From an uncultured Verrucomicrobia subdivision 3 bacterium (GTDB lineage: Bacteria; Verrucomicrobiota; Verrucomicrobiia; Limisphaerales; UBA11358): a DNA stretch of 64,000 nucleotides. The notes beneath the pieces are model-generated. The model did no database searches. It had not been told where the DNA came from and worked only from the letters and a program-made list of their open reading frames with translations. The stretch spans positions 30,080-94,079 of the forward strand of contig CAITTG010000049.1 of the NCBI GenBank assembly GCA_903895255.1. Direction: 5' to 3'. Below are positions 1 through 64,000 of this stretch, one piece after another; within the stretch, counting starts at the first letter, position 1, and every line of letters begins with the position of its first letter. The position numbers were made by a program, and so were the translations under genes.

Positions 1-2
1 TC

Positions 3-419
3 CTGAATCTGGAGTCCTGCGGCGTCAGCGGCCATCTCTACAGCCTCACCCTCGGCAGCGTGGACAACACCCTCCGCTTTGAGGGCGACCCCGACCGCCT
101 GGCCGTGGCCGTGCCGGAAATCTACGCCCTCCCGTCCATTGGCGACCGCGTCGTGCTGAACATCACCGACGCCCTCATCGGTCAGTACGAGGGCGGCTCC
201 AGCACCCTCCTGCATTACTCCAGCGTGCTGAACCAGCTCTGGTTCAGCCATGACCCCGTGGCCCTGGACACATTATCCATCAAGGAACTCGAACACGAGC
301 GCCAGGTGCGTGGCGCGGATCAATACACCCTCCACCTCGACCTTTACAGCAACGCCACCCTCCTCCAACTCGGCACCAACGACCCCGCTAAAATGCTCAT
401 CGACCGCAGCCAGCTCTGA
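3..419 (+). CDS. 3' end of a gene entering from upstream; hypothetical protein
   Basis: Frame 3 is open from the window edge (LNLESCGVSGHLYSLTLGSVDNTLRF...) to TGA at 417-419. Codons are C-ending like the neighbouring core genes. No family motif recognised. Confidence 0.4.
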   Translation: MNLESCGVSGHLYSLTLGSVDNTLRFEGDPDRLAVAVPEIYALPSIGDRVVLNITDALIGQYEGGSSTLLHYSSVLNQLWFSHDPVALDTLSIKELEHERQVRGADQYTLHLDLYSNATLLQLGTNDPAKMLIDRSQL

Positions 420-463
420 TTTTTTGGAGTGCGGCGGTCTCGGCCGCGCGAACTTCCTCCTGC

Positions 464-664
464 CTAAGCCGTAACCATTCATTTCAACCGCAGATGAACG
501 CAGATGAACGCAGATGAAAACGATGAGACTGCCAAAGTTTTGGCCCGCTAGTGATCAAGCATCATTGGGTGCGCCATTTTTCTTGTTTTCCGCCTTTCCC
601 CATCTGCGTTCATCTGCGTTTATCCGCGGTTAAAGTCTTTTTCAACTGCATGGCTCCGGCTAAA
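464..664. repeat. 201-bp MITE-like inverted-repeat element, copy 1
   Basis: The left arm CTAAGCCGTAACCATTCATTTCAACCGCAGATGAACGCAGATGAACGCAGATG is the reverse complement (one ~11-nt indel) of the right arm CATCTGCGTTCATCTGCGTTTATCCGCGGTTAAAGTC...CCGGCTAAA. Each arm holds a 3x tandem 10-mer (CGCAGATGAA). Confidence 0.8.
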
Positions 665-828
665 ACCTCCGTGCCTCTGTGCCTCCGTGGTAAAACCCTC
701 CCCGCGATTTTCCACCGCCCCGTTTATTCGAACACCGTCGGGTTGGGTGGCAATCCCATTCAGTAATAAGCCGCCCGTGCCTCCCACCCCGGAGTGCGGC
801 CGTCTCGGCCGCGCGAACTTCCTCCTGC

Positions 829-1029
829 CTAAGCCGGAACCATTCATTTCAACCGCAGGTGAACGCGGATGAACGCAGATGAAACCATGAGGTAGGCAAG
901 GGTTTGACCCGATATTGATCGAGAACTATTTGGTGCGTCATTTTTTCTCGTTTTCCGCCTTTCCCCATCTGCGTTAATCTGCGTTAATCTGCGGTTAAAG
1001 TCTTTTTCAACTGAATTGTTCCGGCTAAG
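829..1029. repeat. 201-bp MITE-like inverted-repeat element, copy 2
   Basis: Same termini and arms as copy 1. The central ~75 nt is nearly identical to copy 3 (…ACCATGAGGTAGGCAAGGGTTTGACCCGATATTGATCGAGAACTATTTGGTGCGTCATTTTTTCTCG…). It lies 365 bp after copy 1 inside a tandem duplication. Confidence 0.85.
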
Positions 1030-1126
1030 ACCTCCGTGCCTCTGTGCCTCCGTGGTGAAAATCTCCTCGCCGAAATTCCCAAATTTACTTGCGCCCCGCG
1101 CCGCCTCTTTGTTAAAAGCTCTCAGA

Positions 1127-1453
1127 TTGCAAACGGGCAACTCCATTTTTAAACGTCCCGGCCAGGCGCTGATCGCCGCGCTGCTGGTCGCGTTTGTCCT
1201 GTTGCTGGATGCCATGGTGGCCTCGCCCGGCCTGCATGAATTGCTGCATCCGGACGCCGATCAAGCCGGCCACGAATGCGCCGTCACGATGTTCATTCAC
1301 GGCCACGTGGATGCCTCAGTCGTCCAAGTCGCGGTCATCCTCCCCGCCACCCCGGTTGAATTTTCCCCGCTGATTACCGCCTCCCGGTTCCATACCCGCA
1401 CCGACCAGCTGCCGCCCGGCCGTGGTCCTCCGGCTGGTTTCCTCCTCGCCTAA
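1127..1453 (+). CDS. small membrane-anchored His/Cys-motif protein upstream of the RND operon (start uncertain: TTG 1127, or ATG 1214)
   Basis: The ORF ends at 1453. It has a predicted TM helix (ALIAALLVAFVLLL) followed by LHELLHPDADQAGHECAVTMFIHGH. The track start at 1016 lies inside the repeat block and is unlikely. Confidence 0.4.
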   Translation: MQTGNSIFKRPGQALIAALLVAFVLLLDAMVASPGLHELLHPDADQAGHECAVTMFIHGHVDASVVQVAVILPATPVEFSPLITASRFHTRTDQLPPGRGPPAGFLLA

Positions 1454-1602
1454 ACGTTCCCCGGCATTCCCTGCCGGTTTGCATTCCCTTAATTAACCTC
1501 AATTCCTTTGGGGTCTGGCCCTTGGGCCGGAGTGTTGGTCAAGCCGTGTGAGATTATGAAATGTTCCAGTTATAGCATAGTTCTGCTTTTCGTGTGCGCG
1601 CC

Positions 1603-3096
1603 ATGAATTTAATGCCCCATTCCTTCTGTTGGCGGCCAGCCTCGGTGATACTGCTCGGGCTCCTGCTCGCCGGTTGCGCGGTGGGCCCCAACTTTGAACG
1701 GCCCCCGGCGCCGGCGGTTGCGAACTACACCGCCCAGCCGCTCACGACCACGGTCACGACCACCAACGTGCCCGGGGGCGCGGCCCAGCACTTTCTGCCC
1801 GGGGCCGAGCTTGCGGGCGACTGGTGGACGCTCTTCCATTCCGCGCCCCTCAACGCCCTGATCGAACAAGCCCTCACCAATAATCCCTACCTCAAGGCCG
1901 CGCAAGCCGCCCTGACCGTGGCCCGCGAAAACCGGCTCGCGCAGCGCGGGGGATATTATCCCAGTGTCTCCGCTGGTTTCGCCGCCACCCGTCAGAAAAA
2001 CGCCGGAACACTGGCCCCCATCCCCAGCAATAACTCCCAGCTCTACAATCTCTTCACCCCGCAGGTCAGTGTCTCGTATGTGCCGGACGTCTTCGGCCAA
2101 AACCGTCGCACCGTCGAATCCATCCAGGCCCAGGAACAGGCCGTGCGATACCAGATGATCGCCACCTACACCACCCTGGCGGCGAACGTCGTGGTGACGG
2201 CGATTCAGGAGGCGGCGGTCGCGGCGCAAATCGACGCCACTCGCCGGATGATTGACCTCAACTCCAACATGTTGGAAATCGTCCGCTACCAGCTGTCCAA
2301 GGGCTCCGCCAGCCGGCTGGATCTCGCCGCCCAGGAATCCCAACTCGCGCAAGTCATTGCCACGCTGCCCCCGCTCGTCAAGCAGGCCGCCCAGTTGCGT
2401 GACCAGCTCGCCGTGCTGGCCGGCCGTTTTCCCGGCGCTGGCCCCGCCGACTCATTTGCCCTCGCCAGCCTGCGCCTGCCCACGGACCTGCCCGTAAGCC
2501 TGCCCTCGGCCCTCGTCGCCCAGCGTCCGGATGTGCTTCAGGCGGAGGCCAACCTGCATGCGGCCACCGCGCAGATCGGTATCGCCGTCGCGAATCGCCT
2601 GCCCAATATCACCCTCAGTGCCAATGCCGGCAGCACCGCGCTCGCCTTTGATAAATTATTCTCCTCCGGCACCGGCTTTTGGGGCATCGGCGCCGCCGCC
2701 ACCGCTCCATTGTTTCAAGGCGGGACCTTGTTGCATCAGGAGCGCGCCGCCCGGGCGGCCGCCGTGCAGGCGGCCGAGCAATACCGCAGCACCGTGCTGA
2801 CGGCGTTTCAAAATGTGGCGGACACCCTGGCCGCCTTGGAACAGGACGCTGTGGCCTTGCAGGCCGCCGCCACCGCCGCCGCGGATGCCCGGATCACCTT
2901 GGAACTTTCTCAGCGCCAGTGGCGCGACGGCTACATCGCCTATCTGGCACTGTTGAGTGCTGAACAGGCCGATGCGCAGGCGCAAATCAATCTCGTCCAG
3001 GCCCAGGCCAATCGCTTTGCGGATACCGCGGCCCTGTTTCAAGCATTGGGCGGCGGCTGGTGGCAGCGCACAGATTTAACTCAAAATTCGAAGTAA
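1603..3096 (+). CDS. RND efflux outer-membrane lipoprotein, NodT/CzcC-type OMF
   Basis: Signal peptide with lipobox LLAGC followed by AVGPNFERP, the typical NodT start. Two OEP-type repeats, about 500 aa. First gene of the OMF-MFP-RND operon. Confidence 0.9.
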   Translation: MNLMPHSFCWRPASVILLGLLLAGCAVGPNFERPPAPAVANYTAQPLTTTVTTTNVPGGAAQHFLPGAELAGDWWTLFHSAPLNALIEQALTNNPYLKAAQAALTVARENRLAQRGGYYPSVSAGFAATRQKNAGTLAPIPSNNSQLYNLFTPQVSVSYVPDVFGQNRRTVESIQAQEQAVRYQMIATYTTLAANVVVTAIQEAAVAAQIDATRRMIDLNSNMLEIVRYQLSKGSASRLDLAAQESQLAQVIATLPPLVKQAAQLRDQLAVLAGRFPGAGPADSFALASLRLPTDLPVSLPSALVAQRPDVLQAEANLHAATAQIGIAVANRLPNITLSANAGSTALAFDKLFSSGTGFWGIGAAATAPLFQGGTLLHQERAARAAAVQAAEQYRSTVLTAFQNVADTLAALEQDAVALQAAATAAADARITLELSQRQWRDGYIAYLALLSAEQADAQAQINLVQAQANRFADTAALFQALGGGWWQRTDLTQNSK

Positions 3097-3098
3097 AA

Positions 3099-4292
3099 AT
3101 GAGCAAAAATATATTTTACCAACGACTGCCGGCATCGTACGTGGACAAATTCCCGCCCGCGCTCGCGGTAACCCTGCTGTCCCTCATCGCGCTTGGCCTG
3201 TTCAACGGCTGTTCGCCTGCCACCACGGACCAACCTTCCGCCACCTCCGTCACCGCCAGCAACGTGACCCTCACCGCCGCCCAGCGGCCCAACATTCATC
3301 TCTACACCGTCGCACGATCCACCTACCACCGGATCATTTCCACCACCGGGGAAGTGGACTTCGACAACGACCAGGCTACCAGCGTGCTGGCCCCCTTTGG
3401 CGGGCCGGTCACCCGCCTGCTCGTTTCCCCCGGCGACCGGGTCAAAGCCGGCGACCCCCTGGCCATCGTGGATTCGCCGGATTATGCCCTGGCCATCAGC
3501 ACCTATCGCAAAGCCCTCGCCACCGCCGTGACCGACCGTCGCGTGGCCGATTACGACCGGGATCTCGCCCTGCATAATGGCATCGCCCAGCGCGAAGCCG
3601 ACCAGGCCGAAACCGATGCCGTCAATGCCGAGGCGGACCGCGACGCGGCCTTGCAAGCCTTGGTTTCCCTCAATGTGGATCCCCAAGTGATTAAAGATCT
3701 CCAAGCCGGCCGCGCTGTCGGGCATCCCGGCGCCCCCATTCGCTCCCCCATCGCCGGCACCGTGGTGGAAAAACTGGTTACCCCCGGGGAATTGCTCACC
3801 GCCGGCACCACGCCCTGTTTCACCGTGGCCGACCTCTCCCGCGTCTGGGTGATGGTCCAAGTCTTCGGCACCGACCTCGCCTCCGTCAGCGTGGGCGACA
3901 CCGCCGAATTGACCAGTGGCATCGCTACCAACGTCTTCACCGGCCGGGTGGACAACATCTCCGCCCTGGTCAACCCGGACACCCGGGCGGTGCTCGTGCG
4001 CGTGGTCGTGGAAAATCCCGGCGACCTGCTCAAGAAACAAACGTATGTCGCCGTCCACCTGCGCGCCGCCCGGGCGAGCACCGGCCTGCTGGTCCCCGTG
4101 TCCGCGATTCTGCGCGATGACGAAAACCTGCCCTTTGTCTATGTCCTCCAGCCGGACGGCAGTTTCGCGCGGCAGCACGTGACCCTCGGGTATCGCACCG
4201 GGGACCAATATGACATCCCTGAGGGCGTGCAGGCCGGCGACCAGATCGTGGATGACGGCGCGTTGTTTGTTCAATTCCTGCAAAATCAATGA
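3099..4292 (+). CDS. efflux RND periplasmic adaptor (MFP, CzcB/HlyD-like)
   Basis: N-terminal anchor, then lipoyl-like (GDRVKAGDPLAIVDSPD) and beta-barrel segments. Its stop overlaps the next start (ATGA at 4289-4292). Confidence 0.88.
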   Translation: MSKNIFYQRLPASYVDKFPPALAVTLLSLIALGLFNGCSPATTDQPSATSVTASNVTLTAAQRPNIHLYTVARSTYHRIISTTGEVDFDNDQATSVLAPFGGPVTRLLVSPGDRVKAGDPLAIVDSPDYALAISTYRKALATAVTDRRVADYDRDLALHNGIAQREADQAETDAVNAEADRDAALQALVSLNVDPQVIKDLQAGRAVGHPGAPIRSPIAGTVVEKLVTPGELLTAGTTPCFTVADLSRVWVMVQVFGTDLASVSVGDTAELTSGIATNVFTGRVDNISALVNPDTRAVLVRVVVENPGDLLKKQTYVAVHLRAARASTGLLVPVSAILRDDENLPFVYVLQPDGSFARQHVTLGYRTGDQYDIPEGVQAGDQIVDDGALFVQFLQNQ

Positions 4293-7200
4293 GCGCCCCC
4301 CTCACCTCCACCGGAGCTCCGCCGCGCACGGCCTCAATGATGAACCGCATCGTGGCCTCGTCGCTGCGGCAGCGCTTCCTTGTCATCCTCATGACCTTCG
4401 TGCTGCTGGCCGCGGGGTCGCGTTCCCTGAACCGCCTGCCGGTGGATGCTTATCCGGACCTGTCGCCCCCGATTGTTGAAATTATCACCCAATGGCCCGG
4501 CCATGCGGCTGAGGAGATTGAGCGCTTGATTACCGTGCCTGTGGAAGTGGGCATGAACGGCATTCCGCAGCTGGCCACCGCCCGTTCCATTTCACTCTAC
4601 GGTTTGTCGGATGTCATCCTCACCTATCAGCATGGCACGGACAACAATTTCGCCCGCCAGGAGGTCTTTAACCGGCTCTCCTCGCTGACCCTCCCGAGCG
4701 GCGTGACCCCCTCGGTCTCGCCCCTCTCCTCGCCCTCGGGCTTGATTTACCGGTACGTTCTCCAAAGCCCCGACCGCTCGCCCATGGAACTCAAGACCTT
4801 CGAGGATTGGATCATCGAGCCCGCCTACAAATCCCTCGCCGGCGTGGCGGATGACTCCGGCTTCGGCGGCGGCACCATGCAATATCAAGTGCTGCTGGAC
4901 CCGGCCAAAATCGCCGGGGTCGGCCTCTCGGTGCTCCAGGTGGAGGCCGCGCTCGCCGCCAACAACGCCAACGCCGGCGGCGGTTTCTATTCACAGGGCG
5001 GCCAGTTTTATTACGTGCGCGGCCTGGGCCGCCTGGAAACGGTCGAGGACATCGGCAATGTGGTGCTCGCCGTTCATGACGGCACCCCGGTCCTGCTCAA
5101 GGATGTCGGCCGGGTGGTCATCGGCATCGCCCCGCGCCTGGGTGAGTTCGGTTATGAACAACAGGACGACGCCGTGGAGGGGGTCATTTTGTTGCGCACC
5201 GGCGACAAAACGCAGGACGTGCTCCAGCGCGTGGCCGCGAAGACGAAGGAGTTGAATGAAAAAATCCTGCCCAAGGATGTCAAGATCCTGCCATTCTACG
5301 ACCGCACCGACTTGATCGTGCTGACCACCCAAATCGTCGAGCGCAACCTGCTGCGCGGGATGCTGCTCGTGATCGTGATTCTCATTTTTTTCCTCTACGA
5401 TTTTCGCGCGGGCCTGATTGTGGCCACGACCATTCCGCTGGCGCTGCTGTTTGCCTTCGTCTGCCTGGACTGGCAGCACGCCTCGGCCAACCTGCTCTCC
5501 ATCGGTGCGATTGATTTCGGCATTCTGGTGGATGGCGCCGTCGTCATGGTGGAAAATATTTTCCGCCAGATCGCCGCGCGCAAAGGCGCGCCCATGAATG
5601 TGCCTGAGATCATCCGCGCGGCGGCCGCCGAGGTGGACCGCCCGCTCTTTTATGCCGTGGCGGTGATCGTGGCCGGCTTCCTGCCGATTTATGCACTGTC
5701 CGGCCCGTCCGGAACCTTGTTCAAGCCGATGGCCGACACCATGGTGTTTGCCCTGGTGGGCTCGCTCATTGTCACCCTCACCCTCCTGCCGGTGCTGTGC
5801 TCATGGTTCATGCGGAACGGCGTTCGGGAAAGGCGCAATGGGGTGTTTGAGGCCATCAAAGCGGTTTACACCCAGGGCCTGGATGTCTGCCTGGCCTGGC
5901 CCTGGGCCACGACGCTGGTTTCCGCCCTGCTGCTCGGCGGTTCGTTGCTGCTCATCCCGCGCATCGGCGCCGAATTCATGCCGCAATTGGATGAGGGTGC
6001 CCTCTGGGTCCGCGCCACCATGCCCTACACCATCTCCTTCGATGAATCGGCTAAAATCACCCCGCAAATCCGGGCCATCCTGAAATCCTTTCCCGAGGTG
6101 ACTACCGTCGCTTCCGAACTCGGCCGGCCCGACGACGGCACGGATTCCACCGGGTTTTTCAATGTCGAGTTCTACGTGGGCCTGAAACCCTACTCCCAAT
6201 GGCACGGCGCGTACCGCAAGAAAGCCGACCTCATCGAGGCCATCAACCACAAGCTCGGCTCCTTCCCCGGCATCATCTTCAACTACACCCAGCCCGCCGA
6301 GGACGCGGTGGACGAGGCGGAATCCGGCCTGAAAAGCGCCCTGGCGGTCAAGGTCTTCGGTTCCGATTTGCCGACGCTCGAACAGAAAGGCAAAGCGATC
6401 AAGGCCGTCCTTGAAAAAGTCCGGGGCATCGCCAATGTGACCCTCGTGAAAGAACTCGGCCAGCCCAGTCTGGACATCAAGATCAACCGGGCCATGATCG
6501 CCCGCTACGGCGTGAATGTCGCGGACATCAATGGCCTCATCACCACCGCCATCGGCGGCGACGTGGCCACCCAGGTGGTGCAGCAGGAAAAGCAATTTGA
6601 CCTCGTGGTGCGGTTGGAGCGCGAATACCGGGACAACCCCGAGGAAATTGGCAACATCCTTGTGCCCACCCCCGGCGGCCAGCAGATTCCGCTTAAGGAA
6701 TTCGCCGACATCCGGGTGGCCAACGGCGCCTCCTTCATATATCGCCAGGACAATTCCCGCTACATCGGCGTCCAGTTCTCCGTGGCCGGACGCGACCTGG
6801 CCGGCGCGGTGCAGGACGCCATGGCCCAGATCAATGCCGCGGTAAAACTGCCGCCGGGTTACCATCTCGATTGGGGCGGTGAATACACCGAATACACCGC
6901 CTCGCGCGACCAGATGAAGGTCATCCTGCCGCTGACCCTGGCCCTGATTTTCCTCCTGCTGTTCGCCCTCTACAGCAACCTAAAATTTCCGTTCATCACC
7001 GTGCTCGGCGTGCTGCTCTCCGCCCCCGTGGGCGGCCTCGTGGCCCTCTGGCTCACCGGCACCCCGTTTTCGGTTTCCTCCGGCATTGGCTTCCTCGCCT
7101 TGTTCGGCGTCTCCGTGCAAACCGCCGTCGTCTACATCTCCTACGTCAACGAACTGCGCCTGCAAGGCGCCAGCCTGGCCGAATCCATTCGCGAAGGTGC

Positions 7201-7414
7201 CATCCTGCGCTTGCGCCCCATCATGATGACCGCCCTCGTCGCGGCCCTCGGCCTGCTGCCCGCCGCCCTGGCTACCGGCGTCGGCACCGACACCCAGCGC
7301 CCGTTTGCCCTCGTCATCGTCAGCGGCCTCTTCACCCGCCTCCTCATCAGCATCTTCCTCATGCCTGCCCTCTACACCATCGTCGCCCGCCCCAACGACC
7401 GCCTGGAAGTGTAA
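4289..7414 (+). CDS. CusA/CzcA-family heavy-metal efflux RND permease
   Basis: 1041 aa. The N-terminus NRIVASSLRQRFLVILMTF...LNRLPVDAYPDLSPPIVEIITQWPGHAAEEIE matches the CzcA/CusA pattern, and the layout is the 12-TM RND type. An alternative start at ATG 4337 is possible. Confidence 0.93.
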   Translation: MSAPLTSTGAPPRTASMMNRIVASSLRQRFLVILMTFVLLAAGSRSLNRLPVDAYPDLSPPIVEIITQWPGHAAEEIERLITVPVEVGMNGIPQLATARSISLYGLSDVILTYQHGTDNNFARQEVFNRLSSLTLPSGVTPSVSPLSSPSGLIYRYVLQSPDRSPMELKTFEDWIIEPAYKSLAGVADDSGFGGGTMQYQVLLDPAKIAGVGLSVLQVEAALAANNANAGGGFYSQGGQFYYVRGLGRLETVEDIGNVVLAVHDGTPVLLKDVGRVVIGIAPRLGEFGYEQQDDAVEGVILLRTGDKTQDVLQRVAAKTKELNEKILPKDVKILPFYDRTDLIVLTTQIVERNLLRGMLLVIVILIFFLYDFRAGLIVATTIPLALLFAFVCLDWQHASANLLSIGAIDFGILVDGAVVMVENIFRQIAARKGAPMNVPEIIRAAAAEVDRPLFYAVAVIVAGFLPIYALSGPSGTLFKPMADTMVFALVGSLIVTLTLLPVLCSWFMRNGVRERRNGVFEAIKAVYTQGLDVCLAWPWATTLVSALLLGGSLLLIPRIGAEFMPQLDEGALWVRATMPYTISFDESAKITPQIRAILKSFPEVTTVASELGRPDDGTDSTGFFNVEFYVGLKPYSQWHGAYRKKADLIEAINHKLGSFPGIIFNYTQPAEDAVDEAESGLKSALAVKVFGSDLPTLEQKGKAIKAVLEKVRGIANVTLVKELGQPSLDIKINRAMIARYGVNVADINGLITTAIGGDVATQVVQQEKQFDLVVRLEREYRDNPEEIGNILVPTPGGQQIPLKEFADIRVANGASFIYRQDNSRYIGVQFSVAGRDLAGAVQDAMAQINAAVKLPPGYHLDWGGEYTEYTASRDQMKVILPLTLALIFLLLFALYSNLKFPFITVLGVLLSAPVGGLVALWLTGTPFSVSSGIGFLALFGVSVQTAVVYISYVNELRLQGASLAESIREGAILRLRPIMMTALVAALGLLPAALATGVGTDTQRPFALVIVSGLFTRLLISIFLMPALYTIVARPNDRLEV

Positions 7415-7457
7415 CCAGGGCCAAACTAAAATCGTGGACTCAGGGCTTCCCTTCGTA

Positions 7458-7490
7458 GCGGTGAACGGGCGTTCACCGCCTTCATTATTT
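7458..7490 (+). terminator. hairpin plus T-rich tail after the RND pump
   Basis: GCGGTGAAC-GGGC-GTTCACCGC (9-bp stem) followed by CTTCATTATTTCC, 44 nt after the stop. Confidence 0.55.
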
Positions 7491-7675
7491 CCGCTCCGCA
7501 TCGCAAAAACAGCGCCCGATCATCGGAGCGCCGGCTTCCCGCCGGCTTTGCGCATCCGACCACCCGCACGGACCGATTCCATCCAATAACAACCAACCTG
7601 CTACGTAACGCCGTCCCCGCACCAACCACCGCACATGCCGCGGGCTACCCATGGCAGAACCCCGTCCGGGGCCTG

Positions 7676-7747
7676 CGCCCCCGGAGCGCGGGTCCGTGAC
7701 CCGCAGCGCGTCGCTTCGCTGGCGGGCGTAAAAATTAGCCTGCCACC
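7676..7747. repeat. REP-like element, copy A (17-nt palindrome core at 7688-7704)
   Basis: Core GCGGGTC-CGT-GACCCGC followed by AGCGCGTCGCTTCGCTG...AAAATTAGCCTGCCACC. Same orientation and tail as copy B. Confidence 0.8.
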
Positions 7748-7867
7748 TTTTCGGGCCAGGCGAAAGCTGCCCCTTGCCATGTATACATTTGGTATCAGGA
7801 CGCGCCACCGTTTCAGCCGCGTGTTAAATCCCTGTTCATCTGTGTCTATCCGTGGTTACCCCCCATT

Positions 7868-10351
7868 TCACCGCTGCAACCGATAAAAACTCATCGCCCC
7901 CGTGGTCAGCAGTGAAACCGAATAAACATTATTCGTCAGCACCGGTGCTGGCGCCACTGGGTTCCAGGTTCCAGTCGCTAAATTGGTAGTGGATTCCAGC
8001 GTGAACCCCACCGCCCACGACGGCCACGAAAACGCCAGACTGCCGGCGGCATGCGTCCAGTTCAATGCCACGGGCAGTGCCAGTTGATCGGGGCCAGCCT
8101 GCTCGTTGGCGGCAATCTCATTCGTAGTGAGGAGGCCGTCGTACAGCCGAAGTTCGTTGATGGAACCATTAAGGTAGGGGTCCGCGGCGAACAAGGAGCG
8201 GCCCACGAATGACCATGCGGTGCTGACCGTGTTGAATTTCGGCCACGCGCCCGTGAGCGATTGCTCCAGCACCCCGTTGGTATAAATCGCGGCGGAATTG
8301 TTGGTGGGATCCACCAGGCACACCACGTGTACCTTGCGGCCATCCAGGGTTCCGGGACTGTTCAGGATCGTGGTGCTGCTCGAACTCGACTCCATTTGCT
8401 GCTCCCCGAGGTTATTGTGCGGACTGAAAAAGAAATACTGAGTCCCGGTGGTGCCGGAAATATTGCCAAAATCCACCACCCGTGCCCAGTTGCCGTTCGC
8501 GCCGAACGTGGCCCAAAACTCCAGCGACACCGCCACCGAACCCGAGACCAGGCCGCCCGGAATTCCCATGTAAGTGCCAGTGGTCCCATCCAGACTGAGC
8601 GCGTTGTTGGTCACCACGGCATCTCCATACAGACTGCCATGCGCCATGCCGATGGCATCACGCGGGTTTCCCGTAAAGCTGTAACGGTGGGCCAGGGCGG
8701 GATGCGCGTAGGCCAGGGCCTGGATTTCCGTGGCGCTCAGCGCCCGGCCGAAAACCCGAAACGAACTGATTTCACCTCCGAAATAGGGATCCCCCGCAAA
8801 CTGGCTTTTGCCCAGATTGTTGTTATCCGCCAGCAACTGCCAGGGCCGGATGGTGAGGGCTGAATTGGTGGCGACCGGATACCCGTTCAAGTAGAGCAAA
8901 CCGGTCGTGCCATTGAGGCTGACGGCCACGTGGCACCAGGAATTCGAGGGCAGGGCAAACGGCGCATTAATCTGCTGCTCACCACCGTTGCCGTTGGTGG
9001 TGATGGCAAAGCGCAGGCCGCCCCCGTAGGCCGCGGGTGTGAGAAAGCAGTAGTTGGTGGTGCTCGCGCCCAAATCGAAGATGCGCTGCCAGGGGGCCCC
9101 GCCATTCCATTTCACCCAACCGGCGAAGGTGCTGGCGTTCGCGACCTCCAGCGGCATGGACAGGTAGTTGCTACTACCATCCAACCGCAGCACCCGGCCG
9201 CGGCCGGGCTCGTTGGTAAGCGTGGCGTTGCTTTTCAGGGTGCCATTGTAAAGGCCCAGGTGTTCATGGGCGTCCCGATTCAATGGGTAAAACGCGCTCC
9301 AATCATTGGTGACTTGGGGCCAGCCATCGGACGACCACGTAAGGTAATTCAGTCCCAAGGTGGCGACGCCATTGTTGAGCCCATCATAATAGTGGTAGGT
9401 AAACCAGTTGGTGCCCGCGTAGGTATAGATGCCCGCCTGACCCGGGCCGATGTAGCGGGCTGTGCTCTCGAGCACCATCGTGCCGCCGGCGTTGGTCAGG
9501 TTGATGCCATTCCGGTCAAAGTACGGGCCCTGGACCGTGGGGCTGCGGCCCACCCGGATATTATAGGTGCTGTCCACCCCCGCGCAGCAGCCGCCCCAAT
9601 TTTCAAAGAGGTAGTAATAACCGCCGTGCTGGTACAGGAAGGAAGCCTCCTCGGTGCTGCTAAAAAAATAAGGGCCATTGTTGGCCACCCGGTAAATCGG
9701 CGAGGTGGGCGAAAGGCGTTTGCCCGTCGTCGGATCCAATTGCATGATCAAAATCCCGTCCGAATAAGAGCCAAACGACATCCACACCGTGCCGTTGGTG
9801 TCCTGCAGTATGCTGGGATCAATGCAATTATATGCCGTCAGGTCGGTGGTGGCATTGGTGGCAAAATCCGGGTTCGACTGGATAATCTTGCCTTGATCCG
9901 TCCAGACCGGCGCGGTGAGTGAAGGCGAGGTGACCAGCCCGATGGCGGAATTAATGGTGCCCCATTCTGAGCAGCAATAATAGAGGTAGTATTTGCCATT
10001 CATGTAAACGACGTCGGGCGCCCAGAAGTAGCCGGTGAAACCGGGCACCGCATTGGTGGTCCACCCTGGCGGGCCGCCGGGAAACACCGGGCTGACGGCG
10101 GTCCAGTTGCGCAGGTCCGTGGAGGTCAGTCCGTCGATCCCCTGGCCATCGCCATAAACAAAAAAAGTGCTGCCCTGCTGGACGAGCGGGGAGGGGTCAT
10201 GAATGCCGGTGTTGCCCAGTACTGGTAGCTGGGCCTCGCTGGACCTTGGGATGAGCCACGCAAACGCCGCCAGCAAGAGAGTCACTGGCAAGGATCCCCG
10301 CCGCCAAGCGCAACCGGTTGGCCGCGATGATTTGCTCGTAAATAAGCTCAT
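7868..10351 (-). CDS. secreted GH43 (arabinanase-like) glycoside hydrolase with two LamG/ConA-like domains and a C-terminal FYRL module
   Basis: Signal peptide, then GH43 motifs (IHDPSPL, YFWAPDVVYMNGKYYLYY, DPSILQDTNGTVWMSFGSY). Two LamG-type blocks follow (LRLDGSSNYLSMP...WQRIFDLG; LSLDGTTGTYMGIP...WARVVDFG). It ends in ...ESTTNLATGTWNPV...MSFYRLQR. Confidence 0.88.
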   Translation of the reverse strand: MSLFTSKSSRPTGCAWRRGSLPVTLLLAAFAWLIPRSSEAQLPVLGNTGIHDPSPLVQQGSTFFVYGDGQGIDGLTSTDLRNWTAVSPVFPGGPPGWTTNAVPGFTGYFWAPDVVYMNGKYYLYYCCSEWGTINSAIGLVTSPSLTAPVWTDQGKIIQSNPDFATNATTDLTAYNCIDPSILQDTNGTVWMSFGSYSDGILIMQLDPTTGKRLSPTSPIYRVANNGPYFFSSTEEASFLYQHGGYYYLFENWGGCCAGVDSTYNIRVGRSPTVQGPYFDRNGINLTNAGGTMVLESTARYIGPGQAGIYTYAGTNWFTYHYYDGLNNGVATLGLNYLTWSSDGWPQVTNDWSAFYPLNRDAHEHLGLYNGTLKSNATLTNEPGRGRVLRLDGSSNYLSMPLEVANASTFAGWVKWNGGAPWQRIFDLGASTTNYCFLTPAAYGGGLRFAITTNGNGGEQQINAPFALPSNSWCHVAVSLNGTTGLLYLNGYPVATNSALTIRPWQLLADNNNLGKSQFAGDPYFGGEISSFRVFGRALSATEIQALAYAHPALAHRYSFTGNPRDAIGMAHGSLYGDAVVTNNALSLDGTTGTYMGIPGGLVSGSVAVSLEFWATFGANGNWARVVDFGNISGTTGTQYFFFSPHNNLGEQQMESSSSSTTILNSPGTLDGRKVHVVCLVDPTNNSAAIYTNGVLEQSLTGAWPKFNTVSTAWSFVGRSLFAADPYLNGSINELRLYDGLLTTNEIAANEQAGPDQLALPVALNWTHAAGSLAFSWPSWAVGFTLESTTNLATGTWNPVAPAPVLTNNVYSVSLLTTGAMSFYRLQR

Positions 10352-10524
10352 GATTTTCTGCCGCGATCAGGCGGGGAATATGGCGCTGGGCAAAACCTGA
10401 TGGTGCTTCGGACGCAATGGGCAAATCATACTAAACAATGCGCCAAATCGTTCCCGGTTCAAGTAATTTTTAGAGGACAACACTGATCTGGGCGATCGCA
10501 ACCATCCCCAACCACCGGCCGCCT

Positions 10525-10594
10525 CTCCCGGCGCGCGGGTCCGTGACCCGCAGCATGTCGCTTTGCTGACTGTCGTCAAAATTAACCTGCCACC
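10525..10594. repeat. REP-like element, copy B (palindrome core at 10535-10551)
   Basis: GCGGGTCCGTGACCCGC followed by AGCATGTCGCTTTGCTG...AAAATTAACCTGCCACC. A degenerate partial copy (GACCCGCAGCAC...TTAACCTGCCATCT) lies at about 10988-11030. Confidence 0.8.
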
Positions 10595-11087
10595 TCATCG
10601 AGCCCGGGAAATCCAGCCTCTCGCCACCAAACGCTTGGCCATTCCCTGAGCCTCACTGCCCGTCCGCTTTCCGCGCCCAGCCACCTTCAAGGTGCGGTGC
10701 CACCTAAAATTAAAGTGTTGCCCGGCCTCAACTCTGCGTTCTTTGCGACTCTGCGCGCGCCATTTTAGGTGCCTTGGCGGGGGCATCCGTCTCCGCCGGC
10801 CGCCCCTTAACGATCCGCGTGCTGCCAGCTTTCATGCGTTCCAAACCCAAGTTAAGCACCCGTCCCAACGGAAATTTTCGCGCCGAGTCGCGGCGGCCGC
10901 AGAGAAAATCAAACCTCATTTCAAACACTAAGTTAACCTGACGATTCCTTTTAATATTTAGGTTAATGCTTATGGGCCACAGACCCGCAGCACATTGCCT
11001 GGCTGATCAAGAACCTTCTTAACCTGCCATCTCACCCGGTCAAGGGTCACCGCCCAGCCTCATGCTTCCGCGGTTGGAAACTCGGCT

Positions 11088-12071
11088 TCATTCTGGTGGC
11101 CGCCGCAGTCGGTGAAAAACAAACTCCGCCGGCTTTTGGGCCTCCGGGTCCAGGGTCACCGTGAAATAACCGCCATCATCCAGCAACTCAATGCCCGCCA
11201 GCGCCGGGCAGAGCTTCACCCGGAACGGCCGCCACGCGCGGGATTGGCTTAAAGCCGAGGACATCTTTTTGACGGTATGGCCCATAAAGCTGATGGGCGG
11301 CACCCAGGCGAGCAGCCGGCTTTTCCACAGAATGAGATCCGAATGCAGATGCCCAATGATGGTGTGCTCGATTTGCGGCAGCCGCCGGCGCACCGACTCC
11401 TCCTCATGGAGAAAGGGCAGGGCGGTGGGGTCATGACAAAAAAGCAGCACTCGCTGTTGCGGTTGCAGCGCATCAAAAGCCGCGCGAATTTCCGCCAGGT
11501 GTTCCGCGCGCAACCGCTGCCATTCCGGCCATTCCCCGGGCTGCGTGTCCGACTGGCTGGCCGGCAGCGCCAGTAGCGGCGACGTCACCCCCATCAGCAC
11601 ATAATTGCCCAGCGTCACCTGCCAGAACCGTTTGAGTCCCAGTTGTTCGGTGCAGGCCTGCCAGCTCGCCAAATACATTCCACCCTGCCCGCTGAACATG
11701 GCCACCTTGCCCAGTTCATGATCGCCAAAAACAAAATGCGCCTTGTCCCCGTAACGCGCCGCGATTTTGGCCAGGCACTCCTGCGCGCTCGCCAGCGAGG
11801 CCGGATCGCTTAGTCCGATGAAAGCGGAATTCCCGGAGTGATCCCCGTCCACCACCACGGCATCCGCCGGTCCCGCCTCCGCCAGAAACCGGTCGAGGAA
11901 CGCCGCCCGTCCCATCGGGTAACGCATCCAGATATGACGGCGGTAGCGGCCCGCCAGCCAGCGCATGAATGGATGCTGGATCGCCTGCAGTTCATAATCA
12001 TTCCCCCGGGCGCGCTCCGCGGCTCCTGTATAATGAATATCGCTAAGAATGATCAGTTTCATGGGCTTCAT
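11088..12071 (-). CDS. metallophosphoesterase (calcineurin-like)
   Basis: MKLIILSDIHY, DGDH, GDHE and GHLH motifs in the canonical order. Confidence 0.8.
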   Translation of the reverse strand: MKPMKLIILSDIHYTGAAERARGNDYELQAIQHPFMRWLAGRYRRHIWMRYPMGRAAFLDRFLAEAGPADAVVVDGDHSGNSAFIGLSDPASLASAQECLAKIAARYGDKAHFVFGDHELGKVAMFSGQGGMYLASWQACTEQLGLKRFWQVTLGNYVLMGVTSPLLALPASQSDTQPGEWPEWQRLRAEHLAEIRAAFDALQPQQRVLLFCHDPTALPFLHEEESVRRRLPQIEHTIIGHLHSDLILWKSRLLAWVPPISFMGHTVKKMSSALSQSRAWRPFRVKLCPALAGIELLDDGGYFTVTLDPEAQKPAEFVFHRLRRPPE

Positions 12072-12080
12072 GGGTGCGAC

Positions 12081-12719
12081 TCAGTTGAGCGCCGCCGCGC
12101 GGCCCCGGGGCAGCCGGCCCAGGTTGAAAATGATGAACCCGTGCAAAAACTGGCCCAGTTCCGCCGTCTGCGCCGGCGTGAGTTTGAGTCGCTGGCCGGT
12201 GGCCCAGTCGCCCTCGGTCAGCACGGCGGCCGCCTTTTGGGTGCCCGGCAGCAGCCGCGTCTCCTCCCAGTCGGGCTGCAAGCCGGTCTCCGCCAGGATT
12301 TTCAATTCAAACGCCAGGATCAATTGCGCCGTGGGTTCCACTGCGCACAGGCAGTCGAGCAGCCCGCGCAGCAGCTCATAAATTTCCGGCAGGGGCGTCT
12401 CCGTTTCGGTGGCGTCCTCCACCAGCGCCGTGGCGTACGCGGCCTGTTGCAACCGCCGCAGATCCTGGCGGATCGCCGCCCGGGTCTCCCGCAAATTAAT
12501 CTCCCGCAGCGTGTGCAACTCCGACCGCCGGCTCCGCGCAAAGGAAAAATCCGCCTGGTAAAACAAATCCAGCTTGCCTTGAAACGGCGATTTGTGCCGC
12601 CGCGCCCCCTTCGCCACCGTCGCCAGCCGACCCCATTCCGGCGTCAGCCAATGGACGATCAAACTCGTCTCCGTCAGGGGCCGGGTGCGCAGAATCAAAC
12701 CGCTGCCGCTCTCAATCAT
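12081..12719 (-). CDS. recO: DNA repair protein RecO
   Basis: GLILRTRPLTETSLIVHWLTPEWGRLATVAKGARR... is the RecO OB-fold N-terminus. ATG 12719 overlaps the upstream stop (ATGATTGA). The track start at 12758 is probably too long. Confidence 0.85.
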   Translation of the reverse strand: MIESGSGLILRTRPLTETSLIVHWLTPEWGRLATVAKGARRHKSPFQGKLDLFYQADFSFARSRRSELHTLREINLRETRAAIRQDLRRLQQAAYATALVEDATETETPLPEIYELLRGLLDCLCAVEPTAQLILAFELKILAETGLQPDWEETRLLPGTQKAAAVLTEGDWATGQRLKLTPAQTAELGQFLHGFIIFNLGRLPRGRAAALN

Positions 12720-13365
12720 GTGGTTTCGCATCCGGGGCGATCGCCCCCAGGCTGACAATGTATTTCACCCCGTCCGCCACCGACATGTCCAGCCGCGTGA
12801 CCTGGTCCGCCGGCACCAGCACCATGAAGCCCGAGGTCGGGTTCGGTGTCGTGGGAATGAACACGCAAACCAGCTCTTCCTCCGTTTTAAAAGCCTTGCC
12901 GTGCTGCGCCTCGCTCGTGAGAAACCCTATGGAATACATGCCCGCCCGCGGAAACTCCACGCGCACCACCGTCTTGAAAGAATTTTTGCTGCCTGAGGAA
13001 AACGCCTCGTTCACCTGCTTGATCGCCCCGTAAACTTTGTTGAACAACGGAATGGCCAGCATCAGGGCTTCCGACCACTCGATGAGCTTGCGTCCAAAAT
13101 AATTCCGGGCCAGCCGCCCCAGCGCACTCGTGAGCACCACCGCCAGCGCCAGGGCCACGAGGCTCCAATACCACAGCACGTCGCCCTTGCCCCCGTCCTG
13201 ATGGGTGATGTCCTTGGGCAGAAAAAACAGCAGCAGGTCGGTCACGCTCGAGACCGTGCCAAACACCCATTTGATCACGGCAAACGAAATCACCGCCGGC
13301 AGGACGATGAAAAACCCGGTCAGGAAATTGCCCCGCCAGCGCGCGGGCAGACTTTTTTTTGTCAT
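12712..13365 (-). CDS. DUF502 family membrane protein
   Basis: N-terminus GNFLTGFFIVLPAVISFAVIKWVF, 2-3 TM helices, and the ...FIPTTPNPTSGF motif characteristic of DUF502. Confidence 0.8.
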   Translation of the reverse strand: MTKKSLPARWRGNFLTGFFIVLPAVISFAVIKWVFGTVSSVTDLLLFFLPKDITHQDGGKGDVLWYWSLVALALAVVLTSALGRLARNYFGRKLIEWSEALMLAIPLFNKVYGAIKQVNEAFSSGSKNSFKTVVRVEFPRAGMYSIGFLTSEAQHGKAFKTEEELVCVFIPTTPNPTSGFMVLVPADQVTRLDMSVADGVKYIVSLGAIAPDAKPHD

Positions 13366-13384
13366 ATGCCAGTTTAGAACCCCC

Positions 13385-13831
13385 TCACAGCTTGCTCAAG
13401 GCAAAGCGGCGGCTAATCGTCCGCACCCAGCGCCCCTCCACCTGCTTCATTTTGCGGCGCGGCCCGGGCGTCAAATCGTCATGGCCGAGCAAATGCAGCA
13501 GCCCGTGGATCACATACCGCACCAGCTCCGACCGCCACTCCGTCCCAAATTCCCGGGCCTGCGCCACCGCCACCGCCGGGCAAATAAATAATTCCCCTTG
13601 CAACGGTGCGTCCGCGCCCGCCTCCCGATAGTCAAAGGTGATGACATCCGTCGGCCCCTCATGCTGCAAAAACCTCTGGTTCACCTTCGCCATCTGCGCC
13701 GGGCTCACCAGGTTGATTTCCAGGCTGGCCGCCGGTCCCGCCAGTTCCGCCAGCAGCACCGTGGTGATTTCCCGCAGCACACGGATCTTGATCTTGTGGG
13801 TGCGCTGCCGGTTGGCAATGGTCAGGTTCAT
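13385..13831 (-). CDS. ybeY: rRNA maturation endoribonuclease YbeY
   Basis: 148 aa with the zinc motif HGLLHLLGHDD. It sits directly downstream of a PhoH-like gene, a conserved pairing. Confidence 0.92.
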   Translation of the reverse strand: MNLTIANRQRTHKIKIRVLREITTVLLAELAGPAASLEINLVSPAQMAKVNQRFLQHEGPTDVITFDYREAGADAPLQGELFICPAVAVAQAREFGTEWRSELVRYVIHGLLHLLGHDDLTPGPRRKMKQVEGRWVRTISRRFALSKL

Positions 13832-13841
13832 GCCTCAGGCC

Positions 13842-14804
13842 TCAGGCCTTTTGCAGGCCGCGATGATCCTCGTACGCCTGGATGATGCGTTGCACCAGCG
13901 GATGCCGGACGACGTCGCGCTTCGAAAATTCCACAATCGCGATGCCCTCCGTGTTCCGCAACGCGCGGTGCGCCTCCACCAGTCCGGAATTTTTGTGCGC
14001 GGGCAGATCCACCTGGGTTTCGTCGCCCGTGATGACCGCTTTGGAACCATGGCCCAACCGGGTGAGAAACATCAGCATCTGCTCCGTCGTCGAATTCTGC
14101 GCCTCGTCCAGAATGATGAACGCCCCGTTCAACGTGCGCCCGCGCATGTACGCCAGCGGGGCGATCTCAATCGACCCGCGCTCCGTGTGTTTCTGCAATT
14201 CCTCCGCCGGCAGCATGTCATGCAGCGCGTCGTGCAACGGCCGCAGGTACGGCGTGATCTTTTCGTACAAGTCCCCCGGCAAAAATCCCAGCGCCTCGCC
14301 CGCCTCCACCGCCGGCCGCGTCAGGATGATCCGCGACACCGTGCCCTCGCGCATCGCCGAGAGCGCCAGCGCCACCGCCAGATAGGTCTTGCCCGTCCCC
14401 GCCGGCCCAATGCCAAACGTGATGTCGTGCTTGCGAATGGCCTCCACGTATTTTTTCTGCCCCACCGTCTTGGCCACCACCCCGGGTTTGCGGTCATGGG
14501 TTTGCACCCGGTCGCTCACCAGGCTTTTCAACGCCTCGCCGCCCTCGTGCTTCACCACACTGAGGGCGTGCGTGAACTCGCGGTTCTTCACCGGCGACCC
14601 GCTCTTCAACAAACTCTCCAGCGAGGCAAACAACTGCTTGGCCCGCTCCACGCCTTCCGCCGTGCCGTCCAGTTTGATCCACCCCTCGCGCGCGGTGGCC
14701 TTCACGCCCAGCTCGGCCTCGAGCGATTGCAAATTGCGCGACTCATGGTTGAAGAGTTGCTGCGCAAAGCGCGCGTTTTCGTAATGGAGCGTGAGGGTGG
14801 GCAT
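13842..14804 (-). CDS. phoH: PhoH-like ATPase (YbeZ)
   Basis: Walker A GPAGTGKTYLAV and Walker B IILDEAQN, 320 aa, adjacent to ybeY. Confidence 0.92.
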   Translation of the reverse strand: MPTLTLHYENARFAQQLFNHESRNLQSLEAELGVKATAREGWIKLDGTAEGVERAKQLFASLESLLKSGSPVKNREFTHALSVVKHEGGEALKSLVSDRVQTHDRKPGVVAKTVGQKKYVEAIRKHDITFGIGPAGTGKTYLAVALALSAMREGTVSRIILTRPAVEAGEALGFLPGDLYEKITPYLRPLHDALHDMLPAEELQKHTERGSIEIAPLAYMRGRTLNGAFIILDEAQNSTTEQMLMFLTRLGHGSKAVITGDETQVDLPAHKNSGLVEAHRALRNTEGIAIVEFSKRDVVRHPLVQRIIQAYEDHRGLQKA

Positions 14805-14836
14805 GGGGTCAATGGGCTGGGGGTTTCACGATCCGG

Positions 14837-16171
14837 TCACAATCCCAGTTTCCTAAACCGGCTGTTCACCTGTTTGAAATGGAAATCCAGCGAGCACAGT
14901 TTTTCCAGCTCGCCCGTTTTGAAATGTTTCGCCACTTCCGGGTCCGCCTTGAGAACCTGGAGGAAATCCGCGTCGTCGCGACCGGCGTGCTTGACCTCCC
15001 ACGTCTTCATCGCGGCGGTTTGCACCAGCGCGTACGCCGCCTCGCGGGTCAGCCCCTTGCGAATCAACGCCAGCAACACCGTCTGGCTGTTCCACATCCC
15101 GAGCGAAAGGCCCAGGTTGCGCTTCATGTTTTCCGGATACACTTTCAAGCCGTCCATCATCCGCGTGAGCAGGCCAAACATGTAATCCAGCAAGGTGCAG
15201 GAATCGGGAAAGATAATCCGCTCCACGCTGCTGTGACTGATGTCCCGCTCATGCCAGAGCGCGACGTTCTCCAGCGAAGCCACGGCGTTGCCGCGCAGGA
15301 CACGGGCCAGGCCCGTCAGCCGCTCCCACGTGATCGGATTGCGCTTGTGCGGCATCGCGCTGCTGCCTTTTTGACCAACGGTAAATGGCTCCTCCGCCTC
15401 CAGCACCTCGGTGCGCTGCAAATGCCGGAACTCCACCGCCCAGCGTTCGATGCTCGCGCCGACCAGGGCCAGCACCAATTGAAATTCCGCGTGAATATCC
15501 CGCTGCACCACCTGCGTGGCAATCGGCGCGGCCTGGATGCCCAGCTTTTTACACACGTACGTTTCCACACGCGGCGACAAATGCGCGCTCGTGCCCACGG
15601 CCCCGGAAATTTTGCCGACGGCCACGATGTCGCGAATGCGCGTCAACCGCTCCAGCGCGCGGCCAAATTCATCATACATCAGCGCCAGCTTCAGCCCGAA
15701 CGTTGTCGGCTCGGCCTGGATGCCGTGGCTGCGGCCGATGCACGGGGTGAACTTGTGCTCTTTGGCCCGCCTGGCGATGGCGACGCGCGCCGTCTTTACA
15801 TCCGCGATCAGCAAATCCGCGCTCTGCATCATTTGCACCGCGTAACAGGTGTCGCCCACGTCACTGCTCGTCAGGCCGAAATGGAACCAGCGGCTCGCCT
15901 GGTCATTGATCTTTTCCGCCACGGCCGTGGTGAAGCCGATCACATCATGATTCAGCACTTTTTCCAATTCCCGCTGGCGGGCGACCAAACCGGGCAGGTC
16001 CGCCATCCACGCCTCGCAACCGGCTTTGATTTTGGCAAAGTCCCGGGCGGGCACCACGCCCTCCTTCACGAGCGCCTCGCTGGCGAGCAGTTCAATCTGC
16101 AGCCAGATGCGCAATTTATTTTCGTCCGTCCAAATGGCCCGCATTTCGGGGCGCGAATAACGCTGAATCAT
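14837..16171 (-). CDS. purB: adenylosuccinate lyase
   Basis: [19 protein letters not shown]..., the fumarate-lyase signature [11 protein letters not shown], and the C-terminal ADSL domain. ATG 16171 is preferred over the 40-codon-longer track start. Confidence 0.93.
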
Positions 16172-16476
16172 AGGCGCGAGCTTAGAATTTAAACCGCCGG
16201 TCGTCGAGCAGGTTCGGTTTGGGGAAACCCGCCCGAAGCGGTGGCCGGGGGCTGCGAAAGTGCGCGAATCTTGAAGATGTGGGGAAATCACGGGGTTAAA
16301 AGGTTAAGGCGTTATTTGGTTAAATTGTTAAATATCAGAATGCCAGCGAGTTGTGCGTGGTGGCGGTTCCGCCGGGCCGGACGCGGGGTGGCGGGCAGGG
16401 CTTTACCTGCCGTTCCGCCGGGCGAACGGCCGCAATTTGAAGGTGTTGCCACGTTCATCGCGTAAAATTTAGCAGG

Positions 16477-16505
16477 GGACCCTGGACATCCGCTGTCCAG
16501 GGTCC
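16477..16505. terminator. perfect 12-bp stem hairpin flanked by an A/T run (terminator or insulator-like)
   Basis: GGACCCTGGACA-TCCGC-TGTCCAGGGTCC followed by AAAATTTTTAAAATAATTTT. It lies between the divergent purB and hicB. Confidence 0.4.
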
Positions 16506-16598
16506 AAAATTTTTAAAATAATTTTGGGGGAATAAAATGGCGGCGCAAAGGCCAGCGGACGCCTCGACAAACCGGCACGAATAGGGTAACTTCCCACC

Positions 16599-16805
16599 GT
16601 GAACATTCCATTGAGCGCTGAAATTCATAAAGAGGGCGAGTGGTTCGTGGCGTTCTGTCCGGAAATGCCCGAGGCCAATGGCCAGGGACGCACCCAGGAG
16701 GAATGCCTGGAAAATCTCAAGCAGGCGATCCTGCTGCTTCTGGAGGACCGCCGGGCGGATGCCCGCGAAAAGAACGACCAGGGGGTGGTACTCGAACTTA
16801 CGTGA
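16599..16805 (+). CDS. hicB: HicB-family antitoxin (UPF0150-type, no DNA-binding extension)
   Basis: 68 aa. ...EGEWFVAFCPEMPEANGQGRTQEECLENLKQAILLLLE matches the HicB N-domain pattern (dG.y.A.cPelPG....G.T.eEAl.n.keAi.l.le). GTG start. Confidence 0.75.
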   Translation: MNIPLSAEIHKEGEWFVAFCPEMPEANGQGRTQEECLENLKQAILLLLEDRRADAREKNDQGVVLELT

Positions 16806-16855
16806 GGTGCCGATTGTTGATTCAGCATCTGCCATTTTTGGCGGCCCATGAATAG
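16802..16855 (+). pseudogene. possible truncated hicA toxin remnant (17 codons)
   Basis: The GTG overlaps the hicB stop (GTGA coupling). VRCRLLIQHLPFLAAHE* resembles the HicA N-terminus (K.R.LI..LE..G) but terminates early. Confidence 0.3.
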
Positions 16856-16999
16856 TAAAACTCAAGATCGCGGGCCAAGTTTGCCAACTAACTAAACCAA
16901 ACCCAATTTAAATAAAAACAGGTAACTGTGCGGAGCCGAACCCTTTATGGCATGATCGCATGCTCTTCAATTAATCTTTGCTGAAAAGTAACATGAAAA

Positions 17000-17473
17000 T
17001 CACCTTTGCCCCATAATCGCACCCGCAAGGTTTGAATAGCCAGAATGTACACTTTCATTTGAACAATCAGCAATTAAATCATCCAGATCCCGCTCAGTAA
17101 ATTTGGCCAGAATCGTTAACACTTTTGGTAAGGCCTTCATACGTGTCTTTGGTGGTGTTCCCGCCTGGTTATCCCTGAAGAACTTCGCTACAAGTCGGAG
17201 TTCGCCAAGAAAGCGTTTGTTCACGAATTCTCTTGCCAAAGTTGCCATGCGTTCGCGCTTTGACGGAGTCAACTCCATTTTGGCTAAAAGCTGCTCGGGA
17301 GTTGGGATGCTTTTGAGTGACTTTGAAACTTTAATTTGTGCGGCAGCTTCCAACTGACTTATGATGCTTGATTCAGAAACCTCATTTATGTGGGCAAGAC
17401 TTTGCAATACCCGTGTCCGACCATGCTCCAACACGAGAAGTTTAAGATGTAAATCTAATAAATCTTTTGACAT
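17000..17473 (-). CDS. hypothetical all-helical protein, partner of the ParA-like ATPase
   Basis: AT-richer ORF starting 7 nt after the ParA-like stop, with GGAG 12 nt upstream of ATG 17473. No motif recognised. Confidence 0.55.
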   Translation of the reverse strand: MSKDLLDLHLKLLVLEHGRTRVLQSLAHINEVSESSIISQLEAAAQIKVSKSLKSIPTPEQLLAKMELTPSKRERMATLAREFVNKRFLGELRLVAKFFRDNQAGTPPKTRMKALPKVLTILAKFTERDLDDLIADCSNESVHSGYSNLAGAIMGQR

Positions 17474-17480
17474 GGTAAAG

Positions 17481-18386
17481 CTATACTCCAACTTTCTGAA
17501 AAAGTTCAGCGCTAAAACCTACAATTGCTTGCTTGATTCCTGACCGGGCGTAGCTGGTGTGTTCTATGGCAGAAGCTTCCCGTGCTGACTTTGGGATCGC
17601 TTTCGAGTGTGGAACCTCATTTGCAAATATTGGCCATCCATGTTCTTTTGCTAGTGTTCTCACTTCACGTACTGACAATTTTGCCTCCGGCCCTGGTTGG
17701 TAATCACCATGGTTGAAGACAACTCCAGCCATATTAATAACATGATCATCATTTTCACGGCGAAATGTTTCCAATGACCGGGCCAATAATGGAAGTCCTA
17801 TCGCCGCAAGGAATTCTGGCTTTACAGGAACAACTACATATCCACTTGCAAAATAAGCAATGTCAGTCAGTACCGATTCCGTCGGTGCACAATCAATTAT
17901 TACCAAGTCATAATCCGAGGCAACTTTAGCGAGGGCCTTCGCGAGTTTGCGTTCCTTTCCCGCTGGATTGCGAAGAACCCGTGACAGTTCCAATCGACAT
18001 GGCAAAAGGTGGAGGCACAAATTTTTCGACCATACATTTTTGATAATAACATCTTGAATTGTGACAGGTTGAGGCCCCGGGGCACCAAATGAAGCTGGTT
18101 GGTAATCCTCCAACAATTGCACAACCGTCGGCTTTGAGGCTTTCAAAAGCTTTACATATTCCGAGGGTCCTAAAAGGGCTTGGCTGAGATTAGATTGTGG
18201 GTCTAGGTCAATTGCAAGGACCCTTTTCTCGTTCCATGCTGCGTAAATGGCCGCTTGCATAGCAAGACTAGTTTTGCCGACCCCACCCTTCATATTAATA
18301 AAACTTACGTTTACAGACACATTTATCCTTTCATTTGGCGAGCGTGGCAAATTATATCGGCGCTGTGTCGAAACTGGCATCGCCAA
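17481..18386 (-). CDS. ParA/Soj/MinD-family P-loop ATPase
   Basis: Deviant Walker A INMKGGVGKTS, LAIDLDPQSNLSQ and IIDCAP motifs, 301 aa. Visibly AT-richer than its neighbours. Confidence 0.85.
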   Translation of the reverse strand: MAMPVSTQRRYNLPRSPNERINVSVNVSFINMKGGVGKTSLAMQAAIYAAWNEKRVLAIDLDPQSNLSQALLGPSEYVKLLKASKPTVVQLLEDYQPASFGAPGPQPVTIQDVIIKNVWSKNLCLHLLPCRLELSRVLRNPAGKERKLAKALAKVASDYDLVIIDCAPTESVLTDIAYFASGYVVVPVKPEFLAAIGLPLLARSLETFRRENDDHVINMAGVVFNHGDYQPGPEAKLSVREVRTLAKEHGWPIFANEVPHSKAIPKSAREASAIEHTSYARSGIKQAIVGFSAELFQKVGV

Positions 18387-18454
18387 CGCTTGCGGGTGCC
18401 AATAGTAATTTTAATTCAAGCGCTTGTCGAGTTTTTGTTTTTTGCTCATTGCCC

Positions 18455-21088
18455 TTAATGCCTCCTTAAATGCAACCGATGCTCCACCCGCTTGGTCTGC
18501 TTGTATTCCAGCGGCGGCAGGTCGGTCATGGTGGGCGATTCGGTTTCGGCCAGCAAGGTCCGGGCGCGGGCTTGCAGGTCGGTCCAGCGGGGCCAGTCAA
18601 GTTCGTTGGCATGGCTGATCTGGCGGAGCAGACTCCGCCATTCGATCACGATGCGGTCGATGTCCCCGGCCCCGAGCACGTCGGTGATCCACATGGCCTT
18701 GGCGGCGGGGTTTTGGTAAACGGACAAGACCACCGCGTCCGCCCCGGCGCCGTACTTGGGCGGCAGGCCGTTCTCCAAATAGCCCGGGATGGTCTGGTTG
18801 CCGTAGCACTGGTGGCACGCAAAGGCCAGGCGGCCGGACCACCGGGTGTCGTCCACGCTAAACCGGAAGCCGGCCTCCAGGTTGGCCAGGTCGTAGATTA
18901 ATTCGTCGAGCGGATATTTCTCGTCTTCCAAGGCGGCGGCGATGGCCAGGCCGTCGCCGGCGGAAAAGCAACTGACGATCTGTCCGCGCCGGGTGGGCAC
19001 GCCGGCGGCATCCACCAACCCGAGCCGGCGCCAGAGCATGGCCGTGCCGGTGGCGGCGGGCAGGGTGCGGCAGGTGGCCACGAGGTGGCACTGGGCGCAA
19101 TCATCCGGCATCACTTCGCGTGCGGGTGGTTTGTACAAGGCCACGCCGTGGACATCCACGAGCGCGCGCATGGGAAGTTCGGCGATACTGACCACGGCCA
19201 GAATTTGGTGCGCCTCGATTTCGTAGCGCACCAGCGGGGTCTTCTGATCTTTTAAGCGCGCGGCCACGAGCGGGGCGATTTCCGCGTCCCATTCGGTCCG
19301 GGTGGCCTGGCGGGCTTTCCAGTTGGTCAGGCGGCGAATCCATTTGGCCAGCGCCACCTGATCGCCGTTTAATAAATCCGCCACCGGAAAGCGGCGGCCA
19401 TGGACTTTTTGGCCGTCCGTTTCGGAAACCAGGCACAACTGGCCGAGGCCGACTTTGTCCACGGCTTCGGGGAGGCCGAGAATGGGGTGGAGGCGGGGCA
19501 GGGGGGCGGTGGCGTTGATTTCGGGATTAGTTTGCAAGGCGCCGCGCTCCGGGTCGCGACCATTGGGTGTGAGCGCATAGATCGTCCCCACCGGCCGCAG
19601 TTCCGGCGCGGGCAGCCGCTGCCATTCGCCCCGGCTGTTCTGGATTTCCCGGACCATCAGCTTCACATGCCGGGCACGCTCGGCATCGGTCTTCAAGCCG
19701 CAGGGCACGTCCGGATGTTTCAGCGATTCCTCCACGCCGAGAAAAATGGGTTTGGTGGTGAAGAGCCGCTCCTGCACGCGCACCGCCTCCGCGAAGGGAT
19801 CCAGTCCCTGACGTGCCGCCAGCGTCATCAAGCCCAGCAGCGCGCTCCAATCCACCGCCTGACTGCGCGACAAATGTCCGGGCCGGCCGTCCATGAGCCG
19901 CAATTCATTCGCGGCAATAATCACGAACCCCGTTTCATCCAGCCCGCGCCGGCCGGCGCGGCCGAACATTTGCAGGATTTCGTCCGGACGCAACGGTTGC
20001 TCCACATTATCCCGCCGGTACGTGGCCGCCGCCAGCGCCACGCTGCGCAGGGAAAAATTGATGCCCGCCGCCAGTCCCATCGTCGCCACGACCACCCGCA
20101 ACTGCCCCGCCTTGGCCAGCGGCTCAATCACCCCCGCCCGCACCCCATAACTCAAGCCGCTGTGATGATACACCACGCGCGTCGCCAGCATCTTCGCCAG
20201 ATGCTCCCCCGTCAGCGCTTTCTGCTCGGCGGTGAGCGCGAGCGGATTGGGATTGGGCAGATTGCGCGCGATCTCCGCCGCCATCGCCTCCGCCCCCTGC
20301 CGCCGGGGCGCAAACACCAGGAGCGGACCCAAATCCTCCGCCAGCGCCTTGGCCACCAGGCGCGGCCAGTAACCCTTGATCTCACTGGGCAGGGAATAGC
20401 TCAAACCGTTCGCCGCCACCTCCTCCAATGGCACCGGCCGCACATCCGACCGGATCAACTCCGCCGACCGCCCCAGTCGCCGCAACCATTTCACGACATC
20501 CTGCGGATTCGCCACACTGCCGCTGAGCAGGAGCAACTGCGTATAGGCGGGAGCCAGCGCCAGCGCGAGTTCATAATTCAACCCCCGGTCCGCGTCGCCG
20601 ATCATCTGGTACTCGTCCACCACCAACAGGGCCGGGCCGTCACCCCGCACCAAGCGGTCCTTCTGCGTTTCCAACGTGGCCACGAGGATGGGAGCGGAAA
20701 GATTTTCCGCCAGGTCGCCGGTGGCGATACCCACGTTCCAGCCGCGCGCGCGCCATTCGGCCAGCTTGTCATTAGCCAGCGCGCGGGTGGGCACGGTATA
20801 GATGGCCTGGCCGCGATTTTTCCCGCCGTTGGACCATAATTCAAAAATCAGCGTCTTGCCCGCCCCTGTGGGGGCGTGGACCACCACGTCCCGGCCCGCG
20901 CGCAGCGCGGCCACAGCCTGCTGCTGCCAGAGGTCGGGCAGCGTCACCTGGTTCAGGTTCGCGGGAAGTTGTTCGGCAATCGTGGCCACGGCGGGAGGAT
21001 AAAAGCCGGCGGCCGGGCGGGGGAAGCTCCAAGTGCCAAAATCCCACTGTGCATTTTCGCTAAAACAGCTGCGAACCGGCCCAGGCAT
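18455..21088 (-). CDS. Ski2-like/DExH-type superfamily-2 helicase with an uncharacterised Cys-motif C-terminal domain
   Basis: Motif I HAPTGAGKT, motif Ia YTVPTRALANDK, motif II VVDEYQ, motif VI QMFGRAGRRG. The C-terminal ~250 aa carries CAQCH...C and CHQC. Confidence 0.85.
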   Translation of the reverse strand: MPGPVRSCFSENAQWDFGTWSFPRPAAGFYPPAVATIAEQLPANLNQVTLPDLWQQQAVAALRAGRDVVVHAPTGAGKTLIFELWSNGGKNRGQAIYTVPTRALANDKLAEWRARGWNVGIATGDLAENLSAPILVATLETQKDRLVRGDGPALLVVDEYQMIGDADRGLNYELALALAPAYTQLLLLSGSVANPQDVVKWLRRLGRSAELIRSDVRPVPLEEVAANGLSYSLPSEIKGYWPRLVAKALAEDLGPLLVFAPRRQGAEAMAAEIARNLPNPNPLALTAEQKALTGEHLAKMLATRVVYHHSGLSYGVRAGVIEPLAKAGQLRVVVATMGLAAGINFSLRSVALAAATYRRDNVEQPLRPDEILQMFGRAGRRGLDETGFVIIAANELRLMDGRPGHLSRSQAVDWSALLGLMTLAARQGLDPFAEAVRVQERLFTTKPIFLGVEESLKHPDVPCGLKTDAERARHVKLMVREIQNSRGEWQRLPAPELRPVGTIYALTPNGRDPERGALQTNPEINATAPLPRLHPILGLPEAVDKVGLGQLCLVSETDGQKVHGRRFPVADLLNGDQVALAKWIRRLTNWKARQATRTEWDAEIAPLVAARLKDQKTPLVRYEIEAHQILAVVSIAELPMRALVDVHGVALYKPPAREVMPDDCAQCHLVATCRTLPAATGTAMLWRRLGLVDAAGVPTRRGQIVSCFSAGDGLAIAAALEDEKYPLDELIYDLANLEAGFRFSVDDTRWSGRLAFACHQCYGNQTIPGYLENGLPPKYGAGADAVVLSVYQNPAAKAMWITDVLGAGDIDRIVIEWRSLLRQISHANELDWPRWTDLQARARTLLAETESPTMTDLPPLEYKQTKRVEHRLHLRRH

Positions 21089-21225
21089 ATGCGAATTTCA
21101 AAGAATCGCTGCCGCCTCCCCCGCCTCATACAAACATCCGATGGAACAACCAAGTCAATTGGTTAACTTGGTTACTAAGCCCAGTCAAAAAAGCAAACCA
21201 AACGTTTATTCACCCATTATTACCC

Positions 21226-24200
21226 TTGTTTATGCAACCCCATCACAAGCTAATGGCCGCGTGCCTGTCCGCCCTGGCCCTGACCCTGAGTCTCCGAACG
21301 GCCCCGGCTGCCACCATCACCAATGCCGACACGTCTGCCACCCTCAACCTGGGCACCGCCTGGGTGGGCGGCGTGGTCCCGGGCTCTGCCAATGTCGTCG
21401 TGTGGGACAATAACGTGCAAGTAAACCTCTCCAAGACCCTCGGCGCCAGTGCCGCTTGGGCGGGCATTCAAGAACTGAATCCCGGTGGACCGGTCGTCAT
21501 CGGCGCGGATGGCAGCACCCTCACGCTGGGGGCTTCGGGCATTGACCTGAGCCAGGCCACGACTGGCCTCACGCTGAACAACCTGGTCTCCCTGGGGGCC
21601 GCGCAAACCTGGAATGTCGCCGGTGGCCAGACGCTGACCCTGGGCGGGGTGGTTTCCGGCTCCAGCCCGCTGACTTTGAATAGTGGCGGCACCACCACGG
21701 GCACGATCATTTTAAATGGGGCGGATACTTACACCGGCGGCACTCTGATCAACAGCGGCATTGTGGTGCCGGGCGTGGCCGCCAGCTTTGGCACGGCCGG
21801 GGTCACCAATAATACCGGCACCATTCTCCTATCCACCCTGGCTTCGGGCGGCATCATCGCCAATACGTTCACCATCAAAGGGAATACGTTGCTGGACCTG
21901 AACAATCGCGGTGTTTCCCAGGTGCTGGACGGTGCCTTCTCCGGCACCGGGACCATCTATGTCACCAATTTGACTTCCAGTGCCGCCACGCTGACGCTTG
22001 GCGGGAATGGCAATGGTGGCGGCAGCTTTAATGCCTTCACCGGCTCGCTCATCGTGGTTTCCAATGCCTCCGGCACGGCCAGCGCGGGCACCATCCGGTT
22101 CAACAACGGTGGCGGCAGTCCCAACCTGGGCAACGCCGGGATGATTCTGGACCTGGGGAATGGCAGTGTCCATTTTACCGAAAAGAACAGCGGGCAGACC
22201 ACCACGTTTGGGGCGCTCTACGGCGGCAACAACACCCAGCTCGCGCAGCCGGAGAATTACGTCATCGGCGCGTTGAACTTGAACACGCTGTTCGCGGGCA
22301 CCATTACCGGCGCCGCCTCGTCCCTCACCAAAAACGGCACCGGCACCCTGACGCTTACCGGCAATAATGCCAACACCGGCACCACCACCGTCAACGCGGG
22401 CGCCCTCCAGATCGGTGATGGCGTCACCATCGGCCAGGGTGCCCTGGGCACCGGGGCGATCACCATTAATGCCAATGGCACGCTGATCTATAACAAACCG
22501 GACGCATTCACCGTGAACAACAACATCAGCGGCGCCGGGGCGCTTATCCAGCTGAATGCCAGCACCTTCACCTACGGTGGCACCGACTCGGCCTCCGGCA
22601 CCTTGACCGTCAGCGGGGGCACGCTGGCCCTGGGTTCCTCCGGCGCGATCAATTCCCCGGTGGCGCTGGCCAGCGGCACAACCTACGACGTTTCCGCCAA
22701 CACCGCGTTCACCCTCACCTCCAGCCTGTCCGGTTCGGGCACGGTGAACGGGTTGCTGACCACTGCGGGTGGCACCCTCAATCCCGGCGGCACCGCCGCG
22801 GCGGGAACGCTGACCTTCGCCAGCGGGTTGAACGAAAACGGGAATGTGAACAACCAGTTCGAACTCTCCTCGCCCACGGGCACTAACGACCTCATCAATA
22901 TCACCGGCGATCTGACACTCACCGGCACCAACAACATCCTGCTGGGCCACTTCGGCGGCGGCAATATTCCGAATGGCACCTATCCGCTCGTCAATTTCAG
23001 CGGCAATTTTAATGGCAACCTCAGCCAGCTCGCCGTGACGGTGGCTGGCGTCAAGGGCACTCTGAACCTGCTCTCTCATCAGCTCACCGTCACCATCAGC
23101 CCCAATATTCGTGGTTCCCTGCCGCTCACCTGGGTGGGCGATGGCGCGGCCAATGACTGGGACCTCGTCAGCAGCAACTGGGTCAACGGCGCCACTCATT
23201 ACAACTTTCTGGCGGGCGACAGTGCCATCTTTAACAACACCGGTCTGCCGAATTCCAACGTCACCGTGGTGACCCTGGTGGCCCCGGCCTCGGTGCTGTT
23301 CAACGGCACCGGCAATTATGTGCTCGCCGGCAACTACGGCGTGGCGGATTCGTCCACCCCCTCCTCCCTGACCCTGACCAATTCCGGGACGCTGGCCATT
23401 TATGCCACCAATACTTACACCGGGCCGACGGTGGTCGGTGGCGGCACGCTGGCGGTCTATAATCTGGCCAATGGCGGTTCGCCCAGCGCCATCGGCGCGG
23501 CCTTGAGCAATCCCACCAACCTCGTGTTCTACGGCTCCACGCTGGCTTATGATGGCCCCTCTGCCGCCACGGATCGTGGCGCGACCCTGCTGGGCACGGG
23601 TGCCACCTTCGACATCACGAACGGGGTGGACCTGACCGAAAATGGCACCTTGACGGGGCCGGGCGCCCTCACGGTCGTGGACACCGGCACGCTCACCTTC
23701 AGTGGGGCGAACACCTACACCGGGGGCACCGTGGTCAGCAATGCCACCCTCGCCGCCGCCACCCAGTTGGCGAATGTTTCCGCGTTCGGTCCCACCAACA
23801 GCCCCATCACCCTGCTGGGCGGCACCCTGATTTTGCAGAACAGCACGCATGATGACGGCGCCACCTTCGTTTACTCGTTTTTCAATCCCCTCATCGTTCC
23901 GGCCGGGCAAACCGGCTACTTGAATGTGTTTCAGCGCGGCGATGAAAATGGCGCTTTAACGGGTGGGGGTGTCCTGAACATCAGTTCCCTGGGCGCCCGG
24001 GCCGGTTTTGCCGGCAACTGGTCCGCTTTTACCGGCACCCTCAATATCACGGGCACGTTCCGCATCGCCAATACCTACGGGTATACCAATGCGGTGATCT
24101 ATCTGAACACGGGCGCGGATTTGGATGGCGGTTCCTCCGGCGGCGCTTACTCCTCCAACCCCACGTTTAATATCGGGGAGCTGGACGGGGTGGGCACGGT

Positions 24201-25161
24201 GGGCGCGACCAGCAAGCCCACGCCTTATCCCATCTGGCAGGTGGGCTGGTTGAACACCACCAGCGTTTTTGCCGGGACGATTCAGGATGCCGCCGGCGGC
24301 CAGTCCTCCATCAGCAAGGTCGGCACCGGCACCTGGTACTTGTCGGGCGTGAACACTTACTCGGGCACCACCACCATCAATGCCGGGGTGCTGGCCCTGA
24401 CGAACAACGTCAATACCGGCGCGGATGGCTCCATTGCCAACAGCACCAATATTTTCATCAACACTGGCGCGGCGCTGGATCTCTCCGGCACGCTCAATGA
24501 CAGTGACACGTTCTTCCTCGGGGCCAGCCAGGTGCTCAGCGGTTATGGCACCCTGCGCGGCCTGCTGGACACCACCTCCGGCGGCACGGTCACGGGCGGC
24601 GGCGGACTCGCCGGCGGCGTGGGCGTCCTGACCGTCACGAACAGCATCAATCTCGGTGGCGTGGCCTGGCTGAAACTAAACCGCGCCAGCAGCCCGAACA
24701 GCGACCGCCTGGTCTCCTCCACCGCCGGCCTCATCAATTATGGCGGCACGCTGCTGCTGACCAACGTTGGCCCGCGTCTGCAGGTGGGCGACAGCTTTAC
24801 CCTGTTTGGCGCCCGGATGCTCACCGGCTCCTTTAGCTCGGTGGTGCTGCCTAATTATTACACCTTTAACACCAGCCAGCTTGCGGTCAGCGGCCGGGTC
24901 AGTGTCACCGGCGTGTCCCCGGCGCCGGCCATCACCAGTGTGGACTACAGCCAGCTCGCCAATGGCACGCTCACCCTCCACTCCACCGGCGGCGTGGCCA
25001 ACGGCGCGGTCACGGTGCTCGCCACCACCAACCTCGCCCTCCCGCTGGCCAGTTGGACGACGGCGGCCACCGGCAACTTTGATGCCAGCGGGAATTTAAG
25101 CCAGCCGGTCACCGTGGACCCCGCGCTGCCGCAGCAGTATTTCCTCCTGCAATCCTATTAA
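21226..25161 (+). CDS. giant secreted autotransporter-associated beta-strand repeat (PATR) protein 1
   Basis: Signal peptide, then many ~30-aa GxGTLTLxGxNTYTGxTxVxxGxL repeats. There is no C-terminal beta-barrel. It ends in ...TTNLALPLASWTTAATGNFDASGN...QQYFLLQSY. Confidence 0.9.
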   Translation: MFMQPHHKLMAACLSALALTLSLRTAPAATITNADTSATLNLGTAWVGGVVPGSANVVVWDNNVQVNLSKTLGASAAWAGIQELNPGGPVVIGADGSTLTLGASGIDLSQATTGLTLNNLVSLGAAQTWNVAGGQTLTLGGVVSGSSPLTLNSGGTTTGTIILNGADTYTGGTLINSGIVVPGVAASFGTAGVTNNTGTILLSTLASGGIIANTFTIKGNTLLDLNNRGVSQVLDGAFSGTGTIYVTNLTSSAATLTLGGNGNGGGSFNAFTGSLIVVSNASGTASAGTIRFNNGGGSPNLGNAGMILDLGNGSVHFTEKNSGQTTTFGALYGGNNTQLAQPENYVIGALNLNTLFAGTITGAASSLTKNGTGTLTLTGNNANTGTTTVNAGALQIGDGVTIGQGALGTGAITINANGTLIYNKPDAFTVNNNISGAGALIQLNASTFTYGGTDSASGTLTVSGGTLALGSSGAINSPVALASGTTYDVSANTAFTLTSSLSGSGTVNGLLTTAGGTLNPGGTAAAGTLTFASGLNENGNVNNQFELSSPTGTNDLINITGDLTLTGTNNILLGHFGGGNIPNGTYPLVNFSGNFNGNLSQLAVTVAGVKGTLNLLSHQLTVTISPNIRGSLPLTWVGDGAANDWDLVSSNWVNGATHYNFLAGDSAIFNNTGLPNSNVTVVTLVAPASVLFNGTGNYVLAGNYGVADSSTPSSLTLTNSGTLAIYATNTYTGPTVVGGGTLAVYNLANGGSPSAIGAALSNPTNLVFYGSTLAYDGPSAATDRGATLLGTGATFDITNGVDLTENGTLTGPGALTVVDTGTLTFSGANTYTGGTVVSNATLAAATQLANVSAFGPTNSPITLLGGTLILQNSTHDDGATFVYSFFNPLIVPAGQTGYLNVFQRGDENGALTGGGVLNISSLGARAGFAGNWSAFTGTLNITGTFRIANTYGYTNAVIYLNTGADLDGGSSGGAYSSNPTFNIGELDGVGTVGATSKPTPYPIWQVGWLNTTSVFAGTIQDAAGGQSSISKVGTGTWYLSGVNTYSGTTTINAGVLALTNNVNTGADGSIANSTNIFINTGAALDLSGTLNDSDTFFLGASQVLSGYGTLRGLLDTTSGGTVTGGGGLAGGVGVLTVTNSINLGGVAWLKLNRASSPNSDRLVSSTAGLINYGGTLLLTNVGPRLQVGDSFTLFGARMLTGSFSSVVLPNYYTFNTSQLAVSGRVSVTGVSPAPAITSVDYSQLANGTLTLHSTGGVANGAVTVLATTNLALPLASWTTAATGNFDASGNLSQPVTVDPALPQQYFLLQSY

Positions 25162-25218
25162 CCCGGCGGCGGCGGGTGCCGGCCGGATGCCCGGTCATTT
25201 GGGGTGATGGGAAAACGA

Positions 25219-25279
25219 GGCCCCGGGTTTTTTATGCGCGGAAAATATAGCTGCGCGGAAAAATCCGGGGCCGGTTTTT
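25219..25279 (+). terminator. long hairpin plus T-run downstream of PATR-1
   Basis: GGCCCCGGGTTTTTT ... AAAAATCCGGGGCC followed by GGTTTTTCC. Conserved with the PATR-2 3' flank. Confidence 0.45.
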
Positions 25280-25296
25280 CCGCTGGGTGACCGAGG

Positions 25297-25497
25297 CTAA
25301 GCCGGAACTATTCATTTCAACCGCAGGTGAACGCGGATGAACGCAGATAAAACCATGGGGTAGGCAAGGGTTTGACCCGATATTGATCGAGAACTATTTG
25401 GTGCGTCATTTTTTCTCGCTTTCCGCCTTTCCCCATCTGCGTGAATCTGCGTGAATCTGCGGTTAATGTCCTTTTCAACTGAATTGTTCCGGCTAAG
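25297..25497. repeat. 201-bp MITE-like inverted-repeat element, copy 3
   Basis: Same 201-bp length and termini (CTAAGCCGGAAC...CCGGCTAAG). Its core is nearly identical to copy 2. Confidence 0.85.
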
Positions 25498-25704
25498 AGG
25501 CTCTGCTCATTGGTGTTCCCCCCCCTCCCGCGGGGCCTTTCCCCCTGGTTGTCGACGCGCTCAGACAAACATCCGATGGACGGTTGTGCCCTGCGGCTTT
25601 AGAGTCAGTCCAGATACCCGCTGTGCAACCCAACAACGCAACATTTTGTGTTCAAAAAGTTTCCGCGCCATGACGGCGCCAGCGTTCCCGTCTCCTGTCC
25701 ACCC

Positions 25705-28700
25705 ATGAAACCCAAGCAAACCCCCAAAAATACTCTTTTAAAAACCACCACCCTGCTCGGCGTCCTGGGCACGCTGGCGGTGCTGCCGCTCTCGGCTCAA
25801 GTCACCGCCACCTGGACTGGTCCCGCTGCGGGCGGCGAATGGAACACCGCCGCCAGTTGGAGCACGCTCCTGGCGCCGGGAATTGATGCCAATCAAACCA
25901 CCAACGCCTTCATCGGAGCGGGCACCAATGTCAGTTACAATCTGCCCATGGCGGCCGGCGGCTTTGGCTCGCTCACGGAAAACGGCACGCTGAACGTCAA
26001 CGCGGCCGGCTTCAACCTCATCAGCGTGGTCGAAATCAATCCCGGGGGCACCGGCAAGTTCTTTATCAACAGCGGCGCGGTGATGCATGTCACGAATACG
26101 TTTGGTGTCAGCTCCAATTCCTTTGTTTCCCTGGCGGTCGGCAGTTCCCTGACGGTCGGGGGCAACCTGATTGTCGGCTCCGGCAACACGGGCGGCACGA
26201 GCGGTGCCACCCCCGGATCCTCCGCGCTGATGACTAACTTTGGCGGCGCCCTGACGGCGTCGAGTACTTTGTTGAACCCCGGCAATGGCAGCATCTCCTC
26301 CGCCTGCCGGTTGGTGATCGCGGGCGGCACGAACAATCTGGGGGCCTTCTCCATGCAACGCGGCGTGGGCGCGGCCAATGCCCCCCTGGCGCTGGGTCAG
26401 GACGGCCTGGTGATCAGCAATGGTTTCGTGAACACCACCAGTATTTCCGTGGGGAACAATGCCCACGGCATTATGTATTTGGTGAATGGCACGGTGACGA
26501 ATAACGGGGCCTTCACGCTGAAAAACGCCACGGTCAACCGCCCGGCCCGGTTCCTCCAAACCGGCGGTCTGTTCGTCAACGCGGATCCCAACTTGATTTC
26601 GCCGACGCCTTCCACCACGGGCGACACGGTTTACACCGTGACGGGCGGCACCAACCAGATCTACGGCATTTCCTTCCTCGGCGCGGGCACGGATTACTTT
26701 ACCAATAGCGGCAGCATCTTTGTGGGTGCCGGTGGCATTCAGGGCAACGGCGCGGTGGCCATCAACGCCCAGCTCAACAGCGGCGGCTTGTTCGGCGCTT
26801 ACGCGGCCTGGACCGGCTCCGTGGCGATGCGGCTCAGCGGCGGCACGTTCACTTTCCAAACGACCGACATCAATGGCACGGTCAATAATATCGACTACTC
26901 CGGCGTGTTGAGCGGTCCGGGTGCGCTAAGCAAAACGGGTGCTGGCACGCTGCTCTTGGGCGGGGCCAATACCTATTCCGGCAATACTCTCATCAATGCG
27001 GGCACACTGGCCCTGGATGTCAGTGGTTCGCTCACCAGCGGCAAAATCGCGGTGGCCCCTGGTGCGACCTTCGACGTTTCGGCGGTGAGCGGCGGTTATT
27101 TTCTCCAAAACCAGACCCTCCTCGGTTACGGCACGGTCAATGGCGCGGTTTCGGTATCCTCCGGCGCGGTGGTGAATCCCGGCAGTAACAGTGTCACCGG
27201 CACGCTCACCATCAATGGTGCGCTGACGGAAACGAACGGGGCCATTAACACGTTCTATCTGTCCAGCAACCCGGCGGGTCCGAACAACGATCTGTTGTCG
27301 GTCGGCGGGGACTTGGATGTCAGTGGCACCAACATCGTCTCCGTTTCCGGCTCCCTGCCGAGCGGCTCCACTTACAAGCTGATTTCCTACACCGGCAACT
27401 TTAATGGCGGTATCTCGAACTTCGCCCTCGCCGGGGTGGTCGGGGTCCTGACCAATGATGCGGTCGCCAAATCCATTTCGCTCATCGCTCTGGCCACGAC
27501 GCGCGGGCCGGCCAGCACCGTCTGGCTGGGCAATCCTTTGAACACCAACTGGGATACCAGCGTGAGCACCAATTGGTTGTACGCCGGGGCCCCCAACTAT
27601 TTCATCCTCGGCGACAGCGTCAACTTCACGGACGTGGGCGCTTCCAATGGTCCGATCAATCTGGTGAACTCGCTCTATCCGTCGGCGGTGACCGTCAATT
27701 CCACCTCCAATTATGTTTTCGCCGGTAACGGCGTCATTGCGGGCAGCACTGGCCTCACCAAGACCAACACGGGCACCCTCACCATCCTCACCACCAACAG
27801 CTACACCGGCCTCACCGCGATTAACGGCGGCACGGTGGCGATTAACAATCTGCCCATCGGTGGTTTGCCCGGTCCGCTGGGCGCGGCCACCAGCGATCCC
27901 GGCAACCTGGCCATTAGCAATGCGACGTTGAGCTATTTCGGGGCGAACACCACCTCGGATCGCGGCGCCACGCTGGGCGGCACGGCCACGCTGGATATTA
28001 TTGGCGGCACCACCCTGACCCTGAGCGGCGCGTTGCAAGGCGGCGGCAATCTCACGCTGGTGGACAGCGGCACACTGATTCTCTCGGGCCCGAATTCCTA
28101 CACCGGCGTCACCACCATCAGCAACGGGGTGCTGGAAATCAGCACTCTGGCCAATGCCTTGGGGGCCAACACGGTGAACCTGGCGGGCGGCACGCTCAGC
28201 TTCACCGGGGTGGGCGGGCAGCCGACGTTTGCCAGCGCCCTGAACGTGGTCACCAACAGCACTGTGGTTTCCGGCGGCAACGATATTTTGACCGGGGCCT
28301 GGACGGGCGCGACCAACGTCACCTTGAACCTGTCCATCCCGGGTTCGGGCAACACTTTTAGCATTAACGGCAACCTCACCAACTTCTTGGGCACCGTGGA
28401 ACTCGGCACCAGCGCCGGGAGCTTCCGGTTTAATGCCAGCGGGGGCAACACCATGCTGGGTGGACCCAATACCATCTTCGATCTGGGCACCGGTACCGCC
28501 ACGCTCACCGCGCGCAATCCCGGGACGCTCGCCTTGGGTGCTCTGGAAGGCGGTGCCAGCACGATTCTGACCGGTCCCGGCTCCACCGCCGGCACGCTCA
28601 TCTGGCAGATCGGTTCCAGCACGAATCAGCCCAACTCCATTTTCTATGGCAACATCACCAAGACCCCCAATGCCAATGAAATCCTCGGCATTACCAAGGT

Positions 28701-29526
28701 GGGGACCGGCGTGTTGACCCTGGCCGGCCAGAACACTTACGTCAGCACCACGACCATCAGCAGCGGCACGCTGGCCCTCACCAACAACGTGTTCACGGGC
28801 AGTGACGGTTCCATCGATAACAGCGCCACCGTCAATCTGGCCGGCGGCGCGTTTCTCGATGTGTCCGGCCGCAGCGATGGCACGTTCCAGAACAGCAGCA
28901 GCCAGACCTTGGAAGGTCGCGGCACGATTCTCGGCGGCTTGAATGTCAATGGCACCGTCGTCCCGGGCGGTGGTTTCGGCGGCGGCACCGGCACGCTGAC
29001 CGTCACCAACGCTGTCAATTTGAACAACTTGGCCTGGCTGAAAATTAACCGTGCCAGCAGCCCGAATAGTGACCGGGTGGTCAGCACCCTGGGCACGCTC
29101 ACCTATGGCGGCACCCTGGTGGTGACCAACATCGGGGCGGGCCTCCAGGTCGGCGACACCTTCACCCTGTTCAGCGCCCCGACGCTGGCCGGTAACTTCG
29201 GCACGCTCGCCCTCCCCAATTATTACAATTGGGATACCAGCCAGCTCACGGTGAACGGTTCCATCCGGGTGGCTGGCGTCCTGCCCCCGCCCGCCTTCAG
29301 TCACGTGGACTTCAGCCAGTTGCCCATCGGCGCGATCACGCTCAACGCCATCAACGGCGCGGCGAACGGACCGGTGACAGTGCTGTCCAGCACCAACCTG
29401 ACGCTGCCGGTCAGCAGTTGGACCAAGGTGAGCACCGGCAATTTTGATGGCAGCGGCAACTATACCACGCAGGTGACGGTGGACCCCGCCGCCCCGCAAT
29501 TGTATTTCCTGATGCAGGCGCAATAA
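25705..29526 (+). CDS. giant secreted PATR protein 2 (tandem paralog of PATR-1)
   Basis: ATG 25705 gives MKPKQTPKNTLLKTTTLLGVLGTLAVLPLSAQ. PATR repeats run throughout. The C-terminal ~250 aa is collinear with PATR-1 (…AWLKINRASSPNSDRVVS…LPNYYNWDTSQLTVNG…LYFLMQAQ). Confidence 0.9.
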   Translation: MKPKQTPKNTLLKTTTLLGVLGTLAVLPLSAQVTATWTGPAAGGEWNTAASWSTLLAPGIDANQTTNAFIGAGTNVSYNLPMAAGGFGSLTENGTLNVNAAGFNLISVVEINPGGTGKFFINSGAVMHVTNTFGVSSNSFVSLAVGSSLTVGGNLIVGSGNTGGTSGATPGSSALMTNFGGALTASSTLLNPGNGSISSACRLVIAGGTNNLGAFSMQRGVGAANAPLALGQDGLVISNGFVNTTSISVGNNAHGIMYLVNGTVTNNGAFTLKNATVNRPARFLQTGGLFVNADPNLISPTPSTTGDTVYTVTGGTNQIYGISFLGAGTDYFTNSGSIFVGAGGIQGNGAVAINAQLNSGGLFGAYAAWTGSVAMRLSGGTFTFQTTDINGTVNNIDYSGVLSGPGALSKTGAGTLLLGGANTYSGNTLINAGTLALDVSGSLTSGKIAVAPGATFDVSAVSGGYFLQNQTLLGYGTVNGAVSVSSGAVVNPGSNSVTGTLTINGALTETNGAINTFYLSSNPAGPNNDLLSVGGDLDVSGTNIVSVSGSLPSGSTYKLISYTGNFNGGISNFALAGVVGVLTNDAVAKSISLIALATTRGPASTVWLGNPLNTNWDTSVSTNWLYAGAPNYFILGDSVNFTDVGASNGPINLVNSLYPSAVTVNSTSNYVFAGNGVIAGSTGLTKTNTGTLTILTTNSYTGLTAINGGTVAINNLPIGGLPGPLGAATSDPGNLAISNATLSYFGANTTSDRGATLGGTATLDIIGGTTLTLSGALQGGGNLTLVDSGTLILSGPNSYTGVTTISNGVLEISTLANALGANTVNLAGGTLSFTGVGGQPTFASALNVVTNSTVVSGGNDILTGAWTGATNVTLNLSIPGSGNTFSINGNLTNFLGTVELGTSAGSFRFNASGGNTMLGGPNTIFDLGTGTATLTARNPGTLALGALEGGASTILTGPGSTAGTLIWQIGSSTNQPNSIFYGNITKTPNANEILGITKVGTGVLTLAGQNTYVSTTTISSGTLALTNNVFTGSDGSIDNSATVNLAGGAFLDVSGRSDGTFQNSSSQTLEGRGTILGGLNVNGTVVPGGGFGGGTGTLTVTNAVNLNNLAWLKINRASSPNSDRVVSTLGTLTYGGTLVVTNIGAGLQVGDTFTLFSAPTLAGNFGTLALPNYYNWDTSQLTVNGSIRVAGVLPPPAFSHVDFSQLPIGAITLNAINGAANGPVTVLSSTNLTLPVSSWTKVSTGNFDGSGNYTTQVTVDPAAPQLYFLMQAQ

Positions 29527-29559
29527 TCGGGTTTCCCTTTGGGGTAATGGGTTGGCGAA

Positions 29560-29618
29560 GCCCCGGGTTTTTAAGAGCGGAAAATGGGTCTGCTTTTGAA
29601 AATCCGGGGCGGCTTTTT
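29560..29618 (+). terminator. long hairpin plus T-run downstream of PATR-2
   Basis: GCCCCGGGTTTTT ... AAAATCCGGGGC followed by GGCTTTTTAAG. Homologous to 25219-25279. Confidence 0.45.
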
Positions 29619-29670
29619 AAGCCCTTGACTCATGGAAACCTGCGGCCCGGTTGTTTGAACTGCTACGTTT

Positions 29671-32600
29671 ATGAATTATCGCCAACTCTTGGTGCCTCTC
29701 TGGGCCGCCTGCTGTTTGGGGCACGCCCTTTCCAGCCGCGCACAAACCACCTCCTGGGCCGCCGCCGCCAGCGGTAACTGGAACACCGCCGCGAGCTGGT
29801 CGCCCGCGCTGGTGCCCGCCGCCGGCACCAACGTGGCCATCACCGCCGCCGGGACGTTCACGGTTACCTATAATTCCCCGATGACCGCCCCCGGCATCGC
29901 CTCCCTGACCCTCGGCTCGGCCTCCAGCATTCCCACCCTCACACTCACCGCCCCCGGGTTCAACGTGACGGGCAATTCGACGCTGGTGGACAGTTCGGCG
30001 GAAATCCTCAACGTGAGCGGCGGCGGGGTGATGACCAACGGCAGCTTGAGCCTCACCAGCCGGAATGGCGTGGTGAATGTGAATAGCGGAGGTATTCTCA
30101 CTAATGCCTCCACCCAGGTCGCCAACAACAACAGTGTGGACGGCTCCACGGTGTTAAAAATCAATTCCGGGGCCGTCGCCAGCCTGGGCGATGTCACCAT
30201 CGGCCGCCACACCGAATCCGCCGCCTATGGCCTCGTCATCGCGGGCGGCACGGTCTCGGCCAACAGCATTGCCGTGGGGATTCGCAATTCCTACGCCACC
30301 ATGGCCGTGAGCGGCGGCACGCTCACCAATGCCGGCAGTTTGCAGATTGGCACCGGGTCCGCCACGGCGGGCCGCGAAGTGCGCTACTACCAGACCGGCG
30401 GCTCGGTGGGCTGCGCCGGCACCGTGGACGTGGCGGTGGCGGCGAGTTACACCGCCTGGTTTAGTGTGCTGGGTACCAGTTCCTCCTTTACCGCCAGTGG
30501 CATCCGGATTTTTCCCAACGCGGTTTCGGGTGCCGTCGCCCGGCTCACCAACAGTGGCAGCATTTATCTGGGGGCGGCGGGTTTGAATGTCCTCAATTCC
30601 GGCAGTTACACCGTCGCGCTCAATGATCAAAGCGTCTTGGGTGCCACGGCGGATTGGACCGGCAATGCCAGTCTTGTCCTGCCCGGCGGGGTGGCCACCC
30701 TCAAGGCGGGCGATGCCGCCGGTCTGGCCCACAATCTCACCCTGACCAGCACCCTCAGCGGCCCCGGCAGCCTCGCTAAAACCGGCAATGGCACGTTGCA
30801 GCTTTCCGGTGCCAACTCCTATGCCGGCAGCACCACCGTGAGTGCGGGGGAATTGCTGCTGGCCAATGCCGCCGCCCTCCCCAAAGGCACGGCGTTGTCC
30901 CTGGGTGGCAGCGGCACCGCCGCCACCGTGGATCTCGCGGGCAATAGCGTCGCCCTCAGCGGTCTGGCACTCGGTGTCGGCGCGGCCGCGGCCAGCCAGT
31001 TCATCACTAACAGCAGTCTGACCACCACCAGCCTGCTCACCTTTAGCAATAGTGCGGCGGTATCGAGCTACGGCGGCAGTCTGGCCGGGGGTGTCAAACC
31101 GATTGCCCTGACGCTGCTGGGCGGCAGCCTGACCTTGGGCGGGGTCAACACTTATGCCGGCAACTTGCTGGTCAGCAATGGCAAACTGGCCTTGAGTGGC
31201 GCGGGCTCCACCTTCACCGGTCCCGCCATCGTCTTGAGTAATACGGCCGCCATCCTGGATTTGACGGGCATGAACACCCTCACCCTGGCGGCCGGGCAAA
31301 GCCTGGCCGGTTACGGGACGGTCACCGGCAGTGTGACCGCGGCGAATTGCGCGCTCACGCCGGGCACCAATGGCGGTGGCGGCACCCTGACCATCGTTGG
31401 CGGGCTCGCCTTTAATGGCAATGTGACCAGCCAGTTTGACCTCGGCCTGGACCCCAACGGCGCGGGCAACGACCAGCTCAATGCCACCGGCCCCGCCAGC
31501 TTCTCCGGCCTCAACACGCTGGTCATCAATCCCCTGACGGGCTCCCTCTCCGCCGGGGCTTACCGGCTGATCAATTACGGTTCGCTCGCCGCCGGGGGCG
31601 CGGCGAATTTTCAAATCATGGGCTCCCCCGGTTCCGGCTTGCAAGCCACGCTCAATGCCGGCCCCACCGGCCTGGACCTCGTGGTGACGCACGTGGGCGG
31701 CGCGGAACGGATCTGGCAGGGCGATGGCGCGGCCAATCTGTGGGATGGTTCCAGCCTCAACTGGCTCGATGACGGATTTCCGGATTTTTTTACCAACGGC
31801 AATTTCGTGGTTTTTGACGACTCGGCCACGAACAACCTCGTCACCTTGGTTGGCACCCTCCAGCCCGCCAGTGTGACGGTGGACTCCACCAATAATTACA
31901 CCCTCGCCGGCGCGGGCAAAATCAGCGGACTGGTTTTATTCACCAAGACGAACCTCGCCACGCTGACCGTTTTGACCACCAACGATTACACCGGCATCAC
32001 CGCCATCGGGCAGGGCGCCCTGCAGGTGGGCAATGGTGTCCAAGGCGGTTCTTTGGGAACCAATGCCATTCAGGACACCGGCACCCTCGTGCTCGACTTG
32101 CCGGGCAGCAACACCTTCAGCAGTCTCGTCTCCGGTTCGGGCACCCTCGTGCAGGCCAGCCCCGGCACCCTGGTGCTGACGGCCAGCAACTCTTACACTG
32201 GCGGCACCACGATCAGCGCCGGCACGTTGCAGCTCAACCCCGGCGGCTGGTTTGGCCCCGGCAATCTCGCCGACAACGGCCGGCTCGTCTTGAACACCAC
32301 CGGCACCACCACCGTGGGCGCGACCATCAGTGGCACGGGCTCGCTCCTGCTGACCGGCGCGGGCACCGTGGTCTTCACGGGTGCCAATCCTTTCAGTGGT
32401 GGCACGGCGCTCAACGCCGGCACCGTGCTCGTCAATAACCTCACCGGCAGCGGTTTGGGCACGGGCCCCGTCTCGGTGGGCTCGGGCGGCACGCTGGGTG
32501 GCGGCGGTACCATCGGCGGTCCGGTGACCATCAATAACGGCGGCATCCTCGCCCCCGGCAATCCCGTCGGCACCCTGACCATCAGCAACCAACTCACCTG

Positions 32601-34560
32601 CGCCAGTGCCAGCATCCTCAATTTCACCCTCGGTGCCACCAGCGACCGCGTGGCCGTCAGCGGCAATCTCAATCTCGGCGGGACGCTTAATATCTCCGCC
32701 GGGACGGGTTTCAACACCGGCACTTACCCCCTCTTCACCTACGGTGGCACTCTTGCGCTGGGCGCGGTCACGCTCAACCTCCCCGCGGGTACTTCCGCCA
32801 CGCTGGACACCGCCACCCTGGGCCAGGTGAACCTCCTGGTCAATGTGCTGCAAACCAATATCCCCGCCTTTCCCGGCGCCCTCGGCTTCGGCGCCGGCGC
32901 GACCGGCGCCCGTTTCGGCGGCTCCGTCTACCATGTTACCAACCTCGGCGACAGCGGCACCGGCTCCTTCCGCGACGCCGTCAGCCAGTCCGGCCGCACG
33001 ATTGTCTTCGATGTGGGCGGCTACATCGTCCTCAACAGCGCCGTCACCTGCGCCAACAATCTCACCATCGCCGGCCAGACCGCCCCGGGCGACGGCATTG
33101 GCATCATGGGCCACGAATTGTCCTTCAGTGTGCGGAACAATGAAATCGTCCGCTTCCTCCGCATCCGGCCCGGCTCCCTCGCCAGCTCCGGCGAGGACGG
33201 CATCAATATCGGCGATGGCACGAACATGATTTTCGACCACGTCTCCATCGAGTTCGCCCCGTATGACAACGTAGATGCCGTCGGCAGCGCCACCGGTTCC
33301 CATCTCATCACCGTCCAAAACTCCATCCTCGCCGACCCGACCGGCCAGCAGTTCAACGCCCACACCGAGGCGCTCGGCAACAGTTTCTCCTGGTTTTACA
33401 ATATTTTCAGCTCCGCCCACAACCGCAACCCGCTGGCCAAAATGAACACCCTGTTCATTAATAATATTGTGTATAATTACCAGGCCGGCTACACCGTCGC
33501 TAGCACCAGCGGCCATTTCCAACACGACATCATCAATAATTACTTCATCGCCGGACCCTCCACCTCCAGCCCGGGCGACAACTTTTTCCAAATGGATGGC
33601 AACCAGCAGGTCTATTCCGCCGGCAATTTGCTCGACGGTGACCAAAGCGGCTCGCTGGGCGGCTCCGCGACGGATCCCGGCGGCGTGGTCGTCCTCACCT
33701 CCCCCTGGTCCACCCTGACCCCGGGCATTCCCACCTATCCCACGGTCACCGCCTATCGCAACGATGTTTCCCTCGCCGGCGCCTTCCCGCACGACCAGGT
33801 CGACCAGCAAGTCGCCGGCGACGTCACCTCCCTTGGCACCCGCGGCCAGATGTGGACCACCCAAACCGCCACCGGCCTGGGCAACAACGGCTACGGCAAC
33901 ATCAACGGCGGCTCCGCCCCGGTCGACACCGACCAGGATGGCCTCCCGGATTACTGGGAGCTGGCCATGGGCTCCAATCCGGCCGTGGCCGACAGCCTGG
34001 TGGCCGGCACCGGCGGCTACAGCCGGCTGGAAAATTATCTCAACTGGCTGGCCGCGCCGCACGCCGTCGCCCCCGGCAACTCCAGCGTGCTGGTTGATCT
34101 GTGGCAATATACCCAAGGTTTCACCAACGCCAGCCCCGCTTACACCGTGTCCGCCCCGCTTAATGGCACTGTTGCGTTGCAGGCCGACGGCCACACCGCG
34201 CGGTTCGCCCCCGCCGTCGATTTCTCCGGCCTCGGCGGCTTCACCTTCACCGTCCGCGCCAGTGATGGTTCCGCCATCACCAACACCGTTGGCGTGCTCG
34301 TCACCGTTGCCCCGCCCGTGCCGCCCGCCATCAGCGGCATCCAGTATTCCGGTGGCGGCGGTTCGGGTGGTGCCGTGCAAATCACCGGCTCCCAAGGCAT
34401 CCCCAACGGCAGTTATTACCTCCTGGGTTCCACCAACCTCGCCCTGCCGTTGAACCAATGGACCAGCCTCGCCACCAACGTTTTTGACGCCGCCGGCAAC
34501 TTCAATTGCACCGCCCCCGCCGGCAGCGCGAACATGTTTTACCTGCTCCAACTCCCCTGA
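29671..34560 (+). CDS. giant PATR protein 3 fused to a pectate-lyase-like beta-helix, a Ca-binding-type DxDxDG motif and Ig-like domains
   Basis: Signal peptide and PATR repeats for ~1050 aa. Next comes YHVTNLGDSGTGSFRDAV...LTIAGQTAPGDGIGI...RFLRIRPG...NPLAKM, a pectate lyase pattern. Then DTDQDGLPDYWELAMGSNP. It ends in ...STNLALPLNQWTSLATNVFDAAGN...MFYLLQLP. Confidence 0.88.
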   Translation: MNYRQLLVPLWAACCLGHALSSRAQTTSWAAAASGNWNTAASWSPALVPAAGTNVAITAAGTFTVTYNSPMTAPGIASLTLGSASSIPTLTLTAPGFNVTGNSTLVDSSAEILNVSGGGVMTNGSLSLTSRNGVVNVNSGGILTNASTQVANNNSVDGSTVLKINSGAVASLGDVTIGRHTESAAYGLVIAGGTVSANSIAVGIRNSYATMAVSGGTLTNAGSLQIGTGSATAGREVRYYQTGGSVGCAGTVDVAVAASYTAWFSVLGTSSSFTASGIRIFPNAVSGAVARLTNSGSIYLGAAGLNVLNSGSYTVALNDQSVLGATADWTGNASLVLPGGVATLKAGDAAGLAHNLTLTSTLSGPGSLAKTGNGTLQLSGANSYAGSTTVSAGELLLANAAALPKGTALSLGGSGTAATVDLAGNSVALSGLALGVGAAAASQFITNSSLTTTSLLTFSNSAAVSSYGGSLAGGVKPIALTLLGGSLTLGGVNTYAGNLLVSNGKLALSGAGSTFTGPAIVLSNTAAILDLTGMNTLTLAAGQSLAGYGTVTGSVTAANCALTPGTNGGGGTLTIVGGLAFNGNVTSQFDLGLDPNGAGNDQLNATGPASFSGLNTLVINPLTGSLSAGAYRLINYGSLAAGGAANFQIMGSPGSGLQATLNAGPTGLDLVVTHVGGAERIWQGDGAANLWDGSSLNWLDDGFPDFFTNGNFVVFDDSATNNLVTLVGTLQPASVTVDSTNNYTLAGAGKISGLVLFTKTNLATLTVLTTNDYTGITAIGQGALQVGNGVQGGSLGTNAIQDTGTLVLDLPGSNTFSSLVSGSGTLVQASPGTLVLTASNSYTGGTTISAGTLQLNPGGWFGPGNLADNGRLVLNTTGTTTVGATISGTGSLLLTGAGTVVFTGANPFSGGTALNAGTVLVNNLTGSGLGTGPVSVGSGGTLGGGGTIGGPVTINNGGILAPGNPVGTLTISNQLTCASASILNFTLGATSDRVAVSGNLNLGGTLNISAGTGFNTGTYPLFTYGGTLALGAVTLNLPAGTSATLDTATLGQVNLLVNVLQTNIPAFPGALGFGAGATGARFGGSVYHVTNLGDSGTGSFRDAVSQSGRTIVFDVGGYIVLNSAVTCANNLTIAGQTAPGDGIGIMGHELSFSVRNNEIVRFLRIRPGSLASSGEDGINIGDGTNMIFDHVSIEFAPYDNVDAVGSATGSHLITVQNSILADPTGQQFNAHTEALGNSFSWFYNIFSSAHNRNPLAKMNTLFINNIVYNYQAGYTVASTSGHFQHDIINNYFIAGPSTSSPGDNFFQMDGNQQVYSAGNLLDGDQSGSLGGSATDPGGVVVLTSPWSTLTPGIPTYPTVTAYRNDVSLAGAFPHDQVDQQVAGDVTSLGTRGQMWTTQTATGLGNNGYGNINGGSAPVDTDQDGLPDYWELAMGSNPAVADSLVAGTGGYSRLENYLNWLAAPHAVAPGNSSVLVDLWQYTQGFTNASPAYTVSAPLNGTVALQADGHTARFAPAVDFSGLGGFTFTVRASDGSAITNTVGVLVTVAPPVPPAISGIQYSGGGGSGGAVQITGSQGIPNGSYYLLGSTNLALPLNQWTSLATNVFDAAGNFNCTAPAGSANMFYLLQLP

Positions 34561-34614
34561 CCGGTCGCAATTCTCTTTTGCCACCGCTCCCATTTTCGGC
34601 AACAGTGTGCGGGC

Positions 34615-35970
34615 GTGACCTCCGCCATCGCCCGCACCGCCCGCGAAATTGTCCAGCGCCTCCAAACGGCGGGTTTCCGCGCGTTCTGGGTCGGCGGTTG
34701 CGTCCGCGATTTTCTCCTGGGCCGGGAACCGCAGGATTATGACATTGCCACCAGCGCTCGGCCCGCGGAAATGGAAAAGCTCTTCCCCCACACCATCCCC
34801 GTGGGCCGCCAGTTCGGCGTCCTCGTCGTGGTCGAGCAGGGGATGCCATTCCAGCTCGCCACCTTCCGCGCCGAGGCCGATTACCGCGATGGCCGCCGTC
34901 CCGAAACCGTCGTCTTCGCCGACGCCGAGGCCGACGCCCTTCGCCGCGACTTCACCGTCAACGGCCTGTTCTACGATCCGCTCCGCGATGAGTTTCACGA
35001 CTGGGTGGGCGGGCGCGCCGACCTCGCCGCCCGCTTGATTCGCACCATCGGTTCGCCCGCCGAACGCTTTGCTGAGGACCACCTCCGCCTCCTCCGCGCC
35101 GTCCGCTTCGCCGCCCAGCTGGATTTTGAAATTGAACCGGCCACCTTCGCCGCCGTCCGGCAGTTCGCCCCCCGCATCGCCACCGTCAGCGCCGAGCGCG
35201 TCCGGGACGAATTGATTAAGTTATTCACCCCGCCCCACGCCGCCCACGGCCTCGTGCTGCTGCGCGACAGCGGCCTGCTCGCGCACGTCCTCCCCGAACT
35301 CGCCGCCACCGATACCTGCGCCCAATCCCCCGACCATCACCCCGAGGGCACCGTCTTCGAACACCTCCGCCTCATGCTGGCGCAACTCCCCGAACCCTGC
35401 CCCGCCGCGTTGCCCTGGGCTGTGCTCCTCCACGACATCGCCAAGCCCGTCACCGCCACCACCGATCCCGTCACCGGCGGCATCCACTTTTATGGTCACG
35501 AAAAAGTGGGCGCGGACATGGCGCGGAACATCCTCCAGCGCCTGCGCTTTCCCAGCCTGGAAATCGATGAAATCGCCGCCTGCGTCCTCCACCACATGCA
35601 GTTCAAAGATGTGAAACAAATGCGCCAGTCCACCCGCCGGCGCATGATCCTCCGTGAAACCTTCCCGCTCGAACTCGCCCTCCACCGCCTCGACTGCCTC
35701 GGCTCCCACGGCTCATTGGAACATTACGACTTCATGCTCGCCCAGGCTGCCGACCTCGCGCAACAGCCCGCCCTGCATCCCCCGTTGCTGACCGGCCACG
35801 ACCTCATCGCCCTCGGCGTTCCTCCCGGCGCCGCCCTCGGCCGCCTCCTCCACGAACTCCGCGACCACCAGTTGCAAGGCGACCTCACCACCGCCGACCA
35901 GGCCCGCGCTTGGGTCGTCCAAAGTCTAAAGTCCACAGTCCAAAGTCCCGCCGGTAGTCCGCCGACTTGA
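34615..35970 (+). CDS. cca: CCA-adding tRNA nucleotidyltransferase (PolyA-pol head plus HD domain)
   Basis: GFRAFWVGGCVRDFLLGREPQDYDIAT, RAEADYRDGRRP and the HD region LLHDIAKP...GHEKVG. Confidence 0.9.
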   Translation: MTSAIARTAREIVQRLQTAGFRAFWVGGCVRDFLLGREPQDYDIATSARPAEMEKLFPHTIPVGRQFGVLVVVEQGMPFQLATFRAEADYRDGRRPETVVFADAEADALRRDFTVNGLFYDPLRDEFHDWVGGRADLAARLIRTIGSPAERFAEDHLRLLRAVRFAAQLDFEIEPATFAAVRQFAPRIATVSAERVRDELIKLFTPPHAAHGLVLLRDSGLLAHVLPELAATDTCAQSPDHHPEGTVFEHLRLMLAQLPEPCPAALPWAVLLHDIAKPVTATTDPVTGGIHFYGHEKVGADMARNILQRLRFPSLEIDEIAACVLHHMQFKDVKQMRQSTRRRMILRETFPLELALHRLDCLGSHGSLEHYDFMLAQAADLAQQPALHPPLLTGHDLIALGVPPGAALGRLLHELRDHQLQGDLTTADQARAWVVQSLKSTVQSPAGSPPT

Positions 35971-35998
35971 GACTTGGGACTATAGACTTGAGACATAT

Positions 35999-36652
35999 TT
36001 ATTTCCCTGGCAACGGATCCAGCGCCATCTTCCTGATTTCAATCTCCCCGCCCTCGCTTTGAATCCCAATAAATCCATTCGTCACCGTGCACTCCGTCGT
36101 CTCATTCATTAACCGCTCGTTTACGTAGGCTGTCACCGTGCCTCCCGCGCACACTGTCCGCACCGTGTCCCACTCCCCGATCGGATGTTCATTGGCCCCG
36201 CCGCGCAAGGGCAGGGGCGTGTTCGCATCCATCCCCCGGTGCTCCTTGCTCTCCGCCCCCGCCATCAAAAACAAATCCCCCTGCCGCGTGTGCTTGCCCT
36301 GCACCTGCACACACGCCGGCCACACCTTGTCCGGCAACTGCATGTGCACCAGCACCCCCGTGTTGTCCGCCTTCGGCGCCACCTTCCGAAACCGCCATTC
36401 CACCGTCAGCACATAATCCTGATACGCGCCCACCGACCGGATATACCCCGTGGGTTTGCCCGTGCAATGAATCACCCCGTTCGTCACCGACCACGTCGCC
36501 CGCGGGTCCGCGTCCCCCTTCATGCAAAAAGTCCAGCCCGAGAAATCCCGGCCGTTGAACAACTCCACGTGGCCGGTTGGCGTCACCGCCGTTTGCGCAT
36601 ACACCAGGTGGCAGGCGCCGAGCGCCGCCAATAAAGCAAGGGTGAATTTCAT
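35999..36652 (-). CDS. DUF1080 (3-keto-disaccharide hydrolase-like) secreted protein
   Basis: Signal peptide, then LFNGRDFSGWTF...WSVTNGVIHC...YQDYVLTVEWRF...NTGVLVHM, the typical DUF1080 pattern. Confidence 0.8.
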   Translation of the reverse strand: MKFTLALLAALGACHLVYAQTAVTPTGHVELFNGRDFSGWTFCMKGDADPRATWSVTNGVIHCTGKPTGYIRSVGAYQDYVLTVEWRFRKVAPKADNTGVLVHMQLPDKVWPACVQVQGKHTRQGDLFLMAGAESKEHRGMDANTPLPLRGGANEHPIGEWDTVRTVCAGGTVTAYVNERLMNETTECTVTNGFIGIQSEGGEIEIRKMALDPLPGK

Positions 36653-36841
36653 GCTTGGATCTTATCCCACCCAAACCCTTCGCGGAAAGTCTAATCCATC
36701 AGCCCGGCTTTGGCCGCCGCCCGGCCGCCTCCACCAGTAAGCGGCTGGCGCTTAATGGTATAACATAAGTACCCCATCCAGATCGTCCGGACGGGCCCCC
36801 TTTGGTCCCGCCCGGAAGCCTGGCTTCGCTCCTGGCAGCCC

Positions 36842-38542
36842 GTGCTTGCCCTAACTTCCTCATTGCCCCCGCCCGCCGGGATTGGTAAGCTCTCCCCCTA
36901 TTTAAAAGTGGAGACCATCGACAATACACCAACACCCGCCGCCCTCGGCCAGCCGCCGGTGCCGGCCTCCCCTGCGGCTCCCTGGACCGGTCGGGACTGG
37001 CTCATCGCGGGCCTCCTCATCTTTGGCTTTGCCCCGTTGCTGCTGCAGTTTTTCACCAATCTCTGGGAACGGCCTTATTACCAGTTTTTCCCCATGGCCC
37101 TCGCCGGGGCCGTCCTGCTGGCGAAACGTGGGCTGGAGGAGCTGCCCCGGCCCCTCGCCCCCGGCGCGTTTGTCCTCACGATCCTCCTCCTCCTCGCCTC
37201 CTTTGGTCTGCTGGCGCTGGGCCTGCTCCTGTGGTCTCCCTGGCTGGCTGGGATTGCCGCCCTGCTGTGTGTGGCCGGGCTGGCCTGGGGCAATGGCGGC
37301 TGGCGCGCCTTGCGGGCCGTCGTTCCCGCGCTCTTGCTCCTCTGCACCTTTATCCCCCCGCCGCTGGCCCTGGACGCGCGCTTGATGGTCGCCCTCCGCG
37401 GCCTCGCGGTGCAATGGAGCAGCCGCCTGCTCGATTTCCTGGGCGTCGTGCACTCCCTGAGCGGCAATGTCATCGACCTGCCCCAGCGCCAGTTGCTCGT
37501 CGAGGAGGCCTGCAGTGGCATTAACTCCGTGCTCCTCACCCTCGCCACCTGCGTCTTCTTCCTCTTCTGGCGTCGCCGCCCCCTCTGGCGGCTGCTCGTT
37601 TGCCTGCCCTTTGTCTTCGCCGGCGTTCTGCTCGGCAATGTCATCCGCATTTGTTTCGGCGCCTGGCTCCAGTTTTATTTTCACCATGATATTCTCTCCG
37701 GCTGGCGGCACGAAACCGTCGGTCTCATTTTGCTGGTCGGCTATGTGGCCTTGATCGTCAGTCTGGACGAATGCCTGGAATTTCTCACCCACCCGGTTCA
37801 ACCGGGTCCGCCCGTCACCCCGCCTGCGGCCGCCCCGCTGGCCCGGCCGTCCCTGGCGGCCGCCGTGGCTCCCGGTTGGATGCTCATGGTGGCCGTCGGC
37901 TTTGCCCTGCTGGGGACCGTCACCCTGGGAGTGAGACTGCACGCCCAAAAAAAGCATTACCATCTGGCCGGCCACACCGCTCTTCCCGCCAACACCACCT
38001 TCAACCTGCCCGCCCGCATCGGCGGCTGGCAGCGATTGGACTCCGCCATCCCTTTCCACAAGGCCCAGACCCAGGGGATTAACTCCCAGTCCTGGAATTA
38101 TCAAAATGGCGATCTGGTGGCCTCCGTGGCCATCGATTATCCATTTCTCGGCTACCACGATGTGCGGGAATGTTACAGTCTCGTTGGCTGGTCCATTGAT
38201 CACGCCGAACGCGAATCCTCCCCCGGTGGCCCGGGTGACCCGGCCGGTATTCCCCACATGGCCGTCGAAATGTCCCGTGAACCCGTAAGCCATGCCTCCC
38301 TCTGGTTTAGCACCGTGGATGAGGAGGGCAATTGGCTGGAACGCCCGGCGGTTGCCAAGGGCCTGTTGGAGCGCTGGCAATTAACCGACCAGCCGCTGAC
38401 CAGCAGTTACCGGGTGCAATTGCTCGTGACGGCTTACGCCCCCCTTTCGGCGGCGGAACGGGACCAGGCCCGGCAATTGTTCTTCGCCGCCCGCCAGGAA
38501 CTGGTGCGGCAGTTGCTCGAAAAATTGCGGGGTAAACCATGA
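36842..38542 (+). CDS. exosortase fused to a C-terminal EpsI-like domain (start uncertain)
   Basis: Multi-TM N-half with the catalytic-Cys motif VEEACSGINSVLL, downstream GNVIRI (Arg) and a conserved His region. The C-terminal ~200-aa periplasmic domain follows an extra TM, as in EpsI fusions. Confidence 0.8.
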   Translation: MLALTSSLPPPAGIGKLSPYLKVETIDNTPTPAALGQPPVPASPAAPWTGRDWLIAGLLIFGFAPLLLQFFTNLWERPYYQFFPMALAGAVLLAKRGLEELPRPLAPGAFVLTILLLLASFGLLALGLLLWSPWLAGIAALLCVAGLAWGNGGWRALRAVVPALLLLCTFIPPPLALDARLMVALRGLAVQWSSRLLDFLGVVHSLSGNVIDLPQRQLLVEEACSGINSVLLTLATCVFFLFWRRRPLWRLLVCLPFVFAGVLLGNVIRICFGAWLQFYFHHDILSGWRHETVGLILLVGYVALIVSLDECLEFLTHPVQPGPPVTPPAAAPLARPSLAAAVAPGWMLMVAVGFALLGTVTLGVRLHAQKKHYHLAGHTALPANTTFNLPARIGGWQRLDSAIPFHKAQTQGINSQSWNYQNGDLVASVAIDYPFLGYHDVRECYSLVGWSIDHAERESSPGGPGDPAGIPHMAVEMSREPVSHASLWFSTVDEEGNWLERPAVAKGLLERWQLTDQPLTSSYRVQLLVTAYAPLSAAERDQARQLFFAARQELVRQLLEKLRGKP

Positions 38543-40101
38543 AAACCAGGATTTCACTTGCGGCTTGGTTCAAAACCCGCCCCCGGGGGCGGATCTGGCT
38601 GTGTCTGCCCGCCCTCTTCGCCGTCGGTGCTTGTGCCACCTTCGGCCTGTTGCTCCTGTGCTGGTCGCCCCTGCGGACTGCCACCCGTTATACCCTCATC
38701 GTTGACCGCGCCCTGGCGGTCCATGACTTCAACACTGCCCGGGTGGCCAACCAGCGTCGCCTCGCCCTGGGCATTGCCCCCCGGACCGAAGTCCTCTTCA
38801 AACTGGCCGAATCACTCGATGGCTTGGGCCAGCATCAGGAAGCCTTTGCCATCATGACCAAACTCGCCCCCGCGGATCGGCCCGGTTACGCGCCCGCCCA
38901 TCTCGTCCTCGCCGAATCCTTGCTGCGCCATGACCGCCTGACCGCCCCGGCCATCCGGGCCGTGGAACTCCACCTGGCATTCATCGCCGCCATCGAACCG
39001 CATTCCCCCGCGGCCCAGGCCATGCTCAAGTATCTCCACGAACAGTTTGTCGCCTGGCAGGCCGGCACCTCCAACCACCTGAGCCTTGATCCCGCGGCGC
39101 TCGCCACCCATGAGGTCGCGGCCTGGGTGTTTTTTCAAACCAAAGACTGGTCCGCCGCCAAACCTCACCTCCTCGCCGAGGCCCCCTACAACCCTTCCGT
39201 CAACCTGATGCTCGCGGACTTGGCCGCCGCCAACGACGACCCGGCCGGCGTCCGCCACTGGAACTTGCAAGCCGAGGCGGCCTTCCGCAAGCAAGTCACC
39301 CAATCCCCCAAGGACGTGCCCGGTGACCGCTTAAATTGGGTCCAGGCCGAGGTGCGCCTCGGACAGTATGATGCGGCCCGGCAAATTCTTGAACAGGGTG
39401 GGCAACTCTCCGGCACCAATACCTATGCCGGCGCCCTCGCCGGCCTCTATGCCCTCTGGGCCCAGCAAATCACCCAAACCCAGCCCGGTAACCTCGCCGC
39501 CCGCCTCCAATGTCTCCAAGCCGGATTGGCCTGGGATTCCTTTAACCCATCCTTGATCGAGCAATTATCCGCCTTGAGCCGGCTCGAGGGGCCGGCGGCC
39601 AAAACCGCCGGCGAAACCCTCGACAAGCTGCTGGCCGACGGCCCGCCGGCGGCCGCGCGCCTGTCCGTTTTAGGCATGACCGCCTGGCGGCAGGGCGACC
39701 AGGAGACCGCCCAAACCTATATGCGCCGGGCCTATGCGCTGGATCCCCGGGAGCCCGACCTGATCAATAACATGGCCATGATGCTGGCCCTCAGCGACCA
39801 GCCCGACCTCGATGGTGCTTTGGCCCTCATTCAAACCCTCCTTGATCAAAATCCCGAGCAACCCCATTACCGCGACACTCGCGGCCAGATTTATGTCCTC
39901 ATGGGGCGCTATGAAGACGGGTTGCGCGACCTGGAATATTCCCTCCCCCGCCTCAATAATCCCCCCAGCACCGAAAAAATGCTCGCCCGGGCCTATCGTC
40001 AGCTTTCCGCCCGCAATGGCAACCCCAAATTGATGGATATTGCTGTTCGTTTCGAAAAACTCGCCGCCGAAAGTGACCCCGTCACCGTGAGCAGTCCCTA
40101 G
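38539..40101 (+). CDS. TPR-repeat membrane-anchored protein, translationally coupled to the exosortase
   Basis: ATGA overlap with the exosortase stop. N-terminal TM helix, then multiple TPR-like helical repeats (e.g. AQTYMRRAYALDPREPDLINNMAMMLA). Confidence 0.75.
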   Translation: MKTRISLAAWFKTRPRGRIWLCLPALFAVGACATFGLLLLCWSPLRTATRYTLIVDRALAVHDFNTARVANQRRLALGIAPRTEVLFKLAESLDGLGQHQEAFAIMTKLAPADRPGYAPAHLVLAESLLRHDRLTAPAIRAVELHLAFIAAIEPHSPAAQAMLKYLHEQFVAWQAGTSNHLSLDPAALATHEVAAWVFFQTKDWSAAKPHLLAEAPYNPSVNLMLADLAAANDDPAGVRHWNLQAEAAFRKQVTQSPKDVPGDRLNWVQAEVRLGQYDAARQILEQGGQLSGTNTYAGALAGLYALWAQQITQTQPGNLAARLQCLQAGLAWDSFNPSLIEQLSALSRLEGPAAKTAGETLDKLLADGPPAAARLSVLGMTAWRQGDQETAQTYMRRAYALDPREPDLINNMAMMLALSDQPDLDGALALIQTLLDQNPEQPHYRDTRGQIYVLMGRYEDGLRDLEYSLPRLNNPPSTEKMLARAYRQLSARNGNPKLMDIAVRFEKLAAESDPVTVSSP

Positions 40102-41141
40102 CCGGTTGGTCCGGCGGCCTCCAGTCCGCGCGCCAGCACCCGGCGCACCTGTGCCAGCACCCGGTCGGGTGCCAGCGTCCGCAAACATGCTTGCGGTTCC
40201 TGATAGGTGCACCGCGGCGACAGGCACGGCGAGCAGGGGAGTTCCATCCGCAAGACCGCCGCCGCCTGCCCGTACGGACCCGTCCGGCTGGGTTCCGTGG
40301 GGCCAAACAACGCCACCAGCGGCTTGTTCAGCGCGGCGGCCACATGCATCGGCCCCGTGTCATTCGTCACCATTAAACCACTGCGCCGCACCCACTCCAC
40401 CATTTCCGGCAGACTCGTTCGTCCGCATAAATTCACGCAATGCTCCGGCGCTGAAGCGCTGATCACCCGGCCCAGCGGTTCGTCCGCCCCGCTGCCCAAT
40501 ATTGCAAACCGCACCCCCCCGGTTTCGCTAACCAGCCGGCGCACCAATTCCGCAAAAAATTCGGCCGGCCAGCGTTTGTTATCCCAGCGCGCCCCCGGTT
40601 GCAGTGCGATCCAGCGAAGTCCCGCGCCCGGCCAGCGCGCCGCCACCGCCGCGGCGACCTGCGGCCGTTCCGGCAGCCAGACGAAATCCTGGTCCACCGG
40701 CACCCCCAGCGCCGGCAGCACCGCCAGATACCAGTCCACCGCATGCGTGTTAAACGAGGCCCGGCGCACCGCCACATCGTAAAACCCGCGCGCCCCTTCC
40801 CGCACTTCATCCAGCCCAATCAGCCGCCGCCCATTGGCCAGCCACGCAAACGCCGCGCTCCGCGCCAGGCATTGCAGATCAATGACCCAGTCAAATTCCC
40901 GCGCCCGCGTCTCCCGGATGCTGCGGATCAGCTCCGGCCAGAAACGCGGCTTCGCCCAGCGCTTGCGTTCGAAACGGATGATGCCCGTGAGGTCGGGATC
41001 CCCCTCGATCAAGGGGGCCAGGGCGGAATCAATCCACCAGAAGATTTCACTGTCCGGAAGATGCTTTTTGAGCAGCCGCAACACCGGCAGGGCTTGAATC
41101 ACATCACCCAGCGAACTGGGTTTGAGGATGAGAATTCTCAA
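40098..41141 (-). CDS. glycosyltransferase family 9 (LPS heptosyltransferase-like)
   Basis: MRILILKPSSLGDVIQALPVLRLLK..., ...LCGRTSLPEMV... and ...TNDTGPMHVAAAL... are GT9 hallmarks. Confidence 0.88.
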   Translation of the reverse strand: MRILILKPSSLGDVIQALPVLRLLKKHLPDSEIFWWIDSALAPLIEGDPDLTGIIRFERKRWAKPRFWPELIRSIRETRAREFDWVIDLQCLARSAAFAWLANGRRLIGLDEVREGARGFYDVAVRRASFNTHAVDWYLAVLPALGVPVDQDFVWLPERPQVAAAVAARWPGAGLRWIALQPGARWDNKRWPAEFFAELVRRLVSETGGVRFAILGSGADEPLGRVISASAPEHCVNLCGRTSLPEMVEWVRRSGLMVTNDTGPMHVAAALNKPLVALFGPTEPSRTGPYGQAAAVLRMELPCSPCLSPRCTYQEPQACLRTLAPDRVLAQVRRVLARGLEAAGPTG

Positions 41142-41194
41142 GTCAGATGCGTCCCGTCGCGCCGGGGCCTTTCGGCGCTGGCTTCGGGACGGAT

Positions 41195-41917
41195 TTAGCG
41201 GCCGAATTCCAGCCGCTCCGCCAGCCGCTCCGGCAGCCCGGCCGCCCGGATTTTTTCCTGCGTCGTGGGAATGTCGTAATCCAGGCGCCGCAATTCAATC
41301 GTCCCCGCGTCGGTGTCAAACACCACGTACGCCGCCTTCGGATTGTTGTCGCGCGGCTGCCCCACCGCCCCCACGTTCACAAAATATTTCTTCGAAACAT
41401 CGATTTTGAATTTCGAATATGTCCCGCCCCGCACCACGCTGTCGCGCATAAACGCCACCGGCACATGCGTGTGCCCAAAAAAACAAACCTGCGTGTTCTG
41501 ATACGGAAAACTCGCCGCCGCCGCCAGTTTGTCGAAGACATAACCCCAGCGCTGCGGCGCGTCCAGCGTCGCATGCACAATCGTGAAATTCCCCACCATC
41601 CGCGAATATTTCAGATCCCGCAACCACTGCCGGTCGTCCGTCGTCAACTGGTTCCGCGTCCAGTGCACCGCCTCCGCCGCGTGCGGATTAAACCCCTCCA
41701 GCGCGTCCTCGCTCGAGCAATATTCGTCGTGATTGCCCTTCACACACGGAATGTTCATGTCCCGCACGATCTGGAGGCATTCCTTCGGATTCGCGTTGTA
41801 ACCCACCACGTCCCCCAGGCAAACGATCTGGTTGACGTTCTGGGTTTTGATATCCTCCAAAACCGTCTGGAAGGCTTCCAAATTGCCGTGTATGTCTGCG
41901 ATGATGGCGTATTTCAT
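41195..41917 (-). CDS. metallophosphoesterase family protein (YfcE/ApaH-like)
   Basis: IADIHGN, GDVVGYN, GNHD and GHTH motifs, 240 aa. Confidence 0.85.
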   Translation of the reverse strand: MKYAIIADIHGNLEAFQTVLEDIKTQNVNQIVCLGDVVGYNANPKECLQIVRDMNIPCVKGNHDEYCSSEDALEGFNPHAAEAVHWTRNQLTTDDRQWLRDLKYSRMVGNFTIVHATLDAPQRWGYVFDKLAAAASFPYQNTQVCFFGHTHVPVAFMRDSVVRGGTYSKFKIDVSKKYFVNVGAVGQPRDNNPKAAYVVFDTDAGTIELRRLDYDIPTTQEKIRAAGLPERLAERLEFGR

Positions 41918-42183
41918 TCCAAACTAATAATTTCAAATCCGCGAAATTTATTTTGCGCGCTGTTCCAACTTACCTGCTCGGACCGGATAAATCCAGCAAG
42001 TCCTTCATTTCTAATCGCCGCCCAAAAAGCCTCCAGCTCCTCGCGCAAGCCCTCGGCCGTTAATTCCACCCGTCCGTCTGGCAGGTTCCCCACCACTCCG
42101 GTCACCGCAAATCCCGCCGCCACCCGCTTGCTCGCGTACCGAAAACCCACCCCTTGAACCCGTCCGGTATAAGTGACGGTCAT
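41914..42183 (-). CDS. acyP: acylphosphatase
   Basis: VTYTGRVQGVGFRYASKRVA...VTGVVGNLPDGRVELTAEG is the acylphosphatase signature. ATG 42183 is preferred. Its stop overlaps the next gene's start. Confidence 0.88.
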   Translation of the reverse strand: MTVTYTGRVQGVGFRYASKRVAAGFAVTGVVGNLPDGRVELTAEGLREELEAFWAAIRNEGLAGFIRSEQVSWNSAQNKFRGFEIISLE

Positions 42184-42680
42184 TTGGCAGCGTCCGGAAA
42201 TATCAATTGTTTGGCCCAAAAGAAGATAAAGCCAAATCCCGTCCCCGCACGCAATGTTTTTTCAAAAATACCCCGCCCCTGCCGGATAATGTTCCCGAAC
42301 ATCCCCTGGCGATTCGTCCCCTGCGTCCCATCCGTCCTATCCAGCCAGCGGCGCCCACCGCGCTCTGCCCGGCACCCCCGCTGTCAAAAATACCGCCGCC
42401 CGCCCCGAGTGCCCCATCCTCGTGGGCCAGCCGGGTCCACTCCCCGGCGTCAACCCTGAACTCGTAGGAAACGACGTGAGGAGTTTCTGAAATCTTTCCT
42501 GGTCGCTTCTAGAATCGCCATTTCCTGACGCCAAATCACCCTCTCATCGTCAGCTTCAATTCATCTGTAAACCAACGCAAATTAGGTTGATAACCATGAA
42601 ATTTGGAAATAACGTCACCTTATGCGCAAGCATCTTAAACGCTTACTGCGGTCGAATCTCTTTTAGCCAGCACCTTCGCC

Positions 42681-43043
42681 ATGCACGTCGTTATTGCATC
42701 TGTAATGGGAGGTCTCGGAGATGCGGCTGAATTTATCATGCTGAGTTTGTTTGGCCTTGCCTTGTTAACTATGGGCGGCTTTCTCGTGTTTTCTTGGCGG
42801 CGGTGTTCTTTGATTGCGGCTCGTTTTGCTTGGGTGTTTGTTTTCGCTATTGGCGTTCTCTTTGTTAGGCCTTGGTTTTTTTTAGTGCCGCCGTCATCAG
42901 GAGATCCAGACGAGGCCTGCTTTTACCTCATAGGCCGCTTGCTCTGCATGACTTGGGCATCGCTTATTATTGCCACTGTAGCATGCTTTGCCAGAGCGAA
43001 GCGACACCAGCAGTCCAAGCCAGATGCACAAAATGCCACCTAA
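42681..43043 (+). CDS. small hypothetical multi-TM protein (AT-rich islet)
   Basis: 120 aa with 3-4 hydrophobic helices and no recognisable family. Composition is unlike the flanking genes. Confidence 0.5.
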   Translation: MHVVIASVMGGLGDAAEFIMLSLFGLALLTMGGFLVFSWRRCSLIAARFAWVFVFAIGVLFVRPWFFLVPPSSGDPDEACFYLIGRLLCMTWASLIIATVACFARAKRHQQSKPDAQNAT

Positions 43044-43139
43044 ACACTCGTCTGAGCTAGCCCCCATTGGCGCTCTCCCTTCCGCGCACACGGTTCACTT
43101 GGCCCGTCGGCGCAGGCTCAGTTTTTTTCGTTACTCAGC

Positions 43140-43463
43140 ATGATTACATCACAATTATCTAAAAAGTCGTTCTCTAATCGAGCGGCTTGGTTCAGCTTTA
43201 TCACGCCATTGGTGACCTTCGGGCTCACGCTGGTGGTCGCGAAGGTTGCTTTAAATAGCAATACCATGGATGAATATTTACTTGGCGCATTTTGTGTCCA
43301 GGTTGTCAGCCTGATTCTAGGCGTTGTGAGCTTGTTCGGGATACCCAAACATGGTGCGCGGCTTATTGCTTGGAAAGCAGTGATTGGCATTCTAGCCAGC
43401 TGCGGCATGGGAATTTTGATTTTTTTGTTTGCGATAGGAAATGCGTTGGGACGCAATTGTTGA
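43140..43463 (+). CDS. small hypothetical multi-TM protein (AT-rich islet)
   Basis: 107 aa with 3 hydrophobic helices (WFSFITPLVTFGLTLVVA, LGAFCVQVVSLILGVVSLF, IGILASCGMGILIFLFAIG). No family recognised. Confidence 0.5.
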   Translation: MITSQLSKKSFSNRAAWFSFITPLVTFGLTLVVAKVALNSNTMDEYLLGAFCVQVVSLILGVVSLFGIPKHGARLIAWKAVIGILASCGMGILIFLFAIGNALGRNC

Positions 43464-43539
43464 ATTACCATTCTGCCTGACACCACGCTGGCGCCAGCGC
43501 CGATGCCGCCTGCTAATTTTCGTTGCGGGTTCCCGGCGC

Positions 43540-43556
43540 GCGGGTCCGTGACCCGC
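43540..43556. repeat. REP-like 17-nt palindrome, copy C
   Basis: GCGGGTCCGTGACCCGC preceded by CCCGGCGC and followed by AGCATG, as in copy B. Confidence 0.8.
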
Positions 43557-43741
43557 AGCATGCCCGATGGCCGTGTGATGTTAGAATAGAATCCATCTCC
43601 CCGCACCGGAGCGCTCCCACTCGTCCGCTGTCCCCCTTGAATATTGAAGTTTGATGATTCCCTGAAGTTTGGATTTTGAAATTTGAAGTTTCTCCCCCCC
43701 TACCGCATTCATCACGCTGGCCGGCATTCGGTTACCGGCTC

Positions 43742-43758
43742 GCGGGTCCGTGACCCGC
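43742..43758. repeat. REP-like 17-nt palindrome, copy D
   Basis: GCGGGTCCGTGACCCGC in the same orientation, 202 bp after copy C. Confidence 0.8.
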
Positions 43759-43872
43759 AGCCCTCCCGCCTGCCATGTGACCGCTGAATTCAATTCCCCG
43801 TCCTACTTTTCCCTAATGATTGAATTTTGTTTATTCAGGGGGGTGGTGCGTGGAGCTTCCCCCTGCTCCCAT

Positions 43873-43890
43873 CCCCCTCAATTGAGGGGG
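43873..43890. repeat. perfect 18-bp palindrome upstream of the pilus cluster
   Basis: CCCCCTCAATTGAGGGGG, flanked by partly complementary CCCTGC...GCAGGG. It lies ~300 bp upstream of pilM. Confidence 0.6.
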
Positions 43891-44190
43891 GGCAGGGCAG
43901 GGTACCGCCGCCGCCCTGCGGGTGTATATTTCGGTTCTTTGCCCCCGTCTGCCCGACTCCTTCGGGTTGAAATTGCGGCCCAGCTTTCGCTCCGTGGCAA
44001 CCCGTTATTGCCCCCCCACCGGCAATCCCCGGCGCGTCTCATATCCCGTCTCATACAAAATATTTAATACTTTGCATGGTTTCTATTTGACCACCGGCCT
44101 TTTTTCCCGTAATCACCACGGGCAGCCGCCGTGGGATTATGTTTAATAGTTCTTAAGCTCTCCCTTGCGCGGCCCTAAAGCAAAACAGCA

Positions 44191-46029
44191 ATGCTGAACA
44201 CGAAGTCATTTTTGGCGGTGGATTTTGGGGCGGGCAGCCTCAAGCTGGCTGATTTTGAAACCAATGAGGTCGGCGGTCTGCGCCTCAAAAATTTCGCCAT
44301 CAAAGCCCTCGGCCTGGAAGGTTCCCAGGATGCCACCCGCGAAGCCACCGTTGTCAAGGCCCTCCAGGACACCCTCGCCGAACTGGGCCTCAAATCCAAA
44401 AACGTCAACGTCTGCGCCCCCGGCTTTCAAGTCTTTTCCAAGTTCGTCAAACTGCCCCCGGTGGATGCCGCCAAGGTCACCCAGATCATCCAATACGAGG
44501 CCCAGCAAAACGTGCCGTTCCCCCTCGCCGAGGTCGTCTGGGATTATCAAATTCTCGGCGCCGCCGCCAGTGGTGAACTCGAGGTCCTCCTCGTCGCCAT
44601 CAAATCCGACGTCGTCGAAGGCCTGTTTCGCGTGGCCGAAAAAGCCAAGCTGAAATTAACCCTCTGTGACGCCTCCCCGGCCGCCTTGTGCAACGCCTTC
44701 CGCTTCAATTACGGCGATCTGGAAGATTGCACCATGCTCCTGGACATTGGCGCCAAAACCAGCAACCTCCTCTTTTTTGAAAAAGGCAAGGTCTTCTCCC
44801 GCAGCATCAACCTCGGGGCCAATGCCATCACCCAGGATTTTGCCAACGATCAAAAATTAAAATTTCCCGACGCCGAGAAAATCAAAATCGCCGAGGGCTT
44901 TGTCAGCCTCGGCGGTGCTTACGAGGAACCCGAAAATCCGAACCAGGCCGCCATCTCCAAAATCGCCCGCCAGTTCATGACCAAACTGCACATTCAGGTC
45001 AACCAGACCCTGCAGTTCTATCGCGGTCAGCAGGGCGGCACCGCTCCCCAGCGCCTTTTCCTCTCCGGTGGTGCCTCCATCATGCCCTATACGGCCCAGT
45101 TTTTTGCCGAAAAACTGAACATCCCCGTCGAATATTTCAACCCCTTCCGCAACGTCCAGATTGATCCCTCCGTTAATTTGGAGGATCTCTCCCGCGTGGC
45201 TCATTCCCTCGGCGAAGTCGTCGGCCTCGGCCTCCGCAACCTCGCCAACTGCCCGGTGGAAATGAATCTGATGCCCGACAGCACCTTGCGCTGGCAGGCC
45301 TTCAATCAGAAAAAACCCTATTTCCTCGTCACCGTTTTCAGTCTCGTCTTCGTCGCTTTTACCACCGGCTACCTCTTCTCCAAGCTGGCCGATTTCAAGG
45401 CGGATCAGATCGACACGCTCAATCAGCAGATTGCTCCCAAAACCGCCAAGTCCGAGGCCTTCAAGGCCGCCATGGCCAAACTGGCGGAAAAACAAAAACA
45501 AGCCACTCAGATTTCCAATTACCTCTCCCAGCGATACTATTGGGGTGATGTTTGCGCCGAACTGCGCCGGGTCCTCATGGCCTCCGAGGAAAATGTCCGC
45601 GTCAAACTGTCCGCTCAAAAACCCAACGTTGATGTCGGCATCTGGATCGAGAGTATGATTACCGACCCCAATCTGGGCAATGCCGTCGGCGCCCCCGCCG
45701 CTGGTCCCGGCCCGTCCATGATGGGGATTGGCGGTCCCCGTGGCTTCATGGGTCGCGGCATGCCCATGCCCGCCCCGACTCCCGTCCCGGATGCCACCGC
45801 CGCCGCTGCCGGTTCCACCATCCAACTGGTGTGTCGCTCGGTCAATTTGTCCTCCGTGGATCCCTCCGCCAACACCGCCATCGCTTTTGAAGTGCAAAGC
45901 CAGCTCCAAAACAGTCATTTGTTTGATCCCAAGGCCACCGTGCTCTCGCCGACCATCACGACCGACGATGCGACCGGCACCTTCACTTTCGGCATCACCG
46001 TGGCGTTGCAAAATCCTCTGAAATTGTAA
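44191..46029 (+). CDS. pilM: PilM-like actin-fold ATPase fused to a PilN-like TM/coiled-coil segment (Amuc_1101-type)
   Basis: The N-terminus FLAVDFGAGSLKLADFE...QYEAQQNVPFPL...LLDIGAKTSNL...LSGGAS is the PilM/FtsA-like fold. It continues with TM YFLVTVFSLVFVAFTTGYLF and a coiled coil. Confidence 0.8.
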   Translation: MLNTKSFLAVDFGAGSLKLADFETNEVGGLRLKNFAIKALGLEGSQDATREATVVKALQDTLAELGLKSKNVNVCAPGFQVFSKFVKLPPVDAAKVTQIIQYEAQQNVPFPLAEVVWDYQILGAAASGELEVLLVAIKSDVVEGLFRVAEKAKLKLTLCDASPAALCNAFRFNYGDLEDCTMLLDIGAKTSNLLFFEKGKVFSRSINLGANAITQDFANDQKLKFPDAEKIKIAEGFVSLGGAYEEPENPNQAAISKIARQFMTKLHIQVNQTLQFYRGQQGGTAPQRLFLSGGASIMPYTAQFFAEKLNIPVEYFNPFRNVQIDPSVNLEDLSRVAHSLGEVVGLGLRNLANCPVEMNLMPDSTLRWQAFNQKKPYFLVTVFSLVFVAFTTGYLFSKLADFKADQIDTLNQQIAPKTAKSEAFKAAMAKLAEKQKQATQISNYLSQRYYWGDVCAELRRVLMASEENVRVKLSAQKPNVDVGIWIESMITDPNLGNAVGAPAAGPGPSMMGIGGPRGFMGRGMPMPAPTPVPDATAAAAGSTIQLVCRSVNLSSVDPSANTAIAFEVQSQLQNSHLFDPKATVLSPTITTDDATGTFTFGITVALQNPLKL

Positions 46030-46031
46030 AT

Positions 46032-46982
46032 ATGGCCTGGATTAAGCGAAATTTATTCTTCTTCATTGGTGGCGTGGTGGCCTTGGCCTTGCTGGGCGCG
46101 GCGGGCTATTACAATTATACCAATTGGAGCCGCAACTCGGACATGCTGGACAAGCTCAAGGAAATTTACGGCACCCTCGGAGCCCTCAATGACCCCGCTG
46201 CCAACCCGGGCAATGACAAAATCAACAAGATTCAACAAGCCAAGGACCAGACTGCCCAGTTGAAAGACTGGCTCGACCAGACCGCCGTTTGGTTTGCCCC
46301 CATCGCCCCTATTCCGCCCTCCACCCCCGCCGCTCCCGTTTCCAGTGAAACCTACGCCGCCGCCCTCCGCCGCACCATCAGCCTCATGCAGCATGAGGCC
46401 GAGGCCGCCAATGTCGTGGTGCCGCCCGACTACGGTTTCTCCTTCGAGGCCGAGCGCTCTCTGGTCAAGTTTTCCCCCGGCAGTCTCGATGGGCTCGCCG
46501 TGCAGTTGGGCGAGGTGAAATCCATCTCTGAAGTCCTGTTCGCCGCCGGCGTCAATGAATTGCAATCCATTCAACGGGTGCGCGTGTCCGATGATGATGC
46601 CAACGGCCCCCAGGGTGATTATATCGGCGATCAATCCGTCACCAACGACCAGGTGGTCCTTACCCCCTACGTCGTCACCATTCAAAGTTTCGGTCCGGAA
46701 ATTGCCCGCATCTTCTCGGGCTTTGCCGGCTCCCCCCACTGCTTCATCATTAAGAGCATCAATGTGCAGCCCGCCACCGGCAACAACAACGCGCCCGGTC
46801 CAATGGGCCTGCCCCCCGGGCAGGAACCGCGCATGCTGCGCGGCCGGGGCGAATTTCTGCCGCCCATGCAAAACCCGCAGGCGCCGCTCAATGAAAAGGG
46901 CGGCCTGACCACGCTCCTCAAGGAGCAGCTCCTGCACGTCAGCCTGGAAGTTGAAATCGTAAAATTGCAGCCCAAGAATTAA
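46032..46982 (+). CDS. Amuc_1100-like pilus-associated protein (occupies the PilO position)
   Basis: 316 aa with an N-terminal TM anchor, a coiled coil and a Pro-rich insert. The C-terminal strand LLHVSLEVEIVKLQPK resembles the recalled Akkermansia Amuc_1100 (317 aa; ...VFVQVSLNLVHFNQPK). Gene context is the same. The assignment rests on memory, not on a search. Confidence 0.55.
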   Translation: MAWIKRNLFFFIGGVVALALLGAAGYYNYTNWSRNSDMLDKLKEIYGTLGALNDPAANPGNDKINKIQQAKDQTAQLKDWLDQTAVWFAPIAPIPPSTPAAPVSSETYAAALRRTISLMQHEAEAANVVVPPDYGFSFEAERSLVKFSPGSLDGLAVQLGEVKSISEVLFAAGVNELQSIQRVRVSDDDANGPQGDYIGDQSVTNDQVVLTPYVVTIQSFGPEIARIFSGFAGSPHCFIIKSINVQPATGNNNAPGPMGLPPGQEPRMLRGRGEFLPPMQNPQAPLNEKGGLTTLLKEQLLHVSLEVEIVKLQPKN

Positions 46983-46992
46983 GCTTAAGCAA

Positions 46993-47778
46993 ATGGATTT
47001 CATCAAAAAAAATTACGAAAAGGTCATTCTCAGTCTGGTGTTGCTGGGCGTGGTGGGTGCCCTCGTCGCTCTGCCATTTGTCATTCAAAAGGACAAGGAT
47101 GACGTGCAAGCCATGACTGATTCCGTCATCAGCCATCCCGTGAAACCTTTGGACCCCCTGGATCTGAGCACTCAAAACAACACCTTGACCCGGTTGCAAA
47201 ATCCCTACGACCTGGATTTCTCCACCACCAACAAGTTGTTTAACCCGATGACTTGGAAAAAGAATGCCGCTGGCGATTTGATTAAAATCACCACCGGGCA
47301 TGAAATTGATGCCGAGGCCGCCGAAGTCACCAAAATCACCCCCCTCTATCTCATCCTCTCGCTGGAAAATGTCGAAACCAATCTCGAAATTCGTTACGTG
47401 ATTGGCATCGAGCGTCAATTTGTCGCCTCCCGCTCCCAGCGCCATCAAACCACCGTCGCCTCCGTTGGTGAAAAAAAGCCGCTCTTCACCATCACCCAGG
47501 CCAAGGGCGATCCGGTCAACCCGGATGAACTCCTCTTGAAACTGGCCGATACCGGTGAAATCGTTTCCATCGCCAAAGGCAAACCCTTCCAGCGCGCCGA
47601 CGCCTTCACCGCCGATTTAAAATTTGATCCGGAGAAAAAATCCTTTCTTAATCGCTCGGTCGGCGCCGTCTTAACCTTCGGTGAGGAAACGTACAATATC
47701 GTTGCCATTCATCAAAACGAAGTGATACTATCCGCTGAATCAAACCAGAAAAAAACGATTTTGCAATACCCACGATAA
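46993..47778 (+). CDS. hypothetical TM-anchored protein (PilP/Amuc_1099 position)
   Basis: 261 aa with N-terminal TM VILSLVLLGVVGALVALPFVI. It lies between the Amuc_1100-like gene and the secretin. Confidence 0.55.
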   Translation: MDFIKKNYEKVILSLVLLGVVGALVALPFVIQKDKDDVQAMTDSVISHPVKPLDPLDLSTQNNTLTRLQNPYDLDFSTTNKLFNPMTWKKNAAGDLIKITTGHEIDAEAAEVTKITPLYLILSLENVETNLEIRYVIGIERQFVASRSQRHQTTVASVGEKKPLFTITQAKGDPVNPDELLLKLADTGEIVSIAKGKPFQRADAFTADLKFDPEKKSFLNRSVGAVLTFGEETYNIVAIHQNEVILSAESNQKKTILQYPR

Positions 47779-47833
47779 CGTGTAAGCTACTCCCATCCAA
47801 CAGCGCGATTTTACGAAGAACCCGAAACACACC

Positions 47834-50083
47834 ATGACAAAAGCAGTATTCTTGCCGCTCGGCCTCATTTTCCTCCTGGCTGCCGCTTCTCCCGCCTCGG
47901 CCCAGACCAGCCCCACGGATGTCGCCGTCAATGAAGCGGTCCTGCGCCAGTCCTATACCATTGTCCTGCGCCAGAAACTGGTCGCTGCCAAGTCAGCCGA
48001 ATCCAAGGGTGATTTGGTGGACGCCGCCAAGCTCTACCAGGAAGCCACCAGCCTCGCCCAGCAAATCGGCTCCGGTATCGATTTGGAAACCAGCCAGGCC
48101 ATTTCCGGCCTCGCCCGCACCCGTTTGACCCTCGCCCGCCAGGCCGAGGCCGGCCATGATTACCTCGAGGCCGACAAGCAAATCAACCAGGTTTTGCACG
48201 CCGATCCCAAGAATCCCGATGCCCTCGCGCTCAAACAGCAAAACGATCAGTTAATCGCCCAGAGCAAAGGTCACACGCCCGATCAGGCCACTATCGAGCA
48301 AATCCCCATCGTCAAAAATCAAAAAGTTGAGGCCGGTACCCTCGTGCAAGACGGCAAACTTCTCTATGAAATGGGCAAGTTGGAAGAATCCGAGGCCAAG
48401 CTGAAGCAAGCCCTGGCCCTGGACCCGGATAATGTCGCCGCTTTTTACTACCTCAACTTGATTCAACAGGCTCAGTACGCCCGCTCCGTGGCCAACCATA
48501 CCGAGGATACCCAAACCCGCATGCAACAGGTGGAAAAGCAGTGGGTGCTCCCCAAGAATCAGAATTTGATGATTGGCAATCCCTACGCCACCACCAACCT
48601 CGTTTACACTGGCCCCGGGCGTCAGGAAATTGTCAGTAAATTGGATCGCATTCACTTGGACACGGTTTCTTATGACGGCCTCCCCCTGAGCGAAGTGCTC
48701 CGCAGTCTCTCCGAACAGTCCAAAATTCGTGATCCCCAAAAAATTGGCGTAAATTTCCTGATTAACCCCAACGCCGATCTCTCCAGCACCGTGGAAACCA
48801 CCCCCTTGCAGGGTGGCTTCCCAGGCGAGGCTCGCCGCGGTGCGGTGGATCCGGCCACCGGTTTGCCCCAGGCTGATGCCGCCGCCGCCGCTGCGCCCGA
48901 GCAGGTCGATGTCGGTTCCGTGATCGTCAAGCTGAACCTGAATAATGTCAGCCTCGCGGAAGTGCTCGACGCCATTGTTCTCGTCGCCGATCACCCCATC
49001 AAATATTCCATTCAAGATTTTGCCGTCGTCTTCTCTTCCAAAGCCGCCGATGCCGCGCCTCTCTTCATGCGCACGTTCAAGGTGGATGCGAATACCTTCT
49101 TCCAAGGTTTGGAAAGTGTCAATTCCACGACTTTCGGTGGCACCAGCGGTAATGGCAGCAGCAGCGGTGGCGGCGGCGGTGGTGGTGGTGGTGGCGGCGG
49201 CGGCGGTGGCGGCCAGCAAAGCGGCGGAGCCGTGGTTCCCGTCGTTGACATGTCTCCCGGCGCCAGCCAGCTTCGCAACACCCAGAACGGCGGCGGTGGC
49301 GGTGGTCAGCAACAAAATGGCGGCGGTTTCGGCGGTAACACCGGCGGCGGTGCGGCCGGTGGCGCCGGTGGCGCGGCCGGCGGTTGGAACGTCAGCGGTT
49401 CCCAAGGCGGCGTGAATTTCCTCACGGTCAAACGCACCACGGACGAAATGGGCATTGTTGTCCGCAGTTTCTTTGCGGTGATGGGCGTCAATCTTAATCC
49501 GCCCAAAGCCCTGTTCTTCAATGATCGTCTCGGCTTGCTCTTCGTCAAGGCCACCGAATCCGACTTGGACACCATTGAACGCGCCATTGAGACCTTGAAC
49601 CAGCTCTCCCCGCAGGTTCATATCAAAGCCCGCTTCATCGAAGTGCAGCAAAATGACAGCACCGCGCTGGGTTTTGACTGGTATTTGGGCCAGTTCGGTG
49701 GTTCCGTGGTCGCCCAGGGCGGCACCGCCCCCTCTTTGAACACCGGCTCTGTCTCTGGCGCCAATCCCGTCGGCGCCTTTCCCGGCACCTCCGCCGCGAC
49801 CACCATCGCCCCTGCGGCCACCGACCAGTTGATTACCGGCGGCTTGCAAAACTCCGGCCCCACCGTCGGCACCATCACCGGCATTTTGACCAACCCCAAT
49901 TTCCGGGTTGCCATCCACGCGCTGGAACAGCGCTCCGGGGTGGAGGCCCTGGCCGAACCCGAGGTCACCACCACCAGCGGTCGCCAGACCCAAATGCGGG
50001 CCACCTCCCTCATCACCGTCGTAACCGGCGTTAACTTCCAGCAGGGCAACCCCGGCTCCACCACCGGCACCACCACCCCCTGA
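47834..50083 (+). CDS. secretin (PilQ/GspD family), N-terminal fragment: TPR-like region, N-domains, Gly-rich linker and first half of the secretin domain
   Basis: Signal peptide. The secretin core begins at VHIKARFIEVQQNDSTALGFDWYL...FRVAIHALEQRSGVEALAEPEVTTTSGRQTQM. The ORF stops at TGA 50081-50083, before the conserved C-terminal half. Confidence 0.85.
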   Translation: MTKAVFLPLGLIFLLAAASPASAQTSPTDVAVNEAVLRQSYTIVLRQKLVAAKSAESKGDLVDAAKLYQEATSLAQQIGSGIDLETSQAISGLARTRLTLARQAEAGHDYLEADKQINQVLHADPKNPDALALKQQNDQLIAQSKGHTPDQATIEQIPIVKNQKVEAGTLVQDGKLLYEMGKLEESEAKLKQALALDPDNVAAFYYLNLIQQAQYARSVANHTEDTQTRMQQVEKQWVLPKNQNLMIGNPYATTNLVYTGPGRQEIVSKLDRIHLDTVSYDGLPLSEVLRSLSEQSKIRDPQKIGVNFLINPNADLSSTVETTPLQGGFPGEARRGAVDPATGLPQADAAAAAAPEQVDVGSVIVKLNLNNVSLAEVLDAIVLVADHPIKYSIQDFAVVFSSKAADAAPLFMRTFKVDANTFFQGLESVNSTTFGGTSGNGSSSGGGGGGGGGGGGGGGGQQSGGAVVPVVDMSPGASQLRNTQNGGGGGGQQQNGGGFGGNTGGGAAGGAGGAAGGWNVSGSQGGVNFLTVKRTTDEMGIVVRSFFAVMGVNLNPPKALFFNDRLGLLFVKATESDLDTIERAIETLNQLSPQVHIKARFIEVQQNDSTALGFDWYLGQFGGSVVAQGGTAPSLNTGSVSGANPVGAFPGTSAATTIAPAATDQLITGGLQNSGPTVGTITGILTNPNFRVAIHALEQRSGVEALAEPEVTTTSGRQTQMRATSLITVVTGVNFQQGNPGSTTGTTTP
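49166..49213 (+). repeat. (GGY)16 trinucleotide tract encoding Gly16 inside the secretin linker
   Basis: ggt ggc ggc ggc ggt ggt ggt ggt ggt ggc ggc ggc ggc ggt ggc ggc. Further Gly/Gln/Asn-rich sequence follows. Confidence 0.9.
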
Positions 50084-50106
50084 TGAAACCCTCGCCGGCA
50101 TTATTA

Positions 50107-50256
50107 ACTTGTGATTTACCAATACTGGAATCCCTTACTTGTGATTTGCCAATACTGGAATCCCTAACTTGTCATTTACCATTACTGGAAACCTTAACTT
50201 GTGATTTACCAATACTGGAATCCTTAGCTTGTCATTTACCATTACTGGAATCCCCC
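50107..50256. repeat. 5 x 30-bp head-to-tail AT-rich tandem repeat
   Basis: Units: ACTTGTGATTTACCAATACTGGAATCCCTT / ...TTGCC...CCCTA / ACTTGTCATTTACCATTACTGGAAACCTTA / ...TCCTTA / GCTTGTCATTTACCATTACTGGAATCCCCC. There are no spacers. Confidence 0.95.
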
Positions 50257-50291
50257 GTATTTTCTACATTTTCTTAATTTTTTGGCGAAAT

Positions 50292-50948
50292 ATGAAAAGA
50301 TTTTATCAACCCAAGTTAATCACCCCCCTCCTCCCCCTCTGCGCCGTTCTGGTATCCGCTCCAGCAATGGCTCAGGTGGTGCAACAGGCAGTTCAAACCT
50401 CCGCCATTACCTTCACCACCCAAACGGTTGAAACCGGTCCGATTTTGGACGTTGTCCCCTATGTTTTGTCTGATGGCTACACAATCAACCTCACACTCAT
50501 CCCCAACTTGACCGAATTTAACGGGTACGATACGCCGCCAAATATTCCAAGCGTAACGGGAAACCTCAACGTGGTTCAACTGCCAATTGTATTGCCAAAT
50601 TTTTCAGTACGTGAAGTTGTCACCACGGTTAACGTATGGGATAACCAAACAGTGGTTCTTGGCGGTCTGATTTCCTCATCAATTCAAACCACCAAGGACA
50701 AAGTGCCCGTGCTGGGTGATTTGCCCATGCTGGGCACGCTCTTTCAAAGCCAAAGTAAAACTGCAATCAAAAATAATCTGATGATTTTTGTCACTTCATC
50801 AATTGTAGATCCTGCTGGTAACCGCGTGCATTCTGATGATGAATTGCCTTTTGCGCAAACCGGGATTCCACCGCAGCCACCGAACTCGAGCCATATTTCT
50901 GAGACGGTGGAAACTGTGCATTCTCTGCCTAGTGCCCCTAATAATTAA
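50292..50948 (+). CDS. secretin C-terminal half as a separate ORF with its own signal-peptide-like N-terminus
   Basis: MKRFYQPKLITPLLPLCAVLVSAPAMAQ, then ...TGPILDVVPYVLSDGYTINLTLIP...VWDNQTVVLGGLI...KVPVLGDLPMLGTLFQS...NLMIFVTSSIVDP, the canonical secretin C-terminus. Codon use is AT-richer. Confidence 0.8.
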   Translation: MKRFYQPKLITPLLPLCAVLVSAPAMAQVVQQAVQTSAITFTTQTVETGPILDVVPYVLSDGYTINLTLIPNLTEFNGYDTPPNIPSVTGNLNVVQLPIVLPNFSVREVVTTVNVWDNQTVVLGGLISSSIQTTKDKVPVLGDLPMLGTLFQSQSKTAIKNNLMIFVTSSIVDPAGNRVHSDDELPFAQTGIPPQPPNSSHISETVETVHSLPSAPNN

Positions 50949-50972
50949 TGTTCAGTCTGATTATTTTTTATT

Positions 50973-51856
50973 GTGGGGCGATTGCTGATCATAGACGGTC
51001 ATGCTTACGCTTACAGGGCGTTTTTTGCAATTCGTTCTTTGAGGGGGGGGGTGGGGGGGCGACGAATGCGATTTTCGGATTTATTAAAATCGTTGAAAAA
51101 TTGCTAAAATCCCTGAAACCAGAGTATCTGGCGGTGGTGTGGGACGGGGGTTTGAGCGCGGAACGGTTGGTTTTGCTGCCGGAATACAAGGCGCAGCGGC
51201 CGGCGATGCCGGATGATTTGCGGGTGCAATTTGATCCGATCATCGATTATTTGCGGGCGATGGGATTTTGTTCCCTGTGCCGGGATGGCGTTGAGGCGGA
51301 TGACTATATTGCCAGCCTGGCGCGGCAGGCGGAACGCTCGGGTTTGGCGGTGGTGATCGCCAGTGCGGACAAAGATTTTATGCAGTTGGTCTCGCCGGCC
51401 ATCGGGTTGTCCAACCCGAATGACAAGACCAACCGGATTTGGACGCGGGTGGAAGTCCGGGAAAAGACCGGGGTGGAACCGGAACAGATTGTGGACTGGC
51501 TGAGTTTAATGGGCGACGCGGTGGACAACATACCCGGTGTGCCAGGGGTGGGGCCAAAAAGGGCCGCAGAGCTGCTGGGCCAATTTGGCTCGGTGGCTGG
51601 TTTGTTGGAACGCATGGGCGAAGTCAAGCCCGCAGGCTTGCGTGAACGGGTGACCGCGGCGGCGGCGGTGATTCGCCGAAATTTGGAAATGGTGCGGTTG
51701 CGGGACGATTTGCCCTGTGAAATAGTGGCCAGCCATTGCCGGATCGGGGTTCCAGCGGTGGATAAATTGCGTGAATTGTACGGGCGATGGGAATTTAAGG
51801 GCATGCTGGCAGCGTTGGATGCAGCCGCGCCCGGCGGACAGCAGATTTTAATTTGA
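50973..51856 (+). pseudogene. stand-alone 5'-3' exonuclease (Pol I N-terminal/FEN-like) with an apparent 1-nt frameshift in a G9-T-G7 tract
   Basis: GTG 50973 gives VGRLLIIDGHAYAYRAFFAIRSLRGGVGG in one frame. From 51059 the adjacent frame gives ATNAIFGF...GVEADDYIASLA...SADKDFMQLV...GDAVDNIPGVPGVGPKRAAELL. One extra G would join them. This could be a homopolymer sequencing error. Confidence 0.75.
51043..51059. repeat. homopolymeric G9-T-G7 tract
   Basis: GGGGGGGGGTGGGGGGG read directly from the sequence, at the frameshift site. Confidence 0.95.
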
Positions 51857-52001
51857 AATGAGTGCGCAGAATTGTGAAAGTTCGGGGTGGGTGCTGGCAA
51901 AGGCCCGGACCCGGTTGTTGATACAGCCGGTTCCGCCTATTTGCATGGTAAGTTTTGGACAAACCCCCAAAGTTACATTACCTTTTAATATTAACTCTTT
52001 T

Positions 52002-53972
52002 ATGTCGTTGTCGAAGCTGGCCTGTGTGGCTGCCTTGCTCCTTGGCGGTGTCGTCAATTTGGCGTTGTCGTGCCAGGGCCAGACGAATTATTATTCGGCC
52101 AGTGGTTCGGAGTACGCCCCGGTGGGTTCGCTGCCGGGCGATCAAATGTTTCCGGATGCGGCCATCACCCCGACGGGTGGTTTTGTGGTATGGCAGGATA
52201 ATCGCACGGATGGCAGTGGTTGGGGGATCAGTGCGGAACGTTTGGACAGCACCTTCAACGGCACTTTAAGTTCCTTCCGGGTGAATGTGCAGGGAACGAA
52301 TGACCAGGAAAACGCCCGGGTGGCGCTGTTAAAAAATGGCGGGGCGGCGTTTGTGTGGCAGGGGGGCTTGCGGGGAAAACAGCATATTTATGCCCGTTTT
52401 CTCACGCCGACAAACACTTGGTTGACCAAGACCGACCTGGTGGTGAGCACTTTTACCAATACGTTTCAAATCAACCCGGCTCTGACGGTGCTCAATAACA
52501 GCAATGTCGTGGTGGTTTGGGCCAGTTACAATCAAGCGGGTGGCAAAAGCTTGCTGGATGTTTATGGTTCGATTCTCTCCCCCACCGGGCTGGTGGTGAG
52601 CAATGCCTTTTTAATCAATCAATTTACCAATTACAATCAACGCACGCCAGCCGTGGCGGCTTTGGCCAATGGCGGGTTTGTGGTGACCTGGGTATCGGAG
52701 CAGCAACGGAACCCGGCGATTTCCAGTGGCAGCCAGGCGGCGGTTGCCGCCAGCATCGTTTCACCGAGTGTGGATATTTATGCCCGGCTTTACCGCAGCA
52801 ACGGGCTGGCGGTGGCCGGAGAATTTTTGGTGAACAGCAACCTGGCACCGTGTGCGAATCCGAGTGTGGCCGGGGCCGCGGATGGCAGTTTCATGATCGC
52901 CTGGTCCCAGCACGATCCGTTGATGGCGACGAATGGTTGGGATGTGTTTGCCCGGCCTTATTCCAGCAGCGGAGCCGGCGGCCCGGTGGTGCAGGTCAAC
53001 CAGCAGGCTTATGGTGATCAATACGCCCCGAAAATGAAAGCGATTGGATTGGATTACCTGGTGGTGTTTACGAGCTTGGGCGAGGATGGTTCGCGGGAGG
53101 GTGTGTTTGGCCAGTTCGTTCATGCCAACGGAGCTTTGATTGGCAGCGAATTTCAGGTCAACACGACCTGGGTGGGGCAGCAAATGCAACCGGCGGTGGC
53201 TGCGGATGGCACCGCTTGGTTTGCGGTGGTTTGGACCAGCTACTCCGGTCCGACAGTCGGGTTTGATCTATACGCGCAGCGCTACGCGAACGTTTCCGCG
53301 ATTTTGCAGCCGATGGGGACGCCGTTTGTTTACGCGCCGTTTAACCTGGTTAGCAACAAATATGTGCCCCAGTTAAAGGTTTCCTGGCCCCCGGTTCTGG
53401 GGATTGCGGTGACTAATTACGAGGTTTATCTGGACGGATCCGCCAGCGCCATCACCAATTGGCTGGGCACCACCAATCAATGGACGATGGGAGTGGCAAA
53501 TGGTTTGACCAACGGGGCGACGCATTCGTTCCAAGTGGCCTATCAGACCACGGATGGCCGCCAGTCGCCCCTTTCGCCGGCAGCCACCGCCGCTGCCTGG
53601 ATGGGATTAAATTATCACGGGATACCGGATGAATGGATCAGTTATTATTACGGTGACGCCAGCGCCGGCTGGCCGACAAATGTAAATGCACCGTTGATCC
53701 CGGGTGGCATGAGCCTTTACAACGTGTTCCTGAGTGGCGGGGATCCGACGGATGCCTCCACCTGGCTGACGACATACCTGACGAAGGGGGCCGGGGGGCT
53801 GTACTTGAACTGGAATCCCCAGCCGGGTTTGACTTATCAAGTGCAAACGACCAGTGATCTACGGAACTGGATTAATTTGGGTTCCCCGCGCTTTGCGGCG
53901 GCCACCACGGATTCAATTTTTGTCGGCGGCACACCGGTTGGTTATTACCGGGTGTTGTTGCTACGCCAATGA
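52002..53972 (+). CDS. secreted protein: seven ~50-aa propeller-like repeats, an FN3-like domain and the C-terminal YYRV module
   Basis: ATG 52002 gives the signal peptide MSLSKLACVAALLLGGVVNLALS. Seven repeats follow the pattern EF.VN...Q..PAVA...G.FVV.W.S....DV(Y/F)A(R/Q)(L/R)(Y/F). It ends in ...VQTTSDLRNWINLGSP...GYYRVLLLRQ. Confidence 0.75.
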   Translation: MSLSKLACVAALLLGGVVNLALSCQGQTNYYSASGSEYAPVGSLPGDQMFPDAAITPTGGFVVWQDNRTDGSGWGISAERLDSTFNGTLSSFRVNVQGTNDQENARVALLKNGGAAFVWQGGLRGKQHIYARFLTPTNTWLTKTDLVVSTFTNTFQINPALTVLNNSNVVVVWASYNQAGGKSLLDVYGSILSPTGLVVSNAFLINQFTNYNQRTPAVAALANGGFVVTWVSEQQRNPAISSGSQAAVAASIVSPSVDIYARLYRSNGLAVAGEFLVNSNLAPCANPSVAGAADGSFMIAWSQHDPLMATNGWDVFARPYSSSGAGGPVVQVNQQAYGDQYAPKMKAIGLDYLVVFTSLGEDGSREGVFGQFVHANGALIGSEFQVNTTWVGQQMQPAVAADGTAWFAVVWTSYSGPTVGFDLYAQRYANVSAILQPMGTPFVYAPFNLVSNKYVPQLKVSWPPVLGIAVTNYEVYLDGSASAITNWLGTTNQWTMGVANGLTNGATHSFQVAYQTTDGRQSPLSPAATAAAWMGLNYHGIPDEWISYYYGDASAGWPTNVNAPLIPGGMSLYNVFLSGGDPTDASTWLTTYLTKGAGGLYLNWNPQPGLTYQVQTTSDLRNWINLGSPRFAAATTDSIFVGGTPVGYYRVLLLRQ

Positions 53973-53978
53973 TTTTGT

Positions 53979-56330
53979 ATGCAGCGAATAATTAAAAAAT
54001 GTTTTTGGATGTTCGTGTTGGCGGCTGGCTTGCAAAGCAGCCGGGCCTTCTCCCTGTTGGGGCCGGAGACGCCCTCCAATGGCGCGGACAACTGGCAGAC
54101 GGCGGTGATTGGTTATCATCTGGCCTATGCGGACAGCAGCATTCCAGGCGGGCCGATGTATCTGGGTGATATTGGCGGGCCCCGGAACCTGGGTGAGGAA
54201 TACCGCCGCAATGTGCCGATTGTGTATTACACTTACGACACGAGCTTTTTGGGGTTTTTCGGATCGAATGGCGTGGCGGCCGTGGACAGCGCGGTGGCTT
54301 TGATGAACACCATTACGAATGTGGATCAAATTGACCCCTCGCAATACCCACTGGACTCCCAACAATACAACTATGAGGCGGAGGCTTTGTATCTGACCGA
54401 TTTAAAATCAACCGCGCTCCATTTGCTGGTGGAGCAATTGGGCCTGGCCCAACCGGAGCGCTTCACTTACACGCTGCAAGAGCGGATTTTGCCGCCGGGC
54501 GGAAAATGCCCGGTCAACGAGGAATATTTGGTGGTCCAACGGAATTATGAATACACCAACACCGCGCTGAACCAAATTCAGTATTCGAGCTATGTGAACA
54601 ACGTGCTCTATACCTATGAAATTTTGGAGATTTGCAGCGGCCCTGATCCGCTGGCGGTAACGCTGCCGTTTTCGGTGGACCCGCTGGGCGACCAGTACAC
54701 GGCAGTGGCGGACAGCAGTTATGAGCCTTTTGGCGGTCTGCAAATTGGCGGATTTTACAACACGTTCACCCGGGACGACATTGCGGGGTTGAAATATTTG
54801 ATGAGCACCAACAACATCAACTTTGAGCGCGCCACGCCGGGCAGTTTATTGTTTGATGTTTCGACAAATTTCGCGGGCGGCCAGACGTTGTTCCCGGTCA
54901 ACCCTAATGTTCCGTTGGGTGTGGGGACCTACAATTACGGCACCCTTATGGCGGCTGCGGCGGGGACCCCGCCCGCTTTGTTGCAAGCCTTGTTTCCGGG
55001 TTTGGTGGTATCCAGCTCGCAAAATTATTTCATTGTTACGAATGTACCGACCGTGAGCGCCTATTACGGTCCGCCGCCGGCCAAATCACCTTACGGGTCG
55101 CCGCCAGTATTGGTGGTGGTGACCAACTATACGCCCACCCCGTTGCAGCAATATGTGACGAAGTTTGCCAATGTCGTGACGCAATATTCTTCCACGAGCT
55201 CCCCGGCGATTTTGCAAACCATTACCACCGCGCCGCCGGCCAAGTCACCATACGGGACGCCCTCGGTGAGCACCACGAACTACAGCCGGGTGACTTTAAA
55301 CGGGGTGCCTTCGGGCAGCTTTTATATCCTGCCTAATTTTGGAACCAATCTGTGTCCGCCGGGAATTTTGTACACGTTGTTGACCAACGTGATTTACACC
55401 ACCAACCTGATCACCTCGGCCACGACGAATGTGCTGGCGAACACGAACCTGATTACCTCCAGCAATAGTGCTTACTCGACCACGATGAGTTTGATTACCT
55501 GGTACACGAACTACACTTATGTGACCTATGCGGTGAATTGCGCGCAGACGGCGAATGCCACCAGTTTGTACGAGGGCATCCAAGGGGTGCAATTTGTGCG
55601 GGAGGATTATGATTCGTTGCTCGGCCAGTTTTTTCAGCCGGTCACCAATGGATACAGCATGAATGTGGTAACCAACAATCATGTTTACACCCGGCATTTT
55701 GACCGCACGGTGGCAGCTCCCGAGATTTTGTTCACTGCCTATGATTTTGTGGCGGCGAACACCTTCAACGGCACGGTGTCCCGCTCGGTGCCAAACTGGG
55801 ATGAAAGCCAGTTGGTGGCGGGGGGGCTGGCGGGGCCCGGGGTGATTGATCCCGCGGCTAATTTTCAATTCAACGGCAATGGCTCGGCGTTTTGGAACGG
55901 TTATGATGTGAACGATTTCCTCACGCCCGGGGTGGTTTATGGCGAGACCACCCAAGTGCCTTCGCTGGCCTGGGCATCCTTTGATGAATCCACCAACGAC
56001 CCGGTGGTTTACCCCAATGGCACAAGCCTGGCCAACCTGGCGAGCCAGGTGTTGATTCAAGTCACGCCTACCAGCCTGCCAAATGGCACTAATAATGTGG
56101 CCTATTCCGTTCAGTTTAGTGCCAGCGCACCGCGCCTGACCCCGCCATTCACCTGGTCCGCCGGCGGCCTGCCGCCCGGATTGACCATGTCGAGCACCGG
56201 CCTGCTTTCGGGAACGCCCATCAACCAAACCGGGAACTATAACAGTCCACTGGTCTATGACATCACGGTGGTTCTGACGGATGCACTGTCCAATTCCGTG
56301 CAGTGGACCTACCCAATTACAATTCAATAA
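53979..56330 (+). CDS. secreted hypothetical protein with a C-terminal putative-Ig (He_PIG/cadherin-like) domain
   Basis: Signal peptide MFVLAAGLQSSRA. N/T/Y-rich body with the duplicated motif PPAKSPYG(S/T)P. The C-terminus is SLPNGTNNVAYSVQFSAS...FTWSAGGLPPGLTMSSTGLLSGTP. It starts 7 nt after the upstream stop. Confidence 0.7.
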   Translation: MQRIIKKCFWMFVLAAGLQSSRAFSLLGPETPSNGADNWQTAVIGYHLAYADSSIPGGPMYLGDIGGPRNLGEEYRRNVPIVYYTYDTSFLGFFGSNGVAAVDSAVALMNTITNVDQIDPSQYPLDSQQYNYEAEALYLTDLKSTALHLLVEQLGLAQPERFTYTLQERILPPGGKCPVNEEYLVVQRNYEYTNTALNQIQYSSYVNNVLYTYEILEICSGPDPLAVTLPFSVDPLGDQYTAVADSSYEPFGGLQIGGFYNTFTRDDIAGLKYLMSTNNINFERATPGSLLFDVSTNFAGGQTLFPVNPNVPLGVGTYNYGTLMAAAAGTPPALLQALFPGLVVSSSQNYFIVTNVPTVSAYYGPPPAKSPYGSPPVLVVVTNYTPTPLQQYVTKFANVVTQYSSTSSPAILQTITTAPPAKSPYGTPSVSTTNYSRVTLNGVPSGSFYILPNFGTNLCPPGILYTLLTNVIYTTNLITSATTNVLANTNLITSSNSAYSTTMSLITWYTNYTYVTYAVNCAQTANATSLYEGIQGVQFVREDYDSLLGQFFQPVTNGYSMNVVTNNHVYTRHFDRTVAAPEILFTAYDFVAANTFNGTVSRSVPNWDESQLVAGGLAGPGVIDPAANFQFNGNGSAFWNGYDVNDFLTPGVVYGETTQVPSLAWASFDESTNDPVVYPNGTSLANLASQVLIQVTPTSLPNGTNNVAYSVQFSASAPRLTPPFTWSAGGLPPGLTMSSTGLLSGTPINQTGNYNSPLVYDITVVLTDALSNSVQWTYPITIQ

Positions 56331-56335
56331 ACGGT

Positions 56336-59300
56336 ATGGCAATTAATTTATACTCTGCGGTTGGTGGAAAATCCCGGCTTAACAGGTTGGTGTGGAGCTC
56401 CATGCTGGGGGTGCTGCTGACGGTGACTGGATTCGCCGCGACGCCGGCCCCACAATACCTCAATGGATTTGATAATTCCTATAATATTCCGGGCAGTCCC
56501 CCCCCGACCATTTTCACAACCAATTTCGACAACGAGGCGCTGTTTAGCATCAATTTTTCCACCTATAATTCCAGCAAGCCCAGCCAGTATTATGAGCCGA
56601 GCTATGTGTTGAATTACACCAACGGGGAGAACGGGGTCATGACGGTAAACAATCCGATCAACATCAACCAGGTGTTGGCGGTTTATAACATTGGTTTTAA
56701 TTTTGACCAGGGTTCGACCGTGAACGGGATTCCGGCGGGAAGCTTTTACAATCAGGGAACCATCCGGTGCAATTCGCTCGTGGATGGAAACAACCTCTTC
56801 ACGGTAGGCGGTTTTACATTCTACGATATTCTTGGTTATGGCATTTGCAATGTCAGTGCCACCAATATTGTCAATCCCGGCAATATCATCGCCAGCGTCA
56901 ACGGGGCTATTACTCTGAACGGTCAAAATGTGGATTTGAACCGGGGGGTTTTCAATATTGAATCGCTGCAAACCACCAACGGGCTGATTTTTGGCAACAC
57001 CTTGTTGAATGCCTTGAATCTTAACAGCACCGGAGCGGTGGGATTGGACACCAATGCGGATTGGAATCCAGGGGCTGATTTGGGCCCGAACTCGGCGATC
57101 AGCTCGTTTGTCCCGATTCCAAATTATTATTTAATCCTCACGAATTCGACCTCCTATTTTCGCACGGACGGGTTGGCCACGAGCAACGTGATTTACCGGG
57201 CGGTGTTTGTGCAGAATGACAGTCCCAATGCTCCTTATAACGTTTATATCGACCCTCCGAACCAGACTTATCCAGGTCTGAATCCGGGGGCGGCCCATGT
57301 GGAATGGGTGGGTTCCTACATTGATCCGGCCACCGGGTTAAGTTCCTCCAATTATCTTTATTTGACGGATGATTACGCGCTGGGGGCGACGACCAACGCG
57401 GGCTTGACGCTTTTACCCGTGAATGCCGGCACGGGGGTGCCCGCAAACTTTAGTTTTGTCACCTCCCCCCTGCCGTTGTTTGCCAATCCGACCCCGGCTG
57501 GGTTTCTAAACATCTTCACCGCTGGTAATATCACCAATTTTTATTCGTACATGAACGGACAGATTATTCCATCCACGGTGTCGACCAATGTCACTCTGAC
57601 CAATCCGCATGGCACCATTCCGAATCTGCCGAGCAAAATCATTATTTCGGGCAGCCAACGATTAAACCTGCAAAATGCGATTATTAGCGGGGAAAACTAT
57701 CTGGCCCTGACCGCGACCAATCAATTTGACGGCAGCGCGGGCGCCCAGATTGCGGCGCCATTCTCAGACATTAATTTGGCAGTAACGAATGGCAACTTGG
57801 TGTTCACGAACGTGCTGGAGTCCGACATTCCCAATTGGGGCGGCACGATTCAGGCCTGGAGCACCCGCTGGACGAATACGGACACAGTTACGGGCATTAG
57901 CTATGATTACCGAGTTTTGCTGGTTTACAGCAAGTTGCAACCGACGACGGTTCCGTTTGTCAACAATCTGCGACTGAGCGCCGGCACAAACCTTTTCATT
58001 AGCGACGTTTTGAATGTTTACGGAACGTTTTTCACGGATGCCCAGCGAATGACCGTGACCACGAACGGTGTCGGGGTGGGGGCGACTTCAGCCGAGGGCC
58101 AGTTAAACACGATTTTCCCGGGAAATCTGGGTCTGACCCAATGGCCCAACCTGCGTTGGGTGACCAACAATGGCACCATCGGGGCGCAGGGCGCGGTGAG
58201 TTTTACCAACGTGAATAATTTTGGCGCGGTGATTAACAACGGGGTGATTGCGGATGCTGGCACCACGGTGTTGGCCACGAACTTTGTTAACAGCGGGACG
58301 ATTAGCAATGGCACGGGTAATTTAAATGTCCAGTGTCAGACCGCGACCCTGACCAACTCCTACGTTTATGCCGGTGGCGGCATAACACTGGTTGGAAAGA
58401 GCCTGCTGGCGAGCAATGTGTGGTTCCAGTCCCTATCCCTGAGTTTAAATCCCAGCAATTCGCTGGGTGACGGCGTTCCGATTCCGGGCAATTACATTCC
58501 ATACGGGGAAATTACCAATTACGGGGATAACACTTGGGTGGTGGGGCGTCCCAACGGCACGGGTGGCAGCGGGTTCTCCCTGTTGAGCAACCCGCATAAT
58601 GGTGATTTTCTGGGGACGACGATTTCGAACACAGTGCCACCGGCCAATAAACTGGCCGCCAACATTTGGGCGGCCCAGGATTACGGTGCCATTAACCGTG
58701 GTTTCAGCAACAACGCGGCAGTCGGCCGCTTGATCATCGATGTGCAGGGTAACAACAGCCTGGTTACGTTTAACGGGGCGGGCAATGCCATCGGCAACAG
58801 CAATGCGCTCTACGTCGATTATTTGGAATTCCGGGACACGGCCACCAACGGGATTCAAGACAGTTATGACTTCACTAATTGGGTCGCGTTGAATACAAAC
58901 ATAACGATTTATTTTGGACAGGCCTTCATCAATGGCATTTCGGTGGCGGAAAAAATCAATATTGCCAGTCTTTACAATGGTAAAAACGGAGGCAAGGTGT
59001 CGACCAATGGCACCGTTTTGCTGCCCGGCCGGCTGCGCTGGGTGCCCACCTATGCCGGGTACTTTAGCTCCACCAATCTTGTGGTGGACGGGGTGACCAA
59101 CACTGTTAATGCGGCGCTCGCGCAAAGTCAGGACATTGATTCCAATGGCAATGGCGTGGCCAATGGCTTTGATCAGTCGCCGTTTTTTACCGCCCAACAG
59201 ATCAATTTCAGCCTTTCTTTGACTAATCACCCGGTCCGGACGGCCTTGCTCACGTGGGACACCGTGCCCTTTGCGACCAATTCCGTTTTTTATGCCACCA

Positions 59301-59455
59301 ACCTGGTGAACGTGAACTGGCTGCTGTATTCCAACTTTACATCCACGAATGTGGCGGGACCAACCTATCCCGTGACGATTTCGGACACGAACGTGGCCAA
59401 GGGCATCCGTTTTTACAAAGTCGTGGTGTCACCCTGGCTGACGTATCCTTATTAA
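56336..59455 (+). CDS. large secreted hypothetical protein (N/T-rich, beta-helix-like) with the C-terminal FYKV module
   Basis: ATG 56336 lies 5 nt after the upstream stop. Signal anchor LVWSSMLGVLLTVTGFAA. No catalytic motif recognised. It ends in ...YATNLVNVNWLLYSNF...GIRFYKVVVSPWLTYPY. Confidence 0.7.
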   Translation: MAINLYSAVGGKSRLNRLVWSSMLGVLLTVTGFAATPAPQYLNGFDNSYNIPGSPPPTIFTTNFDNEALFSINFSTYNSSKPSQYYEPSYVLNYTNGENGVMTVNNPININQVLAVYNIGFNFDQGSTVNGIPAGSFYNQGTIRCNSLVDGNNLFTVGGFTFYDILGYGICNVSATNIVNPGNIIASVNGAITLNGQNVDLNRGVFNIESLQTTNGLIFGNTLLNALNLNSTGAVGLDTNADWNPGADLGPNSAISSFVPIPNYYLILTNSTSYFRTDGLATSNVIYRAVFVQNDSPNAPYNVYIDPPNQTYPGLNPGAAHVEWVGSYIDPATGLSSSNYLYLTDDYALGATTNAGLTLLPVNAGTGVPANFSFVTSPLPLFANPTPAGFLNIFTAGNITNFYSYMNGQIIPSTVSTNVTLTNPHGTIPNLPSKIIISGSQRLNLQNAIISGENYLALTATNQFDGSAGAQIAAPFSDINLAVTNGNLVFTNVLESDIPNWGGTIQAWSTRWTNTDTVTGISYDYRVLLVYSKLQPTTVPFVNNLRLSAGTNLFISDVLNVYGTFFTDAQRMTVTTNGVGVGATSAEGQLNTIFPGNLGLTQWPNLRWVTNNGTIGAQGAVSFTNVNNFGAVINNGVIADAGTTVLATNFVNSGTISNGTGNLNVQCQTATLTNSYVYAGGGITLVGKSLLASNVWFQSLSLSLNPSNSLGDGVPIPGNYIPYGEITNYGDNTWVVGRPNGTGGSGFSLLSNPHNGDFLGTTISNTVPPANKLAANIWAAQDYGAINRGFSNNAAVGRLIIDVQGNNSLVTFNGAGNAIGNSNALYVDYLEFRDTATNGIQDSYDFTNWVALNTNITIYFGQAFINGISVAEKINIASLYNGKNGGKVSTNGTVLLPGRLRWVPTYAGYFSSTNLVVDGVTNTVNAALAQSQDIDSNGNGVANGFDQSPFFTAQQINFSLSLTNHPVRTALLTWDTVPFATNSVFYATNLVNVNWLLYSNFTSTNVAGPTYPVTISDTNVAKGIRFYKVVVSPWLTYPY

Positions 59456-59543
59456 GCGCGATTTAACAAATAAAATGATTTTAATTGGTGAACCGTTGGC
59501 GGTCCTACGCCGTAATCATCGGAGAAATGTTGTGAAAGAGACT

Positions 59544-62500
59544 ATGCAAAAATTCGCAGGCGGAGGGTGGCAACACCTGGCTGGAAAATCCGTTTGGTTG
59601 AAGCTGTTCCTGGCCATTGGTTTGGCGGGATTGGTGGCCGGCGTGGCCACGGCCCAGCCCACGAATGACAACTTTGCCAATGCGACCGTGATTTCCGGCC
59701 TGACCGGTTCGACGGATGCCAATAACTCCAATGCCACCGTGGAAGCCGGGGAATCGGTATCCATTATTACGGATGACAATTCCTTCGGAGTCTCGGTGGG
59801 GGGATCCATCTGGTATTCCTGGACGGCGCCGGCCACGGGGAATGTGACCTTTAACACCTTTCCGAGCACCAATAGCGGACCGGTATTTGACACTGTCCTG
59901 GCGGTTTACACGGGCAACACCCTGGCAAATCTGAGTCTCGTGGGGGCCAATGACGACGCCCCCGGGGTGACCAATGGCACGAGTCTTCTGACGTTTTATG
60001 CAAACGCGGGTACGACTTATTTTATTGAAGTGGCGGGTTTCAACAGTCCGCCGGTGGCGGAAGGCGACACGAGCCTCAACTGGTCGATGACGGTCCCGGG
60101 TTTTTCCGCCGGGACATTTCGCTTCACCTCCACCAGTTACACGGTGGGTAATTTTGAATCTTTTCCAGTTTATGGACCCAAGCCACCGATGAGCGGCACA
60201 CCCGGAGCCCGGGTATCGGTCACGCGGGTGGGTGGATCCGCGGGCAAGGTGGAAGTGCATTACACAGTCACCAACACGATGGAGGGGGTAACTCTTTATT
60301 CCAATGTCAGCGTCGAAAGCCAGAGCGTGATTACCACTGATACCAATGGAAATATAATAAGTCAAAACACCATTACCGCGACGAACTACTCTATCGGAAC
60401 TCAGACCGTGGGGATTTCCGGTGGTTCGTTTACGAACATTCCCTGCAATACGACCGGCTTTTCCATTGTTCAGACGAATTCCAACGGCAACCTCAGTTAC
60501 GGCATGTTGATTTATCCGGTCCAGTATTTGGTGGGAACCAACCTGGCTACTTATGTCACCAACTCAGATGGTTCAGTTACGAGTACCATCCTCACTTCCA
60601 ATCCCCAGACGATCAAGTTGACCAACCTAGTGGCTTCGGCGATTGCGGAAAACCCCAAGAATGTGAATCAGCCTTGGGATTATCTGCCGGCATCAGGAAT
60701 TCTGACATTTAATGATTACGAGATGACGAAGGATATTTACGTCACCCTGAGCACCAATAATTATTTTGTAGAGACTCCGGTGTCGGTGCAGGTAACGCTG
60801 GATTCGGCGGTTTTAGATACCAACGAACTTCAGACCATACCCCCTCCGACCATCGACACCAGCCGCAATGCGGCAACCGTCAATGTGGAGAGTTTGTGGC
60901 AGGCACCTTACCTGTATTCCGGGCTCTGTCCGGGCTTTCAGAGTTATGATGTTACGAACCTGATAAATTTTATCCGCTCAACGGTGCGGGTGAATCGCGA
61001 TGGGGGCACTGCGTCCATTGCCATCAACCGCGGCGGGGTGGATTATTCCCAGGCGATCACGATCTATTATTCGATCGACTACAACACGGCGAACGCTAAT
61101 TACAATACGTTCACTTTGCAATCTGGCTCTGACTATGCCATTCCGGACAATGCCCTGAAGACGGCGGCCGAAGGGGTGGTTGACTTCACCAACACCGGCA
61201 TTGGCTCCGTGAGCTGGGCAGCGAATGATCCGTTCATTAAATACATTAACGTGCCCATTGTGAACAACAACACCGTGGAATTTAACAAGGATTTTCTGGT
61301 GCAATTCTATGCGGATAATGGACACCAATGGAGCCAAGGCACAATTCCGGGGAATATCTCGACCTGCACCGTCACGATTTTGTACGAAAAACAACCGGCT
61401 GGCGCGGTGGATGAAACGTACAATTTAAACAATGTGAATTCGACCATCCCGCCGTTCAATCAAAACCCGGGGGCAAACGGACCGGTGAACGCGGTGCTGG
61501 TGCAACCCGATGGTAATACGCTGATCGGCGGTTCGTTTAGCTCATACAATTCCACCAATAGTTATAATATTGCCCGGGCACTGGCGAATGGCCAGGCAGA
61601 TGCCGGGTTCATCAAAAACACGGGGCTCGGAGCGGATCAATTTATTGACGCCCTGGCGGTGGACAGTTCAACGAACATCTATATCGGCGGCGCATTTACC
61701 TCTTTTAATGGAGTGCAGCGCAACGGGATTGCGCGCCTGAATTTTGACGGCACGCTGGACAATGCACAGTTTTTGCCGGGCTTCGGCGCGGATGGCACGG
61801 TTACGGCCATTGCGATTCAACCGAACGGCCAGATTTTGGTGGCGGGGGATTTCAGCACCTTTAACAATACCAATCGCAATTGCCTGGTGCGTTTGAACCC
61901 GGATGGGTCCGTGGACTCCACCTTTGATCCCGGGGTGGGACCTTATGATCAGAATGATCCGGGCAGCACCGCAATCAATTGTTTGGCATTGCAGCCGAAC
62001 GGTCAAATCGTCATTGGTGGTGATTTTACCACCTATGGCGGGGTGGCACGCAATTATATCGCCCGAATCAATGCGGATGGTTCGCTGGACACGAGTTTTG
62101 ACCCGGGCAACGGAGCTAATGACGTTGTCAATGGCGTGGCGGTGAACACAAATGGTTTGGTGTTGGTGGTCGGTGCTTTCACGCAACTGGGTGCTTTGGG
62201 AACCAGTGCTGGGATTGCGCGCCTCAATGCGGATGGTTCGCTGGACACAACCTTTAACGTTGGTTCGGGTGCCAATGACGTGGTTAGCGCCATTGCTCTG
62301 CAACCGGATGGCGGCATTCTGGTGGGCGGCACGTTCACTTCGATCAACCAGACCCGGCGGGTGGGGATTGCGCGGCTGTATGGGGACGGCTCTTTGGACA
62401 CGACCTTCATGGACACGGCTTACAACCAGTTTGCCGGTTTGATTAATCCTTACTATAATCCGGCCATTAACGCCCCGAATTCGGTTTATGCGATCTCGGA

Positions 62501-64000
62501 GCAGTCGGATGGGAACATTATTATTGGTGGTTCGTTTTACCAGGTTGGCGGCGGCACGGCCCGTAATTCCATTCTGCCACGCAGCAATGTGGCGCGGTTG
62601 ATCGGCGGCGCCACCCCGGGGCCGGGTAATATCGGCTTGGCGCAGAACAATTATTCCGTGGATGCCTCGAGTGGTACTTCGACCAATGCGACGCTCACGG
62701 TGACCATCAACCGTAGCAACGGCACGCTCGGGCCGGCCGCGGCCACAGTGGAGCCGGTTTCACTGGGATCGGGCCCGGGCAATGCCATCTACGGGACTGA
62801 TTATTTGTTTAATTCCACCGTGGTCAGCTATGGCACCACTTGGTCCTCGACCTGGATGTTGAGTGACGGCGTGGCCGGGGCCAATTACAATACTTCGTTG
62901 ACTGCCTACAACAACAGCCGTCCGAACGCGGCGCTGGATTTGCAAATGACGTCGCCGGTGGGCTCCGACATCTTCTTTCTGGGTGGCAACAATAAACAAA
63001 CCGGCCTCGGTTTATTCAGCGCAAAATACCTGGCCCAGGATGGCGAAAATATTCCACTGGGAGTGGCGCTGGGCCATTCACTTTCGCCGGTGAATATCAT
63101 TCACAACGTGCCGAAACCGGGGGTGCTTAGCTTTACCACCGCGAGTTTCACGACGAATGAAAGCTCGACGCAACCGGCAATCATCAGTGTCACGCGGGCC
63201 AACGGCAGTGACGGGCAGGTGACCGTGAATTACACGACGATTGACGGGACAGCCAAGGCCGGGATTGATTACACAGCCACGGCAGGGAAATTGACTTTCA
63301 AGGCGGGAGTGACCAATCAAGTGTTCACCATCCCATTGAAAAACAACGGGATTGCCCAGCCGGACCGTTATTTGAGCCTGTTCATATATAATACCTCCGG
63401 CGGGGCCACACTGGGAGCGGTAACGAACGCGCAACTGTTGATCATCAACAACAATTATGCGAACGGCCACGTCAGTTTCACCGGCGGGGTGGGGGTTACG
63501 AACACCAGTCCGGCGTTGATGGCTTATGGCACCAATGAAAATTCCGGAGCCATTTTAGTGACGGTGGTCCGCCAGGGTGGCAGTTCCGGGGTGCTGAACG
63601 CGACCGTGGCCTCGAGCGGGGGCACCGCGACGAACGGGGTAAATTATGTTGGCTTCACCAATGTGCTGACGTGGCAAAATCAGCAATCCCAACCGCAAAC
63701 AATTGTCGTCCCGGTGAAAGATGACGGGATTTACACCAGCAATCTGACGGTCAATGCGCGTCTGTACAATACAACCGTGAATGGCACGCCGAGCAGTCTG
63801 GCCCTGGGCGGGGTTTACACGAACGCGGTGCTGATCATCAGTAACGTGGACTTCCCGGGCACACTGGCATTCAGTTCGCCGACCTATTCTTTTAATGAAA
63901 ACGGCGGCTCAGCAATCATCCCGGTCATTCGTTCCGGTGGCTCGGCTGGCACGATCTCGGCTAGCTTCACCACTGTTGATGGCACGGCGGTGGCGGGAAC
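59544..64000 (+). CDS. giant adhesin-like protein, 3'-truncated by the window: PPC-like N-domain, ~7 delta-60 propeller repeats, multiple Calx-beta domains
   Basis: Absent from the ORF track because there is no stop in the window; I translated the frame by hand from ATG 59544 (alternative ATG 59475) to 64000 and saw no stop.
- Signal peptide: LFLAIGLAGLVAGVATAQ.
- PPC-like N-domain: PTNDNFANATVI...IWYSWTAP...FDTVLAVYTG...ANDD.
- Delta-60 repeats: GIARLNADGSLDT(T/S)F.
- Calx-beta domains: VNYTTIDGTAKAGIDYTATAGKLTF. Confidence 0.85.
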   Translation, partial: MQKFAGGGWQHLAGKSVWLKLFLAIGLAGLVAGVATAQPTNDNFANATVISGLTGSTDANNSNATVEAGESVSIITDDNSFGVSVGGSIWYSWTAPATGNVTFNTFPSTNSGPVFDTVLAVYTGNTLANLSLVGANDDAPGVTNGTSLLTFYANAGTTYFIEVAGFNSPPVAEGDTSLNWSMTVPGFSAGTFRFTSTSYTVGNFESFPVYGPKPPMSGTPGARVSVTRVGGSAGKVEVHYTVTNTMEGVTLYSNVSVESQSVITTDTNGNIISQNTITATNYSIGTQTVGISGGSFTNIPCNTTGFSIVQTNSNGNLSYGMLIYPVQYLVGTNLATYVTNSDGSVTSTILTSNPQTIKLTNLVASAIAENPKNVNQPWDYLPASGILTFNDYEMTKDIYVTLSTNNYFVETPVSVQVTLDSAVLDTNELQTIPPPTIDTSRNAATVNVESLWQAPYLYSGLCPGFQSYDVTNLINFIRSTVRVNRDGGTASIAINRGGVDYSQAITIYYSIDYNTANANYNTFTLQSGSDYAIPDNALKTAAEGVVDFTNTGIGSVSWAANDPFIKYINVPIVNNNTVEFNKDFLVQFYADNGHQWSQGTIPGNISTCTVTILYEKQPAGAVDETYNLNNVNSTIPPFNQNPGANGPVNAVLVQPDGNTLIGGSFSSYNSTNSYNIARALANGQADAGFIKNTGLGADQFIDALAVDSSTNIYIGGAFTSFNGVQRNGIARLNFDGTLDNAQFLPGFGADGTVTAIAIQPNGQILVAGDFSTFNNTNRNCLVRLNPDGSVDSTFDPGVGPYDQNDPGSTAINCLALQPNGQIVIGGDFTTYGGVARNYIARINADGSLDTSFDPGNGANDVVNGVAVNTNGLVLVVGAFTQLGALGTSAGIARLNADGSLDTTFNVGSGANDVVSAIALQPDGGILVGGTFTSINQTRRVGIARLYGDGSLDTTFMDTAYNQFAGLINPYYNPAINAPNSVYAISEQSDGNIIIGGSFYQVGGGTARNSILPRSNVARLIGGATPGPGNIGLAQNNYSVDASSGTSTNATLTVTINRSNGTLGPAAATVEPVSLGSGPGNAIYGTDYLFNSTVVSYGTTWSSTWMLSDGVAGANYNTSLTAYNNSRPNAALDLQMTSPVGSDIFFLGGNNKQTGLGLFSAKYLAQDGENIPLGVALGHSLSPVNIIHNVPKPGVLSFTTASFTTNESSTQPAIISVTRANGSDGQVTVNYTTIDGTAKAGIDYTATAGKLTFKAGVTNQVFTIPLKNNGIAQPDRYLSLFIYNTSGGATLGAVTNAQLLIINNNYANGHVSFTGGVGVTNTSPALMAYGTNENSGAILVTVVRQGGSSGVLNATVASSGGTATNGVNYVGFTNVLTWQNQQSQPQTIVVPVKDDGIYTSNLTVNARLYNTTVNGTPSSLALGGVYTNAVLIISNVDFPGTLAFSSPTYSFNENGGSAIIPVIRSGGSAGTISASFTTVDGTAVAG

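Follow-up and report, generated by a model that had tools for sequence, protein, structure and literature searches.

The window (the whole stretch of 64 kb that was analysed) carries a GH43-LamG gene on the minus strand at 7868-10351. The gene encodes a protein of 827 aa with a GH43 catalytic domain and two Laminin_G_3 domains. It is solitary, and its nearest homologues belong to an ECF-kinase-Big2/LamG-GH43-GH51 operon. The best non-self homologue of GH43-LamG is at most 70-78% identical; relatives of the adjacent metallophosphoesterase show 94, 85 and 82% identity. In no relative examined does GH43 lie beside the metallophosphoesterase operon; the contigs of the relatives at 94% and 85% end before the site, and more distant relatives have unrelated neighbours at the locus. 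Contigs that encode AcrB, GH43 or the metallophosphoesterase in exactly this form all come from the same strain (99.98-100% identical), and GH43 is present in all of them. The first-pass annotation described the codon style of the gene as unlike that of its neighbours, which is not borne out: its GC3 (0.75) is intermediate between those of the neighbours (0.83 and 0.72), and in synonymous-codon distance from the remainder of the window (0.073) it ranks fourth-lowest among 42 ORFs. GH43-LamG deviates in GC1/GC2, that is, in amino-acid composition, as do other secreted beta-rich proteins of the window.

Both sides of this gene are occupied by members of a repeat family, of which the window contains five copies, all on the plus strand and all intergenic according to the family HMM and ORF positions. 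Three copies are of a long form, namely, A (7675-7803; nhmmer E=4.8e-29), B (10524-10643; nhmmer E=1.5e-27) and E (10961-11086; family HMM E=3.3e-23). Copies C (43531-43562, core 43538-43559) and D (43732-43761, core 43740-43761, 21/22 bases) consist of the REP hairpin only. In copy A the REP hairpin core (7686-7707) is perfect; a spacer containing TTAGCCTGCCACC follows, and the right arm is eroded. Read along the GH43 strand, this copy comes after the stop of the gene (7868) and before a terminator-like hairpin (7533-7510), and is thus probably transcribed as part of the GH43 3' UTR. Copy B, with a perfect core at 10533-10554, is antisense to GH43 and lies ~175 bp upstream of its start. In copy E the hairpin is decayed (GGGCCACAGACCC at 10970-10991), and its spacer, TTAACCTGCCATCTCACCCGGTCAAGGGTC, is near-identical to the family consensus from bog metagenomes; the stop codon of the metallophosphoesterase gene is 2 nt past its end. 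Copies C and D share one intergenic region, with D 202 nt after C: C comes 68 nt after a small membrane-protein ORF, and D is upstream of a pilM-like gene. We also considered C and D as a second subfamily with a common tail; their alignment is no better than those of shuffles (z = 0.7). GC skew is negative throughout the stretch with the copies.

Copies A and B share the 22-mer GCGCGGGTCCGTGACCCGCAGC, found on the plus strand at 7686 and 10533 (0 expected from shuffles), and the tail AAAATTARCCTGCCACC. The core is preceded by CTGCGCCCCCGGA in copy A and by CGCCTCTCCCGGC in copy B, and the respective tail sides are GCGTCGCTTCGCTGGC and ATGTCGCTTTGCTGAC. An ungapped alignment of 7670-7779 with 10517-10626 has 78% identity, confirming the earlier description of direct repeats in the same orientation on either side of GH43, with a conserved tail in both. 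The distances from the gene given there, ~120 and ~175 bp, are likewise correct, since the ORF spans 7868-10351, and the degenerate third copy placed at ~10988-11030 corresponds to copy E. Over the 137-nt element, A and B are 66% identical, the longest perfect run being 22 nt. A resembles B hardly more than either resembles copies from a different species. Even so, no known copy is nearer to either of them than the other one is (tail alignment z = 23.8), which leaves room for a local process in their origin.

The conserved unit of the family is a REP of 25-26 nt, (C)GGAGCGCGG(G/C)TC-YGT-GA(C/G)CCGCAGC. It forms a hairpin with a 7-bp stem and a 3-nt loop. Across 18 variants, 90.5% of the stem cells are paired, versus 30-46% when the partners are slid. 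Pair 10-18 is C-G in eight variants and G-C in eight, a compensatory change, and elsewhere in the stem one G-C is replaced by A-U. The stem occurs in two variants, GGGTC and GGCTC, which pair with each other as heterodimers. The unpaired tetranucleotide on the 5' side is GGAG; in the window, copies B, C and D have GGCG or GGCT instead. Conservation of A and B is concentrated in this unit: the cores are the same at 22/22 bases, whereas the flanks of the 110-nt block agree at only 64/88. At the flank rate, a 22/22 match is expected with a probability of 0.727^22, or ~1e-3. The core stayed perfect while the remainder of each copy decayed, so the hairpin is under constraint in its present location.

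Other signals were sought in the copies. RNAalifold found beyond the REP hairpin only a weak CCGG closing helix, with an unfavourable covariation term, and folds of the individual window elements are no better than those of shuffles. The whole window has no Rfam match at gathering thresholds; at permissive E-values, 7400-11100 yields three chance-level matches, none on the repeats. An intrinsic terminator was rejected given that no T-run is present, the REP core being followed by AGCGCG or AGCATG. Hairpins at 7458-7479 (plus strand) and 7533-7510 (minus strand) are flagged by the terminator scan, and neither contains the REP core. A promoter in the spacer was also rejected: the reverse strand of the family consensus reads TTGACC-N16-TAATGG, with a poor -10 element, and the promoter scan flagged nothing in copies A, B and E.

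The family extends well beyond the window. The exact 21-mer is present in about 10 Verrucomicrobiota MAGs, where it forms the left arm of inverted doublets. In relatives, two inverted REPs lie 18-90 nt apart (50-85 nt start to start in nine MAG loci), and a Mu-like viral contig of 37 kb carries three tight heterodimer doublets. Species with proteins at 60-85% identity have the identical REP, and the spacers vary. The doublets of relatives fold as long hairpins (z = -4.8 to -9.5), a fold that window copies A and B lack (z = -1.3 and 0.0, respectively), their right arm being eroded. All copies in the window stand singly, in direct orientation to one another, and the partner arm has decayed, unlike the usual REPIN/BIME layout. 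The REP arms of the doublets in relatives resemble the terminal inverted repeats of MITEs; no flanking duplication is seen by eye. A subfamily of ~130 nt, composed of a left REP, a conserved spacer (TTAACCTGCCACCTCA...) and an eroded right REP, is common to the window lineage and a bog relative. At least five separate contigs from a single bog metagenome carry this long form; the bog copies are intergenic, with flanking ORFs that are convergent, divergent or in tandem. The window's copies A, B and E belong to this subfamily as old members in decay, and lie in the two long gaps that flank the solitary GH43 gene. The term REP-like used in the first-pass annotation is therefore apt: the element is a compensated short hairpin, extragenic, dispersed in many Verrucomicrobiota and arranged as inverted doublets in relatives. 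The hairpin stem and loop sequence does not occur in the literature searched.

The right-hand neighbourhood has a history of its own. The purB-PhoH-YbeY-DUF502-RecO-metallophosphoesterase block (11100-16245, ~5 kb) reads as inverted in the window lineage, and one end of the inversion lies 13 nt away from copy E. The metallophosphoesterase gene has had its 3' tail severed; the tail and the GTTAA-rich region downstream of it are now at 16238-16360 on the plus strand. The inversion junctions have the short sequence GCGGYGGCC in common, and the family HMM detects no REP copy in the window at the far breakpoint. GH43 is a lone gene at a rearrangement-prone junction.

We consider it likely that the element represents a REP/REPIN-type extragenic palindromic family of Limisphaerales/Pedosphaera-like Verrucomicrobiota, and that the bracketing of GH43 is a by-product, the gene not having been delivered by the repeats. 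By analogy with REPINs, the copies would have been spread by a RAYT-like HUH/Y1 transposase whose substrates are single-stranded hairpins. Repeats would then have accumulated in the long, permissive gaps at the rearrangement-prone junction, GH43 becoming bracketed incidentally rather than carried in by them. Several observations count against this interpretation: the exact 21-mer occurs just once or twice per representative genome, the screened sequence yielded no RAYT or Y1 transposase, the window copies are direct singlets, the 5' tag differs from the published ones, the three long copies cluster around GH43, and A and B are closest to each other. The bracketing as such is no more than coincidence would give: when copies are placed randomly in intergenic regions by length, some gene is bracketed in 15% (three independent sites) to 38% (five copies) of cases at the observed density. 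Moreover, an ECF sigma factor gene (L017) and a Mu Gp36-like gene (L045) are bracketed likewise.

The first-pass annotation interpreted the gene and its repeats as a possible accessory cassette, gained or lost by recombination. On this reading GH43 would have entered, or could leave, through recombination between two element copies, for instance by A-B deletion or excision, or by Campbell-type integration of a circle on which GH43 is accompanied by one copy. Deletion predicts the junction CTGCGCCCCCGGA + GCGCGGGTCCGTGACCCGCAGC + ATGTCGCTTTGCTGAC (A-upstream, core, B-tail), and a circle or tandem predicts CGCCTCTCCCGGC + GCGCGGGTCCGTGACCCGCAGC + GCGTCGCTTCGCTGGC (B-upstream, core, A-tail). Such a cassette is compatible with the direct orientation of A and B around one gene and their mutual closeness, with the solitary state of GH43 outside the operon of its homologues and its lower identity to them than that of the metallophosphoesterase to its relatives, and with the clustering at GH43 of the three long copies, whose occurrence within two adjacent intergenic regions has P ~0.016 for a statistic picked post hoc. 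Furthermore, Logan contig L002 runs precisely from core to core (7687-10554). Logan assemblies use k = 31. The overlap between the two ends of L002 is 21 nt, not the k-1 expected for a circle, and the ends fit breaks at a multi-copy repeat. Several other results also speak against a cassette. With 22 nt uninterrupted and 66-78% overall identity, A and B are a poor substrate for homologous recombination, and their divergence is about equal to that from copies of other species. Codon usage of GH43 is typical, unrelated genes are bracketed in the same way, and the right-hand neighbourhood arose by inversion, not insertion. Comparison of the locus for presence or absence of the gene, which the annotation had proposed, reveals no variation, GH43 being present in 5/5 assemblies, although all are of one strain. 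We therefore regard the cassette as unlikely and the earlier proposal as unsupported. A different route to a mobile gene, in which the direct REP pair acts as IS200/IS605-type ends and a RAYT-like Y1 transposase peels out and re-inserts the DNA between them, appears very unlikely. If it were true, REP pairs would be vehicles moving ordinary genes in the genome, such as GH43 and the ECF sigma factor gene of L017. Both the L002 contig and the location of GH43 away from the context of its homologues would fit this reading but do not demonstrate it.

There is a small but real chance that the hairpin is a host cis-element that lost its mobility and is under selection for a host function, for instance as a 3'-UTR stabiliser, an RNase barrier, a termination or processing signal, or a protein-binding site in DNA. 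A perfect core in copies with decayed flanks, REP identity across species with much more divergent proteins, the compensatory changes in the stem and the probable transcription of copy A would all be expected of such an element. Its orientation to neighbouring genes is, however, inconsistent (convergent, divergent and tandem), and copies are also found within a phage region. The lack of a T-run after the hairpin, the RNAalifold result and the absence of an Rfam match point in the same direction. An integron-like array, with the repeats as attC-type sites and GH43 as the gene cassette, is suggested by direct repeats of similar length (~70-130 nt) around one ORF, and we consider it extremely improbable. 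The repeats have no end-to-end attC fold, only the internal 7-bp hairpin, and no GTTRRRY/RYYYAAC core sites at their boundaries (on the reverse strand, A has GCTAATT and B has GTTAATT). In addition, the 200-440 nt that separate C from D and B from E contain no ORF, the unit in relatives is an inverted doublet, and no integrase is found among the 18 window ORFs scanned against Pfam.

Under the REP/REPIN interpretation, which we favour, the bracketing of GH43 is most likely incidental and reveals no new gene-moving mechanism; nothing shows that the repeats moved the gene. The analysis adds a REP/REPIN-type family, undescribed within the searchable literature, for Limisphaerales, an abundant group of uncultured freshwater and peat Verrucomicrobiota. 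A hairpin that is intact in decayed copies and identical across species bears on whether REPs persist via host function or via continued transposition. In practical terms, the repeat breaks short-read assemblies, as in L002, and flags plastic junctions in these MAGs.

Among known systems, integron attC cassettes are similar only in having direct repeats around a single ORF, and differ in fold, core sites, integrase and the presence of adjacent repeats without an ORF between them. The ends of IS200/IS605 elements are closer in that two same-strand hairpins bracket DNA, all window copies sharing one orientation; the cargo here is GH43-LamG only, with no tnpA/tnpB between A and B. REPs were already described in Verrucomicrobia, as the GTAG-tagged families of Opitutus terrae (Di Nocera et al. 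2013, PMC3733652). The tag of the present family is GGAG, rather than the GTAG or CGTC of the tagged superfamilies or the variants GYAG, GYRG, GTRG, GTMG and GTGG (PMC3733652). In other respects the Opitutus families are alike, belonging to the same phylum, having a stem of 6-9 bp with an adjoining unpaired 5' tetranucleotide, frequently forming dimers with spacers of 20-100 bp and including some copies in or between unusual genes (PMC3733652). REP/REPIN systems with their RAYTs, such as the REPINs of Pseudomonas and the REP/BIME elements of E. coli, differ from the window copies in layout, since the latter are direct singlets with a decayed partner, and in host, here an uncultured Limisphaerales. 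They also differ in that no RAYT was found: a phmmer search with IS200 TnpA, an approximate query of low sensitivity, gave no match in the window and the collected loci (about 0.32-0.37 Mb, excluding L044-L047). The likeness to these systems is nevertheless broad. Both have a GC-rich imperfect extragenic palindrome with a compensated stem, and in relatives of the window, inverted doublets separated by a spacer form long hairpins. The GGGTC/GGCTC heterodimers parallel the Y and Z REPs of BIMEs, and in both cases the REP is conserved across related species with variable spacers.

The 22-mer GCGCGGGTCCGTGACCCGCAGC holds the REP (short extragenic palindrome) hairpin sequence and is referred to below as the core. 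The window contains four matches to it, at 7686, 10533, 43538 and 43740 (the last at 21/22 bases), all on the + strand; shuffled sequences gave none. Family profile search extends these matches to three long-form copies, A (7675-7803), B (10524-10643) and E (10961-11086), and two hairpin-only copies, C (43531-43562) and D (43732-43761), all on the + strand; no further copies were found by the profile over the whole window. The first-pass annotation had placed direct copies on both sides of the GH43-LamG gene (GH43; 7868-10351, minus strand), and they are indeed there, A and B enclosing it. All five copies are intergenic and share one orientation within a stretch of uniformly negative GC skew, although with only three independent loci this shared orientation carries little weight. 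Copy A is probably transcribed within the GH43 3' UTR, since it lies between the GH43 stop codon and a terminator-like hairpin at 7533-7510.

The exact 21-mer core, scanned against one genome per species, gave 14 matches. Ten loci are in eight MAGs named Verrucomicrobiota, Limisphaerales or Pedosphaera. An eleventh is in a MAG binned as Bifidobacteriaceae, and this contig may be mis-binned because the doublet described below is present there too. At nine of the loci the core forms the left arm in an inverted doublet with the layout CGGAGCGCGGGTCCGTGACCCGCAGC - spacer - GCTGCGG(C/G)TCACAGA(G/C)CCGCGCTCCG. The doublets form long single-strand hairpins (z = -4.8 to -9.5); copies A and B have no such long fold (z = -1.3 and 0.0). 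Pairing in the 7-bp stem reaches 90.5% across 18 different arm variants, versus 30-46% for slid partners; a stem pair alternates between C-G and G-C, 8 to 8, and at one stem pair G-C changes to A-U. RNAalifold found no conserved structure apart from the REP hairpin, and no Rfam family matches the element. Scanning metagenomes with a pattern that combines the core and the tail motif of the first-pass annotation revealed, in one bog metagenome, a ~130-nt family on five or more different contigs, which also carry a relative of the neighbouring metallophosphoesterase (85% identity). Its members run from a left REP through a conserved spacer (...TTAACCTGCCACCTCACCCGGTCAAGGGTC...) to an eroded right REP, a build that identifies the 'tail' in the window as the spacer of a REPIN-like unit (REPIN, inverted REP doublet) with a decayed right arm. 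The family also populates viral or prophage DNA, since a Mu-like phage region of IMG/VR contig 3300009137_000103 contains three tight REP heterodimers with spacers of 18-23 nt (2878-2950 and 3408-3475 of contig piece L045, and 8263-8330 of piece L047), each composed of a GGCTC-type and a GGGTC-type arm.

Copies A and B are narrowly the nearest known copies of each other (tail alignment z = 23.8). They are 66% identical over 137 aligned nt, as are A and the bog copy L017a (66%), and 78% identical in the best 110-nt block (ungapped, 7670-7779 versus 10517-10626). No exact match between A and B is longer than the 22-nt core. In the flanks of the 110-nt block 64/88 positions match, against 22/22 in the core, and the probability of such a perfect core under uniform decay is about 1e-3. 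Thus, the hairpin is constrained in place. Copy E shows the opposite, with a decayed hairpin and a nearly intact spacer segment. The label 'REP-like' was well chosen: the element is an extragenic palindrome, dispersed and with its hairpin under selection, that is present as inverted doublets in relatives and reduced by decay to singlets in the window. By analogy with REPINs, the copies would be spread by a RAYT-like Y1 transposase; an approximate IS200 TnpA query over ~0.32 Mb of the window and fetched loci found no gene for such an enzyme.

The bracketing of GH43 had been read as the possible trace of a cassette gained or lost by recombination between the repeats. The three long copies are indeed clustered around GH43 (P about 0.016, in a test picked after the data were seen). 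However, bracketing of this kind is common. When copies were distributed over intergenic regions according to region length, at least one gene ended up bracketed in 15% of the trials for three independent sites and in 38% for five copies. Other loci provide two independent cases. At the bog relative locus L017, direct long-form copies (115-244 and 1901-2026) tightly bracket an opposite-strand gene for a 527-aa ECF sigma factor fusion in the same geometry as around GH43, and in L045 a Mu Gp36-like gene lies between two doublets. The orientation of copies relative to neighbouring genes is inconsistent. Moreover, A and B share only 22 identical bases, and the codon style of GH43, thought to be unlike that of its neighbours, proved ordinary: GC3 is 0.75 versus 0.83 and 0.72, and its synonymous-codon profile (distance 0.073) ranks with the most typical of the window. 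GH43 differs in GC1/GC2, that is, in amino-acid composition, as do the large secreted proteins with repeats encoded at 21-35 kb; genuinely atypical composition is found at 16.5-18.4 kb. A repeat-mediated GH43 cassette is therefore unsupported and improbable. The short-read Logan contig L002 (ERR4193260) extends exactly from one core to the other (7687-10554), so that the 21-mer is found at both of its ends, which overlap by 21 nt. Logan assemblies use k = 31, and this overlap is too short for a circular path at that k; the ends most simply fit assembly breaks at a multi-copy repeat.

The GH43 product carries two Laminin_G_3 domains after its GH43 catalytic domain, and its best non-self homologues share 70% identity with it over the full length and no more than 78% within the catalytic domain. 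In two of three contexts examined, the homologue belongs to an operon of ECF sigma, kinase, Big2/LamG, GH43 and GH51 genes; in the third it adjoins an OMP decarboxylase gene. The window gene is thus a lone copy outside the usual context, consistent with a gene that is accessory or has been relocated. All contigs encoding the exact AcrB, GH43 or metallophosphoesterase are from the same strain (99.98-100% identity) and have the same arrangement. PhoH-YbeY-DUF502-RecO-metallophosphoesterase is kept in relatives with a 75-94% identical metallophosphoesterase, and the gene content that follows is different in each (e.g., P-II and an ammonium transporter, glycogen synthase and seryl-tRNA synthetase, or an AAA_33 protein); none of the relatives compared has GH43 or AcrB there.

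In the two relatives with 94% and 85% identical metallophosphoesterases, this protein ends in ...RLRRQSGKVQET and a GTTAA-rich stretch follows. In the window homology is lost right after RLRR and the C-terminus is PPE, the new end PPE-stop replacing QSGKVQET-stop. The coding tail that the gene lacks is found, with the GTTAA stretch, at 16238-16360, upstream of purB and on the strand opposite to the gene body, and GCGGYGGCC is present at both junctions (11088-11107 and 16238-16360). The purB-PhoH-YbeY-DUF502-RecO-metallophosphoesterase block (about 11100-16245) appears inverted relative to both relatives; the simplest reading is a ~5.15-kb inversion in this lineage after its split from the 94% relative. 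Copy E lies 13 nt from the left breakpoint; the family profile over the window found no REP copy at the other. Such an event makes the position of GH43, B and E next to the metallophosphoesterase operon recent, and a product of inversion rather than of cassette insertion between AcrB and the operon. The GTTAA stretch includes five GGTTAA/GTTAA motifs ~8 nt apart (16294-16335), unique in the window and kept in the two closest relatives. Given the ParA-like gene beside them, these motifs could form an array that binds a protein or is centromere-like. The ParA-like gene, a ParA/AAA_31 ATPase (17481-18386), is found in a low-GC island (16500-18400; GC 0.44-0.49, GC3 0.38-0.42) together with a weak UPF0150/HicB-like ORF (16599-16805) and an unannotated 163-aa ORF; no other part of the first 20 kb is clearly atypical in composition.

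The window contains other repeats. A 202-nt repeat (829-1030 versus 25297-25498, 96% identity; third copy at 464-665, 75%) is found at distant intergenic sites upstream of unrelated genes, namely, the gene for a giant PATR-repeat protein and a small hypothetical gene that precedes the efflux operon. At 50074-50254 a 30-nt unit (TTAACTTGTGATTTACCAATACTGGAATCCC), repeated in tandem about six times, separates a 749-aa TPR-containing ORF from a 239-aa ORF with only a C-terminal Secretin domain; the frames differ, and the two may represent a split or interrupted pilQ-like gene. Most direct-repeat families come from internal repeats common to three very large ORFs (1311, 1292 and 1629 aa) at 21226-34560, the first of which, when scanned, was found to hold PATR (passenger-associated transport repeat) units.

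Readings of the element as an integron, IS200/IS605, terminator or structured RNA fail on the features tested. Its hairpin sequence is in no paper of the searchable literature. The family works like REP/REPIN elements, of which it is probably a member, and REPs of Verrucomicrobia have already been described in Opitutus terrae (PMC3733652). The tag here is GGAG, in place of the GTAG or CGTC of the published superfamilies.

Follow-up and report, generated by a model that had tools for sequence, protein, structure and literature searches.

Does the pilus-like gene cluster of an uncultured Limisphaerales bacterium (Verrucomicrobia subdivision 3) correspond to the Amuc_1101–1098 locus of Akkermansia muciniphila, and how is its secretin, encoded in two adjacent genes, to be understood? 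The cluster, known from a metagenome-assembled genome (MAG), occupies positions 44191–50948 of the 64,000-nucleotide stretch of DNA that we analysed, referred to here as the window. All of its ORFs lie on the plus strand, separated by gaps of 2–55 nt (the spacer inside the secretin, at 208 nt, is a separate case), and encode in order a PilM–PilN-like fusion, an Amuc_1100-family protein, a 261-aa protein and an Amuc_1098-type secretin. The features are as follows.

43464–44190, no strand: non-coding leader upstream of pilM, with two REP-like palindromic elements.
44191–46029, plus strand: PilM–PilN-like fusion, Amuc_1101 family, 612 aa (Pfam PilM_2, NCBIfam Amuc_1101_fam, TIGR01175).
46032–46982, plus strand: Amuc_1100-family protein, 316 aa (NCBIfam NF038287, PF28028 on an identical protein, Foldseek).
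46993–47778, plus strand: protein in the Amuc_1099 position, 261 aa (position, weak ortholog matches).
47834–50083, plus strand: secretin chain 1 (ORF1), 749 aa (Amuc_1098_fam positions 18–379, alignment to GspD 5zdh/5w68).
50084–50291, no strand: ORF1–ORF2 spacer, 208 nt (5 x 30-bp tandem repeat).
50292–50948, plus strand: secretin chain 2 (ORF2), 218 aa (Pfam Secretin, Amuc_1098_fam positions 646–804 of 805).

An earlier note on this DNA had placed ORFs at 44191–46029, 46032–46982 and 46993–47778 and a secretin region reaching to 50948, and we recovered all of them as given. The Akkermansia-like gene order that it proposed is borne out by the genes flanking the 316-aa protein, which match Amuc_1101_fam (475 bits) and Amuc_1098_fam in the order seen in Akkermansia. 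It was also right to place an Amuc_1098-type secretin at the end of the cluster, and overlooked that this secretin is split into two genes. The locus is probably an envelope-spanning "alignment plus secretin" module from a type IV pilus-like machine of the Akkermansia Amuc_1101–1098 type, with its secretin made as two chains. This type of cluster is already known and is common across Verrucomicrobiota, with NCBIfam and Pfam models in place. By profile score, the members found here are distant ones rather than orthologs in the strict sense, because all NCBIfam "Amuc_" scores fall below the NCBI equivalog cut-offs (45 against 180 bits for Amuc_1100, 475 against 650 for Amuc_1101, and 200 + 130 against 750 for Amuc_1098).

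The 612-aa protein comprises a cytoplasmic actin-like PilM domain (aa 10–350), a TM segment at about aa 372–394 and a periplasmic coiled-coil, low-complexity tail. It matches Pfam PilM_2 (E 9e-39) and exceeds the cut-off of TIGR01175 pilM (144.4 against 133 bits). The 316-aa protein, in an AF2 model of low confidence (pLDDT 51.6), consists of an N-terminal TM anchor, a helical region and two alpha-beta-beta units resembling a PilO core. Its proposed likeness to Amuc_1100 was confirmed by profile search: residues 1–246 match NCBIfam NF038287, "Amuc_1100 family pilus-like protein", with an E value of 8.2e-12 and 45.2 bits, below the curated equivalog cut-off. PF28028 "Amuc_1100" is recorded on an identical database protein (P0001) and on all 120 of 120 listed homologs, and homologs with 54–57% identity carry the NCBI name "Amuc_1100 family pilus-like protein". 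In Foldseek searches with the same low-confidence model, the top 10 PDB matches were all Amuc_1100 (6LAD/6KNY/6LAF; E 1e-6 to 9e-6, TM-target 0.58–0.66), followed by PilO (2RJZ/5UVR/3JC8_O); searching the PDB by sequence, either with the protein itself or with a profile of its family, did not recover Amuc_1100. The gene has a dN/dS of 0.12–0.14, and the protein has 1425 database matches. Its presence here is unsurprising, since the Amuc_1100 family is frequent in environmental Verrucomicrobiota.

The 261-aa protein, whose place in the cluster is that of PilP in a pilMNOPQ operon, combines an N-terminal TM helix with a beta-rich C-terminal half. Pfam and NCBIfam searches gave no match, and none of its 1149 homologs carries a functional name. 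Its AF2 model (pLDDT 79.7) has no significant fold match in the PDB and no detectable similarity to PilP; its dN/dS is 0.05–0.09. The suggestion that 46993–47778 is the counterpart of Amuc_1099 agrees with its position and size, but the protein does not match the Amuc_1099 model NF042425 at E values up to 1, and weak matches occur in 2 of 33 orthologs (best E 0.0066). It is thus equivalent to Amuc_1099 by position only.

The Amuc_1098–Amuc_1102 cluster of Akkermansia muciniphila (Ottman et al. 2017, PMC5332112) shares with the window the order of family matches and the lack of an adjacent pilin or ATPase gene, and Amuc_1100 is matched by our 316-aa protein in length, N-terminal anchor and, according to the low-confidence AF2 model, fold. 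The window differs in having no Amuc_1102-like gene and a secretin in two genes. Its organism is, moreover, a free-living member of the Limisphaerales from bog or lake metagenomes, and therefore the host-interaction role through TLR2 described for Amuc_1100 should not be assumed here. Association with the outer membrane or the pilus has likewise been reported for Amuc_1100. The type IVa pilMNOPQ operons of Pseudomonas aeruginosa and Myxococcus xanthus likewise contain PilM, a bitopic PilO-like protein and, at the PilP position, a small bitopic one, with the secretin gene last. Unlike in those operons, PilM in the window is fused to its PilN-like anchor, the PilP-slot protein has no detectable PilP similarity, and the secretin, in two chains, begins with TPR repeats and a Gly-rich linker of about 90 aa, with no Pfam AMIN match.

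The absence of pilin, PilB/PilT and PilC genes, as claimed before, holds for the entire 64-kb window: no ORF of at least 50 aa contains a prepilin N-terminal motif or a PilB/PilT-type Walker box, and Pfam scans of the large ORFs returned unrelated functions only, with no PilC. Of the further components of a complete type IVa system (prepilin, prepilin peptidase, PilB/PilT ATPases, PilC platform), none was found within the window. For type IVa pilus systems, a pilMNOPQ-type operon without adjoining pilin or ATPase genes is normal. The absence of an Amuc_1102-like gene also stands; neither of the two small ORFs upstream matches a family, and a relative (L002) has just 330 bp between its acylphosphatase gene and pilM. 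The leader of about 730 bp contains no supported ORF and belongs to a stretch of about 1.6 kb that is missing in this relative. Its description as non-coding is correct and that as repeat-rich modestly so: a REP-like 51-nt element occurs twice (43528–43578 and 43730–43780, core CGCGGGTCCGTGACCCGCAGC), together with short AT-rich direct repeats and one palindrome. In a neighbouring gene, for a 5'-3' exonuclease, the reading frame is broken within a G9-T-G7 tract.

The two secretin genes divide the protein within its Secretin domain, so that no single polypeptide in the window carries a complete secretin C-domain. ORF1 encodes a signal peptide (…SPASA↓Q), a TPR region (aa ~56–212), a conserved Amuc_1098-type N region, the Gly-rich linker (aa ~437–530, nt ~49135–49424), a Secretin_N-like domain and Pfam Secretin up to about position 39, and then runs into a T/G/S-rich tail, …VVTGVNFQQGNPGSTTGTTTP, ending at a stop codon at 50081–50083. 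Against Amuc_1098_fam (NF042912) it scores 200 bits. ORF2 begins with a Sec signal peptide of its own, MKRFYQPKLITPLLPLCAVLVSAPAMA↓Q (nt 50292–50372, …APAMA↓QVV), after which come the returning Gate 1 strand and what remains of the C-domain, including the VPVLGDLPMLGTLF motif and the final strand. It matches positions 40–169 of 169 of Pfam Secretin (PF00263; 97.8 bits) and the end of NF042912 (129.5 bits). A complete Secretin 1–169 is obtained only by joining the C-terminus of chain 1 to mature chain 2, or in naturally fused homologs such as that of L011. Mature ORF2 (QVVQQAVQTSAIT…ETGP) aligns to these fused proteins immediately past their low-complexity loop. The spacer contains a tandem repeat at 50105–50254 (5 x 30 bp, unit TAACTTGTGATTTACCAATACTGGAATCCC), which is absent from all other loci compared, and shows no RNA-structure signal. 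At 208 nt it is an outlier against a median of 21 nt in relatives, and in this genome such a long, repeat-filled spacer might interfere with the coupled expression of ORF2.

The position of the break points to the central gate. In secretins, the loop called the central gate or Gate 1 runs from one glycine pivot to another, residues 466–496 in XcpD (PMC10550240) and G267–G297 in pIV (PMC8563730), and its tip is variable, often disordered and directed at the pore centre (PMC10550240, PMC8563730). In a HMMER alignment to ETEC GspD, "…MRATSLITVVTGVNF..QQGNPGS" sits on "…MVGQDVPVLTGSTVGSNNSNPFN". The chain break thus appears to align with the tip of the Gate 1 loop, an assignment based on this one pairwise alignment, identification of the pivot glycine motif and the published residue numbers. 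The first pivot glycine is not kept in this family, which has Thr/Ser instead.

To place the split in its wider setting, we scanned GTDB species genomes and obtained 80 loci, all from Limisphaerales-type MAGs (some with mislabelled record titles). About 55 loci are split, corresponding to about 55 of 65 species-level Limisphaerales genomes, and 8 contain a single fused ORF of 956–1023 aa. Similarly, 11 of the best 120 database homologs of ORF1 are fused (910–968 aa, with PF00263), the others being 720–800 aa long. In every parsed locus the ORF1 tail is rich in T/G/S/A, and each ORF2 opens with a basic n-region and a hydrophobic core that lead up to AxA↓Q or a comparable site, the sequences themselves being divergent. 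Spacers are AT-rich (6, 15, 17, 20, 21, 23–26, 30–37, 107 or 208 nt) and vary in frame relation; about 15 nt before the ATG are common to the nearest relatives, and no motif is shared order-wide. Both halves are 50–90% identical across the order, with dN/dS values of 0.10 for ORF1 and 0.02–0.05 for ORF2 (dS saturated), which shows purifying selection. Fused forms are nested among split forms, which suggests repeated re-fusion. The divergent but typical signal peptides, spacers usually of about 20 nt and dN/dS of 0.02–0.10 argue for a functional two-chain secretin. We consider it somewhat more likely than not that most sampled Limisphaerales build a type IV pilus-like secretin from two separately secreted chains that would complete each other's barrel, with the break at the Gate 1 tip, arising from one fission followed by several reversals.

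Secretins divided over two genes are known from the Rhc-type T3SS (rhcC1/nolW and rhcC2/y4xJ), in which each product is presumably exported alone (PMC3574062, PMC3973906). In NGR234, NolW (234 aa) has N0 and Secretin_N domains only, and Y4xJ (475 aa) has Secretin 1–169 of 169 plus its own N domains; their genes are about 12 kb apart, whereas ORF1 and ORF2 are adjacent. The window's cut, at profile position ~39/40, falls inside the Secretin domain and aligns with the Gate 1 tip, and its T4P-like cluster (PilM/PilO-type) is not a T3SS. The secretin of the window is thus not split in the Rhc manner.

A related arrangement, in which ORF2 alone forms a minimal outer-membrane barrel and ORF1 serves as a periplasmic TPR/N-domain docking or pilotin-like protein contributing no barrel strands, as in RhcC1/RhcC2, is the strongest competitor, though an unlikely one. 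It draws on the Rhc division, with one N-domain protein and another that forms the barrel, and on databases that label ORF1-type proteins simply as TPR proteins. However, ORF2 lacks the first ~39 Secretin positions, including the conserved "…AEPEVTTTSGRQTQMRA…VVTG" strands, as well as the preceding barrel start "QVHIKARFIEVQQND…", and both segments stay in ORF1, conserved as in fused homologs. With the barrel-start strands left in ORF1, the break is unlike that of Rhc, which keeps the barrel module intact.

That the split is a MAG sequencing or assembly error or a dead gene, leaving only the upstream genes functional, is very improbable. The origin of the window in a MAG, the unusual tandem-repeat insertion in its spacer and a relative (L031) with a frame-broken fused-type secretin would fit such an explanation, and the exonuclease frame break shows that errors or slippage do arise nearby. 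Yet the break occurs at the identical residue in about 55 species-level genomes assembled independently in different studies, a start codon and canonical signal peptide are always present in ORF2, and both halves show the low dN/dS and order-wide identity given above. Just as improbable is a single continuous secretin produced by stop read-through, frameshifting or protein splicing across the junction, for which the adjacency of the ORFs (same strand, usually ~20 nt apart) and the evolutionary interconversion of split and fused forms might speak, since spacer length (6–208 nt) and frame vary without an order-wide motif, read-through would leave a ~28-aa hydrophobic signal peptide amid the gate loop, there is no intein-like insert, and the conserved AxA↓Q site makes sense only with signal-peptidase cleavage of a separately initiated ORF2 protein.

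A secretin assembled from two chains could operate as follows. PilM, fused to its putative PilN-like membrane anchor, would sit at the inner membrane with the Amuc_1100-family protein as PilO-like partner, and the 261-aa protein, in a PilP-like role, may provide the link to the secretin, the outer-membrane channel made as two polypeptides. The flexible Thr/Gly/Ser-rich tail of chain 1 would end at the Gate 1 hairpin tip. Chain 2, exported separately via Sec, would undergo cleavage after AxA, with its mature N-terminus resuming exactly where fused homologs do past the loop. By beta-sheet complementation the two chains would then form the usual double-walled barrel together. In every protomer the hairpin of the central gate would be "nicked", with two free ends pointing into the pore, and a break at the hairpin tip would therefore give a central gate of free chain ends instead of closed loops. 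In the re-fused forms, stop codon, spacer and signal peptide would have been lost in frame.

By itself, the cluster adds one more environmental member to the Amuc_1100-type family, and Amuc_1100 homologs need not mean host interaction, as the family resembles the PilO part of an ordinary envelope apparatus. The split secretin weighs more. At present, N-chains of 720–800 aa appear under the names "TPR repeat protein" or "hypothetical", C-chains of about 220 aa under "GspD/PulD", so that annotation pipelines recognise neither as a complete secretin. The locus also offers a clear case of gene fission, giving a new gene with its own signal peptide, apparently followed by repeated re-fusion. Secretins serve as models of giant gated channels, which are closed and opened by Gate 1. 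If correct, a natural and widely conserved cut at the tip of this gate would reveal which covalent connections are needed in assembly and gating: continuity of the gate hairpin would be dispensable, secretin protomers would be able to assemble from fragments, and the split secretin would offer a ready-made two-fragment system for studying that assembly.

The pilus-like cluster at 44191-50948 comprises five closely spaced ORFs, all on the + strand:

44191-46029, + strand, PilM-type protein, 612 aa
46032-46982, + strand, Amuc_1100-family protein, 316 aa
46993-47778, + strand, Amuc_1099-position protein, 261 aa
47834-50083, + strand, secretin ORF1, 749 aa
50292-50948, + strand, secretin ORF2, 218 aa, start placed at the first ATG with a signal peptide

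The earlier note, made from the sequence alone, had read this interval as an Amuc_1100-type cluster. Its observation is confirmed with exact coordinates and its interpretation is supported, but the gene it took for the secretin is actually two ORFs. Taken as the note describes it, the cluster is of an ordinary, already catalogued type. Among ORFs of at least 50 aa in the 64-kb window, neither a prepilin N-terminal motif nor a PilB/PilT-type Walker A motif was found. The pilMNOPQ operons of type IVa pili normally lie apart from the pilin and ATPase genes, so the missing genes are not remarkable.

The rest of the 64 kb encodes functions unrelated to the pilus cluster: an RND efflux pump, GH43, RecO, a ParA-like ATPase, a helicase, three PATR-repeat giants, a CCA/polyA polymerase, an exosortase, a heptosyltransferase, a metallophosphoesterase, an acylphosphatase, a 5'-3' exonuclease and three large family-less proteins. 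The consecutive giants (21226-34560 and 36842-38542; 1311, 1292 and 1629 aa), with an exosortase EpsH-family gene nearby, contain PATR (passenger-associated transport) repeats and have in common a C-terminal motif (…TNL.LP…W…GNFD..GN…YFL(L/M)Q..) that may define a sorting-signal family. The family-less proteins (51858-59455; 704, 783 and 1050 aa) match no Pfam family, although one ortholog has a He_PIG match; their genes lie 3' of the secretin and exonuclease, and this synteny is kept in the related loci L002 (15666-19701) and L003 (7605-12689). GC content passes from ~0.62 over 1-42 kb to ~0.51-0.57 over 42-64 kb (0.60 in one 2-kb bin), and the pilus-like cluster is located within the lower-GC part.

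The 612-aa protein is a PilM (Pfam PilM_2, E 9e-39; TIGR01175 score over its cut-off) that carries an extra TM segment and a periplasmic tail; it scores 475 bits against the NCBIfam model 'Amuc_1101 family PilM-like pilus complex protein', under the cut-off of 650. The 316-aa protein is similar to the model 'Amuc_1100 family pilus-like protein' (E 8e-12, 45 bits, cut-off 180), the comparison on which the earlier note had staked its assignment to the Amuc_1100 type, and that assignment stands. An identical protein in NCBI/ENA bears Pfam PF28028 'Amuc_1100', and several of the 1425 database proteins matching at E <= 1e-3 carry the NCBI name 'Amuc_1100 family pilus-like protein'. Its AlphaFold model (29-sequence alignment), of low confidence (pLDDT 51.6), contains a TM helix, more helices and two alpha-beta-beta units. 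The top ten PDB matches to this low-confidence model are all Amuc_1100 crystals (6LAD, 6KNY, 6LAF; E ~1e-6), followed by PilO of P. aeruginosa and M. xanthus; PDB sequence searches with the protein or its 29-member family profile retrieved no Amuc_1100 chain, so the match comes from the fold comparison only. Within the module, the Amuc_1100-type family is best seen as supplying the PilO-like component. By position, the 261-aa protein is the counterpart of Amuc_1099 and no more than a putative homolog of it: its 1149 homologs are named, if at all, 'hypothetical protein', neither Pfam nor NCBIfam assigns it to a family, the 'Amuc_1099 family' profile is weakly matched by 2 of 33 orthologs, and no significant PDB neighbour turned up for its confidently predicted structure (pLDDT 79.7).

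The secretin is distributed over two chains. On the NCBIfam model 'Amuc_1098 family type IV pilus outer membrane protein' (805 positions), ORF1 covers 18-379 and ORF2 646-804. ORF2 alone matches positions 40-169 of Pfam Secretin (169 positions), while mature ORF2 preceded by the last 209 aa of ORF1 spans 1-169, as does the one-piece homolog at L011. Since the Secretin match is shared out over two ORFs, the cut falls within the conserved C-domain. ORF1 ends in '…LAEPEVTTTSGRQTQMRATSLITVVTGVNFQQGNPGSTTGTTTP*' and ORF2 starts with 'MKRFYQPKLITPLLPLCAVLVSAPAMAQVVQQAVQTSAITFTTQTVETGPILDVVPYV…'; the mechanical ORF start of ORF2 is 50229, and the first ATG giving a signal peptide is 50292.

ORF1 also contains a ~90-residue Gly-rich low-complexity linker (49135-49424, aa ~437-530) between its TPR/Amuc_1098-type N-terminal region and the secretin N domain. 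The linker includes a 16-Gly run coded by (GGC)n-like repeats and is hypervariable, since BLAST alignments to relatives break there. In IMG and NCBI, the N-chains of split secretins are labelled 'tetratricopeptide (TPR) repeat protein' or 'hypothetical protein' and the C-chains 'GspD/PulD (secretin)', neither being recognised as half a secretin.

The split is conserved among relatives. The nearest ones also have a two-gene secretin: in L002/L005 the Amuc_1100-like protein is 71% identical to that of the window and the spacer is 21 nt, and in L003/L004 the values are 79% and 107 nt. For a wider scan, an Amuc_1100-like alignment was searched against one genome per GTDB species, yielding 80 loci, all 80 from Limisphaerales / 'Verrucomicrobia subdivision 3' MAGs of bogs, lakes and soils (a few with evidently mislabelled record titles). 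Both secretin halves were then mapped onto stop-to-stop ORFs. The secretin occupies two ORFs in about 55 loci and a single ORF of 956-1023 aa in eight (L011, L018, L025, L046, L047, L066, L073 and L075); L031 has a fused-type secretin interrupted by a frame break. Of the top 120 database homologs of ORF1, 11 are fused (910-968 aa, PF00263) and the rest have 720-800 aa and TPR domains only. In L031 the interruption (~13873-14583) falls upstream of the gate region, and ORF1 stops prematurely in L015 and L035, some 250-300 nt ahead of ORF2; these extra frame breaks are possibly assembly errors or decaying copies.

In the 44 split loci that could be parsed, every ORF1 tail consists of 'FQQG' or a similar sequence followed by 8-15 T/G/S/A-rich residues, and the median spacer is 21 nt. 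ORF2 nearly always starts with MK…, typically has 2-5 Lys/Arg, and continues with a hydrophobic core that leads to an AxA|Q-type site. The ORF2 signal peptides keep these features despite very divergent sequences, and SD-like motifs are present in only some of 14 spacers surveyed. The mature ORF2 N-terminus aligns directly past the G/S/T/N-rich loop of the fused proteins: fused L066 reads '…FQSPPASTSTGGGGTTINNPGPSAIT…' across this loop, and in its split sister L074 ORF1 ends in '…FQQGTAATTTTATQ*' and ORF2 reads '…GIVRA|QVVANPGTSSIT…'.

The more distant full-length homologs, of 803-1004 aa, have a fused secretin and branch outside the ingroup. Inside it, fused forms branch from among split ones, with support in both the pilM+1100+1099 tree and the secretin tree. 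Fused L066 lies within a 14-15-member, otherwise all-split clade (bootstrap 100 / 96) as sister to L078 (100), fused L011 is sister to split L026 (100 / 89), and L047+L031 group with L082 (65 / 100); one 15-member clade (100) holds five fused and ten split loci. These are NJ trees built without a species tree, and their deep nodes are weak, so our claims are limited to the nestings with good support. Parsimony favours a single ancient fission with several later re-fusions, the number of events being uncertain; each re-fusion would involve the in-frame loss of stop codon, spacer and signal peptide. Several independent fissions, each of which would have to fall at the identical residue and gain a new signal peptide, seem far less likely.

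In comparisons among the window, L002 and L003, where dS is saturated (at or above about 1, or uncomputable), ORF2 has a dN/dS of 0.02-0.05 and ORF1 one of 0.10, comparable to the low values of the remaining cluster genes (0.05-0.14). A pseudogene, an artefact and recoding are all very unlikely explanations because the split is conserved with its signal-peptide features and dN/dS is low; recoding is further disfavoured because spacer lengths and frames vary between loci.

The spacer of the window is 208 nt, as opposed to ~20 nt in relatives, because of a 5x30-bp tandem repeat (50105-50254, unit TAACTTGTGATTTACCAATACTGGAATCCC) that is AT-rich in a GC-rich genome and has no copy elsewhere in the window or in any of the other loci compared. 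Folding of the spacer RNA gave no structure signal (z = +0.76), and the whole window gave no Rfam match. A 64-aa ORF of LTCDLPILES repeats (50083-50277) runs through the repeats, overlapping the ORF1 stop (TGATG) and ending 14 nt 5' of the ORF2 ATG; we rejected it as a gene and regard it as a by-product of the stop-free 30-bp (10-codon) unit. Downstream of the secretin, the exonuclease gene (50948-51856) has a frame break near 51040-51060 within a G9-T-G7 tract at 51043-51059, one frame encoding the canonical N-terminus '…GRLLIIDGHAYAYRAFFAIRSLRGG' and another '…GGATNAIFGFIKIVEK…'. No such break affects the L003 ortholog ('…RAFYAIRTLRGPDGRATNAIFGF'), and either an error in sequencing the homopolymer or genuine slippage could explain it.

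Upstream, the acylphosphatase-pilM interval, listed at 42220-43470, is ~1.6 kb longer than in L002 (a 330-bp gap there). The stretch absent from L002 is lower in GC and contains two small ORFs with multiple TM segments, neither of which matches a family. A REP-like palindrome (core CCCGG.(G/T)CGCGGGTCCGTGACCCGCAGC; 7-bp stem GCGGGTC/GACCCGC) has four intergenic copies in the window, two flanking the GH43 gene and two upstream of pilM:

42681-43043, small multi-TM ORF, 120 aa, upstream of pilM
43140-43463, small multi-TM ORF, 107 aa, upstream of pilM
7687-7707, + strand, REP-like element
10534-10554, + strand, REP-like element
43539-43559, + strand, REP-like element
43741-43761, + strand, REP-like element

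The central gate (Gate 1) of secretins is a long hairpin bounded by two conserved glycine pivots, with a variable, often disordered tip directed at the pore centre (PMC10550240, PMC8563730). It comprises residues 466-496 in XcpD, with tip residues 477/480 (PMC10550240), and G267-G297 in pIV (PMC8563730). HMMER alignment of the joined chains to ETEC GspD (5ZDH, 5W68) places '…rqtqmratslitvvtgvnf..qqgnpgs' on '…qeaffmvGqdvpvltgstvgsnnsnpfn'. The pIV sequence, which we take to be '…VGQNVPFITGRVTGESANVNNPFQTIERQNVGI…', agrees with the published numbering of N269, R293, N295 and G297 relative to G267, and we therefore assign the 'VGQxVP' glycine to pivot 1. By this alignment, ORF1 would end ~25 residues past the pivot-1 position, here Thr and not Gly, and mature ORF2 would start ~21 residues ahead of the pivot-2 glycine (G of ETGP). 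Given these distances, the gate loop would be ~16 residues longer than the pIV and XcpD gates and cut near its tip. Both ends at such a cut would face the periplasmic lumen, which would fit two Sec-exported chains that complete each other's sheets.

A split secretin gene, rhcC1/rhcC2, is known from Rhc-family T3SS clusters, its significance being unknown (PMC3574062, PMC3973906). In the pNGR234a sequences used for comparison, NolW/RhcC1 (234 aa) has N0 and Secretin_N only, and Y4xJ/RhcC2 (475 aa) has the full Secretin domain (1-169 of 169) and its own N domains. The Rhc split thus parts modules, whereas the Limisphaerales split goes through the barrel/gate module. In the open-access literature we found no description of a split T4P or Verrucomicrobia secretin, nor of a secretin split within the barrel/gate module. 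What the analysis adds is a conserved two-chain secretin, cut in a loop that aligns with the central gate, which is of moderate interest for secretin and pilus specialists.

Follow-up and report, generated by a model that had tools for sequence, protein, structure and literature searches.

The window, by which we mean the whole 64-kb stretch of DNA analysed here, carries a pilus-like gene cluster in which two adjacent ORFs on the plus strand jointly make up one Amuc_1098/PilQ-type secretin. ORF1 runs from an ATG at 47834 to a TGA at 50081-50083 and encodes 749 aa, starting with the signal peptide MTKAVFLPLGLIFLLAAASPASA-Q and ending in the residues GNPGSTTGTTTP before the stop. ORF2 runs from an ATG at 50292 to a TAA at 50946-50948 and encodes 218 aa with the N-terminus MKRFYQPKLITPLLPLCAVLVSAPAMA-Q; its mechanical start is a TTG at 50229, whereas its homologues begin at the ATG instead. 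The initial annotation had described a secretin split into an N-terminal ORF at 47834-50083 and a further ORF at 50292-50948, with about 210 bp between them. All of these coordinates held when rechecked, and the distance from the ORF1 stop to the ORF2 ATG was measured as 208 nt. The locus contains the following features.

44191..46029, plus strand: PilM-like gene of the Amuc_1101 family, first in the conserved cluster (PilM_2, E=9e-39; Amuc_1101_fam, 475 bits)
46032..46982, plus strand: Amuc_1100-family pilus-like protein gene (Amuc_1100_fam, E=8e-12)
46993..47778, plus strand: conserved 261-aa gene at the Amuc_1099 position, without family match
47834..50083, plus strand: secretin N-fragment, 749 aa, signal peptide at 47834-47902
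50006..50080, plus strand: predicted Gate 1 ascending arm (strand 50006-50041), then the tip loop's first half (50042-50080) up to the last residue of the N-fragment
50084..50291, no strand: spacer, 208 nt, AT-rich, GC 0.37
50105..50254, no strand: tandem repeat, 5 copies x 30 bp, TAACTTGTGATTTACCAATACTGGAATCCC
50292..50948, plus strand: secretin C-fragment, 218 aa, Sec-type signal peptide at 50292-50372, mature part at 50373-50945
50373..50465, plus strand: predicted remainder of the Gate 1 tip loop (50373-50402), then the descending arm/inner-barrel strand (50403-50465)
50973..51856, plus strand: 5'-3' exonuclease gene, a conserved neighbour that is not part of the secretin

In the N-fragment the signal peptide is followed by TPR, by a low-complexity region rich in Gly, by an N-domain and by the start of the secretin core, in agreement with the earlier assignment of the periplasmic domains and the first core part to this ORF. 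To the core it contributes about two strands of the outer barrel, the lip region and a single inner strand, which forms the ascending Gate 1 arm. The mature part of the C-fragment holds the descending Gate 1 arm, what remains of the inner barrel, Gate 2 and the final strands of the outer barrel. A Pfam search returned TPR matches on ORF1 and no match to the Secretin family PF00263 there at E<=0.01; ORF2 matches PF00263 at profile positions 40-169 of 169 (E=7e-28). Neither polypeptide alone contains a complete PF00263 domain, which in the fused homologue P0288 is covered from 1 to 169. The longer profiles are shared out between the two ORFs. ORF1 matches positions 312-469 and ORF2 positions 475-591 of GspD (TIGR02517, NCBIfam), the two pieces match positions 4-161 and 161-290 of MshL (TIGR02519), and in the equivalog model Amuc_1098_fam (NF042912) ORF1 matches 18-379 with 200.1 bits and ORF2 646-804 with 129.9 bits, neither reaching the curated cutoff of 750 bits. 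On these profiles ORF1 and ORF2 therefore abut without loss or duplication. Together they hold the full collinear set of secretin core elements according to the profiles, the fused homologues and an AF2 model.

Sequence mapping and this one AF2 model place the break at the predicted tip of the Gate 1 hairpin, the loop by which the channel is shut, within the beta-barrel core. The model is a monomeric, artificial fusion of both fragments calculated from an alignment of 113 sequences (pLDDT 79.8, pTM 0.75); a model from a 12-sequence alignment had a pLDDT of 37.7 and was set aside. With residues numbered along this concatenated sequence, on the ORF1 side a predicted strand at residues 189-200 leads into loop residues 201-213, and on the ORF2 side loop residues 214-223 lead into a strand at 224-244, with the chain junction after residue 213 inside the loop 201-223. 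All top 36 significant PDB matches in a fold search with the model were secretins, with low global TM-scores of 0.3-0.54 against the solved protomers. The hinge G453 of V. cholerae GspD aligns 27 residues ahead of the ORF1 end, and the break falls after the equivalent of this hinge and before the second hinge Gly. Within the predicted descending-arm/inner-barrel strand at 50403-50465 lies the Gly of ETGP that corresponds to a hinge. The definition of Gate 1 and its hinge glycines is that of the pIV structure paper, which describes the pIV Gate 1 tip (residues 275-289) as a variable segment, disordered at the centre of the pore (PMC8563730).

The surrounding genes are conserved as well. The PilM-like gene is syntenic in L003, L006 and L009, and PF28028 is recorded for the Amuc_1100-family protein in public contigs. 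The product of the 261-aa gene gave no Pfam or NCBIfam match, and a gene of 261-262 aa occupies the Amuc_1099 position in all relatives examined (dN/dS 0.11 vs L009). Downstream of the secretin, the exonuclease gene is frameshifted here in a G9-T-G7 run (51043-51059), from which one base is missing relative to L010 and L011, and in another assembly it is called as an intact 294-aa product. This homopolymer frameshift is a lineage-specific feature.

Between the two secretin genes, 150 of the 208 spacer bases are filled by the tandem repeat, which the initial annotation had overlooked (TRF score 230, 87% matches) and which is unique within the window (0 matches expected). The same site holds 18-20-bp units in L009 and 15-bp units in L010 and L011, and no repeat at this site in L006, L007 and L012; the 5x30-bp repeat is lineage-specific. 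The minisatellite is hypervariable in the subclade, with 30-, 18-20- and 15-bp units in three close relatives. We found no sigma-70-like promoter, intrinsic terminator or Rfam match in the spacer, and its RNA fold is not stable (z = +0.76). The motif TTGGCGAAAT stands directly before the ORF2 ATG and is kept in close relatives. A 64-aa ORF at 50083-50277 (LTCDLPILES x5), which overlaps the ORF1 stop as TGATG, was rejected as a gene; it is a by-product of the repeat and is not conserved, because the relatives carry other repeats or none. Spacers in the relatives are mostly 6-32 nt long, and the long ones in L016, L026 and L075 are artefacts of upstream stops or frameshifts in the N-fragment genes, not repeats. 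As the spacer of 208 nt is unusually long, the two genes may be less tightly coupled here than in the relatives.

The initial annotation had also asked whether related genomes carry the same split, and they do. In a GTDB survey of Verrucomicrobia subdivision 3/Limisphaerales, 75 of the 80 best-matching species loci (out of 329 hits) have the split layout in the same gene order, and the fused form occurs in about 10% of close relatives. The order PilM, Amuc_1100-like, 261 aa, N-fragment, C-fragment, exonuclease is found in L003, L004, L006 and L009, and the L003 locus lies on a 4.6-Mb contig. Assembly ERZ1426854 encodes proteins identical to both, of 749 and 218 aa, again 208 nt apart; it is a distinct sequence, since its exonuclease G-run differs from that of the window. 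ERZ18629978 matches the window at 100% identity along 14.6 kb and therefore adds no evidence. C-fragment homologues number 2636, and the best 120 are all 196-244 aa long; the N-fragment family is dominated by homologues of 725-790 aa without PF00263. Across the last 400 residues the pair is collinear with 11 fused homologues, to which it is 62-68% identical; in this alignment a hypervariable G/S/T/N loop contains the junction. In a neighbour-joining tree of the N and C parts, built without support values, some fused forms are nested inside the split clade. No second secretin-like sequence is present within the window.

Both genes and the second signal peptide are held by purifying selection across many species. 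Comparison with L009 gives a dN/dS of 0.089 for the N-fragment, 0.069 for the 250 codons at its end, and 0.023 for the C-fragment in its mature part. The Sec signal peptide proposed earlier for the second half is borne out by its homologues, as 77 of the 79 split loci have a signal-peptide-like C-fragment N-terminus by a crude rule and the remaining two resemble signal peptides as well. These peptides vary in sequence and retain the n/h/AxA pattern and AxA-Q. The homologues conserve the marks of a Sec (type I) signal peptide: the n-region is basic, the h-region hydrophobic, and positions -3 and -1 hold small residues. No lipobox was found in the signal peptide of the C-fragment.

The two halves were noted from the start to use different codons, and GC3 is indeed 0.72 in ORF1 (0.80 in its last 200 codons) and 0.49 in ORF2. 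The difference of -0.29 stands out as the extreme case among 84 related loci (median +0.03); the AT shift of the C-fragment codons is lineage-specific. One reading of this shift is that the C-fragment gene, the spacer and the first ~50 exonuclease codons (about 50084-51130) were recombined from a lower-GC relative. GC falls to 0.44-0.50 across about 50000-51100, compared with 0.55-0.69 on either side, GC3 of ORF2 stands against 0.62-0.80 in the neighbour genes, the codon anomaly of ORF2 is the largest among the 84 loci, and low-GC relatives with the same split exist (L006, GC 0.50). The closest relatives, however, share the anomaly (0.52 vs 0.63-0.69 in L009 and 0.42 vs 0.64-0.73 in L010), nucleotide identity to L010 stays flat at ~0.8 over ORF2 and its flanks with no breakpoint, and the nearest relatives are the same for ORF1 and ORF2. 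A local mutational or gBGC effect, or a lag behind a genome-wide rise in GC, fits equally well. The high dS of ORF2 might suggest a different history, but the loss of GC3 bias in a very constrained protein explains it equally well. On balance, we regard such a replacement as possible but rather doubtful. It may explain the codon discontinuity and cannot explain the split, and it is therefore compatible with a two-gene secretin. Cassette replacement, one of three options that the initial annotation left unranked, consequently survives only as a possible source of the AT-rich ORF2 codons, because the split long predates this genome.

A broken secretin, or an assembler joining two organisms, would be suggested by a GC discontinuity that starts at the junction, by a homopolymer frameshift 1 kb downstream in the same assembly and by contigs of relatives that break within the repeats. 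Against this, another assembly has the same two proteins and gap, intact split ORFs occur in 75 species genomes among the best 80, dN/dS is 0.02-0.09, the signal peptide is conserved and one 4.6-Mb contig has the same layout; the pseudogene or chimera offered as the third option is extremely unlikely and we reject it. Programmed recoding, by which stop-codon readthrough or frameshifting would yield a single full-length secretin from both ORFs, is equally hard to credit. In ~40% of loci both ORFs do lie in one frame, only 6-30 nt apart, but the second gene is in a different frame in the others, the spacer ranges from 6 to 208 nt, and no RNA structure or Rfam recoding element was found in it. 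ORF2 moreover always keeps its ATG and a hydrophobic signal peptide, which readthrough would place inside the gate loop. It is also improbable, if less extremely so, that the fragments no longer form one domain, with the C-fragment acting alone as a minimal channel and the N-fragment as a separate periplasmic TPR or pilotin-like factor. Databases do annotate the N-fragment only as a TPR or hypothetical protein, and rhizobial RhcC1 is expressed independently of the remaining T3SS, with an extra function proposed (PMC3973906). Yet the last ~90 residues of the N-fragment, which carry the secretin-core strands, are as conserved as in the fused homologues, the C-fragment by itself lacks one inner strand and about half of the strands of the outer barrel, and both genes are always adjacent and co-oriented.

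We therefore consider it probable that the locus encodes a conserved secretin of the Amuc_1098/PilQ type in two genes, belonging to the Amuc_1100-type pilus-like cluster and found in Verrucomicrobia subdivision 3 (Limisphaerales), most likely a working channel in two pieces and not a broken gene. Compared with the single-chain homologues, a stop, a short spacer, a start codon and a Sec signal peptide are inserted in the variable loop at the Gate 1 tip. The conserved split, the purifying selection and the conserved signal peptide all favour the functional two-polypeptide secretin that the initial annotation had listed as its first option. In the proposed mechanism, the N- and C-fragments would be exported separately by Sec and would pair in the periplasm by beta-strand complementation. 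Of the inner strands, one would come from the N-fragment, along with the lip and about two outer strands, and three from the C-fragment, along with Gate 2 and a further two outer strands. The jointly assembled pairs would then oligomerise to a normal double-walled channel in which every Gate 1 hairpin is nicked at its tip. A chain break at this tip, uniquely in the core, should be harmless because the tip is disordered in solved secretins. The spacer repeat and the AT-shifted C-fragment codons would be younger, lineage-specific overlays. More speculatively, and in our view unlikely, the break might be adaptive instead of neutral, and in the subclade of the window the minisatellite might set the N:C ratio, by tuning or by phase variation. 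If so, a channel of 24-30 chains with nicked gate hairpins would gate or assemble unlike single-chain secretins, for instance by opening more easily for a bulky Amuc_1100-type fibre or by having its assembly controlled through how much of the small C-fragment is supplied.

Secretins are among the largest outer-membrane channels, and their folding and gating are still debated. A natural cut at the Gate 1 tip would mean that a secretin core can be built from two separately exported chains, and would mark the tip as a permissive site for engineering and as a handle on assembly order and gate mechanics. Hundreds of Verrucomicrobia subdivision 3 genomes have the N-fragment annotated as 'TPR repeat protein' or 'hypothetical' and the C-fragment as 'GspD'. 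Such labels, together with scores far below the Amuc_1098 equivalog cutoff, make the pilus-like machinery look incomplete or pseudogenised, which it probably is not. The cluster corresponds to the Akkermansia locus Amuc_1098-1102, a locus of biomedical interest. The host of the present cluster is a soil/freshwater Verrucomicrobium.

Amuc_1098 of A. muciniphila is a single outer-membrane protein of 907 aa (PMC4960237). Amuc_1098 (PilQ) and the fused verrucomicrobial secretins are collinear with the present pair and share with it the signal peptide, TPR, Gly-rich region, N-domain and secretin core, and the locus has the same neighbours, an Amuc_1101-like PilM and an Amuc_1100-like protein. In contrast to Amuc_1098, the chain is cut here at the predicted Gate 1 tip and a second signal peptide is added; we count the single-chain form, as the ancestral state, in support of our explanation. 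The solved single-chain secretins GspD, PilQ, InvG and f1 pIV have the same fold and the same order of elements, whereas two polypeptides are found here. The first Gate 1 hinge glycine (G453 in GspD, G267 in pIV) is Thr in the present family, and the Gate 1 loop, a low-complexity stretch, exceeds those of the four solved proteins in length.

The initial annotation knew of no described two-polypeptide secretin, yet a clade-conserved split secretin, RhcC1 (NolW) and RhcC2, is known from T3SS-2 of rhizobia and P. syringae, and the literature assigns no settled functional meaning to the division (PMC3574062, PMC3973906). Two genes encode the N-terminal and C-terminal secretin parts in that system as in ours. 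The rhizobial case nevertheless differs from the present pair because RhcC2 keeps a complete secretin domain: NGR234 RhcC2 (475 aa) has PF00263 in full (1-169/169) and its own N-domains, and RhcC1 has only N0 and Secretin_N. The barrel thus stays in a single chain and the division lies between domains, in genes that are apart and belong to a T3SS, whereas here the cut is inside the barrel core, near PF00263 position 40, in adjacent genes of a T4P-like cluster. None of the between-domain division, the T3SS context and the separated genes applies to our pair. In a literature search of incomplete coverage, no intradomain split secretin was found beyond the rhizobial case.

The engineered split OmpA offers a further parallel. 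Koebnik is said to have reported in 1996 that split OmpA variants assemble in vivo if each fragment has a signal sequence, so that separately exported barrel fragments can complement one another when the cut lies in a loop. Those split barrels are monomeric laboratory constructs, whereas the split described here is natural and conserved and, judging from the genes, would belong to a 12-15-mer double-barrel channel.

The initial annotation had described a secretin divided between two open reading frames, and we found the split to be real, with both frames and the gap between them lying where it had placed them. The local features are as follows.

47834 (ATG) to 50083 (TGA, 50081-50083), + strand: ORF1, the N-fragment gene, 749 aa
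50292 (ATG) to 50948, + strand: ORF2, the C-fragment gene with its own signal peptide, 218 aa
50973 (GTG) to 51856: 5'-3' exonuclease gene, with a frameshift in a G9-T-G7 run at 51043-51059

The two secretin genes are spaced by 208 nt. Pfam searches placed TPR repeats in ORF1 and the Secretin domain in ORF2 only (profile positions 40-169 of 169). The NCBIfam profiles run on from one frame to the other: ORF1 and ORF2 cover positions 312-469 and 475-591 of GspD (TIGR02517), 4-161 and 161-290 of MshL, and 18-379 and 646-804 of the Amuc_1098 family model, respectively. These matches show the two predicted products as successive pieces of a single secretin. The periplasmic part of the N-fragment also contains a long Gly-rich low-complexity region (49135-49400, ORF1 residues ~435-520), with GGGGGGGGGGGGGG... 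and GGAAGGAGGAAGG; it occurs in fused homologs as well, where its length varies and runs of Asn or Ser are found.

To locate the break, the last 213 residues of ORF1 were concatenated with mature ORF2. The resulting sequence is collinear with 11 fused homologs at 62-68% identity, and nothing is absent or repeated at the junction, which answers the question raised by the initial annotation of whether strands had been lost or duplicated. The junction is a hypervariable loop rich in G, S, T and N. The fused secretin of locus L040 reads ...FSFQSPPASTSTGGGG TTINNPGPSAIT... across it, and the split secretin of locus L044 reads ...FTFQQGTAATTTTATQ* [spacer, signal peptide] VVANPGTSSIT.... In the f1 secretin pIV, Gate 1, the hairpin loop closing the channel, lies between the hinge glycines G267 and G297 and has a disordered tip, residues 275-289, at the pore center (PMC8563730). 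The hinge residue G453 of V. cholerae GspD (mutated in 5WQ9) aligns with the Thr of "RAT", 27 residues upstream of the ORF1 end, and the second hinge glycine of pIV corresponds to the G of "ETGP", residue 22 of mature ORF2. When the concatenated sequence was modeled with AlphaFold2 from a 113-sequence alignment (pLDDT 79.8, pTM 0.75), a loop of lower confidence (201-223) came out between strands 189-200 and 224-244, and the junction after residue 213 lies in mid-loop. Every one of the 36 significant PDB fold matches of the model is a secretin; the low global TM-scores (0.3-0.54) are no surprise, since the model is a free monomer and the matches are protomers within rings. The hinge alignments and the modeled loop together put the chain break at the Gate 1 hairpin tip, within the barrel core. 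By analogy with the order of elements described for pIV, from which we assign inner and outer barrel strands, the N-fragment would hold about two strands of the outer barrel, the lip region and the arm that ascends to the gate tip, and the C-fragment the descending arm, what remains of the inner barrel, Gate 2 and the final outer strands.

A pseudogene or an assembly chimera, also considered in the initial annotation, can be rejected. The metagenome assembly ERZ1426854, from the same organism, encodes identical 749-aa and 218-aa products at equal spacing; it is not the same sequence as the window because its exonuclease is intact (294 aa) and that of the window is frameshifted. Another record, ERZ18629978, matches the window at 100% identity over 14.6 kb, so it gives no independent support. 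A search of related genomes, proposed earlier as a check, found the same split widely: in a GTDB scan with one genome per species, a relative was present in 329 genomes, and of the best 80, 75 have a secretin divided at this very site and five have a fused one. These 80, from soil, bog and lake samples, are mostly labeled Verrucomicrobia subdivision 3 or Limisphaerales, with a few record titles giving other names. Most of the split loci have spacers of 6-32 nt, with their two genes in-frame in some loci and out of frame in others. Compared with L009, the nearest relative of the window, the N-fragment has a dN/dS of 0.089, or 0.069 over the final 250 codons; the mature C-fragment gives 0.023 and the second signal peptide 0.15.

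Protein searches gave a similar picture. ORF2 has 2636 homologs at E<=1e-5, the best 120 of which are all 196-244 aa long (64-92% identity). Most ORF1 matches are 725-790 aa long and lack PF00263; ~10% contain this domain and measure 910-968 aa. Contigs carrying distant members, one of them 4.6 Mb long, keep the gene order PilM-like, Amuc_1100-like, 261-aa gene, N-fragment (745-777 aa), C-fragment (205-223 aa) and 5'-3' exonuclease. One retrieved protein, P0121, is a predicted 1901-aa product that aligns with the C-fragment over five distinct segments, the best of them spanning residues 1240-1406; several fused secretins or an error of gene calling could account for it. In some relatives the N-fragment gene contains an additional in-frame stop or frameshift, as in L016 (~3700, CAVWHM010000027.1; ALEQR read as AL*QR), L026 and L075, either from sequencing errors or from true pseudogenisation in those lineages.

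The signal peptide noticed on the second half is likewise a general feature. All C-fragments start with a basic n-region followed by a hydrophobic stretch, then by small residues ahead of a conserved Gln, as in AMA|Q, ARA|Q, AQA|Q and similar; otherwise the signal peptide varies freely in sequence. A crude rule recovered this Sec-like pattern in 77 of 79 distinct split loci, the remaining two also being signal-peptide-like, and no lipobox was found at the C-fragment N-termini. With the split conserved and the second signal peptide kept, a functional two-chain secretin is the best supported of the three options in the initial annotation. Each fragment would be exported separately by Sec, the two would pair through strand complementation, and the pairs would oligomerise into a channel in which every Gate 1 hairpin is nicked at its tip. 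Recoding of the two frames into one product is unlikely, because frames and spacer lengths differ between species and a readthrough product would hold a hydrophobic signal peptide within the gate. One speculative possibility for the origin of the two-chain form would be a tandem gene duplication followed by complementary deletions, which would account for the source of the second signal peptide. In a neighbor-joining tree fused forms are basal and a few are also nested within the split clade, compatible with one origin and occasional precise re-fusions or with several origins; lacking support values, the tree cannot tell these apart.

Most of the gap between ORF1 and ORF2, as the initial annotation had overlooked, consists of five copies of a 30-bp tandem repeat (50105-50254) found nowhere else within the window. 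At the same site, the close relatives L009 (8594-8675) and L010 and L011 (1-91 and 1-109, both contigs ending within the repeats) have tandem units of 18-20 bp and 15 bp, respectively, and the units look unrelated among the window, L009 and L010/L011. The slightly more distant L006, L007 and L012 have spacers of 21-24 nt without repeats. The motif TTGGCGAAAT ahead of the ORF2 ATG is retained in close relatives. No promoter-like or terminator-like site, stable fold or Rfam match was found in the window spacer. The repeats resemble a hypervariable minisatellite that keeps to one intergenic position. The repeat produces a 64-aa ORF (50083-50277, LTCDLPILES x5) whose ATG overlaps the ORF1 stop (TGATG); with no conservation among relatives, this ORF is unlikely to be a gene.

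The codon contrast between the halves was confirmed: GC3 is 0.72 over ORF1 as a whole, 0.80 over the final 200 codons of ORF1, and 0.49 in ORF2. The deficit of -0.29 relative to the ORF1 end is the most extreme value among 84 loci (median +0.03). Replacement of the 3' part by a foreign cassette, another earlier proposal, does not explain the split and bears only on this secondary feature. A recent replacement in the window genome alone is unlikely, since L009 and L010 have smaller or similar deficits, nucleotide identity to L010 is flat (~0.8) over ORF2 and its flanks, and the nearest relatives of the two halves coincide. Within this subclade the C-fragment gene has a GC3 of 0.42-0.52, against 0.62-0.80 in its neighbors (window 50292-50948, L009 8724-9389, L010 168-824), and close relatives with proteins 90-95% identical have reached saturation at the synonymous sites of this gene. 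An older replacement or recombination in the subclade ancestor, or a local compositional effect, may be the cause.

Downstream, the G9-T-G7 tract encodes a Gly run and is one base shorter in the window than in L010 and L011. Exonuclease gene calls range from 227 to 302 aa over assemblies of relatives, which points to an error-prone or variable tract. The frameshift is probably a homopolymer error or a length variant. Beyond the exonuclease (51858-56330 and further; locus L001 5687-14633) lie several very large conserved genes (656-1017 aa) without family matches, then a 5372-aa Calx-beta/DUF5122 repeat protein, syntenic in relatives.

The two window genes represent the Amuc_1098 family in split form. 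Amuc_1098 (PilQ) of A. muciniphila is one outer-membrane chain of 907 residues, in which a TPR region lies towards the N-terminus and the secretin domain spans residues 650-876 (PMC4960237), whereas the window encodes its counterpart in two genes. The initial annotation knew of no described two-polypeptide secretin; however, a split secretin, RhcC1/RhcC2, of unknown significance is known from rhizobial and P. syringae T3SS-2 clusters (PMC3574062, PMC3973906). What stands is that no description of an intradomain split was found in the literature searched, the coverage of which was incomplete. On pNGR234a, RhcC1/NolW (234 aa) has N0 and Secretin_N only, and RhcC2 (475 aa) combines N-domains of its own with PF00263 in full (1-169/169). 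RhcC2 (Y4xJ; L094 12093-14096, pNGR234a 96093-98096) carries the Tad/Cpa-type set T2SS-T3SS_pil_N, BON and full Secretin, and the next gene is annotated as a CpaD-family pilus assembly protein; judged from these annotations, this rhizobial "C-terminal half" looks like a complete CpaC-like secretin rather than an HrcC fragment. The window secretin should interest specialists in secretins and outer-membrane assembly, and is useful for annotating Verrucomicrobia genomes. While RhcC1/RhcC2 are divided between domains, with genes apart, in a T3SS, the window secretin, conserved over a large clade, has its break in the gate, inside the barrel core, and is encoded by adjacent genes of a T4P-like system.

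What the first reader, a model, noticed from the sequence alone, without database searches (positions are those of the whole stretch)
50084..50291. AT-rich 5 x 30-bp perfect-register tandem repeat sits exactly in the secretin break
Five head-to-tail 30-bp units (consensus ACTTGTGATTTACCAATACTGGAATCCYTA) lie at 50107-50256, with no spacers, in an otherwise GC-rich genome. Two unit variants alternate: GTGATTTACCAATACTGG and GTCATTTACCATTACTGG. The array ends 35 bp before the ATG of the second secretin ORF. It could therefore be a reiterated operator or promoter-UP array, an iteron-like protein-binding array, or a copy-number-variable switch controlling the downstream fragment. The unit length is a multiple of 3, and an ATG overlapping the upstream stop (TGATGA) opens a 64-codon ORF with the decapeptide repeat LTCDLPILES.
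Basis: seen in the sequence. Interest (0 to 1): 0.7.

Follow-up and report, generated by a model that had tools for sequence, protein, structure and literature searches.

The report
Tandem-repeat spacer inside split secretin operon
The five 30-base repeats are real, but they are a lineage-specific minisatellite that has expanded the normally ~20-base gap between the two halves of a naturally split pilus-secretin gene; nothing tested here supports a promoter or operator array.

Summary
Five head-to-tail 30-nt units lie at 50107-50256, 35 nt before the ATG at 50292, and the sequence is identical in an independent metagenome assembly.

The "secretin break" is not a lesion. In about 65 of 80 Limisphaerales (Verrucomicrobia) loci the type-IV-pilus secretin is encoded as two adjacent genes 6-37 nt apart. 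The C-terminal half carries its own signal peptide.

Only a small subclade (C-half at least 90% identical) has an expanded spacer:
- Spacer lengths are 33, 84, 107, 153, 198-378 and 208 nt.
- Each lineage has a different repeat unit (19, about 18, 15 or 30 nt).
- In the 15-nt lineage the array has 3 or 15 units between samples whose 2.6 kb of upstream flank is identical.

No sigma-70-like promoter, terminator, RNA structure or Rfam family was found. The unit occurs nowhere else that was searched.

Best reading: this is an intercistronic VNTR at a slippage hot spot. It may be tolerated because a stop-free frame lets ribosomes travel from the first half's stop to the second half's start, as in mycobacterial MIRUs. 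Here that frame is the 64-codon ORF. This relay idea is suggestive, not shown.

The array itself is ordinary in kind. It is of moderate interest because of where it sits.

The parts
47834..50083 (+). N-terminal half of the split type-IV-pilus secretin (749 aa). It contains TPR repeats, N domains and the first ~39 positions of the Pfam Secretin domain, and ends ...GTTTP-TGA.
   Evidence: ORF; TPR hits. Its tail concatenated with the mature C-half gives a single PF00263 match covering model positions 1-169. Fused orthologues run straight through the junction.
50083..50277 (+). 64-codon ORF (MKPSPA-[LTCDLPILES]x5-PVFSTFS). Its ATG shares one base with the N-half stop (TGATG), and its TAA lies 14 nt before the C-half ATG. 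It is a candidate ribosome-relay ORF, not a conserved protein.
   Evidence: Chance probability of such a bridging ORF is about 0.02-0.03. No Pfam family. Not called as a gene in other assemblies. The peptides of the equivalent ORFs in sister lineages are unrelated.
50084..50106 (+). 23-nt non-repeated leader of the expanded spacer (TGAAACCCTCGCCGGCATTATTA). AAACCCTCGCCGGCA resembles CCACCCTCGCACCGCCGGCAA in the leader of the sister lineage L100/L101; this was compared by eye and not scored.
   Evidence: visual comparison, not tested statistically.
50107..50256 (+). Five head-to-tail 30-nt units, 38% GC, with a 60-nt higher-order structure (units 2-3 resemble units 4-5).
50257..50291 (+). Proximal spacer GTATTTTCTACATTTTCTTAATTTTTTGGCGAAAT. 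Its last ~21 nt correspond to the whole ancestral intergenic spacer (L003: TTTTAATCATTTGGCGAAATT). It contains the weak ribosome-binding region TTTTTGGCGAAAT shared by the whole subclade.
   Evidence: The predicted Shine-Dalgarno pairing is only -1.9 kcal/mol.
50292..50948 (+). C-terminal half of the split secretin (218 aa). It has its own Sec-type signal peptide (MKRFYQPKLITPLLPLCAVLVSAPAMAQ), followed by Pfam Secretin model positions 40-169.

Best explanation
The array is a lineage-specific minisatellite (VNTR). It has expanded the intercistronic spacer of a two-gene, naturally split type-IV-pilus secretin operon in a Limisphaerales bacterium.

**Shown**
- The split is ancestral and conserved, with a 6-37-nt spacer.
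- In one small subclade this spacer is a hot spot where different tandem repeats (19, about 18, 15 and 30 nt) have arisen.
- At least one sister array changes copy number between otherwise identical genomes.
- The 30-nt array is unique to the window's lineage. It lies between the unchanged stop of the first half and the conserved ribosome-binding stretch of the second half.

**Inferred**
- The array grew by replication slippage or unequal recombination. Its 60-nt higher-order structure supports this.
- It may have started from a duplication of the stop-codon/spacer junction itself.
- The two halves remain co-transcribed, because there is no terminator and no promoter between them.

**Hypothesised mechanism of tolerance**
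- The unit length is a multiple of three.
- One frame is stop-free from an ATG overlapping the first half's stop to a TAA 14 nt before the second half's ATG.
- Ribosomes finishing the first half could therefore translate across the array and re-initiate on the weakly Shine-Dalgarno-led second half. This would keep the halves translationally coupled whatever the copy number, as proposed for mycobacterial MIRUs.
- The peptide itself would be irrelevant.
For: **The repeat is real and reproducible:**

**The split secretin is conserved**
- All 120 best hits to the C-half are 196-245 aa with a variable signal peptide and a conserved mature part.
- Of 80 genome loci, about 65 are split with a 6-37-nt spacer and about 7 are fused.
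- The Secretin domain spans the junction.

**Hot spot.** Spacer lengths in the subclade with the C-half at least 90% identical:

| Lineage (loci) | Spacer | Repeat |
|---|---|---|
| L085 | 33 nt | none |
| L098/L099 | 84 nt | none called |
| L108-L115 | 107 nt | 19-nt unit, ~2 copies by TRF |
| L084/L097 | 153 nt | ~18-nt unit x4 |
| L100 | 198 nt | 3 x 15 nt |
| L101 | 378 nt | 15 x 15 nt |
| window | 208 nt | 5 x 30 nt |

Relatives at 83-87% identity have about 20-24 nt.

**Copy-number polymorphism in the sister lineage**
- L100 and L101 are identical over 2,622 nt upstream.
- L082 and L083 are identical over 2,160 nt downstream, yet carry at least 4 versus 2 copies of one unit subtype.

**Units are unrelated between lineages:**

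**No promoter or terminator, no RNA structure (z = 0.05), no Rfam family.**

**Relay ORF**
- An ATG-started ORF begins -1 to +21 nt from the N-half stop and ends -4 to 19 nt from the C-half ATG in the window, in L100/L101 and in L108. L108 was examined only after the rule had been formulated.
- Per-lineage null probabilities are 0.017-0.08.
- The C-half has a weak Shine-Dalgarno sequence throughout the family.
- MIRU precedent: PMC12548453 and PMC3184786.
Against: **No copy-number variation in the window's lineage.** None is seen for the 30-nt array itself in the three assemblies available. The 153-nt and 107-nt sister arrays are also length-stable across samples.

**The relay ORF is not universal**
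- L084/L097 have an open frame but only a TTG start halfway along.
- L098 has none that meets the criterion.
- The criterion was set after seeing the first cases. The single out-of-sample test has p of about 0.08-0.18.
- Some open frame across an array of identical units is expected by chance 84% of the time.

**No sign of coding constraint.** Differences between units fall mostly on first codon positions of the ORF, so there is no such signature (inspection).

**Origin of the unit is weakly supported.** Derivation from the ancestral junction rests on a 10/10 match to L002 (p about 0.007, post hoc). Other comparisons are not significant.

**No expression data exist.** Co-transcription and coupling are inferred only.
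Confidence: 0.6

Rival explanations
1. The array is a selectively neutral minisatellite with no relay function. It is junk expansion in a spacer, and the second half is translated independently from its own A/U-rich leader. The open frame is a by-product of repeating a stop-free 30-mer.
For: Some frame open across the array is expected in 84% of permuted arrays. Two of the five expanded lineages lack a qualifying relay ORF. Substitution density in the L084/L097 spacer (about 3-4%) is similar to that of the flanking genes. The peptide sequences are unrelated between lineages.
Against: An ATG overlapping the N-half stop, plus a stop 14 nt before the next ATG, has a chance probability of about 0.02. 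The same geometry recurs in two other lineages with unrelated units, nominal combined p about 1e-3, my own post-hoc combination of the per-lineage null probabilities. The two regular arrays have unit lengths (15 and 30 nt) that are multiples of three.
Confidence: 0.3
2. The array is a reiterated protein-binding site (operator or iteron-like) or an internal promoter or UP array. It would control the second secretin half and the downstream 5'-3' exonuclease gene.
For: Five regularly spaced, nearly identical AT-rich units lie immediately upstream of a gene start. A 30-nt period is close to three helical turns (established DNA geometry; inference).
Against: No sigma-70-like -35/-10 pair lies on either strand within the array. 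The unit is absent elsewhere in the window, in JGI metagenomes, in viral contigs and in 110 related loci. More than 65 relatives need no such element. Sister arrays at the same site are unrelated in sequence and partly GC-rich. There is no replication gene or origin context.
Confidence: 0.07
3. The 64-codon ORF encodes a functional small repeat protein, or it is a frameshift- or readthrough-accessed C-terminal extension of the first secretin half.
For: The frame is open with an ATG start, the unit is a multiple of three, and several differences between units are synonymous or conservative.
Against: No Pfam family. Not called by gene finders in other assemblies. The N-half stop is at the ancestral position in all relatives. 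The ORF is not in the N-half frame, and the +1 frame hits a stop in unit 1. No equivalent peptide exists in sister lineages.
Confidence: 0.03

Closest known systems
MIRU-VNTR loci of Mycobacterium (mycobacterial interspersed repetitive units)
   Same: Both are tandemly repeated units lying between co-oriented genes of an operon. Both carry a short ORF whose ends overlap or abut the flanking stop and start, so that translation stays coupled. Copy number is polymorphic between strains (PMC12548453, PMC3184786). Here.
   Different: MIRUs are 40-100 bp, form one interspersed and possibly mobile family of about 40-50 loci per genome, and have a conserved sequence. Here the unit is 30 nt and is found at one locus only. 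Sister lineages have unrelated units at the same site, which suggests local slippage rather than insertion of a mobile unit.
Generic bacterial minisatellites/VNTRs and contingency (phase-variable) simple-sequence repeats
   Same: Head-to-tail repeats generated and resized by slipped-strand mispairing. There are large copy-number differences between near-identical genomes in the sister lineage.
   Different: Classical contingency repeats have 1-9-nt units placed in a promoter spacer or a reading frame, so that copy number switches expression on or off (established knowledge). Here the units are 15-30 nt, sit between two cistrons and preserve the frame, so no on/off logic is evident.
Iterons and operator arrays
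   Same: Several direct repeats of about 20-30 nt with regular phasing.
   Different: There is no replication initiator or origin nearby, no conservation of the repeat among relatives and no second copy elsewhere.
Split secretin RhcC1/RhcC2 of rhizobial-type type III secretion systems (context, not the repeat)
   Same: A secretin encoded as separate N-terminal and C-terminal genes as a conserved feature of a lineage (PMC3574062).
   Different: That split is in a T3SS secretin, and the two genes are separated by other genes. Here a type-IV-pilus-like secretin is cut inside the Secretin domain itself. The two genes are adjacent and 6-37 nt apart, and each half has its own signal peptide.

Membership tests
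Bacterial minisatellite / VNTR | Head-to-tail repeats of a unit of about 10-100 nt without spacers | tested here: met
   Period 30, 5.0 copies, no spacers.
Bacterial minisatellite / VNTR | Copy number differs between strains or populations | tested here: inconclusive
   The window lineage has the same 208-nt gap in three assemblies. The sister-lineage array at the same site has 3 versus 15 units with identical upstream flanks.
MIRU-like intercistronic repeat | Located between co-oriented genes of one operon | tested here: met
   It lies between the two secretin halves. There is no terminator or promoter match between them. Relatives have a 6-37-nt spacer.
MIRU-like intercistronic repeat | Internal ORF whose start and stop overlap or abut those of the flanking genes | tested here: met
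   The ATG shares a base with the upstream TGA, and the TAA lies 14 nt before the downstream ATG. Function is untested.
MIRU-like intercistronic repeat | Interspersed family: the same unit at many loci in the genome | tested here: not met
   No other copy in the 64-kb window, in JGI metagenome contigs, in viral contigs or in 110 related loci. The complete genome was not available.
MIRU-like intercistronic repeat | Unit length 40-100 bp with a conserved family sequence | tested here: not met
   The unit is 30 nt. Sister arrays are unrelated in sequence.
Sigma-70 promoter / UP-element array | -35 and -10 hexamers 16-18 nt apart downstream of the AT-rich element | tested here: not met
   No match at 9 of 12 or better on either strand within 50084-50291.
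Iteron array | Adjacent replication initiator gene or origin; repeat conserved among related replicons | tested here: not met
   The neighbours are pilus genes and a 5'-3' exonuclease. The repeat is not conserved.
Iteron / operator array | Specific binding by a protein | not testable with these tools
   Needs EMSA or pull-down.
Contingency simple-sequence repeat | Unit of 1-9 nt in a promoter spacer or coding frame, so that copy number toggles expression | tested here: not met
   The unit is 30 nt, sits between cistrons and is a multiple of three.
CRISPR array | Repeats separated by unique spacers | tested here: not met
   The units abut one another with no spacers.
Structured RNA family (Rfam) | Match to a covariance model, or folding better than shuffles | tested here: not met
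   No relevant Rfam hit at E <= 1. Fold z-score 0.05.

The most novel reading that the evidence does not exclude
In a clade of Limisphaerales the pilus secretin is made from two separately exported polypeptides that must be produced in matched amounts. The gap between their genes has become a hypervariable repeat hot spot. Only those arrays that keep a stop-free 'relay' reading frame survive there. Such a frame hands ribosomes from the first gene's stop to the second gene's start. This would be a MIRU-like translational relay evolved independently, by local slippage rather than by a mobile element, in a phylum where nothing of the kind has been described.
Probability: 0.3. Interest if true: 0.55.

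Novelty: new member of a known kind. Interest (0 to 1): 0.35.

Why it matters
On its own the array is one more bacterial minisatellite. Its setting makes it useful in three ways.
- It marks the junction of a conserved, naturally split secretin whose two halves each carry a signal peptide. I found this described only for rhizobial T3SS secretins, and there with a different geometry.
- Sister lineages show independent repeat expansions and large copy-number differences at exactly this junction. That makes it a natural experiment on how much spacing and translational coupling matter for producing the two halves of one outer-membrane channel.
- It could serve as a strain-typing marker for these uncultured freshwater and peatland Verrucomicrobia.

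If the relay-ORF idea holds, MIRU-type coupling would extend beyond mycobacteria.

Tried and rejected
- **Pseudogene break.** Rejected: the split is conserved in about 65 of 80 loci and in all 120 best protein hits.
- **Assembly artefact.** Rejected: the sequence is identical in an independent scaffold, and a third assembly has the same gap.
- **Interspersed or mobile repeat family.**
  - The scan of JGI metagenome contigs gave only three isolated single hits in unrelated DNA.
  - The viral contig scan gave none.
  - There was none in the related loci.
- **Promoter or terminator.** None found.
- **Structured RNA.** Fold z-score 0.05 and no Rfam family.
- **Sigma-54 or CRP-like motifs.** Inspected by eye; the spacing does not fit. 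This is not a tool result.
- **Homology between the 30-nt unit and the sister 15-nt units.** No better than permutations.
- **Origin of the unit from the ancestral stop/spacer junction.** Only the L002 comparison is nominally significant (p about 0.007). The others are not, so this is kept as an inference only.
- **Faster evolution of the spacer than of the flanks in L084 versus L097.** Not seen.
- **Weaker Shine-Dalgarno sequence in the array lineages than in relatives.** No difference; all are weak.
- **Search with the N-half tail, to find relatives that translate the array as a C-terminal extension.** None found. All close hits end at the same ...TP stop.

Full report
**1. The observation**

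The sequence at 50084-50291 is as described.
- Tandem Repeats Finder gives one array at 50105-50254 with period 30, 5.0 copies, 87% matches and score 230. It is the strongest array in the window.
- The 24-nt core occurs five times in perfect 30-nt register (50107, 50137, 50167, 50197, 50227). It occurs nowhere else in the 64 kb, and 0 matches are expected from shuffles.
- Units 1, 2 and 4 are of one variant type and units 3 and 5 of another. Units 2-3 and 4-5 form a 60-nt higher-order repeat.
- The array has 38% GC, against 59.4% for the window.
- The ORF 50083-50277 (64 codons, LTCDLPILES repeats) exists, and its ATG shares the A of the upstream TGA.
- An independent metagenome scaffold (L001) is identical over the whole region. 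A third assembly has the same 208-nt gap. The array is therefore not an assembly artefact.

**2. The surroundings: the "break" is a conserved gene split**

The neighbourhood is a Verrucomicrobia-type type-IV-pilus cluster. In order it contains:
- PilM;
- an Amuc_1100-family protein;
- a 261-aa protein;
- a 749-aa TPR/secretin N-terminal protein;
- a 218-aa protein matching Pfam Secretin model positions 40-169;
- a 5'-3' exonuclease.

The 218-aa protein is not a fragment of a broken gene.
- All 120 best database hits are 196-245 aa.
- They begin with a variable signal-peptide-like segment ending in A-x-A-Q, followed by a highly conserved mature part.

Eighty Limisphaerales MAG loci were fetched.
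- About 65 have the same two adjacent ORFs separated by only 6-37 nt, typically 17-25 nt.
- About 7 have a single fused ORF. In these the junction is a Gly/Asn/Ser/Thr-rich loop.

The tail of the window's first ORF, concatenated with the mature second ORF, gives one complete Secretin domain match covering model positions 1-169. A fused orthologue gives the same result. The secretin is therefore naturally split inside its pore-forming domain. A split secretin is otherwise described for rhizobial-type T3SS (RhcC1/RhcC2; PMC3574062).

**3. The array is an expansion of a normally tiny spacer, at a hot spot**

The last ~21 nt before the ATG (TTAATTTTTTGGCGAAAT) correspond to the entire spacer of the closest genome relative (L003: TTTTAATCATTTGGCGAAATT). 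The stop of the first half is at the ancestral position (…TTTP-stop). About 187 nt have therefore been added in between.

Relatives whose C-half is 83-87% identical have spacers of about 20-24 nt. Only the subclade at 90% identity or more has expanded spacers, and each lineage is different:

| Lineage | Spacer | Repeat content |
|---|---|---|
| L085 | 33 nt | no repeat |
| L098/L099 (closest to the window, 93%) | 84 nt | no array called |
| L108-L115 | 107 nt | 19-nt unit; TRF calls ~2 copies, a third degenerate copy is visible by eye |
| L084/L097 | 153 nt | ~18-nt unit x4 |
| L100, L101 and truncated contigs L082, L083, L102-L107 | 198 and 378 nt | 15-nt unit GCACCCCGTTGCAAT |
| window | 208 nt | 5 x 30 nt |

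The 30-nt unit is no more similar to the 15-nt units than permuted sequences are. It is absent from every other locus fetched, from viral contigs and from JGI metagenome contigs apart from three isolated chance hits in unrelated DNA.

**4. Instability**

In the 15-nt lineage the array is clearly polymorphic.
- L100 has 3 units and L101 has 15, while their 2,622 nt upstream are identical.
- L082 and L101 carry four or more copies of the proximal subtype. L083, L103-L105 and L107 carry two. L082 and L083 are identical over 2,160 nt downstream.

By contrast:
- The 153-nt array has the same length in two samples about 3% diverged, with 5-6 substitutions in the spacer. That rate is no higher than in the flanking genes.
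- The 107-nt spacer is constant in eight contigs.
- The window's array is constant in three assemblies.

**5. What it is not**

- There is no sigma-70-like hexamer pair and no intrinsic-terminator-like site in or next to the array.
- The RNA folds no better than shuffles (z = 0.05).
- There is no relevant Rfam match.
- The 64-aa product has no Pfam family, and gene callers did not call it in other assemblies.
- The repeat sequence is not conserved between sister lineages, and some sister arrays are GC-rich. A conserved operator, iteron or UP element is therefore unlikely.

**6. How it most likely works**

*Shown:*
- It is an intercistronic minisatellite at a lineage-restricted hot spot.
- It lies between an unchanged stop and an unchanged weak ribosome-binding stretch. 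Predicted anti-Shine-Dalgarno pairing is only -1.9 kcal/mol, which is the family median.

*Inferred:*
- It grew by slippage or unequal recombination.
- The unit may derive from a duplication of the junction itself. Evidence for this:
  - CC[CT]-TAA-…TCATTTACCA… in the unit resembles L002's CCG-TAA-TCATTTACCA…, p about 0.007 post hoc; the other comparisons are not significant.
  - Three of the four internal unit junctions carry TAA or TAG in the frame of the first half.

*Hypothesised:* a relay ORF keeps the two halves translationally coupled.
- In the window, an ATG overlapping the first half's stop opens a frame that stays open through all units and ends 14 nt before the next ATG.
- With the repeat structure preserved, this happens in about 2-3% of permutations. 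Some open frame across the array occurs in 84%.
- The same geometry is present in L100/L101: the ATG is 14 nt after the stop, the ORF has 54 or 114 codons, and it ends 19 nt before the ATG.
- It is also present in L108, which was examined after the rule was set: the ATG is 21 nt after the stop, and the ORF's stop overlaps the next ATG as ATGA.
- It is absent in L084/L097 and L098.
- Per-lineage null probabilities are 0.017-0.08. Three of five lineages meet the rule, which gives a nominal p of about 1e-3. This figure is my own arithmetic on the numbers. The rule was post hoc, and the only out-of-sample case has p of about 0.08-0.18.
- The peptides are unrelated between lineages. If anything matters, it is translation and not the product.
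- This is the logic proposed for mycobacterial MIRUs (PMC12548453; PMC3184786).

**7. Comparison with known kinds**

It works like, and is best filed under, bacterial VNTR/minisatellites. In architecture it resembles MIRU-VNTRs: it is intercistronic, co-oriented with the genes, and carries an ORF abutting the flanking genes. It fails two defining MIRU features, dispersal as an interspersed family and the 40-100-bp conserved unit. It is therefore MIRU-like in mechanism at most, not a member. It fails the tested features of promoters, iterons, contingency simple-sequence repeats, CRISPR arrays and Rfam families.

**8. Verdict**

- The array is a new example of a known kind of element, and ordinary in itself.
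- Its setting is the notable part: a repeat hot spot exactly at the junction of a conserved split secretin, with a possible translational relay.
- Interest 0.35. Confidence in the VNTR-in-operon-spacer reading is about 0.6 as stated. The relay component alone is about 0.3.

Noticed in passing
window 47834-50083 and 50292-50948; loci L002-L081: The type-IV-pilus secretin is encoded as two adjacent genes cut inside the Pfam Secretin domain (model positions 1-39 and 40-169). The C-terminal half has its own signal peptide. This split is conserved in about 65 of 80 Limisphaerales MAG loci, and about 7 are fused. The only split secretins I found in the literature are RhcC1/RhcC2 of rhizobial T3SS. 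This may be more interesting than the repeat itself.
   Followed up: partly
window 51042-51060 (within the exonuclease gene 50948-51856); also L001, L082, L090-L093, L100, L108: The 5'-3' exonuclease gene is frameshifted at a poly-G tract (GAGGGGGGGGGTGGGGGGGCG). The true N-terminus (GRLLIIDGHAYAYRAFF) is in another frame (50973-51107). Other assemblies and lineages call products of 294, 302, 308, 267, 251 or 227 aa. The tract length therefore differs repeatedly, either as a homopolymer sequencing-error hot spot or as real slippage.
   Followed up: partly
window 489-628, 854-998, 25322-25461: Three copies of an element with CGCAGATGAA x3, about 85 nt of spacer, then the inverted TTCATCTGCG x3, followed by CCTCCGTG x3. 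Two copies lie in tandem ~365-nt blocks at the start of the window. This looks like an interspersed repeat with tandem-repeat inverted ends.
   Followed up: no
window 35917-35994: GTCCAAA x4.6 followed 15 nt later by GACTTGA x4.4, roughly its inverted complement. It lies between convergent ORFs (34615-35970 + and 35999-36652 -). It may be a long hairpin or terminator built from heptamer repeats.
   Followed up: no
window 43663-43691: TGAAGTT x4 in the AT-rich region about 500 nt upstream of pilM (44191).
   Followed up: no
window 50292-50948 versus 47834-50083: The C-terminal secretin half has 47.5% GC and the N-terminal half 60.3%, against a window mean of 59.4%. The whole region from about 42 kb onward has lower GC (0.51-0.57).
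   Followed up: no
window 49164-49213: A (GCG)n / GCGGCGGTG repeat encodes a run of about 15 glycines in the N-terminal secretin half. Fused and split orthologues also have long poly-Gly tracts here.
   Followed up: no
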